Notes under the pieces: model-generated
Seen by the model: the letters and a program-made list of their open reading frames with translations, nothing else
Told to the model about the DNA's origin: nothing
The model's database searches: none
Program-made: the position numbers and the translations under genes
In this document: piece by piece, positions 1 through 64,000 of the stretch
How positions within the stretch are numbered: position 1 is the stretch's first letter
Layout of the letters: each line of letters opens with the position of its first letter
Source: Candidatus Peregrinibacteria bacterium
GTDB taxonomy: Bacteria; Patescibacteriota; Gracilibacteria; Peribacterales; Peribacteraceae
Assembly: GCA_043814035.1 (NCBI GenBank)
Contig: JBDRKJ010000002.1
Location: 136,766 to 200,765 of the forward strand
DNA length: 64,000 nt
Direction of reading: 5' to 3'

Positions 1-760
<760 letters not shown>

Positions 761-940
761 CCAGGGAATTTCTCTGGCCCGACATTTTCTTTTAGAAAGT
801 GTACGGGAACGCATGCGCTGGCAGTGCCCTATTGGCCATCATGCATTTCGATTGCCCGGGAGCGCACCGATGTCCCCTTAAGTGGGGTCACCGACCGGAA
901 GACTTCTCTACTCTGCGATGAGGTGAATTTGATCGTGTCT

Positions 941-1002
941 ATGGTTCGACTACGCTCACCATGACACTTGAGTATGTCACCCTGAGCGTAGTCGAAGGGT
1001 GA
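941..1002. repeat. REP-like palindromic pair (TTCGACTACGCTCA...TGAGCGTAGTCGAA)
   Basis: Two inverted units (941-966 and 974-1002). Exact reverse complements of both occur at 20250-20275 and 20295-20323. Confidence 0.9.
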
Positions 1003-1067
1003 TTTCGTACAGGAGCCCGCGCTTCGCGACGGTTTTTGAATTTCAAAAATTGATCATGCCCAGACTT

Positions 1068-1113
1068 CCCTGCCCGTCCGAAGCCCTGAACGAAGTGAAG
1101 GGCGAAGGCGGGT
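1068..1113 (+). repeat. Interspersed GC-rich palindromic repeat (CCTGCCCGTCCGAAGC...GCGAAGGCGGG family)
   Basis: 16 bp identical to 55850-55865; the 14-bp end is the reverse complement of 1987-2000. Confidence 0.8.
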
Positions 1114-1151
1114 CAACCCTGCTGCAGAAAGAACCATCATCCACTTCACGG

Positions 1152-1916
1152 TTACATGAAATAATGGTTTGTTCTCCACCAACGTATTAAAGACGGTTCA
1201 ATGAATCTCTCCTTCCATCTCTTTTGAATGAGAAGATTAATAATCTGCCTGGTTATAGCCGGATCTGCTATCCCCATAGGACCAGACAAGGAATAGTCAA
1301 TAGAACCAATAATATTTTCACTATTTATAACCTCATCAAGCTCTTCTTTTGTAACTTGGTAATGCCTCTGTACATCAATATAAGTATCAGGATCGCATGC
1401 TTCCGATAAATACCACTGCTTTTGATATTGGTTTTTGGGATCTGAATATTCTAATGAAGAAACACAAATAATCGTTGGATAAATTTTGGTCGGTGTTTCA
1501 TTAAAAAGAACTTCTAAATTTCCGACATTACTTTCACGAAGAGGTTTTTGATCAATACGATCAACATTGCATCGGTAATCATAGCCGATAGGGCATCCTA
1601 CGGTGACATAGTAATTCTTAAGCTCAATATATTGAGAATTCTTTGAAGTAAACCTTTCATCAGAGAGTCGCAGATACGTGATTGTTCTAACTCTCAGGTT
1701 TGAAACAAGATCATTTTCTTTTCTCGCATGCAAAAGGTTTCCTGAGAGGACAAGCTGGGCTTGATAACCATAATCATACTCAAATTTGCTACGCTCAAAT
1801 CGAAGGGCCAAGAAACCAATAACAATTGCGAGCAGGCTTAATACTCCGCTGTTCTCTTTCAGTAGGCCCCAAAGCCGTTTAAAGGTTTGCCATACTTGTT
1901 TCAAGAGGAAACACAT
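1152..1916 (-). CDS. Hypothetical single-TM membrane protein, AT-rich
   Basis: 254-aa ORF with an N-terminal hydrophobic segment (VLSLLAIVIGFLAL); visibly lower GC than neighbours. Confidence 0.7.
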   Translation of the reverse strand: MCFLLKQVWQTFKRLWGLLKENSGVLSLLAIVIGFLALRFERSKFEYDYGYQAQLVLSGNLLHARKENDLVSNLRVRTITYLRLSDERFTSKNSQYIELKNYYVTVGCPIGYDYRCNVDRIDQKPLRESNVGNLEVLFNETPTKIYPTIICVSSLEYSDPKNQYQKQWYLSEACDPDTYIDVQRHYQVTKEELDEVINSENIIGSIDYSLSGPMGIADPAITRQIINLLIQKRWKERFIEPSLIRWWRTNHYFM

Positions 1917-1986
1917 AGCGGATCAACTTACTAGCTTTGAGCATGCATTACCAGTGCTCGATTTAGTCGAATTGAGGTCCGCCGCC

Positions 1987-2043
1987 ACCCGCCTTCGCCC
2001 GACTTCTCTGCGTTTCGCCAAGACTACGGACAGGCAGGCAGGG
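1987..2043 (-). repeat. Interspersed palindromic repeat, inverted relative to 1068-1113
   Basis: Reverse complement reads CCTGCCTGTCCGTAGTCTTGGCGAA...GGGCGAAGGCGGGT. Confidence 0.8.
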
Positions 2044-2284
2044 ATGAAACAGAAACACGCACTGCCGTTGAGCACGTGTGAGTGTCTGACAAGAGAGGGG
2101 TTGTAAGATTGATGCGGTTTACTGTTAGGAGGGTAAAGGGGGCAAAGGGGGGCTTAGGGAACCGAATCTCGCCCGGATGACCTCCGGTCGGACGGGCAAG
2201 GTGCCCTAGCCCCCTGACGGAAGAAACTTGTTGGGTAGACAAGAGAAAGTAGAAACCGATGCTTTACATACGCCACAAACAGCA

Positions 2285-2313
2285 TTGACCTTTTAGCCAC
2301 CCCCTCCTATAAG
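2285..2313 (+). promoter_or_regulatory. Putative sigma70 promoter
   Basis: TTGACC-17 bp-TATAAG, 6 nt upstream of the ATG at 2320. Confidence 0.55.
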
Positions 2314-2319
2314 TCCCCT

Positions 2320-2712
2320 ATGCCAGCCCTCGCCGAACTGCCAGACGGAGACGAGCACTCGCTGCCCGAAGGAAACGGCATGGTGAACGTGGAAAACCTG
2401 ACCCCCTTCATGGGCGACCTGCACGAAACGATCGTCGCCAATCTTCTTGGCGGCCGCAGGAATTTTTACGAAGTCATTAATGGGAAACGAGTGGAATTCC
2501 GCCTGCCACAGCCGCAGCAACTGCACGATTTCGTTGCACTGCACCAGGAAGACAGTCATTCGATGGGCGTCGTACTGAAGATCCCTAGCACCCACCCTGG
2601 CCCCGACGGGGAGCACATCTACCACACGGAGAGATTCGAATACAAACGTCCGGAGGCAGGTGAGCAGAAACTACCTGACACATCTTACTTGCCCCTTTTC
2701 TCCCAAAACTGA
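2320..2712 (+). CDS. Hypothetical protein
   Basis: 130-aa ORF with a promoter-like sequence upstream; no recognisable motif. Confidence 0.6.
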   Translation: MPALAELPDGDEHSLPEGNGMVNVENLTPFMGDLHETIVANLLGGRRNFYEVINGKRVEFRLPQPQQLHDFVALHQEDSHSMGVVLKIPSTHPGPDGEHIYHTERFEYKRPEAGEQKLPDTSYLPLFSQN

Positions 2713-3500
2713 GAGAGGTGCGCAAGTAACCTCGCATCGTGGATATTCCCCAGCAAATCCCCTAAAAACCCTTCAATGAAAAGTTCGCGCGCCTTTTTTG
2801 CCGTAATCCCCCTGCTCGCAAAGTAGAAGATGTCCTCGGGATGGATTCGCGAGACAGAGGCCGAGTGGCTGGCCTGTATGTTGTGCGTCTTCACATCGAG
2901 TGAAGGAGTCGCATCGGCACGCGCCGTGGGATCTAAGAGGAGAATCTTTTCTGTCAGGTGAGCCTGCGTGCCCGATGCCTTCGGTCCAATCTCAACAGAT
3001 CCATTGCAAGTAATCTTCGCCTTGCCCTCAGCGACCCCACGGATCGTCACATCGCCTCGGCCATCTTTCGCTGTAAAAATATTCCGCGCAGAGAGCAGAC
3101 ATTTTGTCATTCCTCGACCGTGGACAATCCAATCAATAGAACTTTTTCCACCTACACCTTTCACCTCCGATACTGTGTCGTGCATGCAGGATCCATGTGT
3201 GACATTGAGCAGATGAAGTCGTGCTCCCGCACTCACAGTGATGTGTTGAGAGATTTTTGTACTCTTCTTTCCGTTCCACACAAAAACGACCGCGAGAGAG
3301 GCGCGCGGCTCCAGTGCTATCTCTAAAGAAAGGCGGGAACCTGGGGTAGCGCAGTTTACGAAAAGTGTGTTTTTACTTCCGCGTTTGGCCGTGACGTGCA
3401 GTGCGGGATGACGCCGAGAAAGCGTGAAGCAGAAGGGCTCTTTGGCCTTCCCTTTCACGATCATCTTCTGCGCCGTACCTGAAGATTTGGCTTTCTGCAT
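2685..3500 (-). CDS. sufD: SufD-like Fe-S cluster assembly protein
   Basis: C-terminal motifs LLLDPTARADATPSLDV, ASHSASVSRI, FYFASRGI, LFIEGFL; basic and divergent. Start uncertain. Confidence 0.85.
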   Translation of the reverse strand: MQKAKSSGTAQKMIVKGKAKEPFCFTLSRRHPALHVTAKRGSKNTLFVNCATPGSRLSLEIALEPRASLAVVFVWNGKKSTKISQHITVSAGARLHLLNVTHGSCMHDTVSEVKGVGGKSSIDWIVHGRGMTKCLLSARNIFTAKDGRGDVTIRGVAEGKAKITCNGSVEIGPKASGTQAHLTEKILLLDPTARADATPSLDVKTHNIQASHSASVSRIHPEDIFYFASRGITAKKARELFIEGFLGDLLGNIHDARLLAHLSQFWEKRGK

Positions 3501-3572
3501 GTCTGTACACGGAATACTTGCTAAGTACAAAAACTAGTCTAAAATCTCCTTTGTTCCCTCCCCCACCATAGC

Positions 3573-3902
3573 ATGGTCGCACCTACTCCCCGTGAAGAAA
3601 TCGATCACGAAGAATACGTTGCTCATAAACGTCAGCAAGATGATCAAACGCCCGATCCTGAAGCGAGCCGCACATTGAGCGGACCGGAGGCAGTGGAACG
3701 AGAATCGCGGAGGCTATCCATACTCCTCACGCAATTTCGCGGGCACCCGAGAGTCGATCGCCACCTATCTGAGCAATTTCAAACCGAAACCGAAGCTCTT
3801 CAGCGCAAAGCTGAACAGGCGACAAAGCACAACGAGCAATTCGTGCTCGCAGGGAATATGCGAAACGTGAGCAGGCGCCTCGAAAATCTGCTCGCCGCGT
3901 AA
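3573..3902 (+). CDS. Hypothetical protein
   Basis: 109-aa helical ORF, 2 nt upstream of the next ORF. Confidence 0.6.
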   Translation: MVAPTPREEIDHEEYVAHKRQQDDQTPDPEASRTLSGPEAVERESRRLSILLTQFRGHPRVDRHLSEQFQTETEALQRKAEQATKHNEQFVLAGNMRNVSRRLENLLAA

Positions 3903-3904
3903 TC

Positions 3905-4285
3905 ATGCATCGCACCAATCGGCTTAGAGAGCCGAAGCAGCAGCTACTCTTTCCCGTCAAGCCGCATACGCCCTACACCCGTGCGGTGGAGCGGCTGATC
4001 GAAAAAATGCGTCGGGGTTTTCTGGAATTAGAGGATCTTGAGAAGCGCCTGATCGAACTGGGAATTTTTGAAGAAGAAGGAGAAATTGATTTGCTCTGGG
4101 CACATACAATCTACGGCACTATCGACGATATGCCTCAGCGCGACCATTTCATGAATGTGCTCTGGTATCCCGTGCTGCGCGCACTTGATACACTGAACAA
4201 TAAGGGGCTGCGTGCGCTCCCACATGTCCGACGCGCGCTCATGCGATGTCTCATAGAGCAGAACCAAGGCCGCTCATCCCACTGA
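3905..4285 (+). CDS. Hypothetical protein
   Basis: 126-aa ORF, operon-like spacing with the previous gene. Confidence 0.6.
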   Translation: MHRTNRLREPKQQLLFPVKPHTPYTRAVERLIEKMRRGFLELEDLEKRLIELGIFEEEGEIDLLWAHTIYGTIDDMPQRDHFMNVLWYPVLRALDTLNNKGLRALPHVRRALMRCLIEQNQGRSSH

Positions 4286-4310
4286 TCCCTCCGACCTTCG
4301 CAGAAGGTTG

Positions 4311-4366
4311 CCCGCCGCAACCTTGCTTGCCGGACGTAGCCTTGGCGAAGTCTGGGCGAAGGTGGG
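4311..4366 (+). repeat. Nested palindromic repeat (CCGGACGTAGCCTTGGCGAAGTCTGG inside CCCGCCGCAACCTTG|GCGAAGGTGGG)
   Basis: Lies between convergent genes; same CGTAGCCTTGGCGAAG-type core as the 1987-2043 copy. Confidence 0.7.
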
Positions 4367-4415
4367 CATCTGTACTCTGCAAACAATGTCCTTCTGCTTC
4401 GGCCGGCAAGCCATC

Positions 4416-5804
4416 TCAGCCAACTGATCCTTCCATCTCCATTTCAATCAATCTGTTCATTTCAACGGCATACTCCAGCGGGATCTGCTGCATGACCGGT
4501 TCCACGAACCCCCGCACGATCATCGTTTTAGCTTCAGGCTCCGAAAGGCCCCGTGACATGGCGTAAAAAAGATCTTCTTCCGAGAGCTTGCCCACTGTTG
4601 CCTCATGCGCGATGGTCGCATCATCGGTCCCGATCTGGAGATCCGGGACAGTGGCCGTGCTGCTCTTTGCATCGAGAAGGAGCGCATCACACTGAATGCT
4701 CGCCGTAGTGTCTTTGGCTTCGGGTGCGACCTTCAGGAGCCCACGGTAGACCGTCCGACCGCCATCCCTGCTGACAGATTTACTGACGACGACACTCGAC
4801 GTGTGCGCAGCAAGATGAATGACTTTGGCACCCGTATCCTGCCACTGGCCTTTGCCGGCCATGGCCAGCCCCAGATGTTCGCAGCGTGCACCTTCGCCCG
4901 TGAGCACGGAACAGGGATAGAGCATGGTGACACCGCTCCCCAGATTCCCCCCCACCCACTCCATTGTCGCGTCACGCTCCACAATTGCCCGTTTCGTATT
5001 TAGGTTGTAGGTATCCTGGCTCCAGTTCTCAACCGAGGAGTAGCGCATGCGTGCTCCAGGTTTGACGAAGATCTCGACGCATCCCGCATGCAGTGATGGG
5101 CTGCCATACTTTGGTGCGGAGCAGCCCTCGATGTAGTGCGCCTGCGCCCCCTCTTCCACAATGATGAGTGTGTGTTCGAATTGCCCCATGCCGCGTGCAT
5201 TCATCCGGAAGTATGACTGCAAGGGCTCGAACACCTCTACGCCGGCCGGCACATAGAGGAACGTCCCTCCGCTCCACACGGCGCCGTGTAGTGCGGCAAA
5301 TGCATGGTCCATCGGACGCACACAGCGCATGAAGTGCTCGCGAACGAGATCGGGATGTGTACGCACCGCTTCATCCATGTCGAGAAAGATCACACCTCGC
5401 TCTTCCCACTCCTCCTTGAGCCGATGGTAGATCACATCACTCTCATACTGTGCACCGGCACCCCCCAACATCTGATATTCCGCTTGAGGAATGCCTAGTC
5501 GTTCGTACACACGGCGAATATCATCGGGAATCTCGGTCCAATCATCAGTCTGTGCAACTCCGGGGCTGGCGTAGAAGAGAATACGATCGAGATCGAGCCC
5601 CGAGAGATCCGGACCCCACAGAGGCAGAGTGAATTTTCGAAAGAGACGCAGGCACTTCAGTCGATGCTGGAGCATCCATTGTGGCTCACCTTTCTCCTCA
5701 CTGATCCGACGCACCAATGCCTCACTAAGCCCGCGCTTGAGACCCTTCGCGTAGAGAGTGGGGTTGGGAATCTCAAGGGCGGCGTGCGACGTGGAGCGAG
5801 ACAT
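4416..5804 (-). CDS. sufB: Fe-S cluster assembly protein SufB
   Basis: GAQYESDVIY, AVWSGGTF, GQFEHTLII, HYIEGCSAP, NLNTKRA, HEATVGK, YAMSRGL, LEYAVEMNRLIEMEMEGSVG. Confidence 0.97.
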   Translation of the reverse strand: MSRSTSHAALEIPNPTLYAKGLKRGLSEALVRRISEEKGEPQWMLQHRLKCLRLFRKFTLPLWGPDLSGLDLDRILFYASPGVAQTDDWTEIPDDIRRVYERLGIPQAEYQMLGGAGAQYESDVIYHRLKEEWEERGVIFLDMDEAVRTHPDLVREHFMRCVRPMDHAFAALHGAVWSGGTFLYVPAGVEVFEPLQSYFRMNARGMGQFEHTLIIVEEGAQAHYIEGCSAPKYGSPSLHAGCVEIFVKPGARMRYSSVENWSQDTYNLNTKRAIVERDATMEWVGGNLGSGVTMLYPCSVLTGEGARCEHLGLAMAGKGQWQDTGAKVIHLAAHTSSVVVSKSVSRDGGRTVYRGLLKVAPEAKDTTASIQCDALLLDAKSSTATVPDLQIGTDDATIAHEATVGKLSEEDLFYAMSRGLSEPEAKTMIVRGFVEPVMQQIPLEYAVEMNRLIEMEMEGSVG

Positions 5805-5988
5805 AATTGTGAGTGGAGTCTACGGGATCGGAATGGATGAGAGAACAAGGATCCCCTATGCAGAAATGGCTATTTTTGCGTAAATTTGCTAATAGCTAAA
5901 AAGGACGGAAAGCAGGCTTATCATCCAAAATTCCCGTGAAAATGCCAAACAAACATTTTATGATGTGGTATAATAGTAGAACATTCCT

Positions 5989-7770
5989 ATGTGGACCCCA
6001 CTTTCCCTCCTCCGGCGCTTCGGAGCGGCCCTCAAGTCCTTCATCTGGCGGCATCCCATCTGGTCTGTCGTACTCGGAATTTTTGGTCTGCTCTTCGCTC
6101 TGCTCCTGTGGTACATCTTCTCGCCCGTACAGCCTGAGATGATCACCGATGTGGTGCGTCGCGGTGATCTTGTGCAAAAGGTGGAGGCTGTAGGCACTAT
6201 TACTTCTGACCGTGATGTGAATCTGAAATTCCCGATTACAGGAATTATGTCCGCCATATCGGTAAAGGAAGGCGACAAGGTAATCGCAGGTCAGGAACTG
6301 GCCAAGCTCCGCAATGAATCATTCGCGGCTGATCTTGCCGCAGCGTCGGCACAGTGGCGGCAGGCACAGGCAAGCTACCAGGAACTTGTCGAGGGAACGC
6401 GTCCCGAAGACATCGTCATCGCCGAAGCTGAAGTGGCCAATAAACGTGCAGCCCTCGAAGCCGCACGAGCAGATCTCGTGAGCGCCGAAGACAAATTGCG
6501 CACCTCGGAACAGAAACTTCAGACTATTCGCTCAGAAGCCGACACGAATCTCGCCGGGTACATTACGACGTCTTCGAGTGCGTGTACGCAGCAGATTTCG
6601 CTCACCAAAACGTCCCTCAGTACACTCGATGACATCTTCATCAATTCGATCATAACCGACATGGCCAAACAGTACCGCACTACGTCGTACAATATTTTTC
6701 GGTCTGACTGGACCTTGGCCCAGAGCGCTCTCGATGCGTTCTTGTGTGCGGGCGGTTTCATGACCTATGACGCTGCTCTCGAAACGATGCAACGTGCGAC
6801 GGTGATCATCACACAAGCAACGAATGTTCTTCAAGAAGCCTATGCGCTCATCGCCGACCTGCCGATTACCACGGCCTACGATACGGCGACACGCGAAGCC
6901 AACAAAACATCCATTGGCACCGAAAAGGCGAGCGTGCAGGAAGCAGCGAGTGCCATCAATACCGCAATGAGTGACCTGCGTGATGCGTCTGCCAGCTACG
7001 ACACGAGCGTTGCGACAGAAGAGAACACGTACGCTGCTGCCAAAGCAGCCAAGCAGACTGCAGAATCCGCAATTATTACGTACGAAACCTCCCTGCGCAC
7101 ACAGGAGGCACAACTTGCACTCAAGAAAGCTGGTCCACGTGAGACGCAGCTCGCTGCCTCACGGGCAAATATGAACGCCGTCGGAGCAAATGTGGCCAAG
7201 GCTCGCGCAAAGCTCGAAGACTCCATCATCCGCGCACCTGCAGATGGCATTATTACGAAAGTAGATTTTAAGGAAGGAGAATTCACAGGGGACCCCGATA
7301 ATGCAAACCACTCGATCACCATGCTCGGTGCTTCGCCCTTCCGTGTCGAGATGTTCCTCTCAGAGGTCGATATTCCCAAGGTACAGCTTTCGCAGAGCGG
7401 CTCCATTGAGCTTGATGCGTTCCCGGGAGTGAACTACGCGCTCAAGGTCACGTCAATCGAGCCGGGGCCCACCAAGATCGATGGCGTCTCGAAGTATCGC
7501 GTGAGCTTAAACTTCGTATACCCGCACGATGAATTCAAGATCGGCATGACGGGCGACGCTGAAATCATCACAGGAGAGCGCAAAGATGTATTGCTCGCTC
7601 CGGTACGGTCCGTCATTCAGAAAAACGGCGAAGGCAAGGTTATCCGTATCCTCGAAAACGGAAAAGTTGTCGACAAACCCGTGACGACCGGCATGGAATC
7701 CGATACCGATGTCGAAGTTGTCACTGGACTTACCGAAGAGGAGACTGTGATCGTCCTCATTAAGCAGTAA
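5989..7770 (+). CDS. Efflux membrane-fusion (MacA/HlyD-family) adaptor with long coiled coil
   Basis: N-terminal TM, VKEGDKVIAGQELAKL, IIRAPADGIITKV, GMTGDAEII. Confidence 0.92.
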   Translation: MWTPLSLLRRFGAALKSFIWRHPIWSVVLGIFGLLFALLLWYIFSPVQPEMITDVVRRGDLVQKVEAVGTITSDRDVNLKFPITGIMSAISVKEGDKVIAGQELAKLRNESFAADLAAASAQWRQAQASYQELVEGTRPEDIVIAEAEVANKRAALEAARADLVSAEDKLRTSEQKLQTIRSEADTNLAGYITTSSSACTQQISLTKTSLSTLDDIFINSIITDMAKQYRTTSYNIFRSDWTLAQSALDAFLCAGGFMTYDAALETMQRATVIITQATNVLQEAYALIADLPITTAYDTATREANKTSIGTEKASVQEAASAINTAMSDLRDASASYDTSVATEENTYAAAKAAKQTAESAIITYETSLRTQEAQLALKKAGPRETQLAASRANMNAVGANVAKARAKLEDSIIRAPADGIITKVDFKEGEFTGDPDNANHSITMLGASPFRVEMFLSEVDIPKVQLSQSGSIELDAFPGVNYALKVTSIEPGPTKIDGVSKYRVSLNFVYPHDEFKIGMTGDAEIITGERKDVLLAPVRSVIQKNGEGKVIRILENGKVVDKPVTTGMESDTDVEVVTGLTEEETVIVLIKQ

Positions 7771-7772
7771 TC

Positions 7773-8513
7773 ATGCCAAAAAAAGAATCTTCGCCTCTGA
7801 TCGAAGCCAAGAACCTCTACAAATCGTACTTCAACGAGACGATCGAAACTCCTGTGCTTTACGATATCAACTTACAAATCAATGCAGGAGAATTTGTGGC
7901 CATCATGGGCCCATCAGGGTCAGGAAAATCCACGCTCATGCATATCTTGGGCTTTTTGGATGTTCCGACAAAAGGTCACTATCACTTTAAGGGCGAATCC
8001 ACAGAGCAGAAGGAGGAGGATGAACTGGCGCGCATTCGTTCTTCGAGTGTAAGTTTCGTGTTCCAGTCTTTCAACCTACTGCCACGAACGAGTGTTATCG
8101 ATAATGTTTCACTCCCACTCCTCTATCACAGCGCCACTCGCCCAGTCGATCGCCTTGCTCGTGCCATGAAGGCCATTAAGGCTGTCGGTCTCACGGACCG
8201 CGCCACGTATCTGAGTAATCAGCTCTCAGGCGGACAGCAGCAGCGTGTGGCTATTGCGCGTGCCCTCGTCACGGAGCCAGAGATCATTTTTGCCGACGAG
8301 CCTACCGGAAACCTAGACTCCGCATCGGGCAAACAGGTGATGGAAATCCTGCAGAAACTCCATCAAGCAGGGCACACAATCATTCTCGTCACACACGAAA
8401 AAACGACAGCAGAGCACGCCGAGCGCATCATCCAAATTATGGATGGCCGCATCGTTGCAGATAACAAAGCGTTCACGCGTCGCATTGCCAATCAGGTAAA
8501 AGATTTCAAGTAA
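7773..8513 (+). CDS. ABC transporter ATP-binding protein (MacB/LolD family)
   Basis: [33 protein letters not shown]. Confidence 0.96.
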
Positions 8514-8523
8514 TTCCTTGCCA

Positions 8524-9762
8524 ATGCAACTTCGCGATACCGTCACCATCGCGCTCAAAGCAGTGAAGGGCAATAGTGCCCGATCTCTTCTCACTATGCT
8601 CGGCATCATCATTGGTGTCGGTGCTGTGGTGCTTATGACGAGCGTGGGAGAGAGCATGCAAAGCGTCATCTTAGGGCAGATTAGTGCACTCGGGCCCAAG
8701 ACCATTGCCATGTGGCCGGGCGAGAACGGCCCGGAGCAGGGAGCGGCCACGCTCAATCCCGATTTCGATAGCTTCACCCTCAATGACGTAGATGCCCTGA
8801 AAAAACTTCAGACTATTTCGAATGTTGCCCCCATCATTTTTGTACAGGGTAAAACCACCTATGGTACCGAGCAGACCGATACGCGCGTCGTAGGCACTAC
8901 GCCGGACTACTACTTGAACCAAGTTGTCGATGCTGCCGAGGGACGCCTGCATGACGAGCAGGATGAATTGGAGGGACGTGCAGTTGCTGTACTCGGACCC
9001 GATACCGCCAAGGATCTCTTCTTCAATCAGAGCCCGCTCGGCAAGCGCATCGAGATTGGCAATAAGAAGTACACGGTCATCGGTGTGCTGGAGTCGGTAG
9101 GATCGCAATTTTTTCAGAACATGGATGAGCGGATCATCATCCCCTTCGAGACAGCCCACATCGTTTCGCAGCGCTCCTACGTCGACATGGTCACGGCAAT
9201 GTCGACAGGCGACACGGCAGACGCTGTTGCCGATATTCAGTTCTTGCTCCGCCGCCGTCACAACATCATTCCTCCAGAGACGGGGCCAGAGACGGACAAT
9301 GACGACTTTCTCGTCCGCACCGCAGAACAAGCACAGGAAATTTTGGGCACAGTATCTGTAAGCCTGACCGCCTTTATCACAATGATCGCAACAATTTCAC
9401 TCGTTGTCGGCGGCATCGGCATTATGAACATAATGCTTGTTGCCGTGACGGAACGCACCCGTGAGATCGGCCTGCGCAAAGCCCTTGGAGCGCGCCGAAA
9501 TGACATCCTGCTGCAATTCCTCATCGAGGCCATTGTCCTCACATTGCTCGGGGGCCTGATTGGCATGCTGCTCGGCGTAGGCTTAAATGCCATCATTGTT
9601 GGCATCGCACGAAAATTCCTCGACCGATACATTTTTGCTTTGAATCCCATCGCCATGTTCGCCGCCTTGATCATGGCAGGGGGCACCGGGCTCGTCTTTG
9701 GTATTTATCCTGCCCGCAAAGCCGCAGACCTCAATCCAATCGAAGCTCTTCGCTACGAATAA
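8524..9762 (+). CDS. ABC transporter permease (MacB/FtsX family)
   Basis: [49 protein letters not shown]. Confidence 0.95.
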
Positions 9763-10979
9763 TGCGTATACAAGACACTCTCCGATCGGCCCTCGAAGGA
9801 CTCACCCGCAACATCTCGCGATCGCTGCTCACAACGCTCGGCATCATCATTGGCGTGGGTTCTGTAGTACTGATGGTTTCAGTCGGTGCGACCTTTCAGA
9901 ACTTTATCTTAGACCAGTTGAGCGATTTTAGTGCAAGCACATTTGAGATTCATTCCAAAGGACTGCAGGAATTCGGCAAAGAAACCAACACGCTCACAGA
10001 GGGCGACGCAGAGGCGCTTGCCAAGCTCTCGACGGTCAAAAATGTTGTTCCCGTGATCTTCGTCGCGCAGAAAGTAAAATTCGGAACGCAGGAAGCGAGC
10101 CCTATGATTCTAGGATCAACCAAAGACATCTTCGAAAACTGGTCTATGAAGGTTACCAATGGACGCCTGCTCAGTGATGGAGACCTGAAAGGGGGCCAAA
10201 GCGTCGTCGTTTTGGGTGGGAAAACTGCTGAAGACCTCTTCGGAAACTCGGATCCACTGGGTAAACGTATTAGTGTTGGGGAGCGTAAATTCACTGTCGT
10301 CGGTGTTCTCAAAACTCTCGGAGGAGCAATGGGGGCACAGATGGATACACCTATCTACGTCCCATTCACTGTCGCACAAACCCTGACGAACAAGGGGCGC
10401 TACATCGACTACATTTCTCTTCAGGCTGTAGGCAACATCGATCTCGCGACCGAGGATATTAAGTCGCTGCTTCGTCAGCGCCACAACATCGATAATCCGA
10501 ATGATGATCCTGATAAGGATGACTTCGTTTCCCGTTCATTTGCACAGGCAACGGAAATCATCGGCACAGTCACACTTTCGATCACCATCTTCCTCGGCCT
10601 CATCGCCGGCATTTCACTTGTTGTCGGGGGCATCGGCATTATGAACATCATGCTGGTCTCTGTTTCAGAACGAACAAAGGAGATCGGTCTACGTAAAGCA
10701 GTGGGTGCCCGTCGAAGTGACATTTTATTGCAGTTCCTCATCGAGGCTGTTGCCCTTACGCTGCTTGGAGGACTCATTGGTATTGTTGGAGGCGGCCTCC
10801 TCGGGTTCCTCATGACAAGGCTCGCTGCAAAGTTCCTCGGCGACCTCTCATTTGCTCTCACAATCAGCTCTATTCTGCTCTCTATCGGTATGGCAGTGGG
10901 AACCGGATTGATCTTCGGTCTCTACCCTGCAAGACGCGCCGCCAAGTTACACCCCATTGAAGCAATGCGCTTCGAGTAG
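9762..10979 (+). CDS. ABC transporter permease (MacB/FtsX family), paralog
   Basis: Same motifs: VSERTKEIGLRKAVGA, PIEAMRFE. Confidence 0.95.
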   Translation: MRIQDTLRSALEGLTRNISRSLLTTLGIIIGVGSVVLMVSVGATFQNFILDQLSDFSASTFEIHSKGLQEFGKETNTLTEGDAEALAKLSTVKNVVPVIFVAQKVKFGTQEASPMILGSTKDIFENWSMKVTNGRLLSDGDLKGGQSVVVLGGKTAEDLFGNSDPLGKRISVGERKFTVVGVLKTLGGAMGAQMDTPIYVPFTVAQTLTNKGRYIDYISLQAVGNIDLATEDIKSLLRQRHNIDNPNDDPDKDDFVSRSFAQATEIIGTVTLSITIFLGLIAGISLVVGGIGIMNIMLVSVSERTKEIGLRKAVGARRSDILLQFLIEAVALTLLGGLIGIVGGGLLGFLMTRLAAKFLGDLSFALTISSILLSIGMAVGTGLIFGLYPARRAAKLHPIEAMRFE

Positions 10980-11049
10980 CCAAAATCACCACTCTTGCAC
11001 GTAAGGGTGGGGTCGGGAGACAATGTGTTTCCTTTCCCCATTTCTATCC

Positions 11050-11172
11050 ATGGAAGAGTTTACATGTGATCTCTGCAGTCAGCCGATCTGCAAACTGTGC
11101 GGCGGGTGCGAATGTGATGAGAATGCCTGCACGTGCGATGTCGCAGAGGAAAAGGACGAAGATGAAGAGTAG
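11050..11172 (+). CDS. 40-aa Cys-rich, metallothionein/zinc-finger-like microprotein (not in ORF track)
   Basis: Manual translation MEEFTCDLCSQPICKLCGGCECDENACTCDVAEEKDEDEE; 8 Cys and an acidic tail; fills an intergenic gap. Confidence 0.7.
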   Translation: MEEFTCDLCSQPICKLCGGCECDENACTCDVAEEKDEDEE

Positions 11173-11190
11173 CCGTGATACACTGTGGCC

Positions 11191-11592
11191 ATGCTGAAGT
11201 TGTTTGTGTTGCTCGCGTTCCTCGCCGCGCAGTTCATCATCACATGGTTTGGCGTTTTTCTCAGTAAGATCCCTCCCCGAGGCACGGTCTTCGGATGGTC
11301 ATACACATCGCCGCTTTTCGGTCTCTTCGTAACACTCATCGCATTCATTTGGATCCCCGTCATTATCAATCTGCTCTACGGACTCGGATTCCAGTGGGGC
11401 AATCGTGCATTTGGGAGTTTTCTCGTGGTGATTTCTCTCTGGATTGCAGCCGCGCCGCTTGCCGCACTGCTCTTCAACTTACTGGTTGTGCGAGAAAAAG
11501 TTGATCTTCCGCTCCTTCTCGGCCTCCTCTGTATCACAATCGGAAGCATTCTCGTCGCTACGCACAGAGAGATCGCTTCACTCTTCTCATAA
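11191..11592 (+). CDS. Small 4-TM membrane protein (DMT/EamA-like)
   Basis: Four hydrophobic segments; ends VVREKVDLPLLLGLLCITIGSIL, typical of DMT-type transporters. Confidence 0.7.
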   Translation: MLKLFVLLAFLAAQFIITWFGVFLSKIPPRGTVFGWSYTSPLFGLFVTLIAFIWIPVIINLLYGLGFQWGNRAFGSFLVVISLWIAAAPLAALLFNLLVVREKVDLPLLLGLLCITIGSILVATHREIASLFS

Positions 11593-11672
11593 GCATTCAC
11601 AGAAAGGAAGAGTAAACTCAAAAGAGCGCCACAGAACCCAGAGAGGTTCCATAACGCTCGATTGAGATTCGA

Positions 11673-12428
11673 TTACTCCAATTCGTAGATCAGCGACACC
11701 GAGACATTCACCTCTTGCTCTCCGGTCGGAACCGCAATGGACGGAAGCGGAGCCCCGCCGCCACCCACGCTCTCCATCATCACATTCGCCTTGCGGTAAT
11801 CCATCGCCGGCACATAGCCGCCCCCCTCAGAGAAACCCTTTAGCCGCTTAATATCTTTGCCCAGCTGATCCGCAAGAAGTTTGGCCTTTGCCTCGGCTTT
11901 CTGAATCGCCTTCGCGCGCGCAGCGGCCTGCAACGTCTCAGGATCATCCATGGTGAAGTCGACTCCGCCGACCTGGTTCACGCCTTCGCTCGTTACTGCA
12001 GCGAGTAGGTCACCAATCTTATCGAGATCCCGCACCTTCACATGCAGAGACTGCATGGCCTGAAACCCACGAGGAATCTGCTGACCATCCTTCCAGTCAT
12101 ACTCTGGTTGAAGCGAGAGAGAGTCCGTTGTGACATCCTTATCTTCGATGCCTTGCTTCTCTACTGCAGCAATGACATCGGCCATTTCTTCACTGAGCAG
12201 CTTCATTGCCTGCTGCGCGGTCGACTGTCGGCCCGTTTTAACTCCAAAGCTCACAACGGCAATATCCGGTGCTGCTGCTGCTTTTCCTGTGGCTTCAACG
12301 GCAATCGTCATCGGTGAGAAGTCACGCTGCTCAATCACCTTACCCGTGAGGTAAAACCCGCCGGCAACTACGATAAGAAAAAACGCAAACCAGCAGTGAG
12401 GCTTACAAGAAGTACATGTATTTTCCAT
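11673..12428 (-). CDS. SIMPL (DUF541) domain protein
   Basis: IAVEATGKAAAAPDIAVVSFGV, ARAKAIQKAEAKAKLLA, PTGEQEVNVSVSLIYEL. Confidence 0.9.
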   Translation of the reverse strand: MENTCTSCKPHCWFAFFLIVVAGGFYLTGKVIEQRDFSPMTIAVEATGKAAAAPDIAVVSFGVKTGRQSTAQQAMKLLSEEMADVIAAVEKQGIEDKDVTTDSLSLQPEYDWKDGQQIPRGFQAMQSLHVKVRDLDKIGDLLAAVTSEGVNQVGGVDFTMDDPETLQAAARAKAIQKAEAKAKLLADQLGKDIKRLKGFSEGGGYVPAMDYRKANVMMESVGGGGAPLPSIAVPTGEQEVNVSVSLIYELE

Positions 12429-12519
12429 GAAGAAAAGAGGGGAAAGGAGCACCATCATATCAGTTTTACTGTAGGGAGAGAAAGGGTCCTATAGGCCCCC
12501 CGTAGAAGCCCTGCGGAAC

Positions 12520-13278
12520 TTATGTGTCTAGGGCGACGTGCTTTTGAAAGCCCTCCTTTTCAAGCCGACGCACGAGTGGCGCGCCGCCACTCTCTACAAT
12601 CTCGCCATTGAGCATAACATGCACGCGATCAGGACGGAGTACACGCAGAAAGCGAATATTGTGTGTGACGAGAACCGCCGCAAAAGATGGATGCCGTTTG
12701 CGCAGATGTTTCAGCCCCTCGGCAACTACCACCAGTGCATCGAGATCAAGTCCAGAATCTGTTTCGTCCAGTAGGGCAAGCTTTGGTTCTAGTACAAGCA
12801 ACTGCAAAACTTCAAGCTTCTTCTTCTCGCCACCCGAAAACCCCTGGTGAACTGAACGATCCTCCCATGCACTGTCCACCTTGAGTAGGGCCATCTCTCG
12901 GGCCAATCGATCATGGAACTCAAGTGGCGCAAGGGATTTGTTCTGTGCAGTAAGCGCAGAGAAAAGAAAATCCCGCACACTCACACCAGCGATTTCTCGA
13001 GGATGTTGAAAAGCAAGAAAGAGCCCTGCCTGCGCCCGTTCGTGAGGAGCAAGGTCAAGCAGGTTCTTGCCACAGAATCGAACAGATCCACGAGTCACCC
13101 GCACTGTTGGATGCCCCATCAATGCGTGAACGAGTGATGACTTTCCTGCTCCGTTCGGCCCCATAATGACATGAAGTTCGCCCGGCAACACCGAGAGCGA
13201 ACATCCACGTACAACCTCCTTCTCTGCAATAGAGACGTGTATACCGCGAACGGAGAGGAGTGGTGAGCGGGATGGCAC
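12520..13278 (-). CDS. sufC: Fe-S cluster assembly ATPase SufC
   Basis: MGPNGAGKSSL, LFLAFQHPREIAGV, GFSGGEKKK, LDETDSGLDLDAL, PDRVHVM. GTG start inferred. Confidence 0.95.
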   Translation of the reverse strand: MPSRSPLLSVRGIHVSIAEKEVVRGCSLSVLPGELHVIMGPNGAGKSSLVHALMGHPTVRVTRGSVRFCGKNLLDLAPHERAQAGLFLAFQHPREIAGVSVRDFLFSALTAQNKSLAPLEFHDRLAREMALLKVDSAWEDRSVHQGFSGGEKKKLEVLQLLVLEPKLALLDETDSGLDLDALVVVAEGLKHLRKRHPSFAAVLVTHNIRFLRVLRPDRVHVMLNGEIVESGGAPLVRRLEKEGFQKHVALDT

Positions 13279-13368
13279 GACACTAGTATCCCTGAGTAGA
13301 TCGCAGTGAGAAAGCAGGTGGGCGAAAAAAGCTTTCGCAATGTAAACCGTGTACTGCATACTGTTCAC

Positions 13369-13650
13369 ATGCCAAAAATCACCTTTCTTCTCAACGGTCA
13401 GGAAAAAGCTGTAGATGCTCAGCCGGATCAGACTATTCTCGAAGTCGCCCAGGCAAACGACATCCCCATAGAGAACGCCTGTGGGGGCAATGGATTCTGT
13501 ATGACGTGTAAGTGCCGCGTGCGCAAGGGCGCAGAGAACCTCAGCCCCTTAAACGAACGCGAAGAAGCTATGGGTCTGGAGGGCGACGAGAGACTCGGCT
13601 GTCAGGCTCTGGTCAAAGGAGACGCCACTGTGGAACCCGAAGCTGCTTAG
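13369..13650 (+). CDS. [2Fe-2S] ferredoxin
   Basis: CGGNGFCMTC...RLGCQ cluster motif; divergent from sufC. Confidence 0.92.
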   Translation: MPKITFLLNGQEKAVDAQPDQTILEVAQANDIPIENACGGNGFCMTCKCRVRKGAENLSPLNEREEAMGLEGDERLGCQALVKGDATVEPEAA

Positions 13651-14456
13651 GCTCTCGCAAGTGCCGAGATTTTCTTCTTCACAGACTCATTGTAGGGTTC
13701 GAGCCGGTTGATGCGGCGATACACATCCTCAGCTTTTTCTGTATGACCCAACTGTAAGTAACACTCAGCCAGTAGGTGGAGAAGTGACGTATCACGGCTC
13801 AGTCGTACAACGGCTTTTTCGAGAAGAGGTGCCGCTTCTTCAAAGCGCTGTGCCGCGATGCAAGCACGACCCAGAGCTGCGCTGCGTTCGGGGGACTTGG
13901 GATCGCGGTTGAGAGCCTCCTGATACGCATGACATGCTTCTACGTATTTGCCCTGCCGATAGTAGGCGAGGCCAAGATTCGCGAAATACGATACATCTTC
14001 TTGATGCTGCAGAAGCTCGCGATACATGGCTTCAGCTTTGTGATCGCGATCTGTAAGTAGATAGAGTTTCGCCAGCTGTGCCTGCACATCGAATGCCTTA
14101 GGATTGATCGTAAGTGCTTGAATAAAGGAGCGTTCTGCTTCCTCAAATTTCATCTGCGCAGAAGCCTTTTCCGCTTCGCGTGTGAGGGAACGAACCTGCT
14201 GCATTTCGATGGCAGAAACACGCGGACTCTTGCGTGGCTTTTCAATTTTTGTTTCTTCGAGGATCACCGCTCCACGCTCTTCGGCAGACTCTGTGCGCTG
14301 AGAGATGCTACGTACAAAACGACGGATTACATGATGACGGACGAGCACGCGCCCGCCCAGGATCAGGCAGATACCGAGGAGTGAGCCGAAGAGAACGTAG
14401 ACATAAATCAAGTGACGGAAAAGGCTAGCATCCGGCTCCCTCTTTGAGCAAGACAA
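13647..14456 (-). CDS. Membrane-anchored tetratricopeptide repeat protein
   Basis: N-terminal TM; TPR motifs NLGLAYYRQGKYVEA and LAECYLQLGHTEKAE. Start uncertain. Confidence 0.85.
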   Translation of the reverse strand: MSCSKREPDASLFRHLIYVYVLFGSLLGICLILGGRVLVRHHVIRRFVRSISQRTESAEERGAVILEETKIEKPRKSPRVSAIEMQQVRSLTREAEKASAQMKFEEAERSFIQALTINPKAFDVQAQLAKLYLLTDRDHKAEAMYRELLQHQEDVSYFANLGLAYYRQGKYVEACHAYQEALNRDPKSPERSAALGRACIAAQRFEEAAPLLEKAVVRLSRDTSLLHLLAECYLQLGHTEKAEDVYRRINRLEPYNESVKKKISALARA

Positions 14457-14471
14457 TGAAGGAGGAAACCG

Positions 14472-15434
14472 TCAAGAAACCTTCATACCAAAGCGCTGAA
14501 CGATAATGCCCCGGTGAGCGTTGGTGCGTAATCCTGCGGCAAGTTCGTGCAACGCATCAACGGACTGCCGAGGCGGCGGCATGTGCTCGCGAAGTGCCAA
14601 CGCGAGATGAAGAAGTAGTTGATCGGCTTCCGCTCCCCGCTTCAGGAGTGGATCAAGAATCTGCAATCTCTCTTTAAGAGAGCGCGTGCGCCAGAACGAT
14701 ATCGCTTTGGAGTGGATCAGGCGATGGGCACGCAATGCCTCGGGATCTACCTTGAGCTCCTGTGCAATACCGGGTGCACCCTGCGCGAGATGAAGAATGA
14801 ATTGTTGATCTTCGTCCTCCACGCCCTTAAGAAGAGGGAGAAGTTCTGAATGAGAAAGCGGATGGAGCCGCAGAACACGCATGCGCGACACAATAGTGGA
14901 TGGTAATGAGGCCAGTGACTGTGTTGTGAAAAGAAATACGAGTGATGGAGGAGGCTCTTCGAGAATCTTGAGAAGGGCATTCGCCGCCTCGGATTGCATG
15001 CGCTCTGCCGATCGAATAATGCAGCAGCGATAGCGTCCTGAAGCTGTTTCTTGCAGGCGCTCCTGCAGCGCACGAATATCGTCGATGCCGATCGTATCGG
15101 TCTTCACATTTTTCTTTGCGCGCTCCTGCTGCGGAGCATTGGATGTTTGCGCAATCACTGACCAATCTTCGCACTGATCGGCAATCCACAATTGATCGAG
15201 AACAAAAAGATCGGAGTGCATTATACGTTCGCAGTCATGCTGAATACGTTCCAAAGCTTCGAGGGGTTTATCGACAGAAAGGAGCTTGGTTGCGTACCAC
15301 CGTGCCAATGTCATCTTCCCCAGATGTCGAGGGCCTGCAAAGAGATAGGCATGACTGACGTTGCCGGTCTCAAGATCGCGTTCCAGTTCTGCTACGACAG
15401 TGCTGTGGCCAATGAAATCTTCAGGATGAGGCAT
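14472..15434 (-). CDS. holB: DNA polymerase III subunit delta'
   Basis: SHAYLFAGPRHLGK, IGIDDIRAL, AANALLKILEEPP, TIVSR. Confidence 0.9.
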   Translation of the reverse strand: MPHPEDFIGHSTVVAELERDLETGNVSHAYLFAGPRHLGKMTLARWYATKLLSVDKPLEALERIQHDCERIMHSDLFVLDQLWIADQCEDWSVIAQTSNAPQQERAKKNVKTDTIGIDDIRALQERLQETASGRYRCCIIRSAERMQSEAANALLKILEEPPPSLVFLFTTQSLASLPSTIVSRMRVLRLHPLSHSELLPLLKGVEDEDQQFILHLAQGAPGIAQELKVDPEALRAHRLIHSKAISFWRTRSLKERLQILDPLLKRGAEADQLLLHLALALREHMPPPRQSVDALHELAAGLRTNAHRGIIVQRFGMKVS

Positions 15435-15547
15435 GGGTGAGCTATGGTAGCACTAGATAAGGCCATAAACTGAAGAATTTGAGAGTGAGGAGAATCCATG
15501 GGTAAGTGATTGACTAATAGAGAATATGATTATTTAATCGAATTCTA

Positions 15548-16405
15548 ATGAGCCAGGGTGAGAACCTACAGGCAGTCGTTGAAGAAGCCCTATCTGAGCG
15601 AAGAAATCCCCTAACGGTAAACCTGGCCGGCGATGCAGATGGTCAGAAGGAAGCAATGCGCGCACTGCTCGATCGGCAGCCCGGGCTCGTTATCACAATG
15701 CAATATGCTCGCATGTTGGGGATGCTGCATCAATTGGGTTTGCTCAATGTAGATAGTCTTTTACTAAATAAGTTACGTCCCAATGCTATCAAGGAGAGTT
15801 TCTCGAGGAAGCAATTGGATCTTTCTGTCTCTCCCATATTTCGGTGCCCCACCTTCTTGCTCGTCCCTCCCGCGCGCTTTACGGAATTTGTGAGCGCAAT
15901 TGACCAGAACAAATTGCAGGGACAAAACCCCACCTATCTCGATGATACGATGAGGAATGAACCAGAAGGTGAAATGCAACAGGGTTGGGTACCGGTCATT
16001 TTGGAAGGAGCACAGGGAGCGCATGTCGGATCGGAATTATCTGCCAGCCCCCCCTCGGGAGAAAATCTTGGGGAATTCGTAGAGCGCATTCGAACAGCGC
16101 GCCGCGAAACCAGCGAGCACCTTCAAGGTATTGACCGACGCACGTACGCCATGCTGATGTTGACATCGATGATGCGCGCAAAAAATCCTTCAGAGCTCAT
16201 CGATACGAAAACTTCTACAATTCTTGACGCAGAACCTGTATTGAATTTGCAGAAAGAGGTACACAAAGGAATTCCCATTGGGAAATACTGGAGAGAAGGT
16301 GACCAGGTACGGTTCTCCATGTACGACACATTTGGAGTCGGAGAAGATTTTCCAGAGGGAGGACATTGGATGCGACACGCAGTGGTAGGACAGGCAATTC
16401 AATAA
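15548..16405 (+). CDS. Hypothetical protein
   Basis: 285-aa ORF preceded by TTGACT-17-TTTAAT. Confidence 0.7.
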   Translation: MSQGENLQAVVEEALSERRNPLTVNLAGDADGQKEAMRALLDRQPGLVITMQYARMLGMLHQLGLLNVDSLLLNKLRPNAIKESFSRKQLDLSVSPIFRCPTFLLVPPARFTEFVSAIDQNKLQGQNPTYLDDTMRNEPEGEMQQGWVPVILEGAQGAHVGSELSASPPSGENLGEFVERIRTARRETSEHLQGIDRRTYAMLMLTSMMRAKNPSELIDTKTSTILDAEPVLNLQKEVHKGIPIGKYWREGDQVRFSMYDTFGVGEDFPEGGHWMRHAVVGQAIQ

Positions 16406-16459
16406 ACCTCATCTACAGTACCTACAGATCAAAATTATGTTCTCCTTGAAAAATTCTAT

Positions 16460-19171
16460 CTACACTCCAGCGCCGTGACACTTCTTGTACTTCTTGCCGC
16501 TTCCACACGGACAGGAATCATTACGACCGACTTTGGCAACCGCCATTGGGCGAGCGGAGGGAGCAGCGACGGGCATACGGGCAATAGGAGAATCTGCAGA
16601 GGCAGCCGCAGCCGCTGAAGCTACACCAGTCTGTGTGAGTTCTGCAGCAATCTCATCTTCGTTCGTCTGTAGATTCTGCAGCTCCTCCTGCTGTTCCTCG
16701 AAAGTGATACGAGCCGCAAACTGTGCAAAATCGATCTGCAGGAGTGTACGCACGATGGTAGAATCGATAGTGGCGATGAGCTGCTGGAATCGTCGAAATC
16801 CCTGATCCTTGTACTCAATGAGTGGGTCACGCTGTGCATAGCCCGCGAATGCCACCTGCTCCCGCAGGTGCGACATGTCGTCAATGTGATCCATCCAATG
16901 TGTATCAATGGAGCGGAGCGTGATGATACGTTCGGCTTGTGCAATTGTGGCAGGCTGCTCCTCTCGGCACTTGGCCTCGTAGAAGGCCTGAATGAGCTTC
17001 ACAAGAGCTGCTGTCAGCTCGTCTGTGGAAGAGAACGACCGAAGTTTCTCTTCTGTTGCGACCTCGGTGAGAGCGGGGTGCAGCGCCGCGAGGCTCTCGA
17101 TGATTTCTTTAAGGTTCCACTCACTCGGATCAATGTTCGCTGCATGCACAGCTGTAAGGGCATGCATCTCTGTTTCAATCGCTGTAAGAATATCCTTATG
17201 GAGAGGTTGGGATTCGACGGCTTCTTCGGGAACATTGTCAGCGACAGCAAGGCGTTCGAGGATTTTCTGTCGACGTGTATAGATGATTTGGCGGTGCTTG
17301 TTCATGACATCGTCGTACCGCACCACGTGACGACGAATGTCGAAGTTATGTCCTTCCACTTTCTTCTGTGCTCCTTCGATAGAACGAGAAACCATCCCAT
17401 TCTCGAGTGGAACGTCATCGGGCACCTTAAGCCGCTCCATGAGCCCTTTTAATCGATCGCCACCGAAGAGACGCATGAGATCATCTTCCATTGAAACGAA
17501 GAATTGGGTCTCGCCAGAATCTCCCTGACGGCCGGAGCGTCCACGCAACTGGTTGTCGATACGTCGTGCCTCGTGACGTTCAGTGCCGAGAATGCAAAGA
17601 CCGCCGATGGAGGCAACCTCGGACCCGAGTTTGATATCCGTACCACGACCGGCCATGTTGGTGGCAATCGTGATCGTGCCTCGCTCACCTGCCTTCGCCA
17701 CGATTTCTGCTTCCTTTTCATGATGCTTTGCATTGAGCACCTGATGCGGAATTTTTTCCTGTTCCAAAAGCATGCTCATCGCCTCGGATTTCTCAATAGA
17801 CGTTGTACCAATAAGCACAGGTTGCCCTTTTTCATACTTCTCTTTGGCAATGACAGCTACAGCCTTGAATTTCGCTTCTACTGTTCGATAAATCGCGTCG
17901 GCCTTATCATCACGCACCATGGGTTTATTGGTGGGGACGATAACAACCTTCAGTTTGTAGATCGTCTCGAATTCTTCCTCCTCTGTCTTGGCCGTACCGG
18001 TCATGCCTGCGAGTTTCGAGAATATGCGGAAGTAGTTCTGGAACGTAATGGTGGCGAGCGTTTTTGATTCGCGCTGTACCTCCACGTTCTCTTTGGCTTC
18101 GATTGCCTGATGGAGTCCGTGACTGTAACGGCGACCCTCCATAAGCCGACCCGTGAACTCATCGACGATGATGATCTCACCCTCCTTCACCACATAATCC
18201 ACATCACGTTGGTACATAGCATGTGCACGCAAAGCTTGTTCGATGTGATGCACCTCGGCAAACCCCTTCTCTGTGTAAATATTTTCAAGCCCGAGGAGTT
18301 GTTCCATTTTCTTCACGCCTTCTTCTGTGAGCACAGCCGTCTTCTGCTTCTCGTCTTTGTTGTAATCCACATTCTCGACGAGCTGCCCCACTAGTAGTGA
18401 GTACTGGCGATACTTATCGGTAGATTCCCCTGCAGGCTGACTGATGATGAGCGGCGTACGTGCCTCATCGATAAGAATCGAGTCTACTTCGTCCACAATG
18501 GCGTAATGAAGGCCGCGCTGCACCTGACGATGGAGAGAGGTCACCATGTTGTCACGTAGATAGTCGAAACCGAACTCGTTGTTCGTTCCGTAGGTGACAT
18601 CACAGGCATAGGCCGCCTTGCGCTCGTCATTGGATTTTTCGTGGACGATGATACCCACCGTGAGGCCGAGCGCCTCGTACAGTATGCCCATCCATGTGGC
18701 ATCGCGTTTGGCGAGGTAATCGTTGACGGTGATGACATGCACTCCTTTTCCGGCGAGGGCATTGAGGTACACCGACATGGTGCAGACGAGCGTTTTTCCC
18801 TCTCCCGTCTTCATTTCAGAAATATTGCCCTGATGTAGCACGACTCCGCCAAGCACCTGTACGTCAAACGGCACCATGTTCCATACAAATTCCTGCTTGC
18901 CCAAACTTGCTTTTTTTCCTGATTCCTTGAGAAGTTCGCAGGCACGAATAACTGTGGCGAATGTCTCGGGCAAAAGTGCGTCGAGGGTTTCGCCCTTCGT
19001 GATGCGATCTCTGAATTCCTGTGTCTTCTGCGGGAGCGACTCGAGAGTGAGCGATTGAATGGCATCGGTCGCATGCTGTTTCTTCACGCGTTCGACGACG
19101 GGCCGGAGCTTCTTGAGCTCCTTCTCATTCGGATCGCCAAGAAACTTGTTCATGAAATCAATGACACCCAT
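16460..19171 (-). CDS. secA: Preprotein translocase ATPase SecA
   Basis: MKTGEGKT, VDEVDSILIDEARTPLIIS, ATNMAGRGTDI, C-terminal SEC-C motif GRNDSCPCGSGKKYKKCHG. Confidence 0.99.
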   Translation of the reverse strand: MGVIDFMNKFLGDPNEKELKKLRPVVERVKKQHATDAIQSLTLESLPQKTQEFRDRITKGETLDALLPETFATVIRACELLKESGKKASLGKQEFVWNMVPFDVQVLGGVVLHQGNISEMKTGEGKTLVCTMSVYLNALAGKGVHVITVNDYLAKRDATWMGILYEALGLTVGIIVHEKSNDERKAAYACDVTYGTNNEFGFDYLRDNMVTSLHRQVQRGLHYAIVDEVDSILIDEARTPLIISQPAGESTDKYRQYSLLVGQLVENVDYNKDEKQKTAVLTEEGVKKMEQLLGLENIYTEKGFAEVHHIEQALRAHAMYQRDVDYVVKEGEIIIVDEFTGRLMEGRRYSHGLHQAIEAKENVEVQRESKTLATITFQNYFRIFSKLAGMTGTAKTEEEEFETIYKLKVVIVPTNKPMVRDDKADAIYRTVEAKFKAVAVIAKEKYEKGQPVLIGTTSIEKSEAMSMLLEQEKIPHQVLNAKHHEKEAEIVAKAGERGTITIATNMAGRGTDIKLGSEVASIGGLCILGTERHEARRIDNQLRGRSGRQGDSGETQFFVSMEDDLMRLFGGDRLKGLMERLKVPDDVPLENGMVSRSIEGAQKKVEGHNFDIRRHVVRYDDVMNKHRQIIYTRRQKILERLAVADNVPEEAVESQPLHKDILTAIETEMHALTAVHAANIDPSEWNLKEIIESLAALHPALTEVATEEKLRSFSSTDELTAALVKLIQAFYEAKCREEQPATIAQAERIITLRSIDTHWMDHIDDMSHLREQVAFAGYAQRDPLIEYKDQGFRRFQQLIATIDSTIVRTLLQIDFAQFAARITFEEQQEELQNLQTNEDEIAAELTQTGVASAAAAASADSPIARMPVAAPSARPMAVAKVGRNDSCPCGSGKKYKKCHGAGV

Positions 19172-19261
19172 GTTCGGGAGCTGAGGATAGCAGACGCAGC
19201 GCGATCTTCTAAAGGAAAGGAGTGGCTTTTCACCTCGGCGAAACCTTCAGGCGAAGCAGGG

Positions 19262-19870
19262 CTACCACCCACGACCATACCACGGCTCCAAGAGATTCTG
19301 CGTATAGGATCGACTGCTAAGGAATGAGGGCAGCACATCCGTAATAGGTTGAAGTATGAGGGAAGTGAGTTGCTTCTCTCGAAAAAGATCTCTGTGCTCA
19401 GGAATGAGCTCGCCAGCCCACACCGCCCCTTGTGGCACCTGCTGTAAAAACACATCGGTCGTGAGGTGCACCGCCTCTGGCCAGAGTGCAACAAAGGAGC
19501 CAAAACCCCGTACGAAGAGCTCTTGCTTTTTGGTGGAGTGGAGCCACACAAAGTCTTGATCAGATGCACGGGCCTGCAAGAGATCGCTGATGTGAATCCC
19601 TGTCCCTGAAATCTTCAGTTGATGAATGAGCGTATTCGCAAACCCCACGACTACTCGCAAACTCATGAACCCGCCCGGGCCGATAACGCAGGCCACATGT
19701 GTGAGATCCTCTGTCTTCCATCCCGCACTGCTGAGGATCTTCTCAAAGAACGGAACCAACTCGTGATCGTCAATACGGTGATCAACTGGTTCTGAGGCAA
19801 CAACGGAACGTTCGTCGCAGCAGGCAATCAATCCATTATGGCTGGCCAGATCGATGTAGAGAATACGCAT
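19262..19870 (-). CDS. tsaB: tRNA t6A biosynthesis protein TsaB
   Basis: MRILYIDLAS, GPGGFMSLRV (GPGSFTGLR-like), C-terminal LEPWY. Confidence 0.85.
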   Translation of the reverse strand: MRILYIDLASHNGLIACCDERSVVASEPVDHRIDDHELVPFFEKILSSAGWKTEDLTHVACVIGPGGFMSLRVVVGFANTLIHQLKISGTGIHISDLLQARASDQDFVWLHSTKKQELFVRGFGSFVALWPEAVHLTTDVFLQQVPQGAVWAGELIPEHRDLFREKQLTSLILQPITDVLPSFLSSRSYTQNLLEPWYGRGW

Positions 19871-19886
19871 GGAAGAGTTCAGATTA

Positions 19887-19928
19887 CAGCTTAAAGCTAC
19901 AAGCTAAAAGCTATAAGCTACCAGCTGA
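19887..19928 (+). repeat. 7-mer tandem array (AAGCTAN x6)
   Basis: cagctta aagctac aagctaa aagctat aagctac cagctga, in the tsaB/GT2 divergent intergenic region. Confidence 0.85.
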
Positions 19929-19931
19929 CCA

Positions 19932-20837
19932 ATGTCTTCCCTCTCCGTCGTCATCCCCACGTTCCGGCGACCAAATATCCTCAGGCTCTGCCTGAAGTGT
20001 CTTGAGGCACAGACTATCGCCGATGAGCTCGAAGTGATCGTGGTGAGCGACGGCCCTGACCCCGAAACAGCAAAGGTATTCCAAGGTCCTACAAGCTATC
20101 AGCTGCAAGCTATCAGCTACCTCGAAATCTCCAAATCGCAACAAGGTGCGGCACGGAACGCCGGTGTGAAGCGGGCCACTGCCCCATTCACTCTCTTTAT
20201 CGGTGATGACATTTTGTTGGATCGAAGCGCTTGCCAGCGACATCTTGAATGTCATGGTGAGCGTAGTCGAACCATGACTCAGAACTTTCATCCATCACCC
20301 TTCGACTACGCTCAGGGTGACATGGCTGTTCTCGGATTCACCACGTGGGATCCCGTCGTCGAAATTACCCCTGTCATGCACTGGCTTGAGCGAAGCGGAT
20401 GGCAATTCGGGTATCCAAAGATCGCGAAGTACGCGCACAACTTCCTGCCAAAGAGAATTCAGGAACGATTCACCTACACCAGTAACATCAGCGTTCCCAC
20501 AGACACCGCACGAACATTTCGTTTTCGTGAAGATATGACCCTCTATGGCTGGGAAGATGTGGAATGGGGGCTGAGAATGAAGCAGGCAGGTATTCGTCTG
20601 TACTACGAACCAGATGCCAAAGCACTGCACCACCACCACATGACACTGCAAGATTCTCTCAGGCGGGCAGAGACGCTCGGCCAATCTCTTGTGGAACTCG
20701 CACATATGAATTCGGCCTTCCGATCGAACCTCGCTCCGTGGCGCCTTCTGTCCCAACGCGCACGATCATTGTTGCCAACAATGGCAGGAAAACATCGCCG
20801 CGCCTTCCTGCGGGGAATGAAGCAAGCGAATCATTGA
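19932..20837 (+). CDS. Family 2 glycosyltransferase
   Basis: LSVVIPTFRR, IVVSDG, ARNAGV, LFIGDD, YGWEDVEWGLR; carries two in-frame repeat-derived inserts. Confidence 0.92.
   Translation: MSSLSVVIPTFRRPNILRLCLKCLEAQTIADELEVIVVSDGPDPETAKVFQGPTSYQLQAISYLEISKSQQGAARNAGVKRATAPFTLFIGDDILLDRSACQRHLECHGERSRTMTQNFHPSPFDYAQGDMAVLGFTTWDPVVEITPVMHWLERSGWQFGYPKIAKYAHNFLPKRIQERFTYTSNISVPTDTARTFRFREDMTLYGWEDVEWGLRMKQAGIRLYYEPDAKALHHHHMTLQDSLRRAETLGQSLVELAHMNSAFRSNLAPWRLLSQRARSLLPTMAGKHRRAFLRGMKQANH
20250..20323. repeat. REP-like palindromic pair translated in-frame within the GT2 gene
   Basis: Arms are exact reverse complements of 941-966 and 974-1002. Confidence 0.9.
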
Positions 20838-20892
20838 TAAATCATCCCTGCGATGAGCCGAACAGCGATGGGTCATGGTATGCTGCGAGCCC

Positions 20893-22074
20893 ATGTTCCG
20901 CCGAACGGACTTTCTTCTGCTGGGCATCACCGTGGTACTCACCCTCTTTGGGCTCGCCATGATTTCGAGCGTGAGCGTATTCGAGAGCTATCAAATTACA
21001 CAGCGCTTGGTCGCACAGGGTTTGCGCGAAGCACCGAGCAACTCGTTTTACCTTTGGCGGAGTTTCCGGCATGTGCTCTTTGGATTTGGCGCTATGGGAT
21101 TCACCATGCTCGTTCCCTATCGCCTCTGGCAGAAGTTGGCATTTCCTATGTTCGGTGCAACGTTACTGCTCCTCTTTGCCGTCTTTATTCCGGGATTGCG
21201 CGCAGAATACGGAACTGCCCAGAGTTGGCTACGGATCGGGTTTTTCTCGATGCAGCCTTCGGAGCTCTTGAAGTTCACACTCATCTTCTACCTCGCGCTG
21301 TGGCTACAGAAACGCGAGCAGTTAATCAGCACCTGGAAGGAGGGCTTCATTCCCTTCGCCACACTCTTAAGCTTGAGCACGCTGCTCGTGGCCTTTCAGC
21401 CAGATTTGGGGTCGTTTCTCGTGCTTTCATCAATTGCTGTCGTCATGTTTTTCGTAGCGGGAGGAAACATTGGCCACGTGATTCTAGGAGGCACCATGGC
21501 CGGCATTCTCGGGCTCCCGCTGATTCTGCAAAAGGAATACATCCGTAACAGGTTTCGTGCTTTTCTCTCACCCGAAGATCCTTCGATCTCCGAGACCATC
21601 GGATTCCAGATCAAACAGGCGCTCATTGCCATCGGCAGCGGTGGGGCATTCGGCGTGGGGTACGGAAAGTCGGTGCAGAAATTCGGGTACCTGCCTGAAG
21701 TGCAGGCCGACACCATTTTTGCGGCCATGGCCGAGGAACTTGGATTCTTTCGCTTGCTCATTATTCTGGCGATGTTCGGCATTTTCATTTGGCGCGGATA
21801 CCGCATCGCCCGCGAGGCACCGGACCGCTTTGGATTTCTCGTCGCCACGGGCATCACCACATGGATTGCCTTTCAAACCGTGCTGAATATTGCGGTGAAT
21901 CTTGCGCTGTTCCCACTCACCGGCATCACGTTGCCCTTTATAAGCTATGGAGGATCTTCGCTGATCTCTCTTCTGCTCGCCGTTGGCGTTCTGCTCAACA
22001 TCTCCATGCACTCTACGGCGGCGGCAGCTGTTGCCCGTAGAACAGAGAAAAGAACCTCTTTCTCCCGCTCGTGA
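20893..22074 (+). CDS. ftsW: SEDS family peptidoglycan polymerase FtsW
   Basis: MQPSELLK, QPDLGS, YLPEVQADTIFA, PLTGITLPFISYGGSS; directly upstream of murG. Confidence 0.93.
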   Translation: MFRRTDFLLLGITVVLTLFGLAMISSVSVFESYQITQRLVAQGLREAPSNSFYLWRSFRHVLFGFGAMGFTMLVPYRLWQKLAFPMFGATLLLLFAVFIPGLRAEYGTAQSWLRIGFFSMQPSELLKFTLIFYLALWLQKREQLISTWKEGFIPFATLLSLSTLLVAFQPDLGSFLVLSSIAVVMFFVAGGNIGHVILGGTMAGILGLPLILQKEYIRNRFRAFLSPEDPSISETIGFQIKQALIAIGSGGAFGVGYGKSVQKFGYLPEVQADTIFAAMAEELGFFRLLIILAMFGIFIWRGYRIAREAPDRFGFLVATGITTWIAFQTVLNIAVNLALFPLTGITLPFISYGGSSLISLLLAVGVLLNISMHSTAAAAVARRTEKRTSFSRS

Positions 22075-22111
22075 TGTAATGACATCTGTATGATGGAATA
22101 CTACAGAATGT

Positions 22112-23158
22112 ATGTCTCCTCAGTGTGCTCTCTTCGTCGGCGGCGGTTCGCTCGGGCACATCGCGCCATCTGTTGCCATTGCACAATCACTGACAGAGCT
22201 GAATCCTGACCTCACAATACATTTTGTGGTGAGTGATAGGGCAGAAGAATCCACATTCGTGGAGCAACAGGGCTTTAAGGTAACTCCATTCCGATCCCCG
22301 CGACTTAGGTGGAACTTTCTCTGGACGTTCTGGAGGGCAACGCGAAGGGCGAAGAAACTTCTTGAAGAGATACGACCAGATGTCATCTTCGATAAGGGAG
22401 GATTCGTAAGTGTGCCAATTTGTTTTGCAGCAAAGAAAAAAAATATTCCGATCGTGCTGCATGAATCCGATGCTGTAAGTGGCTGGGCCAACTGGCTCAT
22501 TAGTAAATGGGCAAAGATTGTGTGCTTGGGATTTGAAGGAAGCATCAGAGGATCTCACACGCGCTTCACTGGCAATCCTATTCGGTCCACCATCGAGAAA
22601 GGATCGCGCCAGAAAGGAATCGCCATCACAGGGCTCTCGCGCATGCGTCCCGTACTTCTTGTTCTTGGAGGGAGCCAGGGAGCTCTGTCTCTTAATCGCG
22701 TCATTGCGACACATCTCTCTGCACTGCTGGAATTCTGCGACATCATTCACCTCACCGGGCACGGCAAGAGTGTCGTGGCACAGAATCCACCGGGGTACTG
22801 GCAGTGCGCATTTGCCGACGAGGAGTATCCGCATCTACTGGCTGCAGCAGATCTTGCTCTGAGTAGAGCAGGTGCAGGAACTCTGGCTGAGCTGGCAGCC
22901 ATTGGCCTCCCTACAATTCTCGTTCCGTTGGAGGGGGTGGCACATAATCACCAACGAAGAAACGCCGAGGCTGCAGTACGATCGGGGGGGTGCATCCTCT
23001 TAGAACAGAGTCGACTTTCTGCATCACTCGTCTCGAGTGTTCGGCATCTCATTGAGGCAACCGACTCTCGTCGCACCATGGGTACAGCCATTCGTGCCCT
23101 GTACCATCCCGACGCTGCTCGACAGATTGCCGAAATCATTGCACAGCAACTTGCTTGA
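22112..23158 (+). CDS. murG: MurG N-acetylglucosaminyl transferase
   Basis: GGGSLGHI, KGGFVSVP, HESD, GNPIR, GGSQGA, SRAGAGT, HQRRNA. Confidence 0.95.
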   Translation: MSPQCALFVGGGSLGHIAPSVAIAQSLTELNPDLTIHFVVSDRAEESTFVEQQGFKVTPFRSPRLRWNFLWTFWRATRRAKKLLEEIRPDVIFDKGGFVSVPICFAAKKKNIPIVLHESDAVSGWANWLISKWAKIVCLGFEGSIRGSHTRFTGNPIRSTIEKGSRQKGIAITGLSRMRPVLLVLGGSQGALSLNRVIATHLSALLEFCDIIHLTGHGKSVVAQNPPGYWQCAFADEEYPHLLAAADLALSRAGAGTLAELAAIGLPTILVPLEGVAHNHQRRNAEAAVRSGGCILLEQSRLSASLVSSVRHLIEATDSRRTMGTAIRALYHPDAARQIAEIIAQQLA

Positions 23159-23193
23159 TCTGTGCTCGGCGGGTACTCTGCCGCGGTCACATT

Positions 23194-23916
23194 ATGAAAA
23201 AGTACTACGTCTTCCTTATTCCGCTTTTTGCGCTTGCCCTCCTTGTTGGATGCGGTCAGAAGACCCCTCCGGCAGACGAGGGGGCTCCTGCAGAAGATAT
23301 CATGGAGCCTGCTCCTGAAGAGGGAGCCATGGAACCTGCCCCTGAAGAACCTGCCCCCGATGATGCTATGCCCGAACCTGCCCCCGATGATGCTATGCCC
23401 GAACCCGATCCCATCAGCTTCGACGGAACCCTGCTCTCTGGTATGCAGACCGTTGTGCTCCAGACGAGTATGGGAGATGTCACCCTTGAGCTGGATGCCG
23501 ACAGCGCCCCGCAGACCGTGACAAACTTCGTCTTACTGGGCCGCTCCGGCTACTACAATGGCCTTACGTTCCACCGTGTCATCAAGGACTTCATGATTCA
23601 GGGAGGTGATCCCAATGGAGATGGCACCGGAGGCGAGAGTATTTACGGTCCTACATTTGAGGACGAAGTTGACAATAATCCCATCCCACTCGTCCGCAGT
23701 GTCATCGCCATGGCCAACCGTGGTCCGAATACGAACGGCAGTCAGTTCTTCATTGTCACACGGGCTGACGGAACGCCGTGGCTCGTGGGTAAGCACACTG
23801 GATTCGGCCGTGTGACGGAAGGGATGGATATCATCGATTCCATCAGTGAGGTGGATACCGGGGAGCTCGAGAGGCCATTAGAGCCCATTACATTCGATGT
23901 AGAGGTTCTGAATTAG
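23194..23916 (+). CDS. Cyclophilin-type peptidylprolyl isomerase, lipoprotein
   Basis: Lipobox LVGC, acidic Pro-rich linker, FHRVIKDFMIQGGDP, NGSQFFI. Confidence 0.95.
   Translation: MKKYYVFLIPLFALALLVGCGQKTPPADEGAPAEDIMEPAPEEGAMEPAPEEPAPDDAMPEPAPDDAMPEPDPISFDGTLLSGMQTVVLQTSMGDVTLELDADSAPQTVTNFVLLGRSGYYNGLTFHRVIKDFMIQGGDPNGDGTGGESIYGPTFEDEVDNNPIPLVRSVIAMANRGPNTNGSQFFIVTRADGTPWLVGKHTGFGRVTEGMDIIDSISEVDTGELERPLEPITFDVEVLN
23347..23400 (+). repeat. Exact 27-bp tandem duplication (EPAPDDAMP x2)
   Basis: gaacctgcccccgatgatgctatgccc occurs twice in tandem. Confidence 0.9.
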
Positions 23917-23992
23917 AAGGAACGAGAGACTCTTTTCCCGAACATTCTCTTGGTATCTTCGGTTTCTTTGGTTTATTCGGTATCCTCTTTCT

Positions 23993-25461
23993 ATGCGAAC
24001 GCGTTTTGCGCCTTCCCCCACCGGCTTTCTGCACGTCGGAGGCCTGCGTACTGCCCTCTTCGCTTACCTGATGGCCAAGAAAACGGGAGGCCGTTTCTTG
24101 CTGCGCATCGAAGACACCGATCAGCAACGCAGTGTCGAAGGAGCGGTTGAGAACATTCTGCGCACACTGCATTGGGCAGGGCTCGATCCCGATGAAGGCC
24201 TGATGATAAGCAAGGGAATAGTGAAACAAGAAGGAGCAACAGGGCCCTACATTCAATCGGAGCGACTGGAACTGTATCAAAAATATGCAAAGCAGCTCCT
24301 GAAAGACGGCCATGCCTACGCTTGCTTCTGCTCACCCGAACGCCTCACAAAGATGCGCGAAGGCCAGATGGCACGCAAGCAGGCACCTATGTACGACCGA
24401 CATTGCGTTCATCTACCGAAAAAAGAAGTGGAGGAGCGTCTTGCACGAACAGAGCCTCATGTCATCCGGCTTCTGGTACCACACGAACACACCTTCACTT
24501 ACACAGACGAAATTCGCGGAGAAGTGAAATTCCAGGGCCATACCGTCGATGATCAGGTTCTCCTCAAGAGCGATGGCTTCCCCACGTACCATCTCGCACA
24601 CGTCGTAGATGATCATCTGATGGATATTAACCTCGTCATTCGCGGGGAGGAGTGGCTCAGCTCTACTCCCAAACATTTGCTCCTCTTCGAACGATTGGGA
24701 TGGACACCTCCCAAATATGCACACGTCCCGCTTCTACTCAATAAAGACCGGACCAAGTTAAGCAAGCGCCAACAGGATGTAGCAGCCGAGGACTACATTC
24801 AAAAAGGCTACCGCCCGAGGCACTAATCAATTTTCTTGCGTTGCTTGGCTGGAACCCTGGCTCGGAGCAGGAAATGTTTTCACTAGAGGAACTCACCGAG
24901 GCTTTTTCGTTGGAACGCGTACAGAAAGCCGGCGCCATTTTCGACCTCACCAAGCTCGATTGGCTACAGGGCCAGTGGATCCGCAAGTTGCCACTCGCGG
25001 AATTCGCCGATCGTCTACAGACGCTCACCGCCGAACGATTCCCAGAGGCTATAAACGATCCGCACTTCAAAGAGCGGGCAGCTCTCATCCACGAACGCGT
25101 TACTTTTCTGAAAGATGGACCGGATATGCTCGCCTTCTTCTATGAGGAACCAAAGGTTTCGGTTGAACTCCTCGCCAATGCCAAACAGAAAGTGACAGAA
25201 GATCTCCTCCCAAAGATTTTTAAAACACTGAAGGAAACACTCAAGAAGATTTCTGAAGATGCGTGGACGGTCGATACTCTTAAAGAGAAATTGCTCGCCA
25301 GCGCTAAAGCCGAAGAGCTCTCTCAGGGCCAACTCCTCTGGCCGCTCCGCGCTGCCCTCACCGGTCTCCCCTACAGTCCCGGAGCCTTTGAAGTAGCCGT
25401 GGCGCTTGGCAAAGACACCACATTGACACGCCTAGAAGCCATCACGGCATCCCTCAACTGA
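23993..25461 (+). CDS. gltX: Glutamate--tRNA ligase, split by a 1-nt frameshift near 24815
   Basis: RFAPSPTGFLHVG, RIEDTD and KLSKR in one frame; EALINFLALLGWNPG continues in the -1 frame. Confidence 0.93.
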
Positions 25462-25502
25462 GCAATGCTGTGCTACCATCTCTCCGATTTCCCCTCCTTG
25501 CC

Positions 25503-25967
25503 ATGTCCGAAACCGCCGACCTCGAAGTCGAGTTGAAGACTGAGAGTAATAAAGCTGTAATTACCGGCAAGACCTCCGTACCGTTTCGCACATTCGTCGG
25601 TCTCGTGCTCCAACGCAAAGTCTTTCAGCTCTTCAAACAGTGGGATAAGGAACCTGTAATTCTCTCGAGTGAGCTCCTCACACAGCTCGCAAGCGCTCCG
25701 CAAGACAGCCAAGAAAACCGCACGCACCTCGTCATCGTGACATTAGGAATGGGCACACTGTTTGGCGTGTTCACCTTGGCATTAGTCCAAGTTGTTCTCT
25801 CGGCCATGGGATATACATTGGGCTCGCGCGAACTCATGCTTATCGTCGGAGGACTTATAGGGCTGGCCGTGCTCGCCGTTGTTCTTGCCCGATTACAGAG
25901 AATCACACGAGGTCAGCGCATCGCAGATACCATGGAACGCGCCGCGCAGTTCCTCTCAAAAAAATAG
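25503..25967 (+). CDS. Hypothetical 2-TM membrane protein
   Basis: Two C-terminal hydrophobic helices. Confidence 0.75.
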   Translation: MSETADLEVELKTESNKAVITGKTSVPFRTFVGLVLQRKVFQLFKQWDKEPVILSSELLTQLASAPQDSQENRTHLVIVTLGMGTLFGVFTLALVQVVLSAMGYTLGSRELMLIVGGLIGLAVLAVVLARLQRITRGQRIADTMERAAQFLSKK

Positions 25968-26020
25968 TGAAGAAAGCAGGTGGGCGAAGAGCGAAGATTA
26001 GAGGAAAATAGTGCCTTCTG

Positions 26021-26884
26021 ATGCAGATACAGGAACTTGTCCCTCTCGCGCCAAAAACCACCATGCGTATTGGTGGCAACGCCCACTACTTCGCCGAGCT
26101 CCTGACGAAGCATGATGTCGAGGAGGCCTGGCAATTTGCACAGAGCAAAGGTGTGCCCATGATCGTCTTGGGGGCAGGATCCAACACCATTTTTGCAGAT
26201 GAAATGATCAATGCGCTTGTTGTGCGCGTACTCGCAAAGGCCATGGAAGTAAGTGGCAATACCGTGCGAGCGGAGGCGGGTCTGCCACTGGCTACCCTCA
26301 TCGCACAACTGGCGAAACAAGGCCTAGACCTCTCTACTCTCACTGGTATTCCAGGAACGGTTGGTGGGGCGGTGTTCGGCAATGCTGGTCAGGGCCCGCA
26401 GGGCATGTGGTTCGATCATTACATTCAGACTGTATCGGCCTTCATTGAGGGGGAGTGGAAAATATTCTCAGGTAAAGAGTGTGATTTCCATTACCGAGAG
26501 AGTGTGTTCAAGCGGCTCTCTAATCCTCTCCTCTGGAAAGTGACGCTCTCTGTACCTTCGCGTGCGACCGAAGTAGTCGAAAAAGATATCAGTACGCTGC
26601 TTAAGAAACGGTCTGTTGCTCAACCATTTACGCGCACGGCTGGCTCCTGCTTCAAGGCAATGAATGGCACCCCTGCATGGAGAATTATTGATGCCGCAGG
26701 GCTCAAAGGCCTGACCGTCGGCGGCCTGCAGGTGAGCGAGAAGCACGCGAACTTCCTCGTCAATGCCGAGCAAGGGACCTTCGCCGATGCGCGTTCGCTG
26801 ATCAAGACAATCCGGGAACGCACCGGCCAGCCCCTCGAACTCGAAATGCGCCTCATCGAAGAATCGGGCTCACTGTTGAGGTAA
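26021..26884 (+). CDS. murB: UDP-N-acetylmuramate dehydrogenase
   Basis: TTMRIGG, LGAGSN, GIPGTVGGAVFGNAG, YRES, TAGSCFK, SEKHANF. Confidence 0.96.
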   Translation: MQIQELVPLAPKTTMRIGGNAHYFAELLTKHDVEEAWQFAQSKGVPMIVLGAGSNTIFADEMINALVVRVLAKAMEVSGNTVRAEAGLPLATLIAQLAKQGLDLSTLTGIPGTVGGAVFGNAGQGPQGMWFDHYIQTVSAFIEGEWKIFSGKECDFHYRESVFKRLSNPLLWKVTLSVPSRATEVVEKDISTLLKKRSVAQPFTRTAGSCFKAMNGTPAWRIIDAAGLKGLTVGGLQVSEKHANFLVNAEQGTFADARSLIKTIRERTGQPLELEMRLIEESGSLLR

Positions 26885-27137
26885 ATGCATGGTGATTAAT
26901 ATCCCTTTGCGTTGAGATAAGAGGGGGGTATAGATTCTTTGATGCTCCGTGCATTCCCTTCGCAAAAACCGGATCCTCTCAGCTCGAGTCGCTGCACTTC
27001 TTACGGGATGGAAAGATGCAATACAGCTTCACAGATCCAGCAAGCCGTCGACCGTCGCCATACGCTGGTTCAACAGCTGCTTGCACTGCAAGTTCCGTAC
27101 GAAGGGAGGAACTTTAATCCACCCCGATGAGGAAAAG

Positions 27138-27995
27138 CTAGAAAGGAAGATCTTCCACTTTCACCTCTGAGGCATACTGAATCTCAGGGATATCGGCTGA
27201 TGCCGGGGCCGCAGCCGTTGGAGATTCCTGTGATCGAGGGGACGCGCGTCGCTGAGCACTAGACTCAACGGCCTCGAGGGCCGAAGCGTTACGCACACCA
27301 AGCAGGGCACATTGATCGGCAATGATCTCGGTAGTGGTGCGCTTCTGACCTTGCTTCGTCTCCCAACCGCGAGTCTGCACGCGGCCCGAAACGAAGACGC
27401 GACTGCCTTTGCGTACAACCTTGCCAACCTCTTCTGCCAGCGCACCCCAAATCACAACATTGTGAAACTCTGCACGCTCTTTGGCTTCGCCGGTCGAACG
27501 CTCTTTCCAGCGATCATTGGTCGCAACACCCAGTGTAAGCACCTGCTTGCCACCGGTCGTGGTACGGATCTCGGGATCGCGGGTGACATTACCAACGACA
27601 TCTGCACGATTGACCGCACTGAGTGTGAGTTTGGCTGCTTCGGGAGTGGGAGTCTGCCCATCTTTAGGATCAAGGAGGATCATATCGAGTGCAACGATCT
27701 TCGTTTTGCTGCGCTTCTCGCCGGAGCTCTGATCTTCCCAAGAGTCCGTCTGCAGTCGCCCGCCGATGAAAATCTGCGAGCCCGGACGCACGTACTGACC
27801 AGCAAAATCGGCCATGGAGCCCCAAAGGGTAACGGTATGGAATGCACGTCCCTGCAAGGTTTCTCCCTGCTCAGACTGAAATGAGTACGGGACAACAAGA
27901 TTCAAATCCACGACACTCGTTCCACTGGGGGTCTGACGCACTTCGGCGGGTTGGGTTTGATAGCCGATCATATGCACACGATTGAGAGAAAACAT
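27138..27995 (-). CDS. ssb: Single-stranded DNA-binding protein with two tandem OB folds
   Basis: SLNRVHMIG...GRLQTDSW, then AVNRADVVGNVTRDPE...GRVQTRGW; acidic tail EDLPF. Confidence 0.93.
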   Translation of the reverse strand: MFSLNRVHMIGYQTQPAEVRQTPSGTSVVDLNLVVPYSFQSEQGETLQGRAFHTVTLWGSMADFAGQYVRPGSQIFIGGRLQTDSWEDQSSGEKRSKTKIVALDMILLDPKDGQTPTPEAAKLTLSAVNRADVVGNVTRDPEIRTTTGGKQVLTLGVATNDRWKERSTGEAKERAEFHNVVIWGALAEEVGKVVRKGSRVFVSGRVQTRGWETKQGQKRTTTEIIADQCALLGVRNASALEAVESSAQRRASPRSQESPTAAAPASADIPEIQYASEVKVEDLPF

Positions 27996-28190
27996 GTCAC
28001 GGAGAGGAATGAAAATAGAGGAGGCCACACAGAGCCGTGGAAGGGCACGGTACACCGGCAACCATCCCATGCAAATGAATGGCCTTGAACGCTCATGGCA
28101 ATATGCCCTGGTTACAGGACCGATGTGACCATGCGCGCAATGTCTTTCTGTGGCGCTAAAGCAGGAAAAAACGGTACGATAGCTCCCACG

Positions 28191-31100
28191 ATGGATGCAC
28201 GCTTAAAATCTGCCGTCCCGGTCGTGGTAGGCCTGCTCATGGCAGCCTCTCTTGGCGTACTTCCTGTGCGTGCCCTGCAGATTGATGAGCCAACCGACTT
28301 CGAAACTGTACAGGGGAACGTGAGCAAGGTTCGCGGGGACCTCGAAAGCGCCCAATGTGGTGGCTGGGATTTCAACGACCACGTCGATAACAAAATTCCC
28401 TATGTCAGTGGTGCTCCCGGCCGCAGGAGCACATTCCTCGGTCCAGACGGCAAGTTAATGTCAGAGGTGGCAGCGGCTGGTCTCGGCAAGCGCGACGAGG
28501 AGACTGGCGCCCTCGAAGATGGCTTCGTTTTCCCCGACTCCAGTCGCACAAGCGGTTGGTCAACCGTCTGTAACGTCCATGAGTGTGAAAACAGTTACCC
28601 CTACATCCGCGAGTGCCCAGATGATCCGCCATGCAGAAACCCCGACGAATGTCAGCAAATGTGCCACGATCTGAATGCTTGGGTACGGCGTCATCAAGAG
28701 TGCACTGCAGAATGGACTCAGTGGGATGACGCAGGTCCGTTCCAAGTATTCGATTTTCTCGGAGACACAAGCCCGTGCCGGAACCTTGATAATGGCGACT
28801 GGTGCCATCCGGGTGATGCGGGATGGGTGAGTGTGGATGCACGTTTGTGGAATTTGCACGGTGGCAATCAGGGAATAGCAGTCTGGTGCGATGTCGACGA
28901 GCTACTGTACTGCTGCTCAAACGCGCTGATGGTCGACCGCGACAGAGACCCAGAGGGCAATTGCATTGCCTGTCACGGAGACGGCCTCGAAGACCGCAAT
29001 AATCCGGGGTTCGACTTCAACGGCGAGCGCCCTCAGGATCTTGAATTCACCGGATGCCGCGACGGCAAGAATGCTCCCAACGGGCGGGAGTACGTTTCGA
29101 TCTATCGACGCCATATGGTGACATATACCCGGGATCCCGTAGCCGTAGTGCCCCGCGATGATACATCGCGCTTCGATGTGCCAGTGGACTGCTACTGCCG
29201 TTATGAAGAGTTCGATCCCAAAGCTCGTCGCACTAATGCGCCTGACTATCGATGTATCATCAATCTGGAGGACGAAGGAAAGCGATTCAATCGCATGAAA
29301 GAAACTCAGCTTGGCAAAGGAGAGTACGGCCAAAACTCCGACCTCCCAGATCCTGCCTATGAACACACTGCGGTTCGCGATACGCGCAAAAACCTGTGGG
29401 TGAATGATTTCAGTGATACCTTCTCACTCTTAAATAGTGAAAAGTTTAAGGAATCACCGAAAGATAATCTCTTTCCGCTGTTGCAGCTCGACAACACCGA
29501 CATCATGCCGACGGCGCAGCTCGATATACAGCGCCCCTATTCGAGTGGCAGCCTTATTCGCTCCACCGATGACACCGTTCACACTGAGGACCCAGGACGC
29601 CGCACGATCATCGAGTGGTGGCAGGAGCAGGAAACACAAGCACATAAGCTCTTTAGCTCCCCTCTGCTCCGCCTGATACTCCCAACCCCCGCATCAGTTG
29701 GATTGGACCTCTCTGATCCATTCCTGACCCCACAGGGCAGTAGCTCCAGTAATGGGAAAAAGATCAATCAGCAGATTATTGACATTCAGATTCACGCCAC
29801 TCCCGAAGATCTGCTTTCAGAGGTCAGCGCTTACCTCGAAAATGGCCTCCTCCTTCACGTACGAGAGGAACCAGTGCCATTGGTTGTTCCATTAGCATCG
29901 CCTGTGGAACTTCGCGCACTCGCACAAGGATGGAAGCGCTGGGGCGAAGAGCACGAAGACGGAAAATCGAAAGCAGAACAGGCCGCACAGAAACTCGAGG
30001 ACTACGCAGAGCGTATTGATCAGGTGCGGGCACTGCGTGGCGAACTGGCGCAGTACATCGGTCGCCTGCTCACGTACCAGGGAACGATGATGCGTGCCAT
30101 CGGTGAATGGCTCACGACCAACATGCAGACGTGGGAACGGTATTCCACCGTCCATCATCAGGGCCTGGATCTAAAACCGCTCTGGCAAGAAACCCAGCAG
30201 AAGTACCGTGCCTTTCATGATCGCACGAACATGCCATGGTGCCGTAATGATCGCTTCACCACTCCCATCTACTCATTCCTGGATGATTGGATGCCCGGTC
30301 CACCAGAGCCACGCGATTTGATGCTCAACATTGATGAGCAGCCTGCCAACAACCTCGCGCCCCACAGCCTCCCTCGCCTGTCGATCGAAACACTTCCTGA
30401 TCTCGTTTACGACTTCACGGTCCTGCGCGTTTCGACGGGAACTGTAATTCTACCAGTCATCACGCCCATCCAAATCCGGCTCCAGCAGTCGCTCTTTGAT
30501 CCTCCAGCCTCACGTGAGGGTCTCGATCTGGTCTCTGAGCGTCTGGATAAAATAATCGAATTACCCGATCTCCCACCTGTTCCTTCAATCTATGAAGAAG
30601 TCTTAGGAGGGCTCTTCCCGAGCGAAGTGCAGCACCTCTCTTCCCCGTCAAAGGTAAAGACGACCATTGCCGATGTGCCGCCCGAAGTTGAAGAAGTAAT
30701 GAGGCGAATGTTATCGATGATCATTGGTATGGATGAGACGTACAAGAAATTCTGGGAGAGCATTACGGATTTCCCTGAAAGGAACTTCTACGGTATGTGG
30801 TCTTGTGAGCGTCTCGATGAAATGCCGTGCGTGCATGTGGAGATGGACCTGCTCGAGCGCTTCACGCGCATTGGCGCACGACCTGCTGTGCAACTTCGAG
30901 AGGATTTCTCATCGTATGGACCATTCCGAACAGATGTGATTCTTGATTCCAAGGTTGCAGGCGTACTTCGCAGCATGGACTTAGACCCCCCAACAGCTGT
31001 GCCAGCGTGTCCTCGCGAAGACTGGGCCTGCCAGATCTACAACGTCGAGAAAACCTACGCCCGCGAAGGGTGGCGTGTGGAAGGCATAAAGGAAGGCATT

Positions 31101-31280
31101 GGGCAACAAGACCTGGCGAATTTGCGTAACAGGCTCTGGAAGACAACGATCCCCATAGGGAGCAGCAGCTCCTTCCCCTATATCGTGACACCGGACGACA
31201 TGCTGCCTTCATTCAATGTCCCCACCCCCATCATTCTGCCCACAACCCGATTCGATCAGAGTAGTTCCTCCTCCCGATGA
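28191..31280 (+). CDS. Large secreted cysteine-rich hypothetical protein (about 1030 aa)
   Basis: Signal peptide MDARLKSAVPVVVGLLMAASLGVLPVRA, Cys-rich N-terminal half, central helical region. The ORF is open from 28095. Confidence 0.8.
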   Translation: MDARLKSAVPVVVGLLMAASLGVLPVRALQIDEPTDFETVQGNVSKVRGDLESAQCGGWDFNDHVDNKIPYVSGAPGRRSTFLGPDGKLMSEVAAAGLGKRDEETGALEDGFVFPDSSRTSGWSTVCNVHECENSYPYIRECPDDPPCRNPDECQQMCHDLNAWVRRHQECTAEWTQWDDAGPFQVFDFLGDTSPCRNLDNGDWCHPGDAGWVSVDARLWNLHGGNQGIAVWCDVDELLYCCSNALMVDRDRDPEGNCIACHGDGLEDRNNPGFDFNGERPQDLEFTGCRDGKNAPNGREYVSIYRRHMVTYTRDPVAVVPRDDTSRFDVPVDCYCRYEEFDPKARRTNAPDYRCIINLEDEGKRFNRMKETQLGKGEYGQNSDLPDPAYEHTAVRDTRKNLWVNDFSDTFSLLNSEKFKESPKDNLFPLLQLDNTDIMPTAQLDIQRPYSSGSLIRSTDDTVHTEDPGRRTIIEWWQEQETQAHKLFSSPLLRLILPTPASVGLDLSDPFLTPQGSSSSNGKKINQQIIDIQIHATPEDLLSEVSAYLENGLLLHVREEPVPLVVPLASPVELRALAQGWKRWGEEHEDGKSKAEQAAQKLEDYAERIDQVRALRGELAQYIGRLLTYQGTMMRAIGEWLTTNMQTWERYSTVHHQGLDLKPLWQETQQKYRAFHDRTNMPWCRNDRFTTPIYSFLDDWMPGPPEPRDLMLNIDEQPANNLAPHSLPRLSIETLPDLVYDFTVLRVSTGTVILPVITPIQIRLQQSLFDPPASREGLDLVSERLDKIIELPDLPPVPSIYEEVLGGLFPSEVQHLSSPSKVKTTIADVPPEVEEVMRRMLSMIIGMDETYKKFWESITDFPERNFYGMWSCERLDEMPCVHVEMDLLERFTRIGARPAVQLREDFSSYGPFRTDVILDSKVAGVLRSMDLDPPTAVPACPREDWACQIYNVEKTYAREGWRVEGIKEGIGQQDLANLRNRLWKTTIPIGSSSSFPYIVTPDDMLPSFNVPTPIILPTTRFDQSSSSSR

Positions 31281-32089
31281 AGCACCACACTTCTCTTCTC
31301 TGGCTCGCTGTTCTCGCATTCATCATCATGCCACTGCAAGGTCATGCGCAGGATACTGACACATGCCAGTCACTCATGGTGCGACAGCTCTCGCAGGAGC
31401 AACGCCTGTACCGCAGCGTGCTCTTCGGACACAAAAAAGCTCAGGATGCCGCGCTCAACGAAGTGTACTTCGACAATGAGGGAATCCCATGGATCAAGGA
31501 AAAGGAGAATGTATGGCGTTCTGTTTCGCCGGGCAAAGAGGATGAGGAACGCAGCGATGACGAAATGGATGGCAAGGATGAGCTAAAGCCGCGCAAAGGT
31601 ATCTTCGAAACGCGCAAAGTGATGACATCGGACTTGGTGCCCTACCTCACACAGGCCTACCGCTCACTCAAATGCCGTTCAACCATCGTCTGCAAGGTTG
31701 TGGAAAATTCTCTTGAGTTGGAAAGTACGGAACCGCAGGAACTAACCATAGTGGTACCGGGGTGCATCGAGGACAAACGACAATCAACCCCCAGCTGCCA
31801 CCTCGCGGCTACCGAAGGGAGCAAAGTGGAAGAGGGAGAACTGCTCACCTACTGTCGATTGGTAAGAGATGATTTGGTCTCGCGTGAGAAAGATCTACTC
31901 AAGCAAGCCACTGAGTACGATGCGGCGTATCGCTCTCTTTTGCAGCTCTCAGGACAAATCGATGCCTTTCTACAGGAGTTCCGCTGGCCTCTTGCGAATT
32001 CGCTTCGCAAAGCCGCGCAACTCGTTGGATCCCTCTACCGCATTCCCTGTTTCATCGGCAGCTGTGACGAAAGTCCCCCCGCCAATTAA
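31277..32089 (+). CDS. Secreted cysteine-containing hypothetical protein
   Basis: Signal peptide ending GHA-Q; ATGA overlap with the upstream gene. Confidence 0.8.
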   Translation: MKHHTSLLWLAVLAFIIMPLQGHAQDTDTCQSLMVRQLSQEQRLYRSVLFGHKKAQDAALNEVYFDNEGIPWIKEKENVWRSVSPGKEDEERSDDEMDGKDELKPRKGIFETRKVMTSDLVPYLTQAYRSLKCRSTIVCKVVENSLELESTEPQELTIVVPGCIEDKRQSTPSCHLAATEGSKVEEGELLTYCRLVRDDLVSREKDLLKQATEYDAAYRSLLQLSGQIDAFLQEFRWPLANSLRKAAQLVGSLYRIPCFIGSCDESPPAN

Positions 32090-32094
32090 GAATC

Positions 32095-32892
32095 ATGTTC
32101 TCTCTCCGTAAGCGCACCATTGGCTCGATGATCGTCCTCTTGCTGATGGCCCTCAGCGTTGTCGTTGTTGTAATGAAAGACCCCGAAAAATTTACTGCCA
32201 CCAGTGTTGATCTGCTCATTAAGCAAGAAGAGGAAAATTCCATCCTCACCCCCTGCTCCCGCTTTGCAAAGAATTACGCATACGCACAACTGCCTTTCAG
32301 AGACGGCAGTTTCTCGCAATGGCCAACGGAATACCATCGCATTGTCGGTGAGGTTGTCGACGAACACATGCAATCCTTTTCGCGCCCCCCGGACTGCAGT
32401 GCCACAACAGGAGGTGGCGTGCTTCCTGGTGGAGCGAAGCTCAGCGCACTCGCGAAAAGCCTCCCCAGCTGGAAGGAATCTTCTGTCAGCCAATGGGAAG
32501 CCAGTTCCGTGCTCCTTGAATTCTTGCGGGCCTACGAATGCGCTTTAGAAGAGAGGCTTTACTTCCTGCACCCGGATGCACTCCTCCAGCTTGAGATGGC
32601 AATGCAAGAGGAAGGGGATGAATCCGATATTTATCTCTCTCTCCTCACCGCCGAGGTTTCGGAAGAAGATCAGACAATCGCCACGGAATTGGCAACGGCA
32701 CGGTCCTCCCTCAACCGGACACTCTCTGTTCTCGCTGGCCTTAGTCGTCTGCTCCCGCTCCATTCAGAGCTTCAGTGTATTGAGCGAGCATCTCTCGATA
32801 TCCGCAATGCACTCGCGCTGGGGGCAGAGGCCAGCGCCTGCCTGCCACGTATCTGGAACGCCAAGGATCCTCTTCGCGACTTACCACAGTGA
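32095..32892 (+). CDS. Membrane-anchored or secreted hypothetical protein
   Basis: N-terminal hydrophobic helix; several Cys; 5 nt after the previous stop. Confidence 0.8.
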   Translation: MFSLRKRTIGSMIVLLLMALSVVVVVMKDPEKFTATSVDLLIKQEEENSILTPCSRFAKNYAYAQLPFRDGSFSQWPTEYHRIVGEVVDEHMQSFSRPPDCSATTGGGVLPGGAKLSALAKSLPSWKESSVSQWEASSVLLEFLRAYECALEERLYFLHPDALLQLEMAMQEEGDESDIYLSLLTAEVSEEDQTIATELATARSSLNRTLSVLAGLSRLLPLHSELQCIERASLDIRNALALGAEASACLPRIWNAKDPLRDLPQ

Positions 32893-35384
32893 AATACTCC
32901 TCCGTCATTTTCGGCATTGTTGGCTCACTGCTCATTGTGACGCATGCCCACGCAGAACAAGGGCTTGGTGGCCTGCAACTCTACGAAAAAATGCATGCGC
33001 TCACAGCGCAGGAAATGACTTTGGAAGGGGTTAACGATTCCATTATTAGCTATGTCGTTCAAATGGTGTCTCAGGAAAACATTTTTCTGAAAGATGAAAC
33101 CGCTGCAGAGATTCAGTCAATTGTAAAAGCGGCGTTTGATTCACGGCTCGGTGAGTTCTGCCAACTGTACAACAACACGTTCGATGGCTGCCCGCAGGCG
33201 TATCAGATGTTTCGCGACTGGGGACGCGACATCCTCGAAACGCTCACGCTCTCTACAGACCTTCTCCATATAGCAACAGGATACGAAACAGGTGTAAGCG
33301 GGCGTATGGGCGAAATTTTCACTGTCGCAGAACGCACGCTCACGATTCGCAATCTTTGGCGCAGCCAGGATGATGCCCTGCTTACACCTGAGGTATTCCC
33401 GCTCGTACGTGCAGTGCCCCGACCTGACAGTGTTACGGATGGCATGCTCGACGATCTCGGCGCCGAACTCGAGAGGGCTGGCTCGACTGCCGTGTGGCGT
33501 TACCGTTACGGGATCACTCCGTTCTCTGATTACTGTTACAACGTCAGGGACGCCTCGGAGCTGTATCAGGCAATCCGCGAGCGGTACTGCAAAGTTGAAG
33601 ATAAATTACGTGCTCTACGAGATGCCCTCCCGGCATCAGTATTGGATTACGACCCTCCACTGCAGCGCGGAGAAATCGTAATTTTCCCACTGCGCAGACT
33701 CGACACGCCGGCACATGCTGTTGTCTGGATGATGGCCGAGCACGTCGACGGAACAATCAAGCGTGATGTGGGGTTGGGATGGGATCTAACTCTGTCTTCT
33801 CCCTCCGTTGGGATAATGGGTGGTGACCCCTGTGATTCTGGAAAGTTCTCTGAGGCCTACTGCACTGTTGTCGATCGATTCGGGATCCTCCCAGGCGGCC
33901 GCTACGAAGATCCACCGCAGGAACCGGGCGAGGACGATGGGATTTGCCATTTGGCGTTTGCCCGAGACGGCTACATGTGCCGCCCGCTCCGTCACGATCG
34001 CTGTAACGCAGAAATCGACGACAAAGACCCGCGTGCGATCGTACTCACGGAGTGTAAACCCACGCAGGCGAAGCAGCCGATCGCCCTCACCGAATCCGGC
34101 CCTGATATCTGCCGCACGGGCTGGTGGCGTATTCCAAGCAAGGAGCTCATGAGTCCGCAGGGCAAGCTTGGTTGCAGTCTCTGCACGGTGGATATTGAAT
34201 GCAAAGACAATTGCCCCAACGGAAACTCAGCAACAACAGAGGAGAAGGATGAGAACGGTGTTATCCATATATGTGTCCAGAACAGCGCTCCTCGTATCAT
34301 GCTTGGATCCAGCCTGCTACACGAACTCGTCCATGCCCAGCAATATTGTAACCTTAAACCAGGAACCAAAACTTCCGACACGGCCGAGCGCTGCTGCGCC
34401 ACCGAAGCAGAGGCCTATAGGGTTTCCTGCCGTGTGTATGCAGAGGATGGAATCTTGGATGCCATTGGCTTCTCACTCGAGGAATGCATAGGTGGCCTGA
34501 GCAATATCAGCTGCAGAAAATACGGTGAGAAGGCATGTTCAAGCCTTGAAACTGAAGAGATCCTAGAAAAACTCTTGGATGCATTACGAAAGGCAGACCG
34601 TGAATCCGGGGGAAGTCTTCCTTCGTGCGAAGAGGTGATAGGAAAAACAAATGATCAGGAAGGTATTTCTACAATGATCCAGGCTAGAGGGGCAGAGGCA
34701 CTGGCACGCATCGATAGCCGTATTCCTGCAATGATCGAAGCCCTGAACGGTGCCTGTACGCCCGGTTGCCCGACAAAGTATGAGAACACCATCGGCAACA
34801 ACCTCTGCTACATCGGCCAGTGTGTAGAACAATCCATCGAACAATCGCGCGTCATTCCCGGCCGCATGGGGTTGGTGGTGGAAGACGAGGCGTTCCCGTG
34901 GGATTCCTGCGCGGTAGAAAATACACAAGCCGCGGGACTCATCGCACTGCCTGCTATTTCTCCGCCCCTCATGCCTGCCTACAACCCACGTTTGCTGATC
35001 GAATCTCTCGATCGCGCGCTGTGCCAGATCAATGGCCTTCCTGCTGCCACCCCACCTATCCTCTGTCAGTTCAACTACGAGCGTAGACTGAATATTCCCA
35101 CCGATAGCTATGTGACAACTTCATTCAGCTTTGCAGGACAAATCGAGGAAAATCTAGAGCCCACCGAATCACTGCAACGCATGACCCAGAGTATCGCAAC
35201 GCGCATTGGTACATCGCTTCTTACGCGCTATCTCTCGTGGGCCGGGCGCGCGCTGTCTGACACTCTGCGAGCAGGTAACGAGTTGATGGGTGCGATGGCA
35301 AAAACCCAGTTCCCACAGCAAACGTGTCCGCGGAACGCAGCGGAAACTCCTGATTTCTGTAACGTTCCGTACGTTCCCGAATGA
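32889..35384 (+). CDS. Secreted cysteine-rich protein with HExxH zinc-metallopeptidase motif
   Basis: Signal peptide ending AHA-E; LLHELVHAQQYC...CCATEAEAY; roughly 30 Cys; GTGA overlap. Confidence 0.8.
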   Translation: MKYSSVIFGIVGSLLIVTHAHAEQGLGGLQLYEKMHALTAQEMTLEGVNDSIISYVVQMVSQENIFLKDETAAEIQSIVKAAFDSRLGEFCQLYNNTFDGCPQAYQMFRDWGRDILETLTLSTDLLHIATGYETGVSGRMGEIFTVAERTLTIRNLWRSQDDALLTPEVFPLVRAVPRPDSVTDGMLDDLGAELERAGSTAVWRYRYGITPFSDYCYNVRDASELYQAIRERYCKVEDKLRALRDALPASVLDYDPPLQRGEIVIFPLRRLDTPAHAVVWMMAEHVDGTIKRDVGLGWDLTLSSPSVGIMGGDPCDSGKFSEAYCTVVDRFGILPGGRYEDPPQEPGEDDGICHLAFARDGYMCRPLRHDRCNAEIDDKDPRAIVLTECKPTQAKQPIALTESGPDICRTGWWRIPSKELMSPQGKLGCSLCTVDIECKDNCPNGNSATTEEKDENGVIHICVQNSAPRIMLGSSLLHELVHAQQYCNLKPGTKTSDTAERCCATEAEAYRVSCRVYAEDGILDAIGFSLEECIGGLSNISCRKYGEKACSSLETEEILEKLLDALRKADRESGGSLPSCEEVIGKTNDQEGISTMIQARGAEALARIDSRIPAMIEALNGACTPGCPTKYENTIGNNLCYIGQCVEQSIEQSRVIPGRMGLVVEDEAFPWDSCAVENTQAAGLIALPAISPPLMPAYNPRLLIESLDRALCQINGLPAATPPILCQFNYERRLNIPTDSYVTTSFSFAGQIEENLEPTESLQRMTQSIATRIGTSLLTRYLSWAGRALSDTLRAGNELMGAMAKTQFPQQTCPRNAAETPDFCNVPYVPE

Positions 35385-36940
35385 GAACTGTTCCTCTGTT
35401 GCTCACCGGCATATTGATCTTCTCCATTGCTTCTCCGGCAATGGCGGCAGGTGATCAGTATGCAGATATCGCTCCCGTTTCTCCGTACATAGAGCGTGTG
35501 GTGCGTCGCGTGAGGGCCGGGCTCGATAATGCCGGAGGCGGAGACGCAACAGCAGATAAACTGCTCAAACTCTTCTGGCTCGATCAGATCACTGGGATGA
35601 TTCTGTTGTTGGTCGATACAGATCTGCGCATTGTGGAGCAGGAGCGCGACCTGCGAGAAAATACACCCTGTCTGAGAATCGACACTCTCATTCTTGAGGG
35701 ATGGATGGAGCGAGCAAGAATACGAAAGAATGACGCCATTGAAGCGGGGCGCGTGGGTGAAGCTGCGCGCCTCATTTCGATGCAACGATATCTGAATAAC
35801 CGCTACAAGGCTCTTCTTCTGGGAGCAAGAGACCCCACGTACGTCGATAAAGAAGAAGGATCATTGTACGGATTTGATGCTCCACCCTACTGGTGCTGCC
35901 CCGGCAAAGAGGAAGAGGATGACACGAGAAATATTGAGTGCCGACAGATAGGGGAAGGCACGGAGTATTCTGATTGCATAAACACGCAGGGGCTCGCATT
36001 CAAGAGGCAGTACGCGTGCGTAAATGCTGGCTGCACTGCATCGGGCGGAGAGGGAGAAGATGAAGGGGAACCCTGTCCATTCAGTACAGATTATCTTCCG
36101 CCAACCGGAGCGGGATATGGTTGTGACCTTTCTGTTCTCGAAAGCCGTGATGGACCAGAAGGCATTCGAAAAGAAATCGAAGGGCTGCGAAAGCTCATTC
36201 AGGACCGTGATACAGCCATTGAAGATATTGGCACCGCAAAGGATACCATCGTGCAACTGGAACAACGTTTGGGAGGAGGAACGATGGATCTCTCGAATTT
36301 TGGTATGGGAGCAAGCAACAAGCGTAGCCACGAAGTGAAAAGTGGCTGCCTTGCGGAGGATGAGCAGCTCCCCGCAGGTGTCACCTTCTGGGAACGTCGT
36401 GGACCGTTTGCATTCTCATCGAATGAGACGTCTCTCATGCCCAAACTCTCAGCGCTCTGGGATGGATGGGGCCAGCAACGCCTGCCTCCTACTTACATCC
36501 GCGACTCCAATGAATTGCCAGACGGCCCCGAGAAAGAGGCGGCCCAGGCAATGGAGAATGTGATGCTCTTCTGGCTGCTCGGTGCTCGCTACGACGCACA
36601 GTTGTATCTGCAAGGATTCAGCCTGCAACAAGCGAAGAAAGAGAGCGCACAGATCGCAAAGACTATCGATGCTCCACTGCGCGTACTCAACACGCTCACG
36701 CCGCTTCGTACAGAAGTGCGCAGACTTGCGTCTTCGGTACAGAGCTCGGATGTTGGCCTACGAAAATTTGTGCGTGACTACGCCTCCTTCTTGCGCACCT
36801 CCTGCATTTTCCGCCCATGCAATAAGCAATTAGATCGCATATTGAAAATCATTTTCAAGGATGAGTGTTTTCCGTACGCCAGAGGAGCCCCCCTTGAATC
36901 AGAGGTCGCAAGACAGTGCAAAAATGCAGCAGGACTCTAA
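35381..36940 (+). CDS. Secreted cysteine-rich hypothetical protein
   Basis: Signal peptide ending AMA-A; ATGA overlap; Cys clusters in the middle and at the C-terminus. Confidence 0.8.
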   Translation: MRTVPLLLTGILIFSIASPAMAAGDQYADIAPVSPYIERVVRRVRAGLDNAGGGDATADKLLKLFWLDQITGMILLLVDTDLRIVEQERDLRENTPCLRIDTLILEGWMERARIRKNDAIEAGRVGEAARLISMQRYLNNRYKALLLGARDPTYVDKEEGSLYGFDAPPYWCCPGKEEEDDTRNIECRQIGEGTEYSDCINTQGLAFKRQYACVNAGCTASGGEGEDEGEPCPFSTDYLPPTGAGYGCDLSVLESRDGPEGIRKEIEGLRKLIQDRDTAIEDIGTAKDTIVQLEQRLGGGTMDLSNFGMGASNKRSHEVKSGCLAEDEQLPAGVTFWERRGPFAFSSNETSLMPKLSALWDGWGQQRLPPTYIRDSNELPDGPEKEAAQAMENVMLFWLLGARYDAQLYLQGFSLQQAKKESAQIAKTIDAPLRVLNTLTPLRTEVRRLASSVQSSDVGLRKFVRDYASFLRTSCIFRPCNKQLDRILKIIFKDECFPYARGAPLESEVARQCKNAAGL

Positions 36941-37001
36941 GAGGAAAACCTGAGGATGGCTGTATACTCCGCAGTGAATACTGCATACTAGCTCTCCTCA
37001 C

Positions 37002-37091
37002 ATGAACGCTTCTGATTTCGTCCATCTGCACCCGACTCCGCTTCTCGTTCGACTCGAAGCTTTGCCGGGCAAGCTGCCACCTTCACTATGA
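37002..37091 (+). other. 29-codon uORF, a degenerate duplicate of the dnaE N-terminus
   Basis: MNASDFVHLHPTPLLVRLEALPGKLPPSL versus DnaE MKASDFVHLHCHSTYSLLEALP; its stop overlaps the dnaE ATG (ATGA). Confidence 0.7.
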
Positions 37092-40000
37092 AAGCTTCCG
37101 ACTTTGTTCATCTCCACTGCCATAGTACCTACTCCCTCCTTGAGGCACTCCCAAGCCCCAAAGAGATTGTCCGGCGTGCTGTAGAGCTGCGACAAACAGC
37201 TGTGGGTCTCGCAGACAAAGGGCACGTCTACGGCCTCGTTGATTTCTACCGTGAAGCAAAAAAGGCTGATCTCAAGCCGATCCTCGGCCTCGAGACGTAC
37301 GTCGCTGTACGCACTCGTTTTGATCAAGAAAGTGGTACCGACACCAAACGATACCCACTTGTACTGCTTGCCGAGAATGAAGAGGGGTACCGTAATCTGC
37401 TTGCCCTCGCTTCGCTCGCCTCACTCGAAGGAATGTACTACAAGCCACGTGTCGACAGCGAGCTGCTCAGTACCTACGGCAAGGGCCTCATCGCGCTCAC
37501 GGGGCCCATCGGAGGAGCTATTCCGCAAGCTGCCCTGGTGGAGGATGGCGAACGCATCCAAGAGCTCACAGAGCAGTACCGTTCATTCTTCGGTAAAGAT
37601 AATCTCTACTTTGAGCTCATGGATCTGCCAAACGTAACAGGGCAGAACGAAGTGAATCAACAGCTCATCGCTTGGGCAAAAAAACTAAATGTTCCTCTCG
37701 TCGCCACTTGCAACAGCCATTACTGCCATCTTGGTGACAGTGAGGCTCACGATGTGCTGCTCTGCATTCAGAAGAACGCCAATGTCGCTGACACTACACG
37801 CTTCTCTATGCGAGACAGTGATTTCTCTATGCGACCATTTGAGGAGTTGGAACAGACATTCGCACATGTGCCAGAAGCGCTGGAAAATACTCGCGTCATT
37901 GCTGATCGATGCTCGGTAACGCTGGAACTAGGGAAATACCACATCCCGCGTTATCCCATGCCGGAGGGCACTACAGAGGAAGCTGAACTCACTCGTCTCG
38001 CAACTGAAGGTTTCGTGCAGCGCTATCCCAACGCCACGCAGGAACAGAAAGACCGCCTGGAGCACGAGCTCTCGATTATTAATAGTATGGGGTTTTCTGG
38101 GTATTTCCTTATTGTCGCCGACTTCATTAACGAAGCAAAGCGCAGGGGAATCGCAGTGGGACCGGGAAGAGGATCTGCGGCCGGATCCATTGTGTCATAC
38201 AGCCTGAATATTACGACGCTTGATCCTCTAGAACATGGCCTGCTCTTCGAGCGGTTCCTCAACCCTGAGCGCATCACGATGCCAGATATTGATACGGATT
38301 TTGCCGACACGAGAAGAGATGAGGTGCTGGAATATGTCCGCAACAAGTATGGGAGTGATCGTGTCGTACAAATCTGTACATTCGGAACACTGGCCGCACG
38401 AGCGGCAGTGAAAGATGTCGGACGTGCCTACGGTGTGCCGTTTCTTGAGATGAATGCATTGGCGAAACTCATTCCCGAGCGTCCCGGTACCACACTGAAG
38501 GACGCCATGGAAACTACAGAATTGAAAGCGGCCTACGATGCCAATGAAACATATCGAAAGATTATTGATACTGCTTTCAAGCTGGAAGGAAAAGCTCGTC
38601 ACGTCTCGGTTCATGCATGTGGCGTCATCATCACCCCAGAACCAACCGTCCTCTACTCCGCCCTCCAGCGCGCTCCCAAGGACGATAAAATCATCATCAC
38701 ACAATATGAAGCGAAGCCTTTGGAGGCTCTCGGCCTATTGAAAATGGACTTTTTAGGGCTCACAAACCTCACCGTTATTGAAACTACGCTAGAGATTATC
38801 CAACGTCTCTATGGCACGCAGATTGACATGGCAAAACTACCCCTAGACGACAAGGCTACATATGAGCTTCTTCAGCGCGGGGACACAACGGGGGTATTCC
38901 AACTGGAATCGGCAGGAATGCGCCGATATTTAAAGCAACTCATTCCTACCACGTTCAATGACATTACCGCTATGGCGGCTCTTTTCCGTCCGGGTCCTAT
39001 GGAATGGATCCCCAGCTTCATCAAACGCAAACACGGGAAAGAGAAAGTGGAGTACCTCCACGCAGACGTAGAACCCATCTTCCGCGAGACGTATGGGATC
39101 GGCGTTTATCAGGAGCAAATCCTTCAGCTTGCCAGAGTATTTGCTGGCTACTCTCTTGGAGAAGCGGATCTTTTGCGTCGCGCTATCGGAAAGAAAATTA
39201 AGAAAGAGCTCGACGCGCAACGCGATAAGTTCATCACGGGGGCAGCCAAGAAGGGGCACAATAAGGCGCTCTCAGAGAAAATCTTCGACGATGTCATCAT
39301 GCCATTCGCCGGGTATGGGTTCCCGAAAGCTCATGCTGCTGGCTACGCACGTATTGCCTTTGAGACCGCCTATCTCAAGGCTCACTTCCCCACGGAATTC
39401 ATGGCTGCGCTGCTGTCGTCTGATGCGCAGCGTACTGATCGCGTTATGATCGAAATTGAGGAGTGTCGTGCTATGGGCATTCAGGTTCTTCCTCCGGATA
39501 TCAATGAATCCCTCCGTCACTTCACCGCTCTTCCGTCGCCAGGAGGCAAGCTGGTCCATGGCACCGCAAAGAAAGGGGAAATCCGTTTCGGCTTAAGTGC
39601 GATTAAGGGCATTGGTGACAGCTCTGTACAGCAAATCATGCAAGTGCGTGAGGAGGGAGGAAAATTCGCTTCAATAGAAGATTTTGCCCGACGCGTTCCG
39701 TCGAAAGTTCTCAACAAAAAACTCCTTGAGGCGCTGGCGAAATCGGGGGCACTCGATTCCCTTGGCGAAAGAAGAACACTGGTCGATCACTATGAGCGTA
39801 TCGTGGACTACGCAAAATCTTGTGGTGATGTTTCGGCTGCACAACATGATCTATTCGCCTTATCGGATGGTGGAATGGATGAAGCACTCATCAACTTTCC
39901 TAAAACCCTAGAGGCAACAACACTTCAAAAGCTTCAGTGGGAAAAGGAAACTCTTGGCATGTACGTAAGCAGTCATCCACTTGCCGGGCTCAAGAAGTAC

Positions 40001-40876
40001 ATCGGCAAGAAGGCACAACTCATTGCCGACCTCACAATGAAGGACAGTGGCAAGAAAGTGAAAATCGCTGGCCTCGTCGAGAACATTAAGCGCATCACGA
40101 CGAAAAAAGGTGAAACCATGGCCGTGATTCTAATCGAGGATCCGACAGGCAAAATTGAGGCGACACTTTTCCCTCGCATCTATGCAGAATTCGCCACGCT
40201 ACTGGAGCAACCCGACTCTGTATTGGTTGTGGGAGGCACGGTAGATGTGCGTGCCGGTCAATTACAGATTCGCGCCGATGCCCTTAAGCGTGCTGTTCTA
40301 TCAAAGATGATCGCGCACGCTAAAGAAGCAGGATTCTTCGATGAAGAAGAGGCACGTCAGGGCCTCACGCTCACGCGCAAGAGCCTTGAAGAGGCGGAGG
40401 AAGTTGAGGCAGTAGATGAAGAGGGCAATGTCATTGCCGGAGAAACGGTCGCGATAGAAAAAGGGAAGGAGGAACAGAACGAATTCCACGGTCCGCTAAG
40501 TGCTTGGCTGTTGCTCGACATGCCCACCTCAGATCTTCTACAGCAACTTGCTCTCAACGATACCCAACCAACAGCAACATCACCTACTGCAAAAAAGGAG
40601 CTAGGAAAGAAAGCGGCGAAGACGAAAGAGCCCTCTACGGAGCCCAAAACTTATGCCACAGAAATCTCCATCCACACTATTACGTTACCAGAACGGGCAC
40701 CGAAAAAACTCCTGTTGGATCTCAAGCACGTGCTCGAAACATTCCCAGGAAAAGAGAAAGTGCAGCTGAAGATCGGCGAACAGCTCATTCCCCTTCCTCT
40801 CACGATTAACATGTCGACAATTCTCGAAAAGAAAATCGAAGATGTTTTGAGCGCGTACGCGTCTTCTGCTGTGTAA
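37088..40876 (+). CDS. dnaE: DNA polymerase III subunit alpha
   Basis: PHP motif FVHLHCHSTYSLL, GPGRGSAAGS, MPDIDTDF, LLKMDFLGL, GVFQLES. Confidence 0.99.
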   Translation: MKASDFVHLHCHSTYSLLEALPSPKEIVRRAVELRQTAVGLADKGHVYGLVDFYREAKKADLKPILGLETYVAVRTRFDQESGTDTKRYPLVLLAENEEGYRNLLALASLASLEGMYYKPRVDSELLSTYGKGLIALTGPIGGAIPQAALVEDGERIQELTEQYRSFFGKDNLYFELMDLPNVTGQNEVNQQLIAWAKKLNVPLVATCNSHYCHLGDSEAHDVLLCIQKNANVADTTRFSMRDSDFSMRPFEELEQTFAHVPEALENTRVIADRCSVTLELGKYHIPRYPMPEGTTEEAELTRLATEGFVQRYPNATQEQKDRLEHELSIINSMGFSGYFLIVADFINEAKRRGIAVGPGRGSAAGSIVSYSLNITTLDPLEHGLLFERFLNPERITMPDIDTDFADTRRDEVLEYVRNKYGSDRVVQICTFGTLAARAAVKDVGRAYGVPFLEMNALAKLIPERPGTTLKDAMETTELKAAYDANETYRKIIDTAFKLEGKARHVSVHACGVIITPEPTVLYSALQRAPKDDKIIITQYEAKPLEALGLLKMDFLGLTNLTVIETTLEIIQRLYGTQIDMAKLPLDDKATYELLQRGDTTGVFQLESAGMRRYLKQLIPTTFNDITAMAALFRPGPMEWIPSFIKRKHGKEKVEYLHADVEPIFRETYGIGVYQEQILQLARVFAGYSLGEADLLRRAIGKKIKKELDAQRDKFITGAAKKGHNKALSEKIFDDVIMPFAGYGFPKAHAAGYARIAFETAYLKAHFPTEFMAALLSSDAQRTDRVMIEIEECRAMGIQVLPPDINESLRHFTALPSPGGKLVHGTAKKGEIRFGLSAIKGIGDSSVQQIMQVREEGGKFASIEDFARRVPSKVLNKKLLEALAKSGALDSLGERRTLVDHYERIVDYAKSCGDVSAAQHDLFALSDGGMDEALINFPKTLEATTLQKLQWEKETLGMYVSSHPLAGLKKYIGKKAQLIADLTMKDSGKKVKIAGLVENIKRITTKKGETMAVILIEDPTGKIEATLFPRIYAEFATLLEQPDSVLVVGGTVDVRAGQLQIRADALKRAVLSKMIAHAKEAGFFDEEEARQGLTLTRKSLEEAEEVEAVDEEGNVIAGETVAIEKGKEEQNEFHGPLSAWLLLDMPTSDLLQQLALNDTQPTATSPTAKKELGKKAAKTKEPSTEPKTYATEISIHTITLPERAPKKLLLDLKHVLETFPGKEKVQLKIGEQLIPLPLTINMSTILEKKIEDVLSAYASSAV

Positions 40877-41508
40877 TGCGCTCAGTCACTGCTTCGCCGC
40901 AGGCGCTCGAAGAGGCTCTACGCGTTCTTGCTGCAGGAGGTGTAGTCGCCCATGCAACAGAGACCTGCTACGGACTTGCCTGCGATCTCACTAATCCGCA
41001 GGCGGTTACAAAACTCTTTGCGATCAAGAATCGTCCGCAGGATCAACCGGTGAGCGGGCTCTTTGCATCAATAGCCACAGCAAAGAAATACGTTGAATGG
41101 AACACGAAGGCCGAAGAGCTCGCCTCAAAGCACCTCCCAGGCCCCCTCACTCTCATTCTCCCTATGAATGAAGCAGCACGGGAAAAACTCTTCATTGTCC
41201 CAATCCCTAATCCCCAATCCCTAATCCGCGGAATCGGCATTCGTATCTCGAGTCATCCTTTGGCCATGGAACTCGTCAGGCGCTTCGGTAAGCCGCTCTC
41301 GACAACGTCGGCCAACGTACACGGCAGGCCCAATCCCTACTCGGTACAGGAAATTGAGCAGCAGTTTGCCTCCACCAATGTGCAACCAGACCTTATTCTC
41401 GATAGCGGTACGCTCCCACCGACTCCACCCTCAACCATTATCAACCTTTCATCTGCAGGGCAGACACGCACACATCGTCAGGGCGACCTTTCTGTCGAGG
41501 ATCGCTGA
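40876..41508 (+). CDS. tsaC: L-threonylcarbamoyladenylate synthase (TsaC/Sua5/YrdC)
   Basis: TETCYGL, IKNRP, PGPLTLIL, TTSANVHG, PSTII. Confidence 0.93.
   Translation: MRSVTASPQALEEALRVLAAGGVVAHATETCYGLACDLTNPQAVTKLFAIKNRPQDQPVSGLFASIATAKKYVEWNTKAEELASKHLPGPLTLILPMNEAAREKLFIVPIPNPQSLIRGIGIRISSHPLAMELVRRFGKPLSTTSANVHGRPNPYSVQEIEQQFASTNVQPDLILDSGTLPPTPPSTIINLSSAGQTRTHRQGDLSVEDR
41200..41227 (+). repeat. 7-mer tandem array (CYAATCC x4) inside tsaC
   Basis: ccaatcc ctaatcc ccaatcc ctaatcc; translated as PIPNPQSLI. Confidence 0.85.
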
Positions 41509-41562
41509 AGAACCCTGTAAAGTCTCTTCCGCAACACAAGAAGAGCCGAGTAAGCTCTTGGC

Positions 41563-42009
41563 ATGTACTGCCCGCGATGCAAAGCGACCGACACGGCGGT
41601 TATCGACTCGCGTCTCGCAGAGGATGGCCGGGCAATTCGCCGTCGGCGCGAGTGCACCAAGTGTAATCATCGTTACACAACATTTGAGCGCCAAGAACTT
41701 AGCAACCTCATCGTCATCAAGCGTGACAGCACCCGTGAACCATATAGTCGCACCAAGCTCGAACGCGGTATTTGGCTCGCCTGTTCCAAGCGCCCGATTT
41801 CGCAGGAGAAGATTGACCGTCTGCTCACCAAATTGGAAGAGAAATGGGGTGGCAACCGTAAGGAGGTATCAAGCTCCACCATCGGCACTGATGTGATGCG
41901 AGAATTGAAGAAGCTCGATACCGTCGCCTACATCCGATTCGCTTCTGTGCATCGCGAATTTAAAGATGTGCAGGAATTTAAGAAGGAATTGGGGCAGCTT
42001 TTGAAGTAA
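41563..42009 (+). CDS. nrdR: Transcriptional repressor NrdR
   Basis: MYCPRC, VIDSR, IRRRRECTKC, RYTTFE, VAYIRFASV. Confidence 0.97.
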   Translation: MYCPRCKATDTAVIDSRLAEDGRAIRRRRECTKCNHRYTTFERQELSNLIVIKRDSTREPYSRTKLERGIWLACSKRPISQEKIDRLLTKLEEKWGGNRKEVSSSTIGTDVMRELKKLDTVAYIRFASVHREFKDVQEFKKELGQLLK

Positions 42010-42039
42010 GAAAAGTAAGGAAAGGCAGGAAGGTAAGGA
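42004..42039 (+). repeat. 9-mer tandem array x4, left arm
   Basis: aagtaagaa aagtaagga aaggcagga aggtaagga. Confidence 0.85.
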
Positions 42040-42064
42040 AGGGGTTCTCTGCTATGATTTTATT

Positions 42065-42427
42065 ATGCTCAGAAGAATGGACATTGGCTTCCGCAGGCTC
42101 ATTATCTGGCAAGAGGCAAAAAAGTTGGCCCTCAAAATCTATGGAGTAACAAAAGCATTTCCTAAAGAGGAGCAGTTTCACCTCGTGACACAAATCCGCA
42201 GAGCTGCCACGTCAATTATGGCAAACATTGCAGAAGGATCGGCAATGCAGACACGGGCACACCGTGATGCTTTTTACGGTAGGGCACGGGGCTCTGTGGC
42301 AGAAGTGGATGCATTTATTGAGTTGAGTTCCGACCTGGATCTGATATCAAAAGCAGATGCAAACGATATTGCTGACCATTGCGCTCGTTTGAGCTATCTT
42401 CTTACCCAATTACTGAAAAGCAAGTAG
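42065..42427 (+). CDS. Four helix bundle protein (23S rRNA IVS-protein / TIGR02436-like family)
   Basis: FRRLIIWQEA, FPKEEQFHLVTQIRRAATSIMANIAEG, ARGSVAEV. Confidence 0.92.
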   Translation: MLRRMDIGFRRLIIWQEAKKLALKIYGVTKAFPKEEQFHLVTQIRRAATSIMANIAEGSAMQTRAHRDAFYGRARGSVAEVDAFIELSSDLDLISKADANDIADHCARLSYLLTQLLKSK

Positions 42428-42443
42428 CTTTTCTGTTCCACTT

Positions 42444-42479
42444 TCCTTACGTTTCTTACGTTCCTCACCTTCCTTACCT
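42444..42479 (-). repeat. 9-mer tandem array x4, right arm (inverted)
   Basis: tccttacgt ttcttacgt tcctcacct tccttacct; the reverse complement matches the left-arm unit AGGTAAGGA. Confidence 0.85.
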
Positions 42480-42480
42480 C

Positions 42481-44250
42481 ATGTTACGTACGCACACCTG
42501 TGGCGAACTCACGGCAAAGAACGCGAAGGAAGAAACAACAACGCTCTGTGGCTGGGTGCACCGGCGCCGTGACCACGGAGGGCTCATCTTCGTCGACCTG
42601 CGAGACCGTTACGGTTTCACGCAGATCGTGTTTGATCCTGAGAACAAGGCAGTCTTCACCACGGCCGAAAAGATCCGCCCCGAGTGGGTACTCAAAATCA
42701 CCGGGACGGTGCGCAAACGTGTGGAAGGCGCAGAACGGAAGGAGAATCCTACAGGAGAGATAGAAGTGATCGCGGAAGAACTTGCGGTCCTGAGTGAGGC
42801 GAAGACCCCACCTTTCGAAATCGATCAGGAGAAGGAGGTCAACGAGGAGCTCCGGCTCCAGTATCGCTTCTTGGATCTTCGGCGCCCTACCTTACAAAAG
42901 ATGATGCAGAAGCGGGATGCCTTCATTGGACATATCCGTACCTACATGCACAGCAAGAATTTTACTGAGGTGCAGACCCCCATCCTCGCCAATTCTTCGC
43001 CAGAGGGAGCGCGTGACTATCTCGTCCCGAGCCGACTGCACCGTGGCATGTTTTATGCCCTTCCACAGGCTCCACAACAGTTTAAGCAGCTCCTTATGGT
43101 GGCGGGGCTCGACCGTTACTTTCAGATCGCCCCTTGTTTCCGTGACGAAGACCCCCGTGCAGACCGACACCCAGGTGAGTTCTACCAGCTTGACCTGGAA
43201 ATGAGCTTCGTCACACAAGAGGATGTGTTTGAAGCTGTGGAACCTCTTATGGCGGAACTCACGGAACGCTTTAGTGATAAAAAGGTCCTGCAGAAACCAT
43301 TCCCTCAGTTCACATGGAAGGAGATCTTTGACCGCTACGGATCAGACAAGCCCGACTTGCGCTTCGGTTTGGAGCTCACGGATGTTACATCTCTCTGCAA
43401 GGAGTGCGGATTCTCCATCTTTGCCGATGCCGTTGCTCAGGGGGGAGCGGTAAAAGCGTTGAGAGTCGCCGGCGGTGCAAAATTTTCTCGCAAGGAGATT
43501 GATGATCTCACAGAGGCCGCTTGGACATTCGGTGCCAAGGGGCTTGCGTGGATGAAGATGGCTAAGGGGAAACTCGAAGGTGTGCCCGCGGCGAAGTTGG
43601 GACCCGATCTCGCTGGAAAAATCGCCGAACAGCTCAAGTTAGAAGAAGGAGACATTGCCTTCTTTACAGCGGATAAATGGCTCATCGCATGTCGCTCAAT
43701 CGGTCAGGTTCGCGCCGAGATCGGCAAAAAACTCAAATTGGCTGATCCCAAGGCAGCCGCGTGGGCATGGATAAAGGATTACCCCATGTACGAGTGGAAT
43801 GAGCAGGAGAAGAAGGTTGATTTTTCGCATAACCCCTTCTCGATGCCGCAGGGTGGGATGGAGGCGCTGGAAGCGAAAGATCCTCTTTCGATTCTTGCCT
43901 TCCAGTATGACCTTATTTGCAACGGCTTCGAGATCAGCTCCGGAGCCATCAGAAATCACAGTCCGGATATTATGTACAAAGCATTTGGTATCGCCGGATA
44001 CACGAAAGAGGATGTTGATCGAAAATTTGGCGGCATGATCCGCGCTTTCCAATACGGTGCCCCGCCGCATGGCGGCATCGCTCCGGGTATTGACCGCCTC
44101 ATGATGGTGCTCTGGGAATGCCCGAGTATTCGTGATATCTATGCGTTCCCCAAAAATGGTAAGGCGCAGGATGTCATGATGGGGGCTCCGTCTGTTGTTT
44201 CTGACGCACAGCTCAACGAACTGGGCATCTGCGTTGTCGAGGAAAAGTAA
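42481..44250 (+). CDS. aspS: Aspartate--tRNA ligase
   Basis: MLRTHTCGEL, RRRDHGGLIFVDLRD, PEGARDYLVPSR, FRDED, GAPPHGGIAPGIDR. Confidence 0.98.
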   Translation: MLRTHTCGELTAKNAKEETTTLCGWVHRRRDHGGLIFVDLRDRYGFTQIVFDPENKAVFTTAEKIRPEWVLKITGTVRKRVEGAERKENPTGEIEVIAEELAVLSEAKTPPFEIDQEKEVNEELRLQYRFLDLRRPTLQKMMQKRDAFIGHIRTYMHSKNFTEVQTPILANSSPEGARDYLVPSRLHRGMFYALPQAPQQFKQLLMVAGLDRYFQIAPCFRDEDPRADRHPGEFYQLDLEMSFVTQEDVFEAVEPLMAELTERFSDKKVLQKPFPQFTWKEIFDRYGSDKPDLRFGLELTDVTSLCKECGFSIFADAVAQGGAVKALRVAGGAKFSRKEIDDLTEAAWTFGAKGLAWMKMAKGKLEGVPAAKLGPDLAGKIAEQLKLEEGDIAFFTADKWLIACRSIGQVRAEIGKKLKLADPKAAAWAWIKDYPMYEWNEQEKKVDFSHNPFSMPQGGMEALEAKDPLSILAFQYDLICNGFEISSGAIRNHSPDIMYKAFGIAGYTKEDVDRKFGGMIRAFQYGAPPHGGIAPGIDRLMMVLWECPSIRDIYAFPKNGKAQDVMMGAPSVVSDAQLNELGICVVEEK

Positions 44251-44307
44251 TATCCTGCCTGTTTGCGATAGAGTGCATCAGAGAGCCCTTTCTGCTATAA
44301 TAATCAG

Positions 44308-45297
44308 ATGCCGAACGATCCTGTGGATCCCAAGAAGGCTGACATGCAGAGAGAACTTGAGCGTGCTCAGGAGCTCAAGCGTAAGCAGCTGGAAAAGGAT
44401 AAGGAGCACCGCGCAGGGCGCAAGAAAGAGGGAGTGGAACGCGGCGAACGGCAACACGCATTTTCCGAGGCGGATCTACTGGCAGAAGAACGTAAAAAGC
44501 AGGAACTTAAAGAATGGCGCGGGGCAGAGGTCGAACGAAAAAAGGCGGTGATAGAGATGAAAAAAAAGAAGGCAGAGGAGAAGAAATTTTGGGAAGATCA
44601 GGCTGCAGAGCACGAAGAGCGTATGAAGAAGCGCCGTGAGTACATGAAACAAATGCATGAACAGAACGCGCGCATGGTTTTGAAAGAGCGCAGAAAAAAC
44701 GAGGCCAGAAAACTTATGAATAACACCCGCGAACAGGCAGAGTGGGGCGCCCTGCGTGCACGTCAGCAGGCAGAGTTTTGGGCTAAACGCGAGCGGAGCA
44801 AGACAGAGATGGAAGGACGCAAAAAGCGCTCAGATGCTGATCAAGAAGAGCGGCGCCTGAAGGAAACGGCTGACGAAGAGGCAAAGCAGAAGAAGGCCAA
44901 GCTCGATGCGCAAGAGCGGGAGGCAACGGCCCGAATGGAAGATGATATTCGTAGACGACGCCTTGCCGCCGCAAGCCTGCCCATGGGTGTTCGCGACACA
45001 GAGCAACGTAAGATTGATGCGGATGAACGCCATGAGCGCGAAAAGATCGAGCAAGACAAGCGCACCAAGAAGACAGCAGTGGATACCGAAACCACAAAGA
45101 AGAAATTCGAACTCGAGGCACTCGCCCACCACAAGCGCGAGCAGGCCACGGTGCACGAACGCGAAACCCTACAGGGGGTGGAGACCGAAGCGAAGCAGAA
45201 GGGCGATCAGGCCGGTAAGGAGGCCATACACCGTGAAGAGGAGGCTGCCCGCCGCGCGGATCGTATCGCACGGGGAGAGGAAGAAATCCCCTCATAA
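44308..45297 (+). CDS. Highly charged (E/K/R) coiled-coil hypothetical protein
   Basis: 329-aa charged helical ORF; TGCTATAAT lies 6 nt upstream of the ATG. Confidence 0.8.
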   Translation: MPNDPVDPKKADMQRELERAQELKRKQLEKDKEHRAGRKKEGVERGERQHAFSEADLLAEERKKQELKEWRGAEVERKKAVIEMKKKKAEEKKFWEDQAAEHEERMKKRREYMKQMHEQNARMVLKERRKNEARKLMNNTREQAEWGALRARQQAEFWAKRERSKTEMEGRKKRSDADQEERRLKETADEEAKQKKAKLDAQEREATARMEDDIRRRRLAAASLPMGVRDTEQRKIDADERHEREKIEQDKRTKKTAVDTETTKKKFELEALAHHKREQATVHERETLQGVETEAKQKGDQAGKEAIHREEEAARRADRIARGEEEIPS

Positions 45298-45327
45298 ACG
45301 ACAGAAAGCTTGCTACAGTATAGGTAT

Positions 45328-45416
45328 GCCGAGGTGGCGAAATTGGCAGACGCGCCAGCCTTAGGAGCTGGTCCCGCGCATGCGGGATGGAGGTTCGAGC
45401 CCTCTCCTCGGCACCA
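45328..45416 (+). tRNA. tRNA-Leu(TAG)
   Basis: Acceptor GCCGAGG/CCTCGGC-ACCA; anticodon arm CCAGC-CTTAGGA-GCTGG; long variable arm; GTTCGAG T-loop. Confidence 0.96.
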
Positions 45417-45443
45417 GATAGGATTTACTAGAACTATTACGCA

Positions 45444-46277
45444 ATGACAGAGCAGCAAGTAACACGAGTGGCAATCGCAACAGAAAAGTTTTTGAAGGTA
45501 CCGCTGGATGATGTGATAAGAAACGTGGGGGATGGTGTAATAGTAAATAGCATTATCCGAACCCTTATTAAGCCGGAGTTGGAAAAAAGGGGGATGGGAA
45601 AATTCAGATCTGCAATTGTGGAAATTTTTCCTAAGGATAAACAACCACCCAAATTTCATTTTGACGACGATTGCATGTTTGCCATGAAGCTAAAGGAGGG
45701 GATATTAAAACCGGAAATGAAAGGCAGGTATCTCTTTCAAGACTGCGGAGTAACTATGGACGACGTTGAAAACATTGCTCTCCCCCAAAACTTCGGAGAC
45801 CCGAATTCCGCAAAGCTTTTTGTTGTGCGCTTTGATCCGTTTTTCTTCCTGTTCTTCGATTTTCGATATAACCGGCAGCGTGTGGAAGCGCAATTGGCAA
45901 GAGCCAAGGAGTACATTACTGCCGCACGGAAACTAGACCCTGAAGCAGAACATGCACCGATATGCGATATGCTATGGGCTGCCATGGAAATGATGGCGCA
46001 GGCCATGATCCTCTCCTTGCCTGACGGAGAAAAAACAAAAACGCACGACAAATTAGAGCACCTTGATGACCTTCGTAAGGGGTTAGTCATCGTGTCTGAT
46101 GATTTTATGCGCGTATTTGCACAAGTAAGTAAAAAGAGACCTGCTGCAAGATATCCGGATGTGAGCAGTGATCCGTCATGGCAAGAAAGAAGTAAGCCGC
46201 TTTCTCCCAAAGAAATTGCTGCGGCACTTGCGAACCTTGAAAAGGAACTTGAGAACAATGTGATGCTCAAAATATAA
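45444..46277 (+). CDS. Putative HEPN-domain protein
   Basis: C-terminal LARAKEYITAA...AMEMMAQA...KTHDKL...KRPAARYP pattern; AT-richer than flanks. Confidence 0.6.
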   Translation: MTEQQVTRVAIATEKFLKVPLDDVIRNVGDGVIVNSIIRTLIKPELEKRGMGKFRSAIVEIFPKDKQPPKFHFDDDCMFAMKLKEGILKPEMKGRYLFQDCGVTMDDVENIALPQNFGDPNSAKLFVVRFDPFFFLFFDFRYNRQRVEAQLARAKEYITAARKLDPEAEHAPICDMLWAAMEMMAQAMILSLPDGEKTKTHDKLEHLDDLRKGLVIVSDDFMRVFAQVSKKRPAARYPDVSSDPSWQERSKPLSPKEIAAALANLEKELENNVMLKI

Positions 46278-46379
46278 GCGAATTAATATCTAAACTATAA
46301 AGCTACAAAATAGAATTCAGTAACCCCCTTGTTACCACACACCAAAAGGTCCAAGGATTTGATTCAGACCAACAGCTAT

Positions 46380-48149
46380 TTATATAACCACCGGTGGAAC
46401 AGCCGGCGCTGCGGGAGGAGCAGCTGGGCGCGGTGGCTCATCTGCCTTCACATCCGCCTTAAACCCATCAAGCAGCTGCCTAAAGAGTGCAGGTAGTTCA
46501 GTTGGCTGCTTAAGAACGGCCTGCTCATTAATAGCAAAGTAGTCTATGCCAGTGCCCATTCTGAAGGTAATTTTTCCTGAGAGATCGCCAAGAATAGTGC
46601 GATCAACAGGGCCACCTGTTTCATTTGTGAGAGAGAGCTCAAAACTGTCATTTACCGCAAAAACTGTTTTCTCCAGACCGTCGTATATCTTCACGCCGCT
46701 TGGAACTCTAAAGCGCGCATCTGGCCTCCCGAGATACGAAGTAAGTGCATCCTTGCCTCCATTGAGAATATTTTTCTGGTTCTCTGCTGTGGTTTTCATC
46801 TCCTGCAGCACTGCGACTTCCTGTGTCAGCTGGGCATCTTCCTGCTTATTTTTGGCAAGCGTATCGCTCAGCTCTTTCAGATGCTCCTGGCCGCGGGTTT
46901 TTTCGTCTCCCTCTTCAACTCCTTCAAGCTGCTTCGTGAGCTCCTCAATTTCTTTCTCAGCCTGAGGAAACTCCTTCTTGAGTGCCTTCTGCCGCTCCTC
47001 CTTCGCATCCTTCAACTGCTCTCCGGTTGTACCCTTTGTTTTCATTTCCTCCTTCAACTTCTGCTTCAGTGCATCCTCCCCAGGCGTCGGAGCCTCTGCA
47101 CCCGTACCAGGCGCTCCTGCTGGTGCCCCTGTCTTCGCCTCCGGCTTCAGCTGGTCCTTCATCTTCTGGATACTCAGCAAAACGTAACCAATCAGACCCA
47201 TAATCTTACTGAATCCGCGTTCCATAGGTGAGCCTTCGGTCACCTTGAGTACGGGGGGTTTGGCGAAGATCTCGTCAGGATTACTGGTATCGATTCCACG
47301 CATCTGCATCCGCGCGAGCATGATATTTTTATCAATCTCCGAGGCCTTAGTGGCATCGAATGTCTTTAGCTCCTTCTCCGCGCCATCAATAATATCTGCG
47401 CGCTCCTCGTCAGAGAGCTCCATCGCTTCTTCTCGCGTTGTTTCGACCATTGTTTGACGTATCTGCTTCACAAACTCCTGTTGATCCGCAGGGATCTCGC
47501 TCAAGAACTTCTGAAATGCTGGATCTTTGGTGAGAATTTCCTGCTTCTCTTTCGGGCTCTTATTGTTGAAGTTTTCGAAGAAACCCTTTGTAACTTCCAG
47601 TTCCGGGCTGTCATCTGTCATGCCTGCCATCAATCTCTCGGCAGCAGAAGCCAATTGGGGATTAGATGCAAAGGCTTCCTGGATCATCGTCTTTTCTGCC
47701 TCAGTAAGCTCACGGCCTTTCTCTTCTCGATCTACTGACGCCTCTGCGCCGATCGCAAGCTTTCCATCAGCACCACGTTCCAATACAACACCTGCCGGCG
47801 CAAACGCCTCATTGACCACCTGAAGAGGATTTGGGGTGACCGAGGTTACAAGTTCTTGATAATACGCATTCGCCGCATTCACAAGCGCTGCTTGATATCG
47901 CTCCTGTAATTTGGCGTTATCTTCGCCAGCTTGCTGCACCTGAAAGAGTGCCAATTCTTTCGCAGCATCCGGATTCCCTACCTTCATCCTGTCTATCTGT
48001 TCTTGAATTGTCTTTTGTTCCGGGGTCAAATCTACCGGAGGTGGTGCAGCAGGCGCACCCTCACCAGGAGCTGGAGCTGCGGCAGGCGCACCACCATCGA
48101 ATATCAATCTCCGCTCTTTCTCTGTTCTGAATGTAGGATGAAACAACAT
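46380..48149 (-). CDS. Hypothetical helical protein with Pro/Ala linkers and one internal hydrophobic helix
   Basis: 589-aa ORF; N-terminus MLFHPTFRTEKERRLIFDGG; internal IMGLIGYVLLSI. Confidence 0.8.
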   Translation of the reverse strand: MLFHPTFRTEKERRLIFDGGAPAAAPAPGEGAPAAPPPVDLTPEQKTIQEQIDRMKVGNPDAAKELALFQVQQAGEDNAKLQERYQAALVNAANAYYQELVTSVTPNPLQVVNEAFAPAGVVLERGADGKLAIGAEASVDREEKGRELTEAEKTMIQEAFASNPQLASAAERLMAGMTDDSPELEVTKGFFENFNNKSPKEKQEILTKDPAFQKFLSEIPADQQEFVKQIRQTMVETTREEAMELSDEERADIIDGAEKELKTFDATKASEIDKNIMLARMQMRGIDTSNPDEIFAKPPVLKVTEGSPMERGFSKIMGLIGYVLLSIQKMKDQLKPEAKTGAPAGAPGTGAEAPTPGEDALKQKLKEEMKTKGTTGEQLKDAKEERQKALKKEFPQAEKEIEELTKQLEGVEEGDEKTRGQEHLKELSDTLAKNKQEDAQLTQEVAVLQEMKTTAENQKNILNGGKDALTSYLGRPDARFRVPSGVKIYDGLEKTVFAVNDSFELSLTNETGGPVDRTILGDLSGKITFRMGTGIDYFAINEQAVLKQPTELPALFRQLLDGFKADVKADEPPRPAAPPAAPAVPPVVI

Positions 48150-48154
48150 GAAAA

Positions 48155-48505
48155 TTAATTGGTATCGAATGAAGCTTCGATAGATTTAAGCTTCTGTTGG
48201 TCACTCTCCGAAGCCTTCTCCTCAACGAAGTGGATGGTTCCGATTTTAAACGAGCGCACCTTGGCATCCTGTTCCTGTAAATACTTCGCATAGCGCTGCT
48301 CGTATTCCTCCATCGCCTTGGCATAGCGCTCACCACGTGCCTTCTTTTTCTTGGGTGTCTCATCCTTGTACTTTTCTTCCATCAGCGGGATCTGATCCAA
48401 TGTAAGTTCCGATTCGATCTCACTCATGATGCTGTTGTAAATTTCCGCGCCCGTGCGCTTGGCAGGAATGATAGGAACACCCGAATTCTGTTGAGCAGCA
48501 GGCAT
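48155..48505 (-). CDS. Hypothetical protein
   Basis: 116-aa helical ORF with TATAAT upstream. Confidence 0.7.
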   Translation of the reverse strand: MPAAQQNSGVPIIPAKRTGAEIYNSIMSEIESELTLDQIPLMEEKYKDETPKKKKARGERYAKAMEEYEQRYAKYLQEQDAKVRSFKIGTIHFVEEKASESDQQKLKSIEASFDTN

Positions 48506-48605
48506 GGATATTGGTATGGAACCTTTCTTACTAATTATACCAAATTTTCACGTTTTCCGCCATCCTCGCGCAAAAGCTGCAGAAGAGTGCAGATCGCCAA
48601 TACTC

Positions 48606-51600
48606 TTATTTCTTCTCTTTCGCTTTCCCAGCAAGAATGTGCACCTGCTTTGTCAGTGCCGCCACCCATAACGATTCATCATCACTCTGCTTCTTGAGAA
48701 GCTCCTCAAATGGCAGATTGAGCGTGGATCCTGAGATTTTCCACTGCGGATGCTCCTTGATGAGCTGCATGATCTCTTTGGCTGTTATGCGGCTGGCGAG
48801 CGTGAGCACGACGAAGTCCTGCCGCGCCTCGTGCTCCATTTTGATGCGCAGAATTCCTACCTGACGGCACACGAGTTTCAACTGAAGCACTGCAAGAAGG
48901 TTCTTTACTGGTTGTGGCGGCTCACCAAACTCATCACGTAGGTCCTCTTCGAATTCTTTGAGTGTTGCTTCATCTTCACTGCCGGCAAGTTTCTGGTACA
49001 CCGAGATGCGCTCCTGTTCATCCGTGATGTAGAACGAAGGCAACATGGCTTCCACCGGCAGCAGAATCTCTGGAGAGATTTCTTCCTCGACTACGCTCTT
49101 CTCGCCGGCCTTCATCTCTTCTACAGCCGCTTTGAGCATGCGCAGGTAATGACTCACCCCTACGGTGTTCATGGTGCCCGACTGACTGGCCCCCAAAATC
49201 TCGCCTGCTCCGCGGATCTCTAAATCACGCATAGCCACCTGGAATCCGCTCCCCAATTCGCAGGCCTCCACAATCGCCCTCAGACGCTTCTTGGCGTCGT
49301 CCTGCAGTCTCTGCCCATGATAGAGGAAATAGGCGTACGCCTGCACCTTACTGCGCCCCACACGGCCTCTGAGCTGATAGAGCTGGGCAAGACCGAAGTG
49401 TTCTGCCTGATCCACAACCAATGTATTGGCTCGCGGCAGGTCGATACCGTTCTCGATAATTGTTGAGCTCACCAGTACATCCACCTTACCTTCTTTGAAT
49501 TCCAGAACGCGTGCCTCTAGATCATCGGCCTTGAGCTGCCCATGTGCGACGATGAACTTGGCCTCAGGAATAAGTAATCGAAGCTTGTCAGCAAAGGAAT
49601 CGATCGTCTCGACACGATTGTGGAGAATAAATGACTGCCCCTTGCGCTTGAGCTCGAAGATGATTGCGTGACGAATGAGAGAATCAGAATAGCGCCGGAC
49701 TTCAGTGATAATGGGAAGCCGGCCAGGAGGTGGAGTAGTGATGGTAGTGATGTCGCGCAGTTTGTGGAGCCCTAAATTCAATGTACGGGGAATGGGTGTC
49801 GCTGTGAGCGTGAGAATGTCTACAGACGCACGCATGTCCTTGAACTTTTCTTTCTGTTTCACACCAAATCGCTGCTCCTCATCCACAATCACGAGACCGA
49901 GATTATGGAATTTCACATCATCCTGCAGAAGCCGATGTGTACCAATGACAATATCCGCCTGTCCTTTCTTTAATTTCTCGAGCGTGACCTTTTGCTCTTT
50001 GACCGTTCTAAATCGACTGAGCATTTCTACCCGCACACCGAATGGCAACATGCGCTCGCGGAAGCTGTGGTAGTGCTGGTCGGCGAGAATGGTAATGGGC
50101 GCGACAACAACAACTTGTTTGCCGCCCTGCACAGCTTTGAACGCAGCACGCATGGCCACTTCTGTCTTACCAAACCCCACATCCCCACAGATAAGACGAT
50201 CCATCGGGTGCGGGCCTTCCATATCATTCTTGAGATCCTCAATCGCCTTGCGCTGCCCTGGTGTTTCCTCGTATGGGAATGATGCTTCGAACTTGCGCTG
50301 TTGCTCTGAATCCTCAGCAAACCCGAAGCCCTTGGCCTTGGCGCGCTTGGCGTAGAGGAGGAGAAGTTCCTTTGCGATCTGTTCGGTCTCTTCTTTCGTT
50401 TTCTTCATCACGCGCTTCCACTCATTGGTCCCAAGCCGGGTGAGAATCGGTTCCTGGCCCTCCTCATAGACGAACTTACTCAATTTATCTGCTTGATCCA
50501 CAGGTACGAAGAGTTTGTCACCCTCGGCATAGGTTAATTCCAAATACTCACGATTTGTTCCGTCCACTTCCTTCTGCGTCATCCCTTCAAAGTGGCCGAT
50601 GCCGTGCTCCATATGAACCACGTAGTCACCTGGAACCAGCGAAGTGATGAAGTCGAGAGCAAGCTTCTGAATACTGCGTTGCTTGCCCGCTTTCTTGAGT
50701 GAGAAAATCTCGCGATCCGTGAGCAGGGCAAATTTGAGGTCGGGGTTTTGTAGTGAATGTGGAAGAACTTCGTCGTCTTCCGCCCCAATTAAGGTGAGTG
50801 TCCCCGGCGAGCGTTTCTCTTCCGTCGTACAGGGGATGTGCTCTTCCTTACAAATGCTTTCCAACTCATCCAATCGCTTGGTCACGACGAAAATCGTCCA
50901 CTTTTGCGTGAGTTTATCGCGCACATCATTGAGAAAGTCAGAAAGCGTGTAGAACTTCAGTACTGAGAGATACCGCAAGTGCGCGTGGTGATCATCGGTT
51001 TCCGGAAACGGCGTGAACCGTAGAGCCGTCGTCGTCATCGGAAACTCCACATCATCCTGATCATCAACTGCCAGAAGCGCCTTTGCCGGTAGCTGTTCGG
51101 CCAGCGATACCATGCGCTCATAGAGCAAAGGGAAAATCTGCAATTCCTTTCCGTTGTCTTTCGTTTTCGAGAGATCAATAGCATCCACCGTCAGTATTTT
51201 CTCGACACGATCGATGTTGAATGACACACGATACGGATGGTCGGACTGAATAGGGAAGATGTCGAATACGTCCCCAATGCGTCGGTATTCACCAGGCGAG
51301 AGATAGAGATCTTCGCCGTGCTGATATCCGCGCTCAATGAGGTCTTCAATGAATGTGGTGTAATGAATATCGCTGCCGACCGTGAGTGTAAGTATCCGTT
51401 CCATGAGTTCCGCAAACCGAGGAAACGACTGATCCCACGTCGTGCGTGCGCACAGAAAAATGCCATTCGTTGACTCCTCCCCCTGCATAAATTGCAAAAA
51501 CACCTGCAGAGCATCAGGGAGTACTTCACCCTCTTCATTTTCGATTGGTTGGAGGATGTGAGTTTCCTGGTCAAAAAACTGCAACCAGTGTTGGAGTGTT

Positions 51601-51785
51601 TCGGCTTCCTCCTCTCGCCCAGTGAGGAGCAGGGTTCTCTGTGGGTGCTGTTCAAGAAAGAGTGAGAGAAGCAGCGCTTTCGCTGTCTCATTACTGGCTC
51701 CAGAAAGCACAAGACGACGCTCCTTTTTCAGGAGTTCGCTGAGTTCCCGGTGAGTGTCTCTCCCAAGGAGGAGAGAAGGTTGCAT
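48606..51785 (-). CDS. mfd: Transcription-repair coupling factor
   Basis: GDYVVHMEHGIG, MDRLICGDVGFGKTEVA, DEEQRFG, TATPIPRTL, QLRGRVGR, RDLEIRGAG. Confidence 0.98.
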   Translation of the reverse strand: MQPSLLLGRDTHRELSELLKKERRLVLSGASNETAKALLLSLFLEQHPQRTLLLTGREEEAETLQHWLQFFDQETHILQPIENEEGEVLPDALQVFLQFMQGEESTNGIFLCARTTWDQSFPRFAELMERILTLTVGSDIHYTTFIEDLIERGYQHGEDLYLSPGEYRRIGDVFDIFPIQSDHPYRVSFNIDRVEKILTVDAIDLSKTKDNGKELQIFPLLYERMVSLAEQLPAKALLAVDDQDDVEFPMTTTALRFTPFPETDDHHAHLRYLSVLKFYTLSDFLNDVRDKLTQKWTIFVVTKRLDELESICKEEHIPCTTEEKRSPGTLTLIGAEDDEVLPHSLQNPDLKFALLTDREIFSLKKAGKQRSIQKLALDFITSLVPGDYVVHMEHGIGHFEGMTQKEVDGTNREYLELTYAEGDKLFVPVDQADKLSKFVYEEGQEPILTRLGTNEWKRVMKKTKEETEQIAKELLLLYAKRAKAKGFGFAEDSEQQRKFEASFPYEETPGQRKAIEDLKNDMEGPHPMDRLICGDVGFGKTEVAMRAAFKAVQGGKQVVVVAPITILADQHYHSFRERMLPFGVRVEMLSRFRTVKEQKVTLEKLKKGQADIVIGTHRLLQDDVKFHNLGLVIVDEEQRFGVKQKEKFKDMRASVDILTLTATPIPRTLNLGLHKLRDITTITTPPPGRLPIITEVRRYSDSLIRHAIIFELKRKGQSFILHNRVETIDSFADKLRLLIPEAKFIVAHGQLKADDLEARVLEFKEGKVDVLVSSTIIENGIDLPRANTLVVDQAEHFGLAQLYQLRGRVGRSKVQAYAYFLYHGQRLQDDAKKRLRAIVEACELGSGFQVAMRDLEIRGAGEILGASQSGTMNTVGVSHYLRMLKAAVEEMKAGEKSVVEEEISPEILLPVEAMLPSFYITDEQERISVYQKLAGSEDEATLKEFEEDLRDEFGEPPQPVKNLLAVLQLKLVCRQVGILRIKMEHEARQDFVVLTLASRITAKEIMQLIKEHPQWKISGSTLNLPFEELLKKQSDDESLWVAALTKQVHILAGKAKEKK

Positions 51786-51956
51786 AAAACGATGTTTAAG
51801 GAACCTAAACTTGGACTCCCCTCACAAAAAATGAGGAGAGAATACTGAATGTGAGTCGCCTTGTTCTCCCAGGCGTCGACAGCGTAAGTATAGAAGAAAT
51901 AGGAAGAAAATCAAGGTCACGCCTTATTTTCCACGGCAAAATTCACCCCACCAATC

Positions 51957-53138
51957 TCAATCTTCCTGTATACGAAGCGGCATAATGAGATGGAGATAGA
52001 GTGAATTGCTGGGGAAGCGAAACACAGCAGGATGCATACTATCGGTCAGCGTGAGCTCCACCTCACTCTCGCCATCAGCATGGCTGAGAAAATCGAGGAG
52101 ATAACTGGAGCTAAGAGCGATCTTATTAACATCACCCTTTATTTTAGCTGGAAACGTCGCTTCGTCCCGGCCTGCTTGGGTTTGAGGAGTTTTTACATGT
52201 ACGGACTCTTTCGAAAAATTAAAGGTGAGATTGTTGTTAATCTCTTTTGCAAAGTAATGCATACGCTTGATGATAGGCACAAGCTCGCGCACAGAGAGGT
52301 GAATGGTAGTCTTTTCTTCTTTAGGAATGATTTGCTTGTAGTCGGGGAATCGGCCATCAATGAGACGAGAAAGAAGGTGTGTAGGGCCGATGTGAATTTC
52401 GATCTGTTGACTGCTGAGTGCCACTTCAACAGGTAAAAGTGTTGGTTCTGCTTTGGTCTTCTTTTCTTTCTCCTTTTCACCATCCTTACTTTTTTCTTCG
52501 CGTTCTGGTTTACGTGAAGAGAGGATTGACTTTAGCTCTTCAAGAACTTTAGTGGGGACGATGCAGGAAATATCAATGTTCGACGCCTTTGTGAGGATTT
52601 TGTATTCCGAAAGTCGATAACTATCTGTTGCAACAAAAGTGAGGTGGCCTTTTTCGGCATGAAGGTAAACACCAGAAAGCACGGGGCGGAGCGATGTTCT
52701 TGTTGAAGCAAATGTCACATGATGAAGTGCATCAAGAAGGGGAATCGCATCAAGAGTGAAAGTAATTTGTTTCTCAATAGGGGTGATGGTGGGGTACTCG
52801 CTGGCTGCCTCTCCTGCGATGAGAGTTTTGGCGTGTTTCGATGTGCACTTGAGTTGTGTGCCCTCACTGGTTTCGAGAAGAACTTCTTCATCGGAGTTGT
52901 ACTGAGCAAAGTTAAGAATTGCTTTGGAAGGAATAGTGATTGAACCCTCGTTCTCAATCGACGCCTCAAAACTTGTGACAATACTCAGCTCTAAATCGGT
53001 CGCGCTCACTTTGCAGCGCTTTCCTTCTGCCTCAAGAAGAATGTTTCCTAAAATCGGGAGTGCTTGCTGCCCACTAATAGCGCGGCTCACGAGTGTGAGT
53101 GCCTGAAGAAGATCGGAGGTTTTACACAGAAGCTTCAT
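51957..53138 (-). CDS. dnaN: DNA polymerase III subunit beta (sliding clamp)
   Basis: LPILGNILL, ATDLE, RPVLSGV, VATDSYRL, SRLIDGRFPDY, LIMPLR. Confidence 0.97.
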   Translation of the reverse strand: MKLLCKTSDLLQALTLVSRAISGQQALPILGNILLEAEGKRCKVSATDLELSIVTSFEASIENEGSITIPSKAILNFAQYNSDEEVLLETSEGTQLKCTSKHAKTLIAGEAASEYPTITPIEKQITFTLDAIPLLDALHHVTFASTRTSLRPVLSGVYLHAEKGHLTFVATDSYRLSEYKILTKASNIDISCIVPTKVLEELKSILSSRKPEREEKSKDGEKEKEKKTKAEPTLLPVEVALSSQQIEIHIGPTHLLSRLIDGRFPDYKQIIPKEEKTTIHLSVRELVPIIKRMHYFAKEINNNLTFNFSKESVHVKTPQTQAGRDEATFPAKIKGDVNKIALSSSYLLDFLSHADGESEVELTLTDSMHPAVFRFPSNSLYLHLIMPLRIQED

Positions 53139-53507
53139 AAGTTTTGTTCCTAGTAGATAGATAAATAAAAGATACTTATATAATTAGTCATCATCGTAGG
53201 CTCTCTACAACTATTCATGAGTTCCATTGTAGTCTGTGGAAAGAAGGAGTAATAGTTTCATTTTTTCCTCTTTACAAGCCAATCTCGCTTTTTGGGTGAT
53301 TCTCTCATTGTGGAGGAGGTGTGGAAAACTTGTGGAGAAGAAGAGGAGAAGATGTAGGGTAGGCCAAACAACCAGTTTTTAGCTTCATAGAGCGGAAATA
53401 CCAAGCTTTACGTGGAGAAGAGCGATGGAGGGGGGGAGAACGCCCCTCCCCCACTTTCCACAGGTGTGTGGATAACTTTTTTGCACAAAAAGTGCATTTT
53501 CTCTCTT
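53139..53507. promoter_or_regulatory. Probable replication origin oriC (DnaA-box cluster plus AT-rich element)
   Basis: Perfect TGTGGATAA at 53467-53475; near-boxes at 53235, 53309, 53320, 53331 and 53454; AT-rich TAGTAGATAGATAAATAAAAG at 53151; directly upstream of dnaN. Confidence 0.75.
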
Positions 53508-54812
53508 CTAGATACCTTTTTTGAACCCTTTTCGCGCTTCAGGAAGAGGCGCGGACATACGGTTTTCGCGGATGAGCATCTCCCCTTCCCGCATAGAAAC
53601 ATAGCTCTGCTCAGGAACGTCTTTATTGATTTGAACCCCACTTGCGACGAACGTCCCTCCCCCGATCTTCATGCCAGGGTTTATGGTGGTTCGAATTCCT
53701 AAGCGACAATCGGCACCGATCACCACGCCAAACTTCGTGAGCCCTGTAGAAACTTTTTCCTCTCCTACTAACGAAGAAATGTCTCCCTCATCCAAGCGCA
53801 AATTTCCCGTAAGACTCCCGCCCCCGAAAGAAACATTCGAACCAATGATGCTATCGCCGATGTACGTCATGTGCGTCCATACATGCGAGGCCAGTACAGA
53901 CGATTTGATTTCTGTAGAATAACCAATGACACAATCGTCGCCGACACTCGCACCGCGTACAAGAGCGTTATTGGCGACAATACTGCGCTTACCGATGACA
54001 CACGGGCCAACCACTGTGGCATGAGCGAATACGCGCACACCTTCTTCGAGAACAACATTGCCTTCAATCACGGCAGTTGGGTGGATAGTGGCCGTAGGAT
54101 GGATGACGGGCTTGCTGATCCCAGCAAGCTGATGTTGCAGCAGGGAGAGCAGGTGCCAGGGGTATTTCACTGGATGCCAAGCTCCTTCATATGGCACAGC
54201 GTGGTACGTCTTCGTTTTAAAGAGTGTATCGAGTGCGCGCTCGTATCCATCATCATTGTTCGTTGCCACATTGTGCAGAGCCTCGAGCAGTAGTGCCGGA
54301 TTGTTATGAACATGCGCCACAATAGTGACCAGATCACTCGGCTCTTTGCCTGCGCCAGGCTTCTCAATGATGGATGAGATACGCTTTCCCGTAAGCTCCA
54401 AATATCCTCCCGGAAAGTACGATGTAACGCGTTTTGCCAGTAGCGCCCCATCAACACCTTTCGTTGCTGCTTCTTGAATGAGGGCTGTGTAGGCAGCAGG
54501 TTCCACGACATCATTTCCTCCAACGATCATCACAGGCTCTTTGATAGTTGGCAGGGCATTGAGCATTGCTCCGCGCATACCGAGCGAGAGATCTTCTTGT
54601 TCAATCGAAGGCACGTCAGGGTACGCCGCACGCGCGAGGTCGAGGTTGTGTTTACCTCCAATCAAGATTATTTCTTGGATGCCTGCGGCGCGCAGGTGCT
54701 CGATTTGGATTTCAAGCAAGGTTTTTCCGCAAAGAGGAAAGAGGGATTTTTCGGCCAGCGGCCAGAAGCGCTTGCTTAAGCCTGCGAGAAGTAGAAAGGC
54801 TTTCACGGGCAT
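53508..54812 (-). CDS. Bifunctional sugar-1-phosphate nucleotidyltransferase/acetyltransferase (GlmU-like)
   Basis: LLLAGLSKRFWP, YPWHLL, hexapeptide repeats, HMTYIGDSIIG, NLRLD. Confidence 0.88.
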   Translation of the reverse strand: MPVKAFLLLAGLSKRFWPLAEKSLFPLCGKTLLEIQIEHLRAAGIQEIILIGGKHNLDLARAAYPDVPSIEQEDLSLGMRGAMLNALPTIKEPVMIVGGNDVVEPAAYTALIQEAATKGVDGALLAKRVTSYFPGGYLELTGKRISSIIEKPGAGKEPSDLVTIVAHVHNNPALLLEALHNVATNNDDGYERALDTLFKTKTYHAVPYEGAWHPVKYPWHLLSLLQHQLAGISKPVIHPTATIHPTAVIEGNVVLEEGVRVFAHATVVGPCVIGKRSIVANNALVRGASVGDDCVIGYSTEIKSSVLASHVWTHMTYIGDSIIGSNVSFGGGSLTGNLRLDEGDISSLVGEEKVSTGLTKFGVVIGADCRLGIRTTINPGMKIGGGTFVASGVQINKDVPEQSYVSMREGEMLIRENRMSAPLPEARKGFKKGI

Positions 54813-54853
54813 ATCGTACGCTCTAAAGGCTTATAGAAGCCAGTTCTTCCCCA

Positions 54854-55687
54854 TCAAAACACGAGCTGAATTTCCCCCTCCTGAGCCGTGCTCCGCATGG
54901 GGATGTGGGCATCTTGCAACCGTTGCAGAGTATCGGGATGTGGGTGGCCGTAGTCATTGTCTCTTCCTACAGAAATAATAGAGAGACGGGGATGGACGGC
55001 GGCAAGAAATTCTTCGGAGGAACTAAAACGGCTGCCGTGGTGCCCAACTTTCAACACCTGTGCCGAGACGTCGATGCCGGAAGCGAGCAATACCTCCTCT
55101 CCTTTTTCACTAAGGTCTCCGGTAAAAAGGATGGATCCGGTACCGTAGATCGCGCGCAACACGATGGAGTTGTCATTGTCCTCGGCATCGCGTACGGGAT
55201 TCGGAGGCCAGAGAATGTCGAGCATTACGCCATCCTGTAGATCGATATCTCGCTGCGGGTCTGTGGCAACGAGCGGTACGCCCTGCTCGCGCACGATTGC
55301 GAGCAATGCCTTATACGGCTCTTCGTCATTCTGTATTGCAGGGAGCAGGAGCGCACCTACTTTGAACCTTCGAAATACCTCCGGGAACGCCGTGAAGTGA
55401 TCGGGGTCGGGATGCGAGAGGATGAGCAGATCAATAGATCGGTGTGAGAGGGGTAGGCTTTTCCCCAATGCCTCCAGAGCAGAGAGATCGGGCCCACCAT
55501 CAATGAGCACAGTTTTTCCTGAGGGAGTCGTGAGAAGGGCGGCGTCACCCTGCCCTACATCAAAGAATTGCACTGTCAGATTCCCTTTGGGAATTCGCTT
55601 AAGCTCACGGATGAGAACGAGCGATGCCCCCACGAGGATGACGCAGCAGATGAGGAGCGGACGTCGAAAGTGAGGAGGCACTTGCAT
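54854..55687 (-). CDS. ComEC/Rec2-type metallo-beta-lactamase-fold protein
   Basis: FDVGQGDA, SHPDPDH, NDNSIV, FTGD, KVGHHGS, NDYGHPH. Confidence 0.9.
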   Translation of the reverse strand: MQVPPHFRRPLLICCVILVGASLVLIRELKRIPKGNLTVQFFDVGQGDAALLTTPSGKTVLIDGGPDLSALEALGKSLPLSHRSIDLLILSHPDPDHFTAFPEVFRRFKVGALLLPAIQNDEEPYKALLAIVREQGVPLVATDPQRDIDLQDGVMLDILWPPNPVRDAEDNDNSIVLRAIYGTGSILFTGDLSEKGEEVLLASGIDVSAQVLKVGHHGSRFSSSEEFLAAVHPRLSIISVGRDNDYGHPHPDTLQRLQDAHIPMRSTAQEGEIQLVF

Positions 55688-55837
55688 AGAGCAGGCTACT
55701 TTACAATTTTCGGTTAGGAATGCCACATTTCTTTCGGTCTCATTTACTGGAATTTCCTCCATCCCCCTTACCCCTTCCTCCTGTGGAGGAAGGGGGGGTA
55801 CCTCAAACAGTGGGACAATCACAGACACATACATATT

Positions 55838-55910
55838 CCCCCCCTCTTGCCTGCCCGTCCGAAGCTTAAGAAGGAGCGAAGGAGGGTGGAGAGGGGGCTA
55901 GGGGGAGAGG
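55838..55910. repeat. GC-rich REP-like hairpin with a nested CCTGCCCGTCCGAAGC repeat
   Basis: CCCCCTCT...AGAGGGGG arms enclose a copy of the 1069-1084 repeat. Confidence 0.65.
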
Positions 55911-55954
55911 TTCAGTGAAAAAAGAGAGGAGAAAAGGGGAGAGAAAAAACCGAA

Positions 55955-57316
55955 CTACTTCTTTTTCCTACTCTTTCTCCAGCCCATAAGTGCTCCGAGG
56001 GCGGCAATACCAACCATGGCGCCTGCCCCTGTTTGCGACAAGCTATTCACTTTAGGTGTAGGAGGTGCTGTGACAGATGAGGGAGAAGATGAGGCGGAAG
56101 ATGCACTCGCTACCACTGCCGCGACCGGTGCAGGCGGCTGAGGAGTGTTCCAAGTGAAGAGAGCCTTGAAAACACCTGGCGAGGATTCTCCTTCGGCGTT
56201 CGCTACGTACACCACAAGACCAAAGTTCTGTGGTGTGACATCGGGAATCTGCACGCCGTTTAGGTCTCCGGGGAGGAACTCTGGAGTATTAAATGTGCGG
56301 CCACCATCACGACTCTGGCGCACAACAATGAAGGCGCCATCGGGTGTAGTGGGATCAAGCTCCCACTGGCCGGTCACCATGAAACGCTGATTTTTTTGCG
56401 GAGATGCATTGAGACGGAAATTCACCACATCGGGTAGGCTTCCTGTCTGAGGCTGCAACATACCTGGCAGAGGAGATGTCGGCTGCTGAGCAGGAGTATT
56501 CTGTGGCAGGCTTTCTGCGCGGGCAGAAGCTTCTTCAGGTGAAATCCCAGTGCCGTGTCCAGTGAAGAAAGCCGTGCGATCAATGGGGTCAAGGATGAGT
56601 CCTCCCTCACCAGCAAGCGGCTCACTCAGACGCATTTGGTAGACCATTCCTGCGGCCTGACGCATGGTCTGTACCATGGCAGTTCTCCCCTCAATAGTGA
56701 GCTGTTCGATAGGCAGCGAGGATCCTTGCGAATCAATAATCGAAAACGCAGTGGGGGCAGAGGCAGGATCAATTATTGGGGCCGCCGAAAAGGCAAGAGC
56801 GACGCGAGTAGCAGAGAGCGCCTGTGCGGAGAGTAGATGCAGAGCATCTGTGCGAGGCATTGTCTGTGCCGAAGAAGCAGACATGGGTGCCGGAGGCATG
56901 ACGGGAGTATCGGGGTCGGAAGACGAAGGAGTGGATGTCGGGTTGACTGCACGGTCTACGCGCACTTCTTCAGTGAAGAAGGGGCTTTCTTCTCCTGATG
57001 CATTCACCGCCATCACGCTCACATACACAGTTGAGAATGTTGACGGAACACCTCGGAGAATATGCATGGCGGCAGGGCCTTCGGTCGTTTCGACATCATC
57101 GTAGTACCCATCGTTTTCCAGAATGGATTTCTGGCTGAAATACACACGATATTCGGCGATATCTCCTTCGGCTTGGGCCCACTCCACAATAACGGAGCCA
57201 TCATCCTGCCCGTGAGCCTGTAGGCCGGTTACGTTCCCTGGCATTTCTGCAAACACAGATGCCGGGACAATGAAGCTGCAGACAAGGGCAAGTGCGAAGA
57301 GAGTTCGGCGAGTCAT
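55955..57316 (-). CDS. Secreted FN3/Ig-like surface protein with LPxTG-like C-terminal sorting signal
   Basis: Signal peptide; FN3 signature VIVEW...YRVY...VSVMAVNASGEES; tail LSQTG-hydrophobic-RKSRKKK. Confidence 0.8.
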   Translation of the reverse strand: MTRRTLFALALVCSFIVPASVFAEMPGNVTGLQAHGQDDGSVIVEWAQAEGDIAEYRVYFSQKSILENDGYYDDVETTEGPAAMHILRGVPSTFSTVYVSVMAVNASGEESPFFTEEVRVDRAVNPTSTPSSSDPDTPVMPPAPMSASSAQTMPRTDALHLLSAQALSATRVALAFSAAPIIDPASAPTAFSIIDSQGSSLPIEQLTIEGRTAMVQTMRQAAGMVYQMRLSEPLAGEGGLILDPIDRTAFFTGHGTGISPEEASARAESLPQNTPAQQPTSPLPGMLQPQTGSLPDVVNFRLNASPQKNQRFMVTGQWELDPTTPDGAFIVVRQSRDGGRTFNTPEFLPGDLNGVQIPDVTPQNFGLVVYVANAEGESSPGVFKALFTWNTPQPPAPVAAVVASASSASSSPSSVTAPPTPKVNSLSQTGAGAMVGIAALGALMGWRKSRKKK

Positions 57317-57357
57317 AGGATTGGGTTGGATGTGTCTTTCGTACTATTATAGCAGAT

Positions 57358-58851
57358 TCAGCCTGTTTCCCCAAGGCCGAGCGAATGGCGATGTAGAGCC
57401 CTTAGAAGCTTTATGAATCCCGTAGCCCAGAGCAGAATTCCCAATACAAGGCTGGCGAGGGCGAGCCCGAGGAATGTCAGGTAATCATTTGCAAGGAATG
57501 GTCGCGTGAGCCAGAGGATCATCGCAAGAAAGAGCGTGAAGATAAACCAACGCAAAAAAGCCCATGGAGGAAAGTACGGTCGTGAGTATTTGAGCGTGGA
57601 GGGAAGGAGCAGAATCACCAAGAGTGATTGCACAATGATGGCCGTTGTCGCCGCGCCGACAAATCCGAGCTGCGGGATAAGAAGCATGTTACTGCTCACC
57701 GAGATAATGGCCCCAATTGTGAGAGTGGCGAGCAGGCGCCGCCATTCACCGTGCACCAATGCCGTATAAAAAGAAAAGAGAATAAAGCCGTAGAGGAACA
57801 TTGGAATACTGGCGAGACGGAGGGCGGTGTCGGCACCGGGATGACCCACTGTCGAGAGGTATTCTCGCGTCGTGAGCAGGGCAATGAGCGGTCGTGGCCA
57901 CAGTGCAGCAAACAGTCCGGCCGTCGTTCCCAAAAGCAGAAGAACGAGGAATGTTTTTCCTAGAAGGTCACCAGTATCCTTACCCTTCTCTCGGCGCTCG
58001 CTGATGATGGGCAAGATGGAGTTGAGCAAGAATGTAGGGATGAGAAAACTCATTTCTCCCATTCGCAGTACGAAGCCGTAATACGCATTTTGGATCTGGA
58101 AATCCGGTCGCAAGAGAGCAATGAGTGTGGTGTCGAACTGGCGGCAGAAGGAGAGAAGCAGGTAAGCCGATCCGAATGGCAGAGCACTTTTAAGCAAGTG
58201 TCGTATCGTCGCACCATGCCAGTGTGTTGTTGGTCGCAAGAAGCGACGCGAGAACACACAAGACAGGATGAGGAGCAGGAGCGCGCCCACACCACCGACG
58301 AGGGTACAGAAGTAGAATATGCGCACATCTGTGCTGCCTCGGATTCCGAGGACGATGATGCTGGCCAACATCACTGTCGTGAGGATGCGCTGTGAGACCT
58401 CTGCAATGAACACGTAGTGCAGGCGGTAGTTAATTTGGAATACCGAGCGCAGTGTTCCTGCCAAGAGAGTGAAGAACGGCGTGAATGCTGCGAACGTAAT
58501 ACCGATTGGCAATGGCGTACCTGTCCAGCGAGGCATCAGCCATGCCAGGGCAATTGCCGAGCCCAATGAGAGGGCGAGAATAATGGAGCGCAGAAAAATG
58601 AGTGCACCCAATATTTCCTCTTTTCTATCCGAGCGACTCATCTCGCGCACGGCTACCGCGTAGAGTCCGAAATCCGCAAGAATGCCGAACACCTGCAGAT
58701 AGCCATAGGCAGAGTTGTAGTAACCAGCGAGCTCAAGGCTTAATGCCATGGCGACGAATTTGACGCTGAGAATAGACAGCGCCGCCATGGTGACCTGGCT
58801 CGCGAGTTGCCAGAGCGTCGAAGCCGTAATTTTTCTTGCCACCGAAGACAT
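57358..58851 (-). CDS. Oligosaccharide flippase (Wzx/MOP family)
   Basis: ARKITASTLWQ, LADFGL, LIPQLGFVGAA; multi-TM. Confidence 0.88.
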   Translation of the reverse strand: MSSVARKITASTLWQLASQVTMAALSILSVKFVAMALSLELAGYYNSAYGYLQVFGILADFGLYAVAVREMSRSDRKEEILGALIFLRSIILALSLGSAIALAWLMPRWTGTPLPIGITFAAFTPFFTLLAGTLRSVFQINYRLHYVFIAEVSQRILTTVMLASIIVLGIRGSTDVRIFYFCTLVGGVGALLLLILSCVFSRRFLRPTTHWHGATIRHLLKSALPFGSAYLLLSFCRQFDTTLIALLRPDFQIQNAYYGFVLRMGEMSFLIPTFLLNSILPIISERREKGKDTGDLLGKTFLVLLLLGTTAGLFAALWPRPLIALLTTREYLSTVGHPGADTALRLASIPMFLYGFILFSFYTALVHGEWRRLLATLTIGAIISVSSNMLLIPQLGFVGAATTAIIVQSLLVILLLPSTLKYSRPYFPPWAFLRWFIFTLFLAMILWLTRPFLANDYLTFLGLALASLVLGILLWATGFIKLLRALHRHSLGLGETG

Positions 58852-59017
58852 CGCGGAGATTGTACCCGTATTTGGAATATTCGGTGTGAGGATGAGTTGT
58901 CAGAGGGGCGGAATATCCCGCGTCGCGCTGGGAGGTCTCCACAATATTCAATGCCCATGAGCAATACGCGTTGCCTGCTTGCCCTCTCCGTTGCACGAGG
59001 CCTACTCTACAGGCACC

Positions 59018-59935
59018 ATGCCGCTCCCCTTCCGCCACATCACATCTACCAAACAATTTGCACGCGAAGATACGGATGCCATTCTCCACACGACAGAAAA
59101 AATGGAGAAGGTTTTAGCAAAGGGTGAGAGCAATCTGCTTAGTGGCAAGATCCTCGCAGCTTTGTTCTATGAGCCTAGCACCCGCACGCGTCTCAGTTTC
59201 GAGACAGCCATGCAGCGTCTTGGCGGTGAAGTCATCACTGCCGACGGATTGCAGTTCAGTTCCATGTACAAAGGAGAAACAATCGAAGACACCATGATGG
59301 TTGTCGGACAGTACGCAGATATTATTGTCATGCGCCATCCAGAACAGGGAAGCGCCGATCGCGCTGCTGCGGTGTGTCCGGTTCCGTTCATCAACGCTGG
59401 CGACGGCCCTGGCCAACATCCCACACAGGCTCTCTTGGATCTCTATACCATTCTCAAGGAGCGCGGGTCTCTCGATGGTCTCCATATTGCGATGGTGGGC
59501 GATCTGAAATTCGGACGCACAGTTCACTCCCTCTCGTTTCTCCTCGGCCTGTACCGCGATATCCGCTTTACGCTCATTGCGCCAAAAGAACTCAAGATGC
59601 CTCCCAAAGTGACGAGCTACCTCAAAGAGAAGAATGTCTTCTTCGCCGAGAGTGAAGATCTTGCGCAGGGACTCGATGCGGATGTCATCTACATGACGCG
59701 CGTGCAGAAAGAACGATTCGAAAATCCAGAAGAATACGAACGCCTGAAACTCAAATACATCCTGCAGGCAGATCATGTACGTGATCGGTCGATTACCGTA
59801 TTGCACCCGCTGCCACGTGTGGGAGAAATTGCGACAGATGTCGATTCCCTGCCTAACGCTGCCTACTTCCGCCAAGTGCGCAATGGTGTTGTGATGCGCA
59901 TGGCACTTCTGGCGATGCTCCTCGGTAAAGCATGA
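59018..59935 (+). CDS. pyrB: Aspartate carbamoyltransferase catalytic subunit
   Basis: FYEPSTRTRLSF, NAGDG, HPTQALLD, GDLKFGRTVHS, HPLPR. Confidence 0.97.
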   Translation: MPLPFRHITSTKQFAREDTDAILHTTEKMEKVLAKGESNLLSGKILAALFYEPSTRTRLSFETAMQRLGGEVITADGLQFSSMYKGETIEDTMMVVGQYADIIVMRHPEQGSADRAAAVCPVPFINAGDGPGQHPTQALLDLYTILKERGSLDGLHIAMVGDLKFGRTVHSLSFLLGLYRDIRFTLIAPKELKMPPKVTSYLKEKNVFFAESEDLAQGLDADVIYMTRVQKERFENPEEYERLKLKYILQADHVRDRSITVLHPLPRVGEIATDVDSLPNAAYFRQVRNGVVMRMALLAMLLGKA

Positions 59936-61260
59936 CATCACTCCTTATTTGTGGAGGCACCATCGTTCGCCCGACAGGGGATGAGCGAGCAGATCTTCTC
60001 ATCGATGAAGGGATAATTCGCGAAGTGAATGTACGAACGACCGGCCCACGCAAGCTCCTGGCGGCCGATCAGACAATCGAGGCGAATGGACAACTGCTCT
60101 TTCCGGGCTTCATCGATGCGCATGTACACTTTCGGGAGCCAGGGATGGAGCAGAAGGGGACGATGGAGAGTGAATCACAGAGCGCTGTTGCAGGGGGCGT
60201 GACTGTTGTCTGCGATATGCCGAATACCAATCCTCCCACCACTTCAGTCTCTGCCTTAAAAGAAAAAGTGCGCATTACTGAGAGTGTCTCTACCTGTGAC
60301 ATTCGTCTCTTCTTCGGGATCACGCAGAGTGGACATCTGCAGGAGCTGAAACGATTATGGTCCGAAGAGCCACTCACTTCGCTACGTGCACGGTGCTGTG
60401 GGGTGAAGCTCTATCTCGATCATTCCACTGGCGGCCAGAAGGTTGAAACAGATATAGCAAAAGAAGTATTTCGTACTTGCGCAGAGCTGAAGTTGCCGCT
60501 TGTCGTGCACTGCGAAGACCCGGTGTTGAATGCGCGAGCTGCCAAATTGAATGCGCGTGATGACGTCGCGGCACACTCCGTCATTCGTGCCCCTGAATCT
60601 GAACAGCGCGCCATTACAACAGCAATCGAACTTGCCAAAGAGACCGGTGCGCATTTGCACATTGCGCACCTCTCGACCAAACGTGGCTTGGAGCTGATTG
60701 CGCAGGCAAAAAAAGACGGCCTTTCCATCACCTGCGAAGTTGCTCCCCATCACCTCTTTCTCTCAGTTGAAGACTACGAGGAGCTCGGCACATTTGCCAA
60801 AATGAATCCCCCCCTCCGTACACCAGATCACTGTGAGGCACTTTGGAGTGGTATTGAGAGCGGCGTCATTGATTGTGTTGCGAGTGATCATGCTCCTCAT
60901 ACCCTCGAAGAAAAGAATGGAATACCAGCCCTCGCTGCCCCTAGTGGGGTTCCGGGAGTTGAGACCATGATCCCCCTCCTTCTCACGGTTGCTGCGGGCG
61001 GGTGGCCACATCCGCACCGACGCAATTTCATGCCGAAGTTACTCTATACGGATATCCGGCGATTATGCTTCGACAATCCCAACCGCATCTTTGCGCTGGG
61101 GCAGAGAATGATTGAACAGGGGGCTCCGGCGAATCTCGTCCTCGTTCATCCCGAAGAGGAGTGGGAGATTCACGGGTCATCACTCCACAGCAAATGCGGT
61201 TGGACGCCATATGAAGGCTGGCGCCTTACTGGCAGAGCAACGGTTGTCGGGAGGTGGTGA
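59932..61260 (+). CDS. pyrC: Dihydroorotase
   Basis: PGFIDAHVHFREPG, DMPNT, HIAHLST, KMNPPLR, SDHAPH; ATGA overlap with pyrB. Confidence 0.93.
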   Translation: MTSLLICGGTIVRPTGDERADLLIDEGIIREVNVRTTGPRKLLAADQTIEANGQLLFPGFIDAHVHFREPGMEQKGTMESESQSAVAGGVTVVCDMPNTNPPTTSVSALKEKVRITESVSTCDIRLFFGITQSGHLQELKRLWSEEPLTSLRARCCGVKLYLDHSTGGQKVETDIAKEVFRTCAELKLPLVVHCEDPVLNARAAKLNARDDVAAHSVIRAPESEQRAITTAIELAKETGAHLHIAHLSTKRGLELIAQAKKDGLSITCEVAPHHLFLSVEDYEELGTFAKMNPPLRTPDHCEALWSGIESGVIDCVASDHAPHTLEEKNGIPALAAPSGVPGVETMIPLLLTVAAGGWPHPHRRNFMPKLLYTDIRRLCFDNPNRIFALGQRMIEQGAPANLVLVHPEEEWEIHGSSLHSKCGWTPYEGWRLTGRATVVGRW

Positions 61261-61275
61261 CACAGAGGCCATGGA

Positions 61276-63141
61276 TCACACCTCTATCAACAGCGGTATC
61301 ACCATGGGCTCGCGATCCAATTTGCGATTGAAGTAGCGGGACAGTGCCCCGCCAATAGCGCGCTTCAGGGCCTTGCGGTCACTATCACCACGAGCGATTG
61401 CCTCTTCGTAGGCTTTGCGCGCCACGTTCGCGGCCTCCTTCGTGATGCTATTTTGTTCTGAGCCGTAGATCAGTCCGCGCGAGATGATATCGGGGTCCCC
61501 TACGAGGCGCTTGCTCTGATTGTACGCACGCAGCATGACGATGATCACGCCGGCGCTGCTCATGACTTTGCGATCGTTAAGGACGCGTTGCCCTTCACCT
61601 GCGCTGCCGAGACCGTCGATGATGACATCCTGAATGAGGAGCTTCTGCTTACTTTTACGTGCGTTCCCGTGCTGGTCGAATTCCAAAATCTCGCCATTCA
61701 CGAGTGAGTGGATACGATTATCTTCGTAGCCCAATTTGCGGGCCAGATCGACGTGCGCAGAGCGCATGTAAGGCTCTCCGTGTTCGGGGATGATATGTCG
61801 CGCACGCACGAGTTGGTGCATGAGCAGAATATCGCCCTGCTGGCCATGGCCAGTCGTGTGGAGGGCGAGCTCCGCGCTCGTCTTCACAATGGCGCCTTTG
61901 AGATGAAGATTATTGATCACCTTCGATACGGCACGCTCGTTCCCGATAATAGGATTACTGCTTAAGATAACGGTATCACCCTGCTTCACAGAAATGTGGC
62001 GATGTGTACCAAGGCCGATGCGAGCAAGGCCAGCCATCTCTTCACCTTGGCTGCCTGTAGTGATGATGACGGTCTCGCGATCGGGAGTTTTCTCCATACC
62101 GGGTCCCGCCTTGCGAATGAGGCCACGTGGCGCCTTGAGGTAGCCCAGATTTTGGGCGATTTCGAAGTTCGTTTCCATGCTACGGCCCGAGATGAAGATC
62201 TTGCGGTTGTACTTACGCGCATGATCGATGATCTGCTGCATGCGATTTAAGAGTGAGCTGAATGTAGAGATGATCAAGCGCCCATTTGCATCGCGAATGA
62301 GTTGATGGAGTGTCTCAGAGATATCCTTTTCACTCTTACTGTGGCCGGGTATGGTCGCGTTAGTCGAATCTGCCACGATTGCCAGCACACCGCGTTCGCC
62401 CAACTGAGCGAATCGCTGAAAGTCTGCTGCTGGTTCATTTTGCGGGGTGAAATCGAACTTGAAGTCCCCTGTATGCAGAATGGTTCCGTATGGTGTGTGC
62501 ACGGCGATCGCTGCGGAATCCGGAATACTATGGGTCACCCGAAGGAATTCCACCTCGATACGTCCAATGCGAATTTTCTGGCTGTAATTTACAATGTTCA
62601 TGCGTGCCTTAGAGGTGATACGCGTCTCGTCGAGACGCTTACGGACGAAGGCCATGGTTAATTTTGTTCCGTACATCGGCGGATAATGCAACTGCGGAAG
62701 CAGATGCTGCACAGCACCGATATGGTCAAGGTGCCCGTGGGTGAAGAGGAGGGCCTTGATACGATTTTCTCTTCCTTTAAGTGAAGAAATATCCGGCACG
62801 AGGTAATCGATGCCGAGCATATCTTCATCAGGAAATTGTAAGCCCAAATCGATGATGAAGAGGTCTCCATCTACTTCGATAACGAAGCAGTTGCGACCTA
62901 CTTGTTCGAATCCGCCGAGCGGATACACCTTAAGCCCTCCGCGCCGAGGCTGATCCCGTTGAGGGGATTGCTGCTGAGGGCGAGGATGTTGCGGTCCCTG
63001 AGGAGGCCGTGGCCCCTGAGGGCGCTGTGGTCCCTGGGAACGTTGAGATTTCCCCTGGCCACTCGGGCGAGGAGAAGAGGAAGGAGAGGACGGTGGTTGA
63101 TCCCCAATTTTCTTTTGTAACCACTCACTGACTGTTTTCAT
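61276..63141 (-). CDS. rnj: Ribonuclease J
   Basis: PLGGFEQVGRN, THGHLDHIG, HSIPD, HTGDFK, TGSQGE; P/Q-rich N-terminal extension. Confidence 0.96.
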   Translation of the reverse strand: MKTVSEWLQKKIGDQPPSSPSSSPRPSGQGKSQRSQGPQRPQGPRPPQGPQHPRPQQQSPQRDQPRRGGLKVYPLGGFEQVGRNCFVIEVDGDLFIIDLGLQFPDEDMLGIDYLVPDISSLKGRENRIKALLFTHGHLDHIGAVQHLLPQLHYPPMYGTKLTMAFVRKRLDETRITSKARMNIVNYSQKIRIGRIEVEFLRVTHSIPDSAAIAVHTPYGTILHTGDFKFDFTPQNEPAADFQRFAQLGERGVLAIVADSTNATIPGHSKSEKDISETLHQLIRDANGRLIISTFSSLLNRMQQIIDHARKYNRKIFISGRSMETNFEIAQNLGYLKAPRGLIRKAGPGMEKTPDRETVIITTGSQGEEMAGLARIGLGTHRHISVKQGDTVILSSNPIIGNERAVSKVINNLHLKGAIVKTSAELALHTTGHGQQGDILLMHQLVRARHIIPEHGEPYMRSAHVDLARKLGYEDNRIHSLVNGEILEFDQHGNARKSKQKLLIQDVIIDGLGSAGEGQRVLNDRKVMSSAGVIIVMLRAYNQSKRLVGDPDIISRGLIYGSEQNSITKEAANVARKAYEEAIARGDSDRKALKRAIGGALSRYFNRKLDREPMVIPLLIEV

Positions 63142-63368
63142 GTAACGGTATAAACTGAATAGAATAATTGACGCCCTCATTGTATGTCTTCTGGAGGGAG
63201 AAAGCAATAGGCTCTTGTTAAAGCATAGAGTTTTTGGCTTCAGATAAACAAATTTTTATTTCATAATTTTGCAATTTCGAAGAATAAACCCGGAAAAATT
63301 CTGGGCTACCCTCCTCCAAAACAGGCGCTTGCCCCTTCTAAGCTAAATAAGGTAGCCTGAGCCACTGT

Positions 63369-64000
63369 ATGGACGTCACGGTCCAGACGGGCATGACAAA
63401 ATCGACGAAGGGTGTTTCCCTCGTCGCTCTTTCATTTGTTTCTTCTCTAAAGGAACAAGTCTGTCTGCTGCTCGAAATCGAGGCAGATACTTCTGAGGCA
63501 AAGACCACAGAAAAGGAGTGCATCACCATCGTTGAGCATGCGCTCCTCGAAACAGAGGGAAGCGCCGCTGAACGATTAGATGGCGTGCTCAAGGAGCTGA
63601 ACGGGCTTCTGAAGGGGCTGATTCTTTCTAGGGCTATCGAAGGCGTACACGCCATAGTGTCCATAGTGGATCGTGACATGACGCTGCATGTTTCTCATGC
63701 GGGCAGCGCGGAGGCCTACATCGTTCGTGCCGGTGCGGCGAGCCAGATTACGGAGTACACACGCGGCAAGCCGGTTCCCGCCTTCGTGCATATTGCAAGT
63801 GGACGGCTGGAGGCTCGAGACTCCGTAGTGCTCTCAACCCAGCGGCTTCTGCGTGCCGTAACACCAGCGCAGCTGGCACAGCATGCTCAACGCGGCGATC
63901 AATTGCTCGATGAGCTCGTCAATACACTTGAGGCAGAGCGTGAGCATGCGGCTTTGGGGGTTTTTCATGCGAGCGGAGGGCAGATGAAAATCGGTGAGCC
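63369..64000 (+). CDS. Hypothetical protein with a PP2C/PPM-phosphatase-like N-terminal region (partial, runs off the window)
   Basis: Manual translation MDVTVQTGMTK...LHVSHAGSAEAYIVRAG...SGRLEARDSVVLST; open to the end of the window. Confidence 0.65.
   Translation, partial: MDVTVQTGMTKSTKGVSLVALSFVSSLKEQVCLLLEIEADTSEAKTTEKECITIVEHALLETEGSAAERLDGVLKELNGLLKGLILSRAIEGVHAIVSIVDRDMTLHVSHAGSAEAYIVRAGAASQITEYTRGKPVPAFVHIASGRLEARDSVVLSTQRLLRAVTPAQLAQHAQRGDQLLDELVNTLEAEREHAALGVFHASGGQMKIGE

Follow-up and report, generated by a model that had tools for sequence, protein, structure and literature searches.

A dispersed hairpin repeat translated within a variable glycosyltransferase loop of a Peregrinibacteria genome, and its candidate GIY-YIG nuclease partner

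Rickettsia palindromic elements (RPEs) are reportedly palindromic dispersed repeats that occur in frame within protein genes, where the resulting peptide lies in a tolerant surface segment and the gene is not destroyed. They measure about 100-150 bp and are restricted to Rickettsia. The in-frame insertion behavior is common to RPEs and the units studied here; the latter differ in length (28 nt, or 74 nt as a twin), have another sequence, occur in many phyla and are linked to a GIY-YIG gene. Small dispersed repeats (SDRs) of heterocystous cyanobacteria are said to lie nested in heptamer arrays. They resemble our unit in being about 21-28 nt long, hairpin-forming, without an encoded protein and associated with 7-nt tandem repeats (compare the unit in heptamer arrays of genome G018 below), and differ from it in sequence and host.

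REPs and REPINs, as characterized by Bertels and Rainey 2011 (PMC3116915), have in common with our unit the inverted, extragenic hairpin doublets, the alternative 'long hairpin' and 'clover' folds and a long persistence in the lineage. In contrast to them, the unit described here shows no association with Y1/RAYT genes at the 15 loci scanned. Our search of the literature on REPIN/RAYT systems in CPR bacteria retrieved nothing.

For the Ssn/SRM system, Chenal et al. 2025 (PMC11893778) report that Ssn genes are flanked by their own hairpin motif and that the nuclease cuts ssDNA next to this motif, but neither dsDNA nor RNA. Many further nuclease-motif pairs are predicted there, and sequence-specific ssDNA nucleases are proposed as molecular tools. 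A 2026 preprint on the mining of non-coding elements uses the SsnA repeats as a benchmark only. The likeness to our system comprises a single-domain GIY-YIG gene of approximately 95-100 aa located next to a 20-50-nt hairpin repeat or between its copies, a dispersed and mainly extragenic repeat of tens to hundreds of copies, a GTCA-type flank that lends the unit a direction, a repeat-gene-repeat layout resembling an insertion sequence, and the retention of repeats in some genomes that have no gene.

Hairpin units in the window and in the genome

A sequence-only reading of the window, i.e., the whole 64-kb stretch of DNA that was analyzed, had described two arms within a glycosyltransferase gene as exact reverse complements of the arms of a hairpin downstream of the 16S rRNA gene. 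We reproduced this identity: positions 20250-20275 are the exact reverse complement of 941-966, and 20295-20323 that of 974-1002, the latter match being one base longer (20294/1003). The arm order indeed differs between the sites, as the TGACA tails point inward at the 16S site (plus, then minus) and outward in the gene (minus, then plus). The presumed modularity holds as well: each arm forms a 28-nt hairpin unit on its own, and the units belong to a family of dispersed palindromic repeats. The relevant features are:

939-966, plus strand: left unit of a tail-in twin, same repeat family, located about 180 nt past the end of the 16S rRNA
975-1002, minus strand: right unit of this twin by the 16S rRNA, also of the family
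19889-19930, plus strand: six tandem heptamers (NAGCTNN), the last one 2 nt before the GT2 start codon (sequence read)
19932-20837, plus strand: GT2-family glycosyltransferase ORF of 301 aa, host of the repeat (ORF list; Pfam PF00535)
20092-20121, plus strand: four heptamers of the NAGCTNN family, in frame in GT2 (...TSYQLQAISYL...; sequence read)
20250-20277, minus strand: hairpin unit 1, stem TCATGG/CCATGA, core on the minus strand at 20258-20271, in-frame peptide CHGERSRTM
20278-20294, plus strand: 17-nt spacer of ancestral loop sequence, with a homologous counterpart in the loop of the closest orthologue
20295-20322, plus strand: hairpin unit 2, stem TCACCC/GGGTGA, core at 20301-20314, in-frame peptide SPFDYAQGD

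The match to 16S rRNA stops at 760. The 14-nt core TTCGACTACGCTCA has four exact copies in the window (945+, 983-, 20258-, 20301+); with up to two mismatches, seven matches were obtained vs. 0.41 expected, and none of 100 shuffles got to seven. Besides the GT2 site and the 16S site, the 64-kb window contains no inverted repeats of at least 20 nt within a distance of 120 nt. As the sequence-only reading had stated, the frame is kept: the 74 nt of the GT2 twin lie within the open 301-aa ORF and are translated as CHGERSRTMTQNFHPSPFDYAQGDM, directly after the FIGDD strand that holds the DXD motif. The twin folds at -32.6 kcal/mol (z = -3.3). Both heptamer arrays also appear in the genome-wide TRF output, the one 5' of GT2 as C2:156653-156691 (period 7, 4.7 copies) and the one inside it as C2:156857-156883 (period 14). 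In an Rfam scan of the window, only the 16S rRNA and one tRNA scored above gathering, and the 16S-side twin gave just chance-level microRNA/snoRNA matches (E >= 2). A likeness of the unit loop to a tRNA T-arm or D-arm was considered by eye and discarded, because the bases on either side cannot pair into the stems that such an arm needs.

The unit consensus TCA-NNN-TTCGAC-N2-3-GCTCA-N'N'N'-TGACA comprises 28 nt with a stem (TCA-NNN/N'N'N'-TGA), a conserved loop of 13-14 nt (TTCGAC-N2-3-GCTCA) and a CA tail. The middle three stem pairs differ among copies yet stay complementary; the stem thus co-varies and the loop is conserved. Searching the 1.23-Mb genome with TTCGACNNNGCTCA revealed 40 copies, compared to none for the reversed control pattern. 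At least three consecutive stem pairs adjoin the core in 36 of the 40, with stems atgg/ccat, accc/gggt, atcc/ggat, gcac/gtgc and aggc/gcct. At 126 loci in other phyla, all three variable pairs are complementary in 137 of 155 units, representing more than 15 stem types. Six further W-type copies in the genome agree with unit 1 at every base of the 26 nt made up of core, 4-nt stem flanks and TGACA tail.

The coding versus intergenic count, which the earlier reading had put forward as a check, shows 15 of 39 units wholly inside ORFs, though ORFs span 91% of the genome, and 20 of 39 clearly intergenic, both figures being based on crude ORF calls (greedy longest ORFs). The genome contains 11 twins, ten tail-out and one tail-in, mostly located just 3' of stop codons or between convergent genes. 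They lie 6-30 nt past the stop codons, and no T-run follows the hairpins of the genome copies. Three of the six reading frames of the unit are open (one of three in the orientation of unit 1, two of three in that of unit 2), and all in-frame copies seen use these. We found no relevant paper on peptides encoded by such units, and the Peribacteria genome paper, in its accessible part, contains no mention of palindromic repeats or transposases. The unit is a very widespread hairpin repeat without a name.

The GT2 loop among orthologues

Residues 5-106 of the host protein match Pfam PF00535 (E 1.5e-13, 51.5 bits vs. a cut-off of 23.3). The DXD motif lies in the GT-A N-terminal domain, with D92 and D93 invariant in 12 orthologues. 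Over its full length the protein weakly resembles EpsD-type EPS glycosyltransferases, at a score under the curated cut-off. Orthologues were identified in 35 of 41 related genomes. The loop following the DXD motif measures 40 aa here, 22-46 aa in the family and 25 aa in all seven out-of-family orthologues; the loop of this genome exceeds the shortest ones by about 15-18 aa. Translation of the units in frame within this variable loop is supported. The in-gene heptamers at 20092-20121 fall in a second segment that is variable in the alignment of orthologues.

The closest orthologue, in G004 (84% aa identity), is without both units and 13 aa shorter, and its loop is homologous to the spacer between the units (...GACTCAGAACTTTCATCC... 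here vs. ...GACTCAGCAATCTCGG... in G004; a related-strain contig has G004-like text, with a loose end at 20327). The sequence-only reading expected an insert of about 25 aa in a surface loop. The position after the DXD motif was correct; the size was not, as the net gain over the closest orthologue is 13 aa; the 17-nt inter-unit spacer is homologous to the loop of that orthologue. The insert consists of two separate additions, of approximately 18 and 21 nt, on either side of an ancestral spacer. All eight other orthologues of the same genus are without units, and related strains of about 90-93% identity, found in contigs of three metagenome runs, have a G004-like loop without units. In X4, 82 nt stand in place of 121 nt at the loop.

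AlphaFold models the insert (residues 111-129) as coil with pLDDT < 50, between a helix (100-114) and a strand (131-134), which weakly supports a predicted surface loop; the model itself is mediocre (mean pLDDT 64), with residues 135-184 also poorly predicted. The stretch is probably disordered and exposed.

Other species bear heptamer arrays, other palindromes or TTCGAC units of their own at the same loop. Heptamers (7-nt tandem repeats) occur there in 8 of 32 orthologues, and in G018 one TTCGAC unit sits in this loop inside heptamer arrays. G011, which belongs to another genus (61% aa identity), carries the same minus-then-plus twin at nearly the same spot: it starts right after the same CATCT codons and uses the same frames (CHGERCRTM ... 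SPFDRAQGD). Both G011 units are located upstream of the segment homologous to the inter-unit spacer of our genome (G000), and their cores are G011's own variants (AGC/AGA triplets), as in other G011 copies. Since the twin arrangement recurs in G011, the loop is better seen as a hot spot of long standing than as a place hit once and recently. The sequence-only reading had proposed recent repeat activity; the identity of the copies to the family consensus would be in line with this, but the same arrangement in another genus is not. The loop is hypervariable and tolerates almost any sequence. One enzyme loop is thus struck by different repeat types in different species, a natural experiment in the conversion of repeat DNA into protein sequence in ultra-small genomes.

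We consider it very probable that the GT2 units arose when a dispersed repeat inserted in frame into a loop that is permissive. A clean pair of filled and empty sites was not found among near-identical strains, so that insertion, as opposed to loss in G004-like lineages, is concluded by parsimony. In the covered parts of Logan contigs, which contained at most 34% of the sampled words in any run, we observed neither a joint indicating presence/absence within a population nor GT2 loops of differing length. The nucleotide alignment of the loop among G000, G004 and G011 is too diverged to give exact insertion boundaries or target-site duplications.

Instead of being selfish DNA, the hairpin might be kept for a host function, as a terminator or mRNA-stabilizing stem and, within GT2, as a programmed or phase-variable site together with the heptamers. 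The position of the twins, 6-30 nt past stop codons and between convergent genes, the low folding energy of the GT2 twin and its z-score, and a loop sequence conserved across phyla agree with such a role, as do the 7-nt repeats, which are found in the GT2 loop of orthologues, just 5' of the start codon and, in frame, at 20092-20121; a change in the copy number of 7-nt units would shift the frame. However, the missing T-run speaks against a terminator, which would also leave the conserved 13-14-nt loop unexplained; a host function gives no account of the tight link to one nuclease clade across phyla (see below), and the contigs examined showed no variation in the length of the GT2 loop within one population. 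We regard this explanation as improbable.

Comparably improbable is an old shared insertion, in which the twin entered the loop prior to the divergence of the two genera represented by G000 and G011, was lost or overwritten in most lineages and was held near the consensus by gene conversion. The orientation, CATCT start and frames of the G011 twin would fit common descent, and so would the single unit of G018 in the same loop, but the second unit occupies a different position in G011, the G011 cores carry the variants of that genome, and none of the eight other same-genus orthologues has a unit.

A candidate GIY-YIG nuclease partner

As a possible mobilizer, the sequence-only reading had named a RAYT/TnpA or an endonuclease gene flanked by the repeat. 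The second of these was found: a unit adjoins a small GIY-YIG nuclease gene, of what we call clade A. This genome has a single clade-A gene, which runs across the ends of contigs C9 and C3 (110-nt overlap; C9:1-303, minus strand, onward into C3), and a twin begins 24 nt past the clade-A protein match. The protein matches PF01541 (59.7 bits, positions 2-76), and its best solved relative is UPF0213 BH0048 (1zg2; E 2.8e-18). NCBIfam has no model that matches it and none for cd10448. Twelve aligned clade-A members share a common core of about 95-101 aa, and all 12 keep Tyr, Tyr, Arg, His and Glu at positions which we take to be those typical of GIY-YIG enzymes.

Of the 22 clade-A loci in relatives, 10 lie no more than 350 nt from a unit, including G004 (24 and 121 nt), four paralogues in G022, and G021; the remaining 12 have none at that distance. 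At other GIY-YIG loci, outside clade A, not one of approximately 32 has a unit within 800 nt. For the best clade-A match in distant genomes, units lie within 400 nt in seven of nine. Five of these are canonical: those in Eremiobacterota, Ignavibacteria, Nitrospinaceae and Bacteroidetes (an array of about 20), and a Limnocylindrales genome with a gene remnant between units at -25 and +24. Variant CTCGAC..GCTCG units accompany the match in a Spirochaete and a Flavobacteriales genome. No unit was found by the clade-A match of a Gammaproteobacterium, and one further distant genome is ambiguous. The co-occurrence of the unit with one GIY-YIG clade thus extends over CPR bacteria, Bacteroidota, Ignavibacteria, Eremiobacterota, Nitrospinota, Chloroflexota and Spirochaetota. 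The clade-A nuclease is likely to be the cognate protein of the unit, which thereby gains a concrete, testable partner. Units persist without the nuclease, since five of eight same-genus genomes (G002, G003, G005, G006, G008) contain 13-40 units and no clade-A match at E <= 1e-15. Unit-bearing stretches also occur on viral contigs (35 in number), none of them with a clade-A gene within 1.5 kb of the unit.

The unit would accordingly belong to the nuclease-motif pairs, with a motif that escapes the published SRM search pattern. Its short co-varying stem and large conserved loop set it apart from the Ssn repeats. None of the four window units matches the pattern HGTCWYN(0-2)YYVSBRHN(0-5)WNVSBRGN(0-2)RNCYNB on either strand; genome-wide, there are 10 matches, all of them outside the units, compared to 6-10 in each of five shuffles. 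Ten supplementary files of PMC11893778, the long ones possibly truncated, contain neither TTCGAC nor GTCGAA. A further difference is that copies of our unit are translated inside genes, whereas 2% of NTS are intragenic according to PMC11893778. Units of a kind reported to be rare in genes can thus be written in frame into proteins.

The following mechanism is proposed. One clade of single-domain GIY-YIG nuclease genes of about 100 aa would have the unit as its dispersed repeat partner. The gene is typically found between, or beside, inverted units, and the common gene-less twin faces outward like both ends of the nuclease cassette. By analogy to the Ssn/NTS system, the nuclease probably recognizes the unit as an ssDNA hairpin and cuts nearby, after which the units would spread by repair or by template switching with a second copy. 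This scheme of ssDNA recognition, cleavage and copying is one that we infer from the analogy. In GT2, two independent copies would have been added in opposite orientation on either side of an ancestral piece of the loop, and would have survived as only stop-free unit frames were used in a probably disordered, exposed stretch. Taken as a whole, two unit insertions combined with a nuclease partner are probably the best explanation of the locus. A far more tentative proposal, which we hold to be rather doubtful at present, is that the unit and the clade-A gene form a self-spreading Ssn-type module across bacteria and on viral contigs, whose 28-nt hairpin has been copied repeatedly and independently into the same permissive protein loops. 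If this were true, a nuclease-repeat pair, and not a transposase, would be a general writer of new protein loop sequence, and the module would keep remodeling the loop of an envelope sugar transferase in this lineage.

That the twins are instead REP doublets mobilized by a REP-associated tyrosine (Y1/HUH) transposase, the other candidate of the sequence-only reading, is very unlikely. The inverted hairpin twins, mostly extragenic and between convergent genes, are REPIN-like by the published description (PMC3116915), and the genome encodes one IS200-type and two RAYT-like (MPDHCH motif) Y1_Tnp proteins. However, in a search with PF01797 of this genome and five relatives, none of 15 Y1_Tnp loci, which derive from four genomes (G000, G011, G014, G022), has a unit within 1.5 kb. 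Both RAYT-like genes of our genome are flanked by different palindromes of their own, one of which has six copies, five of them beside the gene. Furthermore, G006 (one contig) and G008 contain 38-40 units and have no Y1_Tnp match at E <= 0.01.

An assembly artefact, i.e., a repeat-induced chimeric join that put the units into the gene, is extremely unlikely: repeats of the family do break the assembly, as C9 and C3 end in the clade-A gene beside a twin, but the frame is open through both units, unique sequence lies on either side of and between them, comparable inserts occupy this loop in the independent genomes G011 and G018, and a 249-nt contig from a public groundwater run equals 20096-20344 with 0 differences, which may give weak independent support to the assembly, the run possibly being the source sample.

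Returning to insertion of units with a nuclease partner, two observations connect the unit to genomes treated by Chenal et al. 2025 (PMC11893778). Rickettsia is counted there among the SRM-rich symbionts, and RPEs and our unit may therefore be cousins. Flagellimonas and Salegentibacter are listed with a cd10448 SsnA homologue and just 1-2x SRM enrichment (Supplementary Data 4), and in our scan of other phyla the genomes of both contain TTCGAC units.

Anatomy of the TTCGAC unit and its sites in the window

The palindromic sequence at 20250-20323 contains two units of a hairpin repeat that is widespread and associated with a nuclease; both are translated as part of a hypervariable loop in a GT2 glycosyltransferase. 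It represents a well-documented case and extends the link between this repeat and a nuclease across phyla. The host genome, G000, comprises 1.23 Mb on 12 contigs with 54% G+C; the window corresponds to C2:136766-200765. The following features of the window are referred to below.

760: end of the 16S rRNA gene (region 1-1100)
941-1002: first repeat site, about 180 nt past the 16S rRNA gene end
19889-19930: six-copy array of NAGCTNN heptamers, ending 2 nt before the GT2 start codon
19932-20837 (+): GT2 gene, an ORF of 301 aa whose N-terminal 106 residues match Pfam GT2
20092-20121: four-copy run of NAGCTNN heptamers, in frame in the GT2 gene (TSYQLQAISYL); a second segment variable among orthologues
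20250-20323: second repeat site, inside the GT2 ORF

The sequence-only reading holds in that the arms 20250-20275 and 20295-20323 match the reverse complements of 941-966 and 974-1002 without a difference, and in that the ORF reads the repeat in frame, as CHGERSRTMTQNFHPSPFDYAQGDM. Inverted repeats of at least 20 nt within 120 nt occur at only these two sites in the whole window. The 14-nt core TTCGACTACGCTCA has four exact copies there; allowing up to two mismatches, seven matches were found versus 0.41 expected, a number reached by none of 100 shuffles. No 23S or tRNA match follows the 16S within the window, and thus the rRNA genes appear unlinked.

An alignment of all G000 copies on the core reveals each arm to be a self-contained unit, TCA-NNN-TTCGAC-NNN-GCTCA-N'N'N'-TGA-CA, termed the TTCGAC unit. 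Within each unit, the bases flanking the core complement each other, but their sequence varies from copy to copy (atgg/ccat, accc/gggt, atcc/ggat, gcac/gtgc, aggc/gcct). There are 40 exact TTCGACNNNGCTCA sites in G000 (17 plus, 23 minus) and none of the reversed control pattern; 36 of the 40 form at least three consecutive stem pairs. Inverted pairs, or twins, are frequent, with members 35-52 nt apart. Among the 11 twins of G000, the TGACA tails point outward in ten, including the GT2 twin, and inward at the 16S site. The stems of the two members always differ, such that a twin can form either a single long imperfect hairpin or two small hairpins; the RNA fold of the GT2 twin has -32.6 kcal/mol (z = -3.3). 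Unit anatomy and twin arrangement thereby support the modularity of the arms proposed earlier.

With a crude, greedy ORF calling (1,157 ORFs, 91% of G000), 20 of 39 units are intergenic and four lie across an ORF end; the remaining 15 fall within ORFs, in several cases at doubtful N-termini. Twins typically lie 6-30 nt past a stop codon or between convergent genes. Three of the six unit frames contain stop codons, so coding copies survive only in open frames: all in-frame copies read CHxERSR in one orientation and SPFDYAQGD or HPSTTLR in the other. As to the heptamers, TRF reports 67 period-7 arrays in the genome.

The GT2 loop in related genomes

Of 41 related genomes, 35 have a GT2 orthologue, and 32 of the orthologues were inspected. 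Between the invariant DD and the AVLGFTTWD strand, all seven out-of-family orthologues have 25 aa, while the stretch ranges from 22 to 46 aa within the family and measures 40 aa in G000. The closest orthologue (G004, 84% identity) has 27 aa and neither TTCGAC unit. Since the 17-nt spacer between the G000 units (GACTCAGAAC...) is homologous to the G004 loop, the twin may be read as an ancestral piece to which about 18 and 21 nt were added separately, one stretch on each side. Compared with the G004 loop, the net gain would thus be 13 aa instead of the roughly 25 aa first supposed. Contigs of related strains (approximately 90-93% identical) from three metagenome runs carry a G004-like loop; in X4, 82 nt stand in place of 121 nt.

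In many relatives, repeat DNA occupies this loop. Eight of the 32 orthologues show strong 7-nt periodicity in it (at least 16 of 21 positions), G018 has one TTCGAC unit within heptamer arrays, and other perfect inverted repeats occur in G003 and G016. The loops of G003 and G008 (loci L007 and L009) contain a distinct G/C-rich palindrome, CCCCTTTCTCCCGGCGGGAGAAAGGGG, and a variant, translated as ...PLSPGGRKGAGDRG....

G011 carries two units in its GT2 loop, with order and frames as in G000, as an old insertion shared by both genomes would leave them. However, its second unit lies on the opposite side of the segment homologous to the G000 spacer, which renders common descent unlikely and lets the G011 twin be read as a probable hit independent of that in G000.

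Of the earlier proposal of an insert in a surface loop, the variable loop is supported by the 32 orthologues. An AlphaFold model (12-sequence alignment, mean pLDDT 64) places the insert between helix 100-114 and strand 131-134, in coil of low confidence; as prediction is poor for residues 135-184 too, the model only weakly suggests a surface position.

Distribution of the unit and its link to a GIY-YIG clade

Copy numbers of the unit range from 13 to 40 per genome within the genus and reach 55 in G011 and 155 in G022; in many family members they are 0-5, and the reversed control pattern gives 0-2. When one genome per species was scanned for the full pattern, with a loop of 13 or 14 nt, at least 126 loci were returned, versus about nine matches estimated to arise by chance. 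By record title, the matches listed include Eremiobacterota/Vulcanimicrobiota, Bacteroidota, Ignavibacteria, Calditrichaceae, Alpha- and Gammaproteobacteria, Nitrospinaceae, Spirochaetota, Desulfobacteraceae, Limnocylindrales, and CPR groups. All three variable stem pairs are complementary in 137 of 155 units among the matches listed, with more than 15 stem types. IMG/VR viral contigs add 35 stretches with a unit.

The sequence-only reading had envisaged an endonuclease gene flanked by the repeat, and such a gene was found in G000, relatives and distant genomes: a small single-domain GIY-YIG nuclease of one clade, clade A, whose best solved relative is a UPF0213 protein. G000 has ten PF01541 matches, one of them UvrC. 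Its clade-A gene runs off contig C9, which shares an exact 110-nt overlap with C3; there, the gene is immediately followed by a twin, whose units lie at C3:134 and C3:175. Of the 22 clade-A loci in relatives, 10 have a unit no more than 350 nt away, one of them with a poor stem. A twin occupies the same place in G004 and G022:C33, 24-27 nt past the clade-A protein match, and in G022:C2 outward-facing units border the gene on both sides. No unit lies within 800 nt of some 32 loci that belong to other GIY-YIG clades. Ten distant genomes were drawn from the species-scan loci; nine have a clade-A match, five of these with canonical units within 400 nt of the best match.

Units at the best clade-A match in distant genomes
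Eremiobacterota, Ignavibacteria, Nitrospinaceae: canonical flanking units
Bacteroidetes: canonical units, array of about 20
Limnocylindrales: canonical units at -25 and +24, with a gene remnant between them
Spirochaete, Flavobacteriales: variant CTCGAC..GCTCG units (2/9)
Remaining two: one ambiguous, one without units

We propose that the unit may spread by nuclease action on the single-stranded hairpin, which would be followed by copying from another unit. Against this mechanism, five genomes of the same genus have units and no detectable clade-A gene, and roughly half of the relatives' clade-A loci are without a nearby unit.

Some further observations concern these loci. Besides UvrC, G000 has nine small GIY-YIG genes, and relatives have 8-13 PF01541 matches each. 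One G000 gene (C2:252112-252255) has an in-frame TGA and adjoins long TGAAGCT/TGAAACT heptamer arrays (C2:252221-254474). Past the twin, C3:200-330 holds a half unit (ACAGGGCTCACCATGACA) and then about 12 copies of a CCTTAC-type short repeat. At a homologous position about 120 nt upstream of clade-A genes in G022 (L165, L169, L174), one paralogue has a canonical unit; in the other two, unit stem and loop ends (TGTCATGGTGAG...TCGAACCATGA) are split by an extra insert of 25-30 nt, which suggests that units themselves may be invaded or extended.

Relation to known repeat systems

Rickettsia palindromic elements insert in frame into genes, a behaviour shared by the TTCGAC unit. According to Chenal et al. 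2025 (PMC11893778), SsnA, a GIY-YIG enzyme of 94 aa, binds the single-stranded DNA form of a hairpin repeat (NTS/SRM) and cleaves next to it; only 2% of NTS copies are intragenic, and the ssnA gene is commonly repeat-flanked, a layout which the authors liken to an insertion sequence. Clade A shares this layout, but the TTCGAC unit does not fit the SRM pattern as published there, and the supplement files searched contain no TTCGAC/GTCGAA string. In Supplementary Data 4 of that paper, species of Flagellimonas and Salegentibacter have a cd10448 homologue and only 1-2x SRM enrichment; genomes of both genera have TTCGAC units among the species-scan matches listed. Since units thus occur in genera with the homologue and little SRM enrichment, it would fit, indirectly, that a subset of Ssn-like enzymes uses the TTCGAC hairpin instead.

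The twins resemble REPINs (PMC3116915) in architecture, but differ in the link to a RAYT. G000 has a gene for an IS200-type TnpA at C4:106759-107187 and two RAYT-like genes, one at C4:101569-102003 and the other on C7 at about 56.6-57.0 kb; each of the three has its own flanking palindromes, which differ from the TTCGAC unit. At 15 Y1 loci from four genomes, no TTCGAC unit lies closer than 1.5 kb. On these loci, a RAYT/TnpA gene flanked by the repeat, as anticipated earlier, is rejected as its partner. G006 and G008 have 38-40 units and no Y1 match.

The C4 RAYT-like gene (region C4:101380-102180) encodes 145 aa with an MPDHCH motif; its own palindrome, GCAGCCCTTCGTGGCTGCGGC, has three copies upstream, two downstream and only one further copy in the genome, and the ensemble has the appearance of a very small REP/RAYT system within a CPR genome. 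The second RAYT-like gene (region C7:56500-57110) has different flanking palindromes and a tandem CCCCGCCCTGGGGTAATGGCGATTACAG pair downstream. The TnpA (143 aa; region C4:106640-107223) lies between two ACACCGCCTGCGTAAGCTGGCGG hairpins at a contig end.

Follow-up and report, generated by a model that had tools for sequence, protein, structure and literature searches.

A five-gene operon of Peribacteraceae as a candidate exported surface-attachment module with a possible ancestral link to type IV pili

Five consecutive genes of a Peribacteraceae genome, O1-O5, encode exported proteins that we interpret, with a probability of about one half, as a lineage-specific module for surface attachment whose ancestral form was linked to type IV pili (T4P). 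They appear to represent, in Peribacteraceae, a Sec-exported surface module of five genes that part of the Gracilibacteria (the ‘Peregrinibacteria’ lineages) carries, and are a defined candidate for a cell-contact apparatus. Attachment to other cells is the presumed lifestyle of CPR bacteria, but the apparatus involved is known only in outline – pili and ‘giant proteins’.

O1-O5 are co-oriented on the + strand between ssb and dnaE, at 28191-36940 of the window (the whole 64,000-nt stretch of DNA analysed; Table 1). A preliminary description had listed five co-oriented ORFs joined by ATGA/GTGA overlaps or a 5-nt gap, and its lengths and junctions are confirmed: ATGA at O1/O2, a 5-nt gap at O2/O3, GTGA at O3/O4 and ATGA at O4/O5. 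The O1 start was placed at 28191 because homologues begin at that position. The flanking ssb is a tandem double-OB form on the - strand, and because a consensus scan found no sigma-70-like site in the divergent region separating it from O1, the operon promoter is assigned there by position only. The cell-wall genes ftsW, murG and murB are nearby in the window; pilus genes do not adjoin the operon there, the T4P cluster being 36 kb downstream. The source organism, a tiny host-dependent groundwater bacterium, is a relative of Candidatus Peribacter.

Table 1. Positions of the O1-O5 operon and its parts in the window
Feature	Position	Strand	Remarks
Divergent intergenic region	28071..28190	.	Between ssb (-) and O1 (+); presumed operon promoter region
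O1, 1029 aa	28191..31280	+	Orphan family; frame opens already at 28095
O1 core domain, residues 466-762	29586..30476	+	Also present in giant surface proteins from Gracilibacteria outside Peribacteraceae
O2, 270 aa	31277..32089	+	Signal peptide; 8 Cys, all invariant in family
O3, 265 aa	32095..32892	+	N-terminal membrane anchor; 5 invariant Cys
O4, 831 aa, GTG start	32889..35384	+	Signal peptide; 13 invariant Cys
Zincin-like insertion of O4, optional	34176..34628	+	About residues 430-580; HELVH at 478
O5, 519 aa	35381..36940	+	Signal peptide; 8 invariant Cys

The order murB-ssb-O1-O2-O3-O4-O5-dnaE recurs in all 20 family loci examined, and O1 is present in 39 of 40 family genomes. Because GC content is flat across the block (0.53-0.56) and synteny is fixed family-wide, the block is not mobile, in agreement with the earlier observation that it shows no obvious compositional shift. 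All five genes are under purifying selection (dN/dS of 0.085-0.17 relative to the closest relative), which together with the conserved order in 20/20 related loci establishes them as real genes, more than chance ORFs. Each is single-copy, without paralogue expansion, and the operon is vertically inherited. Identity of O1-O5 across the family nonetheless drops to 21-30%, compared with 62-70% for dnaE, and a fixed order combined with such divergence would be expected of proteins that are exposed and evolve fast. Within the genus, O4 varies more than the other four.

The sole hydrophobic segment in each of O1-O5 is N-terminal and is strongest in O3 (Kyte-Doolittle 2.89). The preliminary description had noted such a signal or anchor on each protein; it is present in all five and retained in homologues from 20 related genomes, and the proposal that the proteins are exported or anchored is backed both by these conserved signal peptides and by the homology of O1 to SLH-bearing giant surface proteins described below. 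Three of 20 O3 homologues have a lipobox-like LAGC or LAAC. No C-terminal membrane helix or sortase signal was found in O1-O5. A sortase-anchored surface protein was considered and rejected because none of the five has a C-terminal hydrophobic segment; the single LPPTG (O5 residue 239) is internal and not retained outside the genus.

O1-O5 contain 24, 8, 5, 33 and 14 cysteines respectively, corresponding to 2.3, 3.0, 1.9, 4.0 and 2.7% of residues, compared with 1.62% for the genome (crude ORF set). Their initial designation as cysteine-rich thus stands as an enrichment, but only a moderate one, below the most extreme Cys-rich proteins of this genome (7-11%), which are encoded elsewhere, on other contigs. 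The stoichiometric, disulfide-stabilised complex of the preliminary description is putative, with disulfide bonding suggested by the invariant Cys columns only (11 in O1, and as listed in Table 1 for O2-O5). Two Cys-containing C-terminal stretches are also conserved, RIPCFxxxC in O2, which is retained across the class, and NTIGNNLCYxGQC in O4.

Searches with O1-O5 gave no match over cut-off in Pfam or NCBIfam and none in PHROGs, PADLOC or PDB sequences, consistent with the first impression that no motif is recognisable apart from one HExxH; the five represent new protein families open to curation. Among 1.84 billion representatives, the O1 profile reaches only 258 proteins at E<=1e-3. O1 is organised as a signal peptide, a Cys-rich and beta-rich N-terminal half, an alpha/beta domain, a long helical bundle and a C-terminal mixed domain, and its AF2 model (pLDDT 80.9, pTM 0.75) has 0 Foldseek matches in the PDB and BFVD at E<=1e-3.

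The one HExxH in O1-O5 is the HELVH of O4, within an insertion that resembles minimal zincins (Peptidase M76/Atp23, SprT/SPRTN and DUF6782). O4, the AF2 model of which is only moderate (pLDDT 63), matches Peptidase_M76 (PF09768) at 20.9 bits, under the cut-off of 25.2, and PF20573 at 15.2 bits, under the cut-off of 27, and the best Foldseek match of the insertion is SPRTN (6mdw; probability 0.84, E 0.32). Unlike the minimal zincins, the O4 module is an insertion; it is missing from 5 of 20 homologues and its motif is degenerate in five others (L018, L019, L023, L024 and L028), so the HExxH is not supported as a core feature. We therefore rejected a zincin metallopeptidase (M76/SprT-like) assignment for O4, and a catalytic role for the site is not supported by these comparisons.

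The core domain of O1 extends well beyond Peribacteraceae. In other Gracilibacteria families it forms part of giant exported proteins of 2,800-5,500 aa with SLH, Big_1/invasin, FG-GAP, Ig-like, DUF11 and TSP3 domains, and hhalign of profile A2 with a segment of a 5011-aa protein of genome G124 gives a probability of 97.7% (E 2e-12, 247 columns). An O1-core HMM matched 15 genomes of other families, 12 of them within open frames of 2,842-5,216 aa and the other three in frames interrupted by TGA. In all 12 standard-code loci, four closely spaced genes of matching sizes follow the giant gene in the same direction; in the one code-25 locus examined, no O2-O5 follow the O1-core match. Profile-profile comparison of O2, O3, O4 and O5 with the first to fourth genes after the giant gene gives a clean diagonal: 96.2% (E 2e-9), 95.9% (E 6.4e-9), 42.4% (E 2.6e-4) and 81.3% (E 1.2e-5), with all off-diagonal pairs at or below 9%. 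By this measure the first, second and fourth downstream genes are profile-level orthologues of O2, O3 and O5. The O4 match is weak although the best in its row, and orthology of O4 would follow from position and size together with this slight similarity. Co-localisation, which the preliminary description had proposed to check by synteny, is kept well beyond what that check called for: throughout the family, and with all five genes together in at least five further families. Among 301 class genomes, 113 have O2 as a single copy; outside the family its profile matched 74 of 260 class genomes, with 187 of the 260 giving no match, and it had 0 matches in 376 genomes of other Patescibacteria classes.

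Pilus genes lie directly upstream of the giant gene in the eight genomes, from five families, that were read in detail, and comprise pilM/N-like, pilO-like, T2SSE (pilB), T2SSF (pilC) and prepilin genes. Six more genomes, judged by coordinates, have T2SSF on the same strand 14-21 kb upstream. Pilus genes were missing from 4 of 10 upstream stretches examined, two of these being only 3 kb long, and the start estimates may be off. Some flanks beyond the pilus-giant-O2-O5 array are also common, with uvrA and prsW downstream in G124 and ORFs alike in size only in G182; because these families share other flanking genes, the adjacency may have been inherited as synteny and imply no functional link.

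We propose that the gene 1 product is an exposed surface protein, which in other families would be an adhesin-like giant, bound to the wall through SLH and carrying FG-GAP and Ig-like domains. None of these three domain types was found in O1 or in the 19 family homologues searched, and an adhesin nature is therefore suggested for O1 by the shared core only. The Peribacteraceae O1 would be a reduced form of about 1,000 aa that kept the core and added a Cys-rich N-terminal domain. Genes 2-5 would supply four exported partners, with O3 held at the membrane by its N-terminal anchor or a lipid, and we infer that O2-O5 assemble, hold or dock the gene 1 protein at the surface of the cell. The most likely function of the module is to attach the cell to a surface or to another cell. 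In its ancestral setting the module may have worked alongside T4P, the genes of which directly precede it in other families, and in Peribacteraceae it would have moved away from them. A more ambitious version, which we offer as doubtful, is a previously undescribed pilus-coupled surface organelle of Peregrinibacteria-type CPR lineages, in which a membrane-tethered O2-O5 base would mount a lineage-variable fibre (O1 or the >5,000-aa giants) beside the T4P machine, the two together capturing the host cell. Were this so, the organelle would have its minimal form in the Peribacter operon, which would also be the version best suited to structural work.

Other accounts of the same genes need to be weighed. 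The five proteins could build or maintain an envelope layer – by S-layer attachment, as a wall scaffold, or as a division-related periplasm-like complex – with no role in cell contact and no tie to pili. A single-copy, core, vertically inherited module in a streamlined genome, adjoined by ftsW, murG and murB, would suit such housekeeping, as would the SLH wall-binding domains of the giant homologues and the SLH protein gene that follows the module in G038. However, O1-O5 diverge much faster than the neighbouring housekeeping genes, the O2 profile is without a match in most of the class and in all of the other Patescibacteria searched although these are walled too, and the giants carry adhesion-type domains (FG-GAP, invasin/Big_1). 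We consider this account rather unlikely. That the products are independent secreted proteins, such as effectors or a protease and its targets, sharing an operon for co-regulation only and forming no assembly, seems to us distinctly improbable: the genes stay in order and tightly coupled (4-nt overlaps) across at least six families at 20-30% identity or less, and none of the genes shows the paralogue expansion of effector repertoires. Each protein does have its own signal peptide, and many lineages have the zincin-like insertion in O4, but that module is dispensable.

The preliminary description had also drawn a loose analogy with the mating-pair proteins TraN/TraU, and a mating-pair or type IV secretion-like apparatus for DNA or protein exchange would find some encouragement in T4SS_pilin (PF18895). 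This two-helix domain is fused to the C-terminus of O5 in one sublineage (1/19 aligned homologues, 2/9 database relatives) and has 16 matches in the genome, but these are either on different contigs or far away from O1-O5, with none in the operon of the window. The analogy is not borne out, since no T4SS family is among the Pfam/NCBIfam matches of O1-O5 at E<=1, and the VirB4/TrbE ATPase family PF03135, the one family used for the ATPase search, was not found in this 98.96% complete genome. The conserved neighbours in other families are T4P genes and not T4SS genes; gene content thus points to T4P clusters and giant surface proteins, not to mating-pair systems, and we regard an exchange apparatus as very improbable indeed.

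Among known systems, PilY1/PilC of Pseudomonas and Neisseria are adhesins that are associated with the pilus, are not pilins themselves and have their genes among those for pilins. The giants of other families are similar in being large, Sec-exported non-pilin proteins whose gene directly follows the pilin genes of a T4P cluster, but searches showed no similarity in sequence or fold and the window operon is not beside pilus genes. To our knowledge, PilY1/PilC systems have no counterpart of the four partner genes. A PilY1/PilC C-terminal domain was looked for in O1 and not found, as O1 has neither a Pfam match nor a Foldseek match at E<=1e-3.

Peribacter genomes encode large exported Cys-rich proteins, possibly for attachment, and the set described for Ca. 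Peribacter riflensis by Anantharaman et al. 2016 (PMC4736985) has a mean Cys content of 7.2% and a mean length of 1,655 aa, a cluster of 14 genes being part of it. As far as that account goes, O1-O5 are alike in organism group, signal peptides, raised Cys content and proposed attachment role, but differ in having only 1.9-4.0% Cys, the comparable extreme proteins of this genome being those on other contigs. Giant surface proteins of a related lineage, Vampirococcus, are proposed in PMC8080830 to form a fibrous surface and bind the host. Peregrinibacteria giants are discussed in PMC11573180, where the group is given as the bacteria most enriched in >5,000-aa proteins, none with a function assigned there.

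Giants of Gracilibacteria, Peregrinibacteria and Absconditabacteria are annotated as ‘S-layer homology domain-containing’ or ‘FG-GAP-like repeat-containing’. They share with O1 the core of about 300 aa, Sec export and the same four partner genes downstream, but O1 is 4-5 times shorter, lacks the SLH, FG-GAP, Ig-like and TSP3 domains, and carries an N-terminal Cys-rich domain that was not found in the giants. What these comparisons appear to add is that the module extends past Peribacteraceae, and that the giants are tied both to a pilus cluster and to a set of four small partner genes that are conserved and single-copy. The suggestion that large surface proteins may bind hosts thereby becomes a defined five-protein candidate with testable interactions, in which the compact O1, for which there is a confident model but no known fold, lends itself to expression and study.

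The genes O1 to O5 form a compact block between ssb and dnaE (table below), and both the ORF coordinates and a read-out of the junctions – ATGA, TAA-5 nt-ATG, GTGA and ATGA, in order – agree with the preliminary description of five forward-strand frames joined by overlaps or a 5-nt gap. A consensus scan of the block revealed no promoter-like site on the forward strand and no excess of terminator-like sites over shuffled sequence. A search of sequencing runs with the operon listed no RNA data set carrying it, and the DNA data sets listed contained at most a 0.18 share of its words. Relative to the nearest relative (G004), dN/dS is 0.085-0.17 for all five (murB, 0.295; ssb, 0.025; dnaE, 0.052), marking them as genuine genes on which purifying selection acts. 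The block had been taken to be non-mobile and free of any compositional shift, and both points hold: GC is flat at 0.53-0.56, O1-O5 have no match in PHROGs or PADLOC, and synteny is fixed within the Peribacteraceae, which rules out a prophage, a defence island or a mobile element. Within the genus, O4 diverges more quickly than the genes around it, with a dS of 0.44 to G004 versus 0.11-0.22 for the other four, and with 65-70% identity to genome G001, where O1, O2, O3 and O5 have 80-86%; part of the protein may have recombined or come under diversifying pressure.

Coordinates and lengths of the five genes of the module
Gene	Position	Strand	Length (aa)	Remark
O1	28191-31280	+	1029	Frame open from 28095; start set where homologues begin
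O2	31277-32089	+	270	
O3	32095-32892	+	265	
O4	32889-35384	+	831	GTG start
O5	35381-36940	+	519	

The upstream neighbours in the window are ftsW, murG, cyclophilin, gltX and murB. The glutamyl-tRNA synthetase gene gltX (23993-25461) is split into ORFs at 23993-24826 and 24841-25461, and its conserved PEALINFLALLGWNP motif lies near an A5 run and out of frame with the preceding part, suggesting a frameshift (an assembly error or real) rather than a recoded stop. Bacterial SSB proteins usually have one SSB/OB domain; the adjoining ssb (27138-28070, reverse strand) encodes 310 aa with two tandem SSB/OB domains (two Pfam SSB stretches), and this long form (285-360 aa) is kept in related genomes. 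Elsewhere in the window, genes for an HlyD-like adaptor, for an ABC ATPase and for two permeases of the MacB/FtsX type (5989-10979) constitute a tripartite-efflux-like cluster, only one membrane being expected for this organism, and a tRNA-Leu gene (anticodon TAG) is directly followed by one for a 277-aa HEPN-domain protein (45328-46277).

Apart from one HExxH motif, which lies in O4, no recognised motif had been reported in the five proteins, and none of them scores above cut-off in Pfam or NCBIfam. The sole near-match is of O4 residues 422-519 to Peptidase_M76 (20.9 bits against a cut-off of 25.2), and also to DUF6782. Profile searches of PDB sequences with O4, O1 and O5 returned only coiled-coil noise (best E 0.012-0.7), and a protein atlas search with O1 and O5 gave no usable match. 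The O4 model is mediocre (pLDDT 63, pTM 0.37) and Foldseek found no PDB match to it at E<=1e-3, the only suggestive one being the small zincin SPRTN (6mdw; probability 0.84, E 0.32). The O1 model, built from 150 representatives of an exhaustive profile search, 83 of them aligned, is good (pLDDT 80.9, pTM 0.75) and opens with a beta-rich, Cys-rich N-terminal half, which is followed by an alpha/beta domain, by four long helices bundled together (residues 571-679) and by a C-terminal part of mixed structure; Foldseek found no match at E<=1e-3 in the PDB (best E 1.4) or BFVD. The exhaustive search of 1.84 billion representatives yielded only 258 O1 relatives at E<=1e-3, 198 of them at E<=1e-30; the O1 family is small and lineage-bound. 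There is no detectable paralogy between O2 and O3 (hhalign 2.3%).

Each of the five proteins has the N-terminal signal or anchor that had been proposed, as its single hydrophobic stretch; that of O3 is the strongest and anchor-like, and in three O3 homologues a lipobox-like LAGC/LAAC replaces the plain anchor. A C-terminal helix or sortase signal is absent from all five. The designation of the proteins as cysteine-rich needs qualification, because enrichment over the genome background of 1.62% (a crude whole-genome ORF set) is real but moderate in degree, at 2.3, 3.0, 1.9, 4.0 and 2.7% for O1 to O5. Invariant Cys columns in the alignments number 11 in O1, all 8 in O2, 5 in O3, 13 in O4 and 8 in O5. 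The most extreme Cys proteins of this genome (7-11% Cys) are on other contigs and include very large ORFs (C10:80979-87701, C1:42837-51212, C10:41179-46599 and C7:140453-149152; e.g. 2,240 aa with 239 Cys); these are distinct from O1-O5 and probably correspond to the exported proteins called 'very cysteine-rich' in Peribacter riflensis. In O4 the HExxH motif belongs to an inserted region; five of 20 homologues lack this region and in five more its motif is altered, and it cannot be the core of the system. One O4 homologue without this module (L025:5448-8057, reverse strand, genome G012) has a C-terminal extension of about 270 aa with Asp/Cys-rich repeats (DGxDNDxDG...C), not seen in the other 20 sequences. 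In one sublineage O5 bears a C-terminal T4SS_pilin (PF18895) two-helix domain (1/19 aligned homologues, 2/9 database relatives), which would tether it to the membrane there.

The source names of O4 relatives assign the window to Candidatus Peribacter/Peribacteraceae, and the genome that carries it has 1.23 Mb at 99% completeness. Single-protein queries detected O4 in all 24 other Peribacteraceae genomes sampled and O1 and O5 in 23 each, and none of the three in 16 genomes of 16 other families. The order O1-O2-O3-O4-O5 is the same in 20/20 family genomes fetched, bearing out conserved co-localisation in related genomes; one of these loci ends at a contig edge after O4 and its O5 is on another contig. 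Both ssb and dnaE adjoin the operon in 16/20 loci each. In the most distant members of the family, O1-O5 have 21-30% identity to those of the window, and dnaE 62-70%.

An O1 profile run over 300 Gracilibacteria genomes matches 39/40 genomes of the Peribacteraceae and, more weakly (E 1e-10 to 1e-4, mostly at model positions 493-648), 15 genomes of other families. Twelve of these weaker matches are in open frames of 2,842-5,216 aa and the remaining three in TGA-interrupted frames. Homology of O1 residues 466-762 to one such giant, a 5,011-aa protein of genome G124, is solid by profile comparison (hhalign 97.7%, E 2e-12). The G124 giant has a Sec signal peptide and SLH, Big_1/invasin, FG-GAP, DUF11 and TSP3 domains, and its database relatives are Gracilibacteria/Peregrinibacteria proteins annotated as 'S-layer homology domain-containing' or 'FG-GAP-like repeat-containing', with the same Pfam families. 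A fusion of O2-O5 into its C-terminal 2,777 aa was rejected, as a search of that stretch did not find them there.

Behind the giant gene, all 12 standard-code loci have four closely spaced genes that run in its direction, each with an N-terminal signal or anchor; the first two encode 180-330 aa throughout, and in 11 loci the third encodes 490-620 aa and the fourth 340-455 aa, those of G219 being shorter. Because hhalign against single downstream-gene sequences was weak, the sequences at each gene position in the 12 loci were aligned, and these alignments were compared with those from Peribacter. The diagonal of this comparison is clean – O2 96.2% (E 2e-9), O3 95.9% (E 6.4e-9), O5 81.3% (E 1.2e-5) and O4 42.4% (E 2.6e-4), with all off-diagonal pairs at <=9% – and the five-gene module is therefore orthologous across families. 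This is well supported for the O1 core, O2, O3 and O5, and for O4 is suggested by its position together with a weak similarity. Outside Peribacter the partners contain few Cys (3-11), so the high Cys content is a Peribacteraceae elaboration, built on a small conserved set such as the O2 C-terminal PCFxxxC. In G227, which uses code 25 (TGA read as sense), the O1 core is matched and the following genes match none of O2-O5.

A combined O2 profile built from 25 sequences matches 113/301 Gracilibacteria genomes, nearly always in one copy, with 38/40 in the Peribacteraceae and 74/260 outside it. The latter are concentrated in a few families (26/31, 11/11, 12/13, 3/3 and 3/3), with few or none in others (0/40, 1/40, 0/20, 0/16, 0/12 and 0/12). 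Across a set of 400 genomes of the phylum, the 17 matches besides the window's own genome all fall within the class, and 376 genomes of other Patescibacteria classes have none.

Immediately 5' of the giant gene and on the same strand are pilM/N-like, pilO-like, T2SSE (PilB-type) and T2SSF (PilC) genes and one to four prepilin genes, in eight genomes of five families (G124, G168, G257, G132, G182, G268, G305 and G285); in G305 and G285, profiles of the O2-O5 positions recognise the four genes after the giant (E 1e-43 to 1e-106). Coordinates place T2SSF on the strand of O2 and 14-21 kb upstream of it in at least six further genomes among the matches listed, which are not a census. In a set of 10 upstream stretches, four showed no pilus genes, two of the four being only 3 kb long. 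The window itself contains no pilus genes; the only T2SSF of its genome, with T2SSE and a 957-aa prepilin, is 36 kb downstream of the operon on the same strand, and the distance between T2SSF and O2 is 25-54 kb in five other Peribacteraceae. This prepilin (C2:213075-215948), with the prepilin-type N-terminus GFTAVE, is a very large 'modular pilin'. The downstream flank is also shared among families with pilus adjacency (uvrA and prsW in G124; same-size ORFs in G182, identified by size only), and inherited synteny can account for part of the pilus signal.

The five genes are co-transcribable and translationally coupled, their products are exported or anchored, and their order has stayed unchanged through deep divergence; the first gene shares homology with wall-bound giants of adhesin type, and the module recurs behind pilus genes. 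We infer, with a probability of about 0.5, that O2-O5 would form an extracytoplasmic assembly, tethered by O3 and with conserved Cys paired as disulfides, that would hold or assemble O1 or the giant protein, the whole module serving attachment, probably together with pili. A structural role in the envelope that involves no contact with other cells seems unlikely; the SLH domains of the giants would fit it, and their Big_1/invasin domains speak against it.

Independent secretion of the five proteins is doubtful indeed: the separate export signal or anchor of each would fit it, and the coupling of the genes in a fixed order speaks against it. A complex prediction for mature O2 and O3 gave ipSAE values of 0.00 and 0.01, from paired alignments of 20 rows, and is uninformative either way. 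A T4SS-like exchange apparatus is very improbable. The genome has 16 PF18895 matches outside the operon, in tandem-gene clusters (e.g. C7:154542-155962, C8:16987-18097 and C7:59859-60403), but co-occurrence with a VirB4-like ATPase was not borne out, as PF03135 has no match in this genome. The host-contact interpretation of the preliminary description thus stands in part, in its exported or anchored proteins and fixed order, and not in its suggestion of an exchange apparatus.

In the open-access text available, no description was found of the five-gene module with its four new partner families, of O1 as a fold orphan, of the orthology to genes after the giant, or of the linkage to and position after a pilus cluster. 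It is already known, in general terms, that this group exports surface proteins that are Cys-rich or giant. A survey of 'neglected giants' (PMC11573180) counts Candidatus Peregrinibacteria with those bacterial phyla in which proteins of >5,000 aa are most enriched, with no COG assigned. For Vampirococcus, Moreira et al. 2021 (PMC8080830) attribute both the fibrous surface and the binding of the host to giant membrane proteins. Anantharaman et al. 2016 (PMC4736985) give a Cys content of 1.67% for Peribacter proteomes, and O1-O5 are less Cys-rich than the very Cys-rich protein set described there.

Follow-up and report, generated by a model that had tools for sequence, protein, structure and literature searches.

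A proposed IVS-type hairpin cassette outside rRNA in the nrdR-aspS spacer, with arms that probably serve as binding sites for the encoded protein

We propose that the spacer between nrdR and aspS holds an IVS-type hairpin cassette residing outside rRNA, the arms of which are probably arrays of binding sites for the presumably pentameric protein that the cassette itself encodes, a reading that we hold with moderate confidence. Five observations carry the argument. The architecture of inverted tandem arrays around the gene is the rule for the PF05635 family across phyla, and the unit of arm, ORF and arm is what duplicates. Hairpins of matching repeat flavours but without an ORF occur at many other places in this genome, and the site itself is polymorphic among close relatives. 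Heptamer arrays are nearly restricted, in two phyla, to genomes that encode PF05635.

Organisation of the nrdR-aspS locus

The window analysed is the whole stretch of 64,000 nucleotides, and positions refer to it unless a contig is named; all features of the locus lie on the plus strand. As read directly from the sequence, nrdR (41563-42009; PF22811 at 1.3e-19 and PF03477 at 2.3e-17) ends in a TAA at 42007-42009 and aspS (42481-44250; PF00152, PF02938 and PF01336) starts with an ATG at 42481-42483. The left, or 5′, arm (42002-42040) was delimited by the inverted-repeat search and Tandem Repeats Finder and consists of tandem 9-mers resembling AAGTAAGGA; it is rich in G and poor in C, with 14 G and a single C. 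Tandem Repeats Finder reports the array at 42004-42040 with period 9, 4.1 copies, 78% matches and the consensus AAGTAAGGA, and the final codons of nrdR together with the TAA fall within its first unit, in agreement with the four copies, the first holding the nrdR stop, of the initial annotation. The right, or 3′, arm (42443-42481) is the reverse complement of the left array and is built of 9-mers resembling TTCCTTACG, reported at 42443-42477 with period 9, 3.9 copies, 80% matches and the consensus TTCCTTACG. Its final unit reaches 42479, and a single C at 42480 parts that unit from the aspS ATG, so that the four reverse-complement copies said to end 1 nt before the start codon are likewise found. 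According to the inverted-repeat search the two arms measure 39 nt, are 77% complementary and lie 402 nt apart, with a perfect core of 12 out of 12 positions at 42031-42042 and 42468-42479. The window has a further inverted pair at 55094-55931 (C2:191859/192669), with part of a minus-strand ORF of 326 aa between its arms. With periodicity scores of 0.31 and 0.48 this pair is not tandem, and it is not counted as a cassette.

The ORF enclosed by the arms (42065-42427) encodes a four-helix-bundle protein of 120 aa with a pI of 9.6. Its assignment to the family of the 23S-rRNA-IVS proteins stands, with both profiles matched far above their cut-offs: PF05635 at E 5.8e-33 and 113.7 bits against 33.8, over profile positions 2-105 of 106, and TIGR02436 at E 7.6e-30 and 103.3 bits against 24. 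By sequence match the closest solved structure is 2gsc_A (E 6.3e-15), from an entry of five chains, and the accessible text of PMC4990558 describes the 2gsc protein as a homopentameric toroid. The ORF is under purifying selection, with a dN/dS of 0.21 relative to the ortholog in the relative G001. To our knowledge the S23p/IVS family, which is kin to the protein Avd of diversity-generating retroelements (DGRs), has lacked a function since the 1990s despite the solved pentameric structure, and we know of no catalytic motif in this 120-aa four-helix bundle.

An extended -10-like string, TGCTATGAT, lies at 42050-42058, 6 nt 5′ of the ORF ATG, where its role is putative. It is kept in G001, and the hairpins of G002, G006 and G008, which have no ORF, show it as TGCTATGCT. 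For want of a -35 it went uncalled in the sigma-70 consensus scan, and no box at a fixed distance from the ORF was seen by eye in 61 of the 121 loci collected. Of the claim that the gene has its own -10, the string is confirmed, and its promoter activity is not corroborated by the scan or by the other loci. The aspS gene is here without the TATACT-like box that was found 5′ of its ATG in most relatives, the spacers of which were read by eye.

Pairing of the arms and controls for chance

The Smith-Waterman inverted-repeat score between the flanks of the gene is 34, a value that turned up only 3 times when 3000 positions of this genome were drawn at random (mean 15.6, 99th percentile 23); a score of 26 is attained by 2 of 353 other small genes. 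This stringent local alignment was adopted over RNAduplex because long GC-rich random flanks pair equally well, and by RNAduplex energy over 130-nt flanks the 12 PF05635 loci of the genome were not separable from 1500 random placements. When 41995-42490 is folded, the arms pair with each other in the minimum-energy structure, in keeping with the imperfect stem of about 36 bp that had been proposed. The fold of the whole 496 nt is unremarkable (z -1.23; 10 of 100 shuffles equally stable), and the arms alone give -39.0 kcal/mol as against -28.0 +/- 4.0 for shuffles of the right arm, the best of which reaches -40.7.

Among G000, G001, G002, G006 and G008, arm pairs assembled across genomes fold as well as the cognate ones, so covariation is not demonstrable by a comparison that is uninformative for purine/pyrimidine repeats. 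The arm mismatches comprise 38 G.U, 38 A.C and 114 others, and as G.U does not exceed A.C there is no sign of pairing selected at the RNA level. A terminator scan found no intrinsic terminator, in the form of a short GC-rich stem with a T run, at the arms.

Inverted arrays across the PF05635 family

Inverted tandem arrays are strongly enriched at other members of the family, a comparison for which the initial annotation had called. In the same genome the inverted-repeat score is at least 24 at 9 of the 12 PF05635 matches (random 99th percentile 23). In 29 other genomes of the phylum it is at least 26 at 22 of 29 loci, compared with 0 of 169 shifted controls. The same threshold is reached at 22 of 26 CPR-titled loci against 3 of 46 cross-locus controls, and at 39 of 52 non-CPR loci from other phyla against 11 of 225. 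Bacteroides thetaiotaomicron, taken as the control genome, likewise gave PF05635 matches. The search for related loci was seeded with an alignment of 8 sequences. Across the 121 loci, tandem arrays occur upstream at 66, downstream at 73 and on both sides at 50, and wherever both sides carry one the period is identical (50 of 50). The period is 7 in 60 of the 66 upstream arrays, with 1 of 242 among control windows; 9-mers of the kind found here are a minority (2 of 66). Of 60 heptamer consensus units 53 contain AG, and the usual consensus is YAGKNNN. Among 123 arrays the commonest copy numbers are 4, found in 41, and 5, found in 31. The initial annotation had described a minimal mobile cassette with microsatellite arms and no transposase. 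A discrete, transposase-free cassette outside rRNA is what we find, but to call its arms incidental microsatellites would be wrong, since such arms, usually 4-5 heptamers with a conserved AG, are the hallmark of the family.

The G-rich arm sits 5′ on both strands, which is a chirality of the hairpins; that the G-rich left arm marks an orientation relative to the ORF was considered and rejected, since 19 of 19 ORF-less hairpins share it and the hairpin is strand-symmetric. Stops in all three frames are found in 83 of 139 arrays read inward and in 47 of 139 on the other strand, compared with 11.8% of shuffles. Between the paralogs at C10:65638 and C4:78074, homology starts and stops at the outer edges of the arms, and the arms therefore travel with the gene. 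Proteins that are 70-77% identical can carry units differing at 2-3 positions, so any specificity for the unit must be loose or fast-evolving. Protein identity and unit similarity are weakly correlated (rho 0.17, reached by 0 of 300 permutations), a correlation that common descent alone could yield.

ORF-less hairpins and co-occurrence with PF05635

Within the genome, 72 of 127 tandem arrays match an arm of some PF05635 locus, compared with 12 of 127 shuffled arrays. There are 13 arrays of the nrdR-aspS flavour elsewhere in the genome, and the ORF-less tandem-array hairpins number 19. At the level of genomes, at least 10 matches to four copies of YAGN4 were counted in 60 of 119 genomes with PF05635 and 4 of 82 without, and in a second phylum at least 100 matches to the pattern and its reverse in 37 of 58 with and 0 of 41 without, counts that ignore phylogeny and to which the genes' own arms contribute part of the signal. 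The reverse pattern, used as a control, likewise rises with PF05635 copy number, and genomes with a single copy (n=46) have a median of 1.5 matches.

The same site in relatives and metagenomes

In relatives of the same genus the nrdR-aspS spacer is occupied by a gene, holds an ORF-less hairpin or is without arrays. It is occupied in G001 at 94% identity and in G003 by a 61%-identical gene with different arms, while in G002, G006 and G008 the spacer has a hairpin of homologous arms but no ORF, and that of G004 is without arrays. Among metagenome contigs, which are of low depth, matched at 85% likeness and possibly derived from related populations, runs X1 and X3 cover the gene and X2 and X4 carry a gene-less form; in two of the four runs contigs join 41999 to 42487 via 82 other letters. 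The gene is thus not fixed at the junction, as a search of relatives for empty sites was meant to reveal. An exact insertion between the nrdR stop and the aspS start, as originally described, is not what the alleles suggest. The polymorphism looks like allele replacement rather than clean insertion or excision, because the array-free alleles diverge across the whole spacer and at synonymous positions in the codons that end nrdR and begin aspS. Comparison with G004, the allele of which is array-free, shows no target-site duplication.

Relation to known systems

The Coxiella IVS is described in the accessible text of PMC4990558 as a 28-bp stem, cut by RNase III, with an S23p ORF in the loop and tandem GACAGAT heptamers in the 5′ arm. 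With the 23S rRNA IVSs of Coxiella and Leptospira, as presented there, the nrdR-aspS cassette shares the protein family in the loop, the existence of ORF-less versions, the lack of a transposase and terminal inverted repeats, with a stem of 28 bp in Coxiella and arms of 39 nt here. Short tandem repeats in the 5′ arm are a further likeness, the GACAGAT unit being present 3-4 times in variable number (PMC4990558, same text). In that account the Coxiella ORF is decaying, in contrast to the purifying selection seen here. The rRNA elements also sit in helix 25 or 45 of 23S rRNA, whereas this cassette lies between protein-coding genes; the 23S gene of this genome is at C1:37184-41676, and none of the 12 PF05635 matches is on C1. 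Excision by RNase III is known for the rRNA elements and would be predicted by analogy for the cassette, the units of which are 9-mers.

REP sequences are single palindromes and RAYT is a Y1 HUH transposase. The cassette resembles REP/REPIN-RAYT in that a single gene lies between inverted copies of a short element, which is dispersed in the same genome, mostly as hairpin-forming pairs, and is all but confined to genomes that have the gene. It differs in having a tandem array of 7-9-mers in place of a single palindrome, and several flavours and genes per genome. No Y1 (HUH) transposase was found at the locus, where PF05635 and a weak bAvd (PF22296) match are the only Pfam matches of the ORF. 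A MITE or IS-type element was rejected, as the arms differ between copies save in one paralog pair, there is no target-site duplication and the sole ORF is PF05635. At C2:252-254.5 kb lies a cassette-like cluster that may be likened to integron gene cassettes. TRAP is a ring-shaped homo-oligomer that binds one (G/U)AG RNA repeat per subunit; a pentamer-forming family beside 4-5 repeats with a fixed AG recalls it, purely as an analogy, as the fold differs.

Short tandem arrays have been reported several times, here cited from the accessible parts of the papers: TAACTGA arrays in Beggiatoaceae, cyanobacteria and Bacteroidetes (PMC4679880), GGGAATC arrays in Xanthomonas and GGGGAYT in Nostoc (PMC4692102), and paired 7-9-mer sites in Geobacter metallireducens (PMC2700814). 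In these accounts the arrays share with ours a period of 7-9, 2-6 or 3-5 copies and a frequent arrangement as convergent inverted pairs at variable distance. They often abut a start codon, from which the most numerous class of TAACTGA arrays is separated by 1 nt upstream, like the right arm here (PMC4679880, accessible text). Flavours found here (GGGATTC/GGGAATC-like, GTTGCTYN-like and YAG-containing) recur in the accessible text of these papers. That text mentions S23p in none of the three; the main text of PMC2700814 and PMC4679880, so far as accessible, does not mention a four-helix bundle, nor that of PMC4679880 and PMC4692102 an 'intervening' sequence. In the literature searched, mostly outside subscription journals and with supplements excluded, no stated link between PF05635 and flanking or heptamer repeats was found.

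A model for the cassette and its alternatives

In the model that we favour, the locus belongs to a widespread class of hairpin cassettes, each of which consists of a PF05635 (S23p/23S-rRNA-IVS protein) gene between two inverted tandem arrays of short units, four 9-mers in the nrdR-aspS case and 4-5 heptamers of the YAGKNNN type in most others. The encoded protein, which is basic, would bind the arrays with each subunit on one unit; the only relative with a solved structure is a homopentamer. Gene and arrays would thereby make up a self-associated system, like a RAYT gene between REP sequences, of which the ORF-less hairpins would be non-autonomous members. Since the two arrays are inverted copies, RNA transcribed across the spacer could fold the arms into a stem of about 36-39 bp, the type of RNase III substrate known from rRNA IVSs. 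The genome has an RNase III gene, and excision by that enzyme is plausible by analogy. Cleavage would part the nrdR, cassette and aspS messages and leave aspS, here without a -10 box of its own, reliant on upstream transcription. Since the 5′ arms carry stop triplets, ribosomes arriving from either flank would terminate. The cassette occupies the nrdR-aspS spacer base for base and takes away the -10-like box of aspS, so expression of an essential synthetase may hinge on the way in which the hairpin is read or cleaved. More tentatively, and as a possibility rather than a probability, PF05635 proteins may be the missing trans-acting partner of the 7-9-mer arrays at large. A pentameric ring would read 4-5 AG units in the manner of TRAP, each paralog would be bracketed by an inverted pair of arrays in a flavour of its own, ORF-less arrays would need the protein for their maintenance or spread as REPINs need a RAYT, and the classical rRNA IVSs would be copies that landed in rRNA. 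If true, this would join two loose ends, the S23p/IVS family without a function and the heptamer arrays with their differing guesses at a role; the bracketing across phyla, the duplication of whole units and the near-confinement to PF05635 genomes would become one testable system of a protein and its cognate repeat.

It is unlikely, in our judgement, that the locus is purely an RNA intervening sequence, in which the arms matter for pairing alone, RNase III cuts the loop out of the nrdR-aspS message in the manner known from 23S rRNA, the repeats are a by-product of slippage and the protein is uninvolved. The paired arms of the minimum-energy fold, the RNase III encoded by the genome and the ORF-less hairpins, which parallel the ORF-less IVSs of rRNA, fit such a view, as does the cutting by RNase III of rRNA IVSs with the same ORF (PMC4990558, accessible text). 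A stem has no need of periodicity, yet period 7 and a fixed AG recur across phyla with copies peaking at 4-5; the G.U excess is absent, genomes without the protein are almost without arrays, and Beggiatoaceae arrays are mostly unpaired and direct, with 169 direct sets to 1 inverted in the accessible text of PMC4679880. We find it rather improbable, too, that PF05635 is a passenger that merely inserts into or survives in the loops of an independent intergenic element, as in rRNA helices, whether that element is terminator-like, a translational operator or a G-quadruplex-forming repeat. Cassettes are far outnumbered by ORF-less hairpins, which hold the nrdR-aspS site in three relatives, and published readings of such repeats, again from accessible text, invoke no such protein: G-quadruplexes in Xanthomonas (PMC4692102), translational control in Beggiatoaceae (PMC4679880) and sites for a global regulator in Geobacter (PMC2700814). 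Independent arrays should, however, abound without PF05635, and they were seen in 0 of 41 such genomes at the threshold of 100 matches and 4 of 82 at that of 10, while paralogs have common arms at the ends of which homology stops. Many flavours are without G-runs, so G-quadruplexes are no general explanation.

Our reading of a cassette with protein-binding arms was also weighed against two explanations that we regard as very improbable. Were the gene a DGR accessory gene (Avd) or the remnant of a diversity-generating retroelement, the weak matches to bAvd and NF033474 and the two reverse transcriptases of the genome would be accounted for, but the scores are far under the cut-offs (20.8 bits against 40 for PF22296 and 22.9 against 80 for NF033474). 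The reverse transcriptase genes at C3:61755 and C2:254713 adjoin weak Avd-like matches of their own, at C3:63219 and C2:253162, the nearest lies about 75 kb from the locus on C2, and the Avd-like gene of C3 is armless, with a score of 17. Chance, or neutral slippage producing microsatellites around an ordinary small gene, might be invoked because the arms are low-complexity purine/pyrimidine sequence and a shuffled right arm can occasionally pair as well as the native one; it is hardly credible in view of the random, shifted, cross-locus, control-window and small-gene controls, all of which contradict it, and of the presence of the architecture in many phyla.

An armed PF05635 gene between nrdR and aspS

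A PF05635 hairpin cassette, lying outside rRNA, occupies the nrdR-aspS spacer. On the forward strand of the window, an ORF of the Sua5/YrdC family (40876-41508; Pfam Sua5_yciO_yrdC) is followed by nrdR (41563-42009; PF22811, PF03477), a 120-aa ORF (42065-42427) and aspS (ATG at 42481, to 44250; PF00152, PF02938, PF01336). The product of the small ORF matches PF05635, '23S rRNA-intervening sequence protein', in Pfam (E 5.8e-33, 113.7 bits, cut-off 33.8) and TIGR02436, 'four helix bundle protein', in NCBIfam (E 7.6e-30); against the NCBIfam DGR Avd model it reaches 22.9 bits, with a cut-off of 80. Its closest solved structure by sequence is 2gsc_A, the five-chain XCC0516 (E 6.3e-15). The protein is basic (pI 9.6), and the dN/dS of its gene is 0.21 against the counterpart in the same-genus genome G001.

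Tandem Repeats Finder places a left array of AAGTAAGGA at 42004-42040 (period 9, 4.1 copies), with the nrdR TAA (42007-42009) inside its first unit, and a right array of TTCCTTACG at 42443-42477 (period 9, 3.9 copies), the final unit of which runs to 42479 and leaves one base before the aspS ATG. A repeat search gives arms of 39 nt with 77% complementarity, including a core of 12 perfectly matched positions, and these are paired in the minimum-energy fold of 41995-42490. Because array positions, copies and arm complementarity are as computed here, the initial annotation was right in all details of what it had observed, namely a left array holding the nrdR stop, an inverted right array reaching to 1 nt before aspS and arms able to form an imperfect stem. 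The TGCTATGAT string that it read as a -10 of the enclosed gene is present at 42050-42058, 6 nt 5′ of the ATG, but was not called by a sigma-70 consensus scan. The fold of 41995-42490 is ordinary overall (z -1.23; 10 of 100 shuffles equally good); the arms by themselves give -39.0 kcal/mol, compared with -28.0 ± 4.0 when the right arm is shuffled and -40.7 for the most stable shuffle.

The spacer is polymorphic among relatives

NrdR is present in 40 of 41 related genomes, and 19 of the 30 loci fetched contain both nrdR and aspS on one strand. Among seven same-genus genomes with a locus the site is polymorphic: in G001 the cassette is the same one (94% protein identity) and follows a duplicated piece, 13 codons long, of the nrdR 3′ end; G003 has a 61%-identical PF05635 gene with other purine/pyrimidine arms; G002, G006 and G008 have a hairpin of 115-121 nt lacking an ORF, with homologous arms, the TTTCTGCTATGCT edge and about 20 nt in the loop; G007 has an unrelated insert of 685 nt; and G004, whose NrdR is 100% identical, has a 70-nt spacer without arrays. 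Loci of other genera carry unrelated tandem-array hairpins immediately 3′ of the nrdR stop (L021, L028 and L031) or other inserts, one of which, in L024, is a GIY-YIG gene with small palindromes on either side. Contigs of two lake-water metagenome runs pass from 41999 to 42487 through 82 nt of different sequence, and those of two groundwater runs cover the PF05635 gene. The initial annotation suggested a search for empty junctions in relatives; the array-free allele of G004 has more the look of a spacer that was replaced than of an empty target. In G004 the last three nrdR codons and the aspS start also differ synonymously, and comparison of the site with the array-free allele revealed no target-site duplication.

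By eye, a TATACT-like box lies 6-8 nt 5′ of the aspS ATG in most relatives (L013-L034), which suggests leaderless aspS transcription in them. The box is absent where an array abuts the aspS ATG, as in the window's own genome, G001 and G006, so that in the window's genome aspS expression may depend on read-through and processing.

Paired arrays are the rule for the family

A profile search of the window's own genome (1.23 Mb in 12 contigs, denoted C; the window is C2:136766-200765) found 12 PF05635 matches, 10 above cut-off. We scored each locus by the best local alignment of its upstream flank with the reverse complement of its downstream flank; 9 of the 12 reach at least 24, the nrdR-aspS locus scoring 34, and a tenth (C7:79967) scores 24 after its upstream window was widened. 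The null of 3000 random placements averages 15.6 with its 99th percentile at 23, and scores of 26 or more occur at just 2 of 353 other small genes. A duplex-energy statistic for flank pairing failed to discriminate PF05635 loci and was dropped. The arms vary between loci, with units of GGGATTCGG, GGGCGTAG, AGCTGGTAG, GAAGCTT, GGCTCGTT and others.

PF05635 occurs in 119 of 201 genomes (0.4-2.1 Mb) sampled from the phylum, in up to 17 copies. Taking the best locus per genome in 29 other genomes of the phylum, 22 score at least 26, compared with 0 of 169 shifted in-locus controls. A wider scan with an alignment of eight phylum PF05635 proteins, one genome per species, returned 593 relatives, of which the best 80 were scored: 26 CPR-type, 52 from other phyla (Acidobacteriota, Bacteroidota, Clostridia, Gammaproteobacteria, Desulfobacterota, Planctomycetota, Chloroflexota, Elusimicrobiota, Fibrobacter and Kiritimatiellota) and 2 unassigned, by record title. 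Scores of at least 26 were found at 22/26 CPR-type and 39/52 other-phylum loci, versus 3/46 and 11/225 cross-locus controls, some of which match because distant loci carry the same heptamer. The enrichment of inverted repeats around PF05635 genes that the initial annotation predicted is therefore borne out, and the inverted-array hairpin is the rule for the family.

A strict tandem-array detector applied to all 121 loci found an upstream array at 66, a downstream array at 73 and both at 50, the two sides sharing one period in 50/50; 1 of 242 control windows held an array. The upstream period is 7 in 60 of 66 and 9, as at nrdR-aspS, in 2. AG stands within the consensus unit of 53/60 heptamer arrays, with T (28) or C (13) on its 5′ side and T (31) or G (12) on its 3′ side, and copy numbers peak at 4 (41 arrays) and 5 (31) among 123 arrays. 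Upstream and downstream units are reverse complements of each other, with at most one mismatch, at 29/39 loci. Mismatches show no wobble bias (Watson-Crick 893, G.U 38, A.C 38, other 114). The 5′ arm is rich in G and poor in C (289 vs 88; G>C at 29/34 loci), as it also is in 19/19 ORF-less tandem-array hairpins of the window's genome. As the hairpin is identical when read on either strand, this is a chirality, and the strand symmetry rules it out as an orientation relative to the ORF. Stop triplets occupy all three frames in 83/139 arrays read inward, 47/139 on the other strand and 11.8% of shuffles.

The cassette duplicates as an arm-ORF-arm unit. The closest paralogs in the window's genome, C10:65638 and C4:78074, share 75.5% identity across 404 nt and, within the right arm, a further block of 24 nt, and their homology runs from the outer edge of the left arm to that of the right arm. 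Their flanks are unrelated, both left arms starting a few bases past the upstream gene's stop codon. Since homology ends at the arm edges, the arms are part of the gene's unit and not pre-existing local sequence.

A model for the cassette, and published repeats

We propose a model in which the basic PF05635 protein, probably a pentamer by its likeness to XCC0516, would bind the arrays as its putative sites, the inverted arrays would fold in the transcript into a stem of the RNase III type, and the stop-rich 5′ arms may shield the cassette against incoming ribosomes. RNase III is encoded in the genome. According to PMC4990558, the Coxiella IVS has a 28-bp terminal stem cut by RNase III and a loop that contains the S23p ORF, and its 5′ arm carries GACAGAT heptamers in tandem, their number varying between three and four; a pentameric toroid is cited there for a Xanthomonas S23p-family protein. 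A survey of CPR rRNA insertions reports the 23S_rRNA_IVP domain from insertions in both 16S and 23S (bioRxiv 10.1101/2024.02.27.582315). The 23S rRNA gene of the window's genome (C1:37184-41676, outside the window) spans 4493 nt against a 2925-position model, implying about 1.5 kb of insertions, none with a PF05635 match.

Similar repeats have been described in Geobacter metallireducens as paired opposite-strand sites of 3-5 tandem 7-9-mers (GTTGCTYN, TCTCCGTS[Y], MTYCTGA), interpreted as targets of unidentified global regulators (PMC2700814), by MacGregor 2015 as TAACTGA direct repeats of 2-6 copies (PMC4679880), and by Rehm et al. 2015 as Xanthomonas GGGAATC heptamers, 70-75 convergent inverted pairs among them, interpreted as G-quadruplex formers (PMC4692102). 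In the searchable text of these papers 'S23' is absent from all three, 'four helix' or 'four-helix' from PMC2700814 and PMC4679880, and 'intervening' from PMC4679880 and PMC4692102. We found no published statement of a link between PF05635 and heptamer repeats in literature whose coverage largely excludes subscription journals and supplements.

Dispersed arrays track PF05635

The nrdR-aspS cassette is part of a population of arrays of like flavour spread across its genome, flavour being the type of repeat unit. Of 127 tandem arrays in this genome (2.5 copies or more, with a period of 7, 8 or 9 or twice one of these), 72 match an arm of some PF05635 locus versus 12 of 127 after shuffling; other sites in the genome carry 13 of the nrdR-aspS flavour, 14 of the AGCTGGTAG flavour and 7 of AGGGCGT, and 47/95 arrays fall within the crude 9% of non-coding sequence, far above chance.

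At genome level this population is tied to the presence of a PF05635 protein. With a pattern of four heptamer steps and a fixed YAG, at least 10 matches occur in 60/119 phylum genomes with PF05635 versus 4/82 without (medians 10 and 1; G192, with one copy and no matches, is included). In a second phylum, sampled around an Acidobacteriota-titled genome with two genomes left out, the pattern plus its reverse reaches at least 100 matches in 37/58 genomes with PF05635 versus 0/41 without, and YAG only reaches at least 40 in 30/58 versus 1/41; the genomes in these counts are relatives and hence not independent. Counts run into the thousands, far above the supply from the PF05635 genes' own arms, and single-copy genomes often have few arrays. 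The reverse 'control' pattern also rises, because many units fit both patterns. The flavours TAGCTnn, YAGGGAT and YAGTGGT are common to the Acidobacteriota-titled G239 and the window's genome, which hints at a limited flavour set or horizontal spread.

Further elements were noted in the window and its genome. Weak PF05635 matches at C3:63219, without arms, and C2:253162 adjoin the genome's two reverse transcriptases and are probably true DGR Avd genes. Outside the window, C3:61755-63521, where a reverse transcriptase sits beside its weak Avd-like match and tandem-array arms are lacking, is probably an ordinary DGR, and C2:252200-255450 resembles a DGR interspersed with array hairpins: four or five small genes, among them an Avd-like gene (C2:253147-253488) and a PF05635 gene (C2:253634-253978), are set apart there by GAAGCTTGAAAC-type arrays, with a reverse transcriptase just downstream (C2:254713-255414). 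Also outside the window, at C7:124682-124762 and C7:125400-125520, an ORF-less hairpin shares the flavour of cassette C7:125515-125877 and lies beyond a neighbouring 199-aa gene, on the side away from the cassette; the start of that gene (MNF[VI]VLSSSRGT) is duplicated beside the cassette. Within the window, two AGCT-flavour heptamer arrays lie at 19888-19926, stopping 5 nt 5′ of the ATG of a glycosyltransferase-like ORF, and at 20092-20119, inside that ORF, whose frame continues across it. Dispersed REP-like palindromes of two types lie at 20249-20323, 945-996, 1069-1113 and 1987-2038: one type is TGTCATGGTGAGCG..GTCGAACCATGACA, with one copy in frame within the same ORF, and it also brackets the GIY-YIG gene of L024; the other is a CCTGCCCGTCCGAAG-type element.
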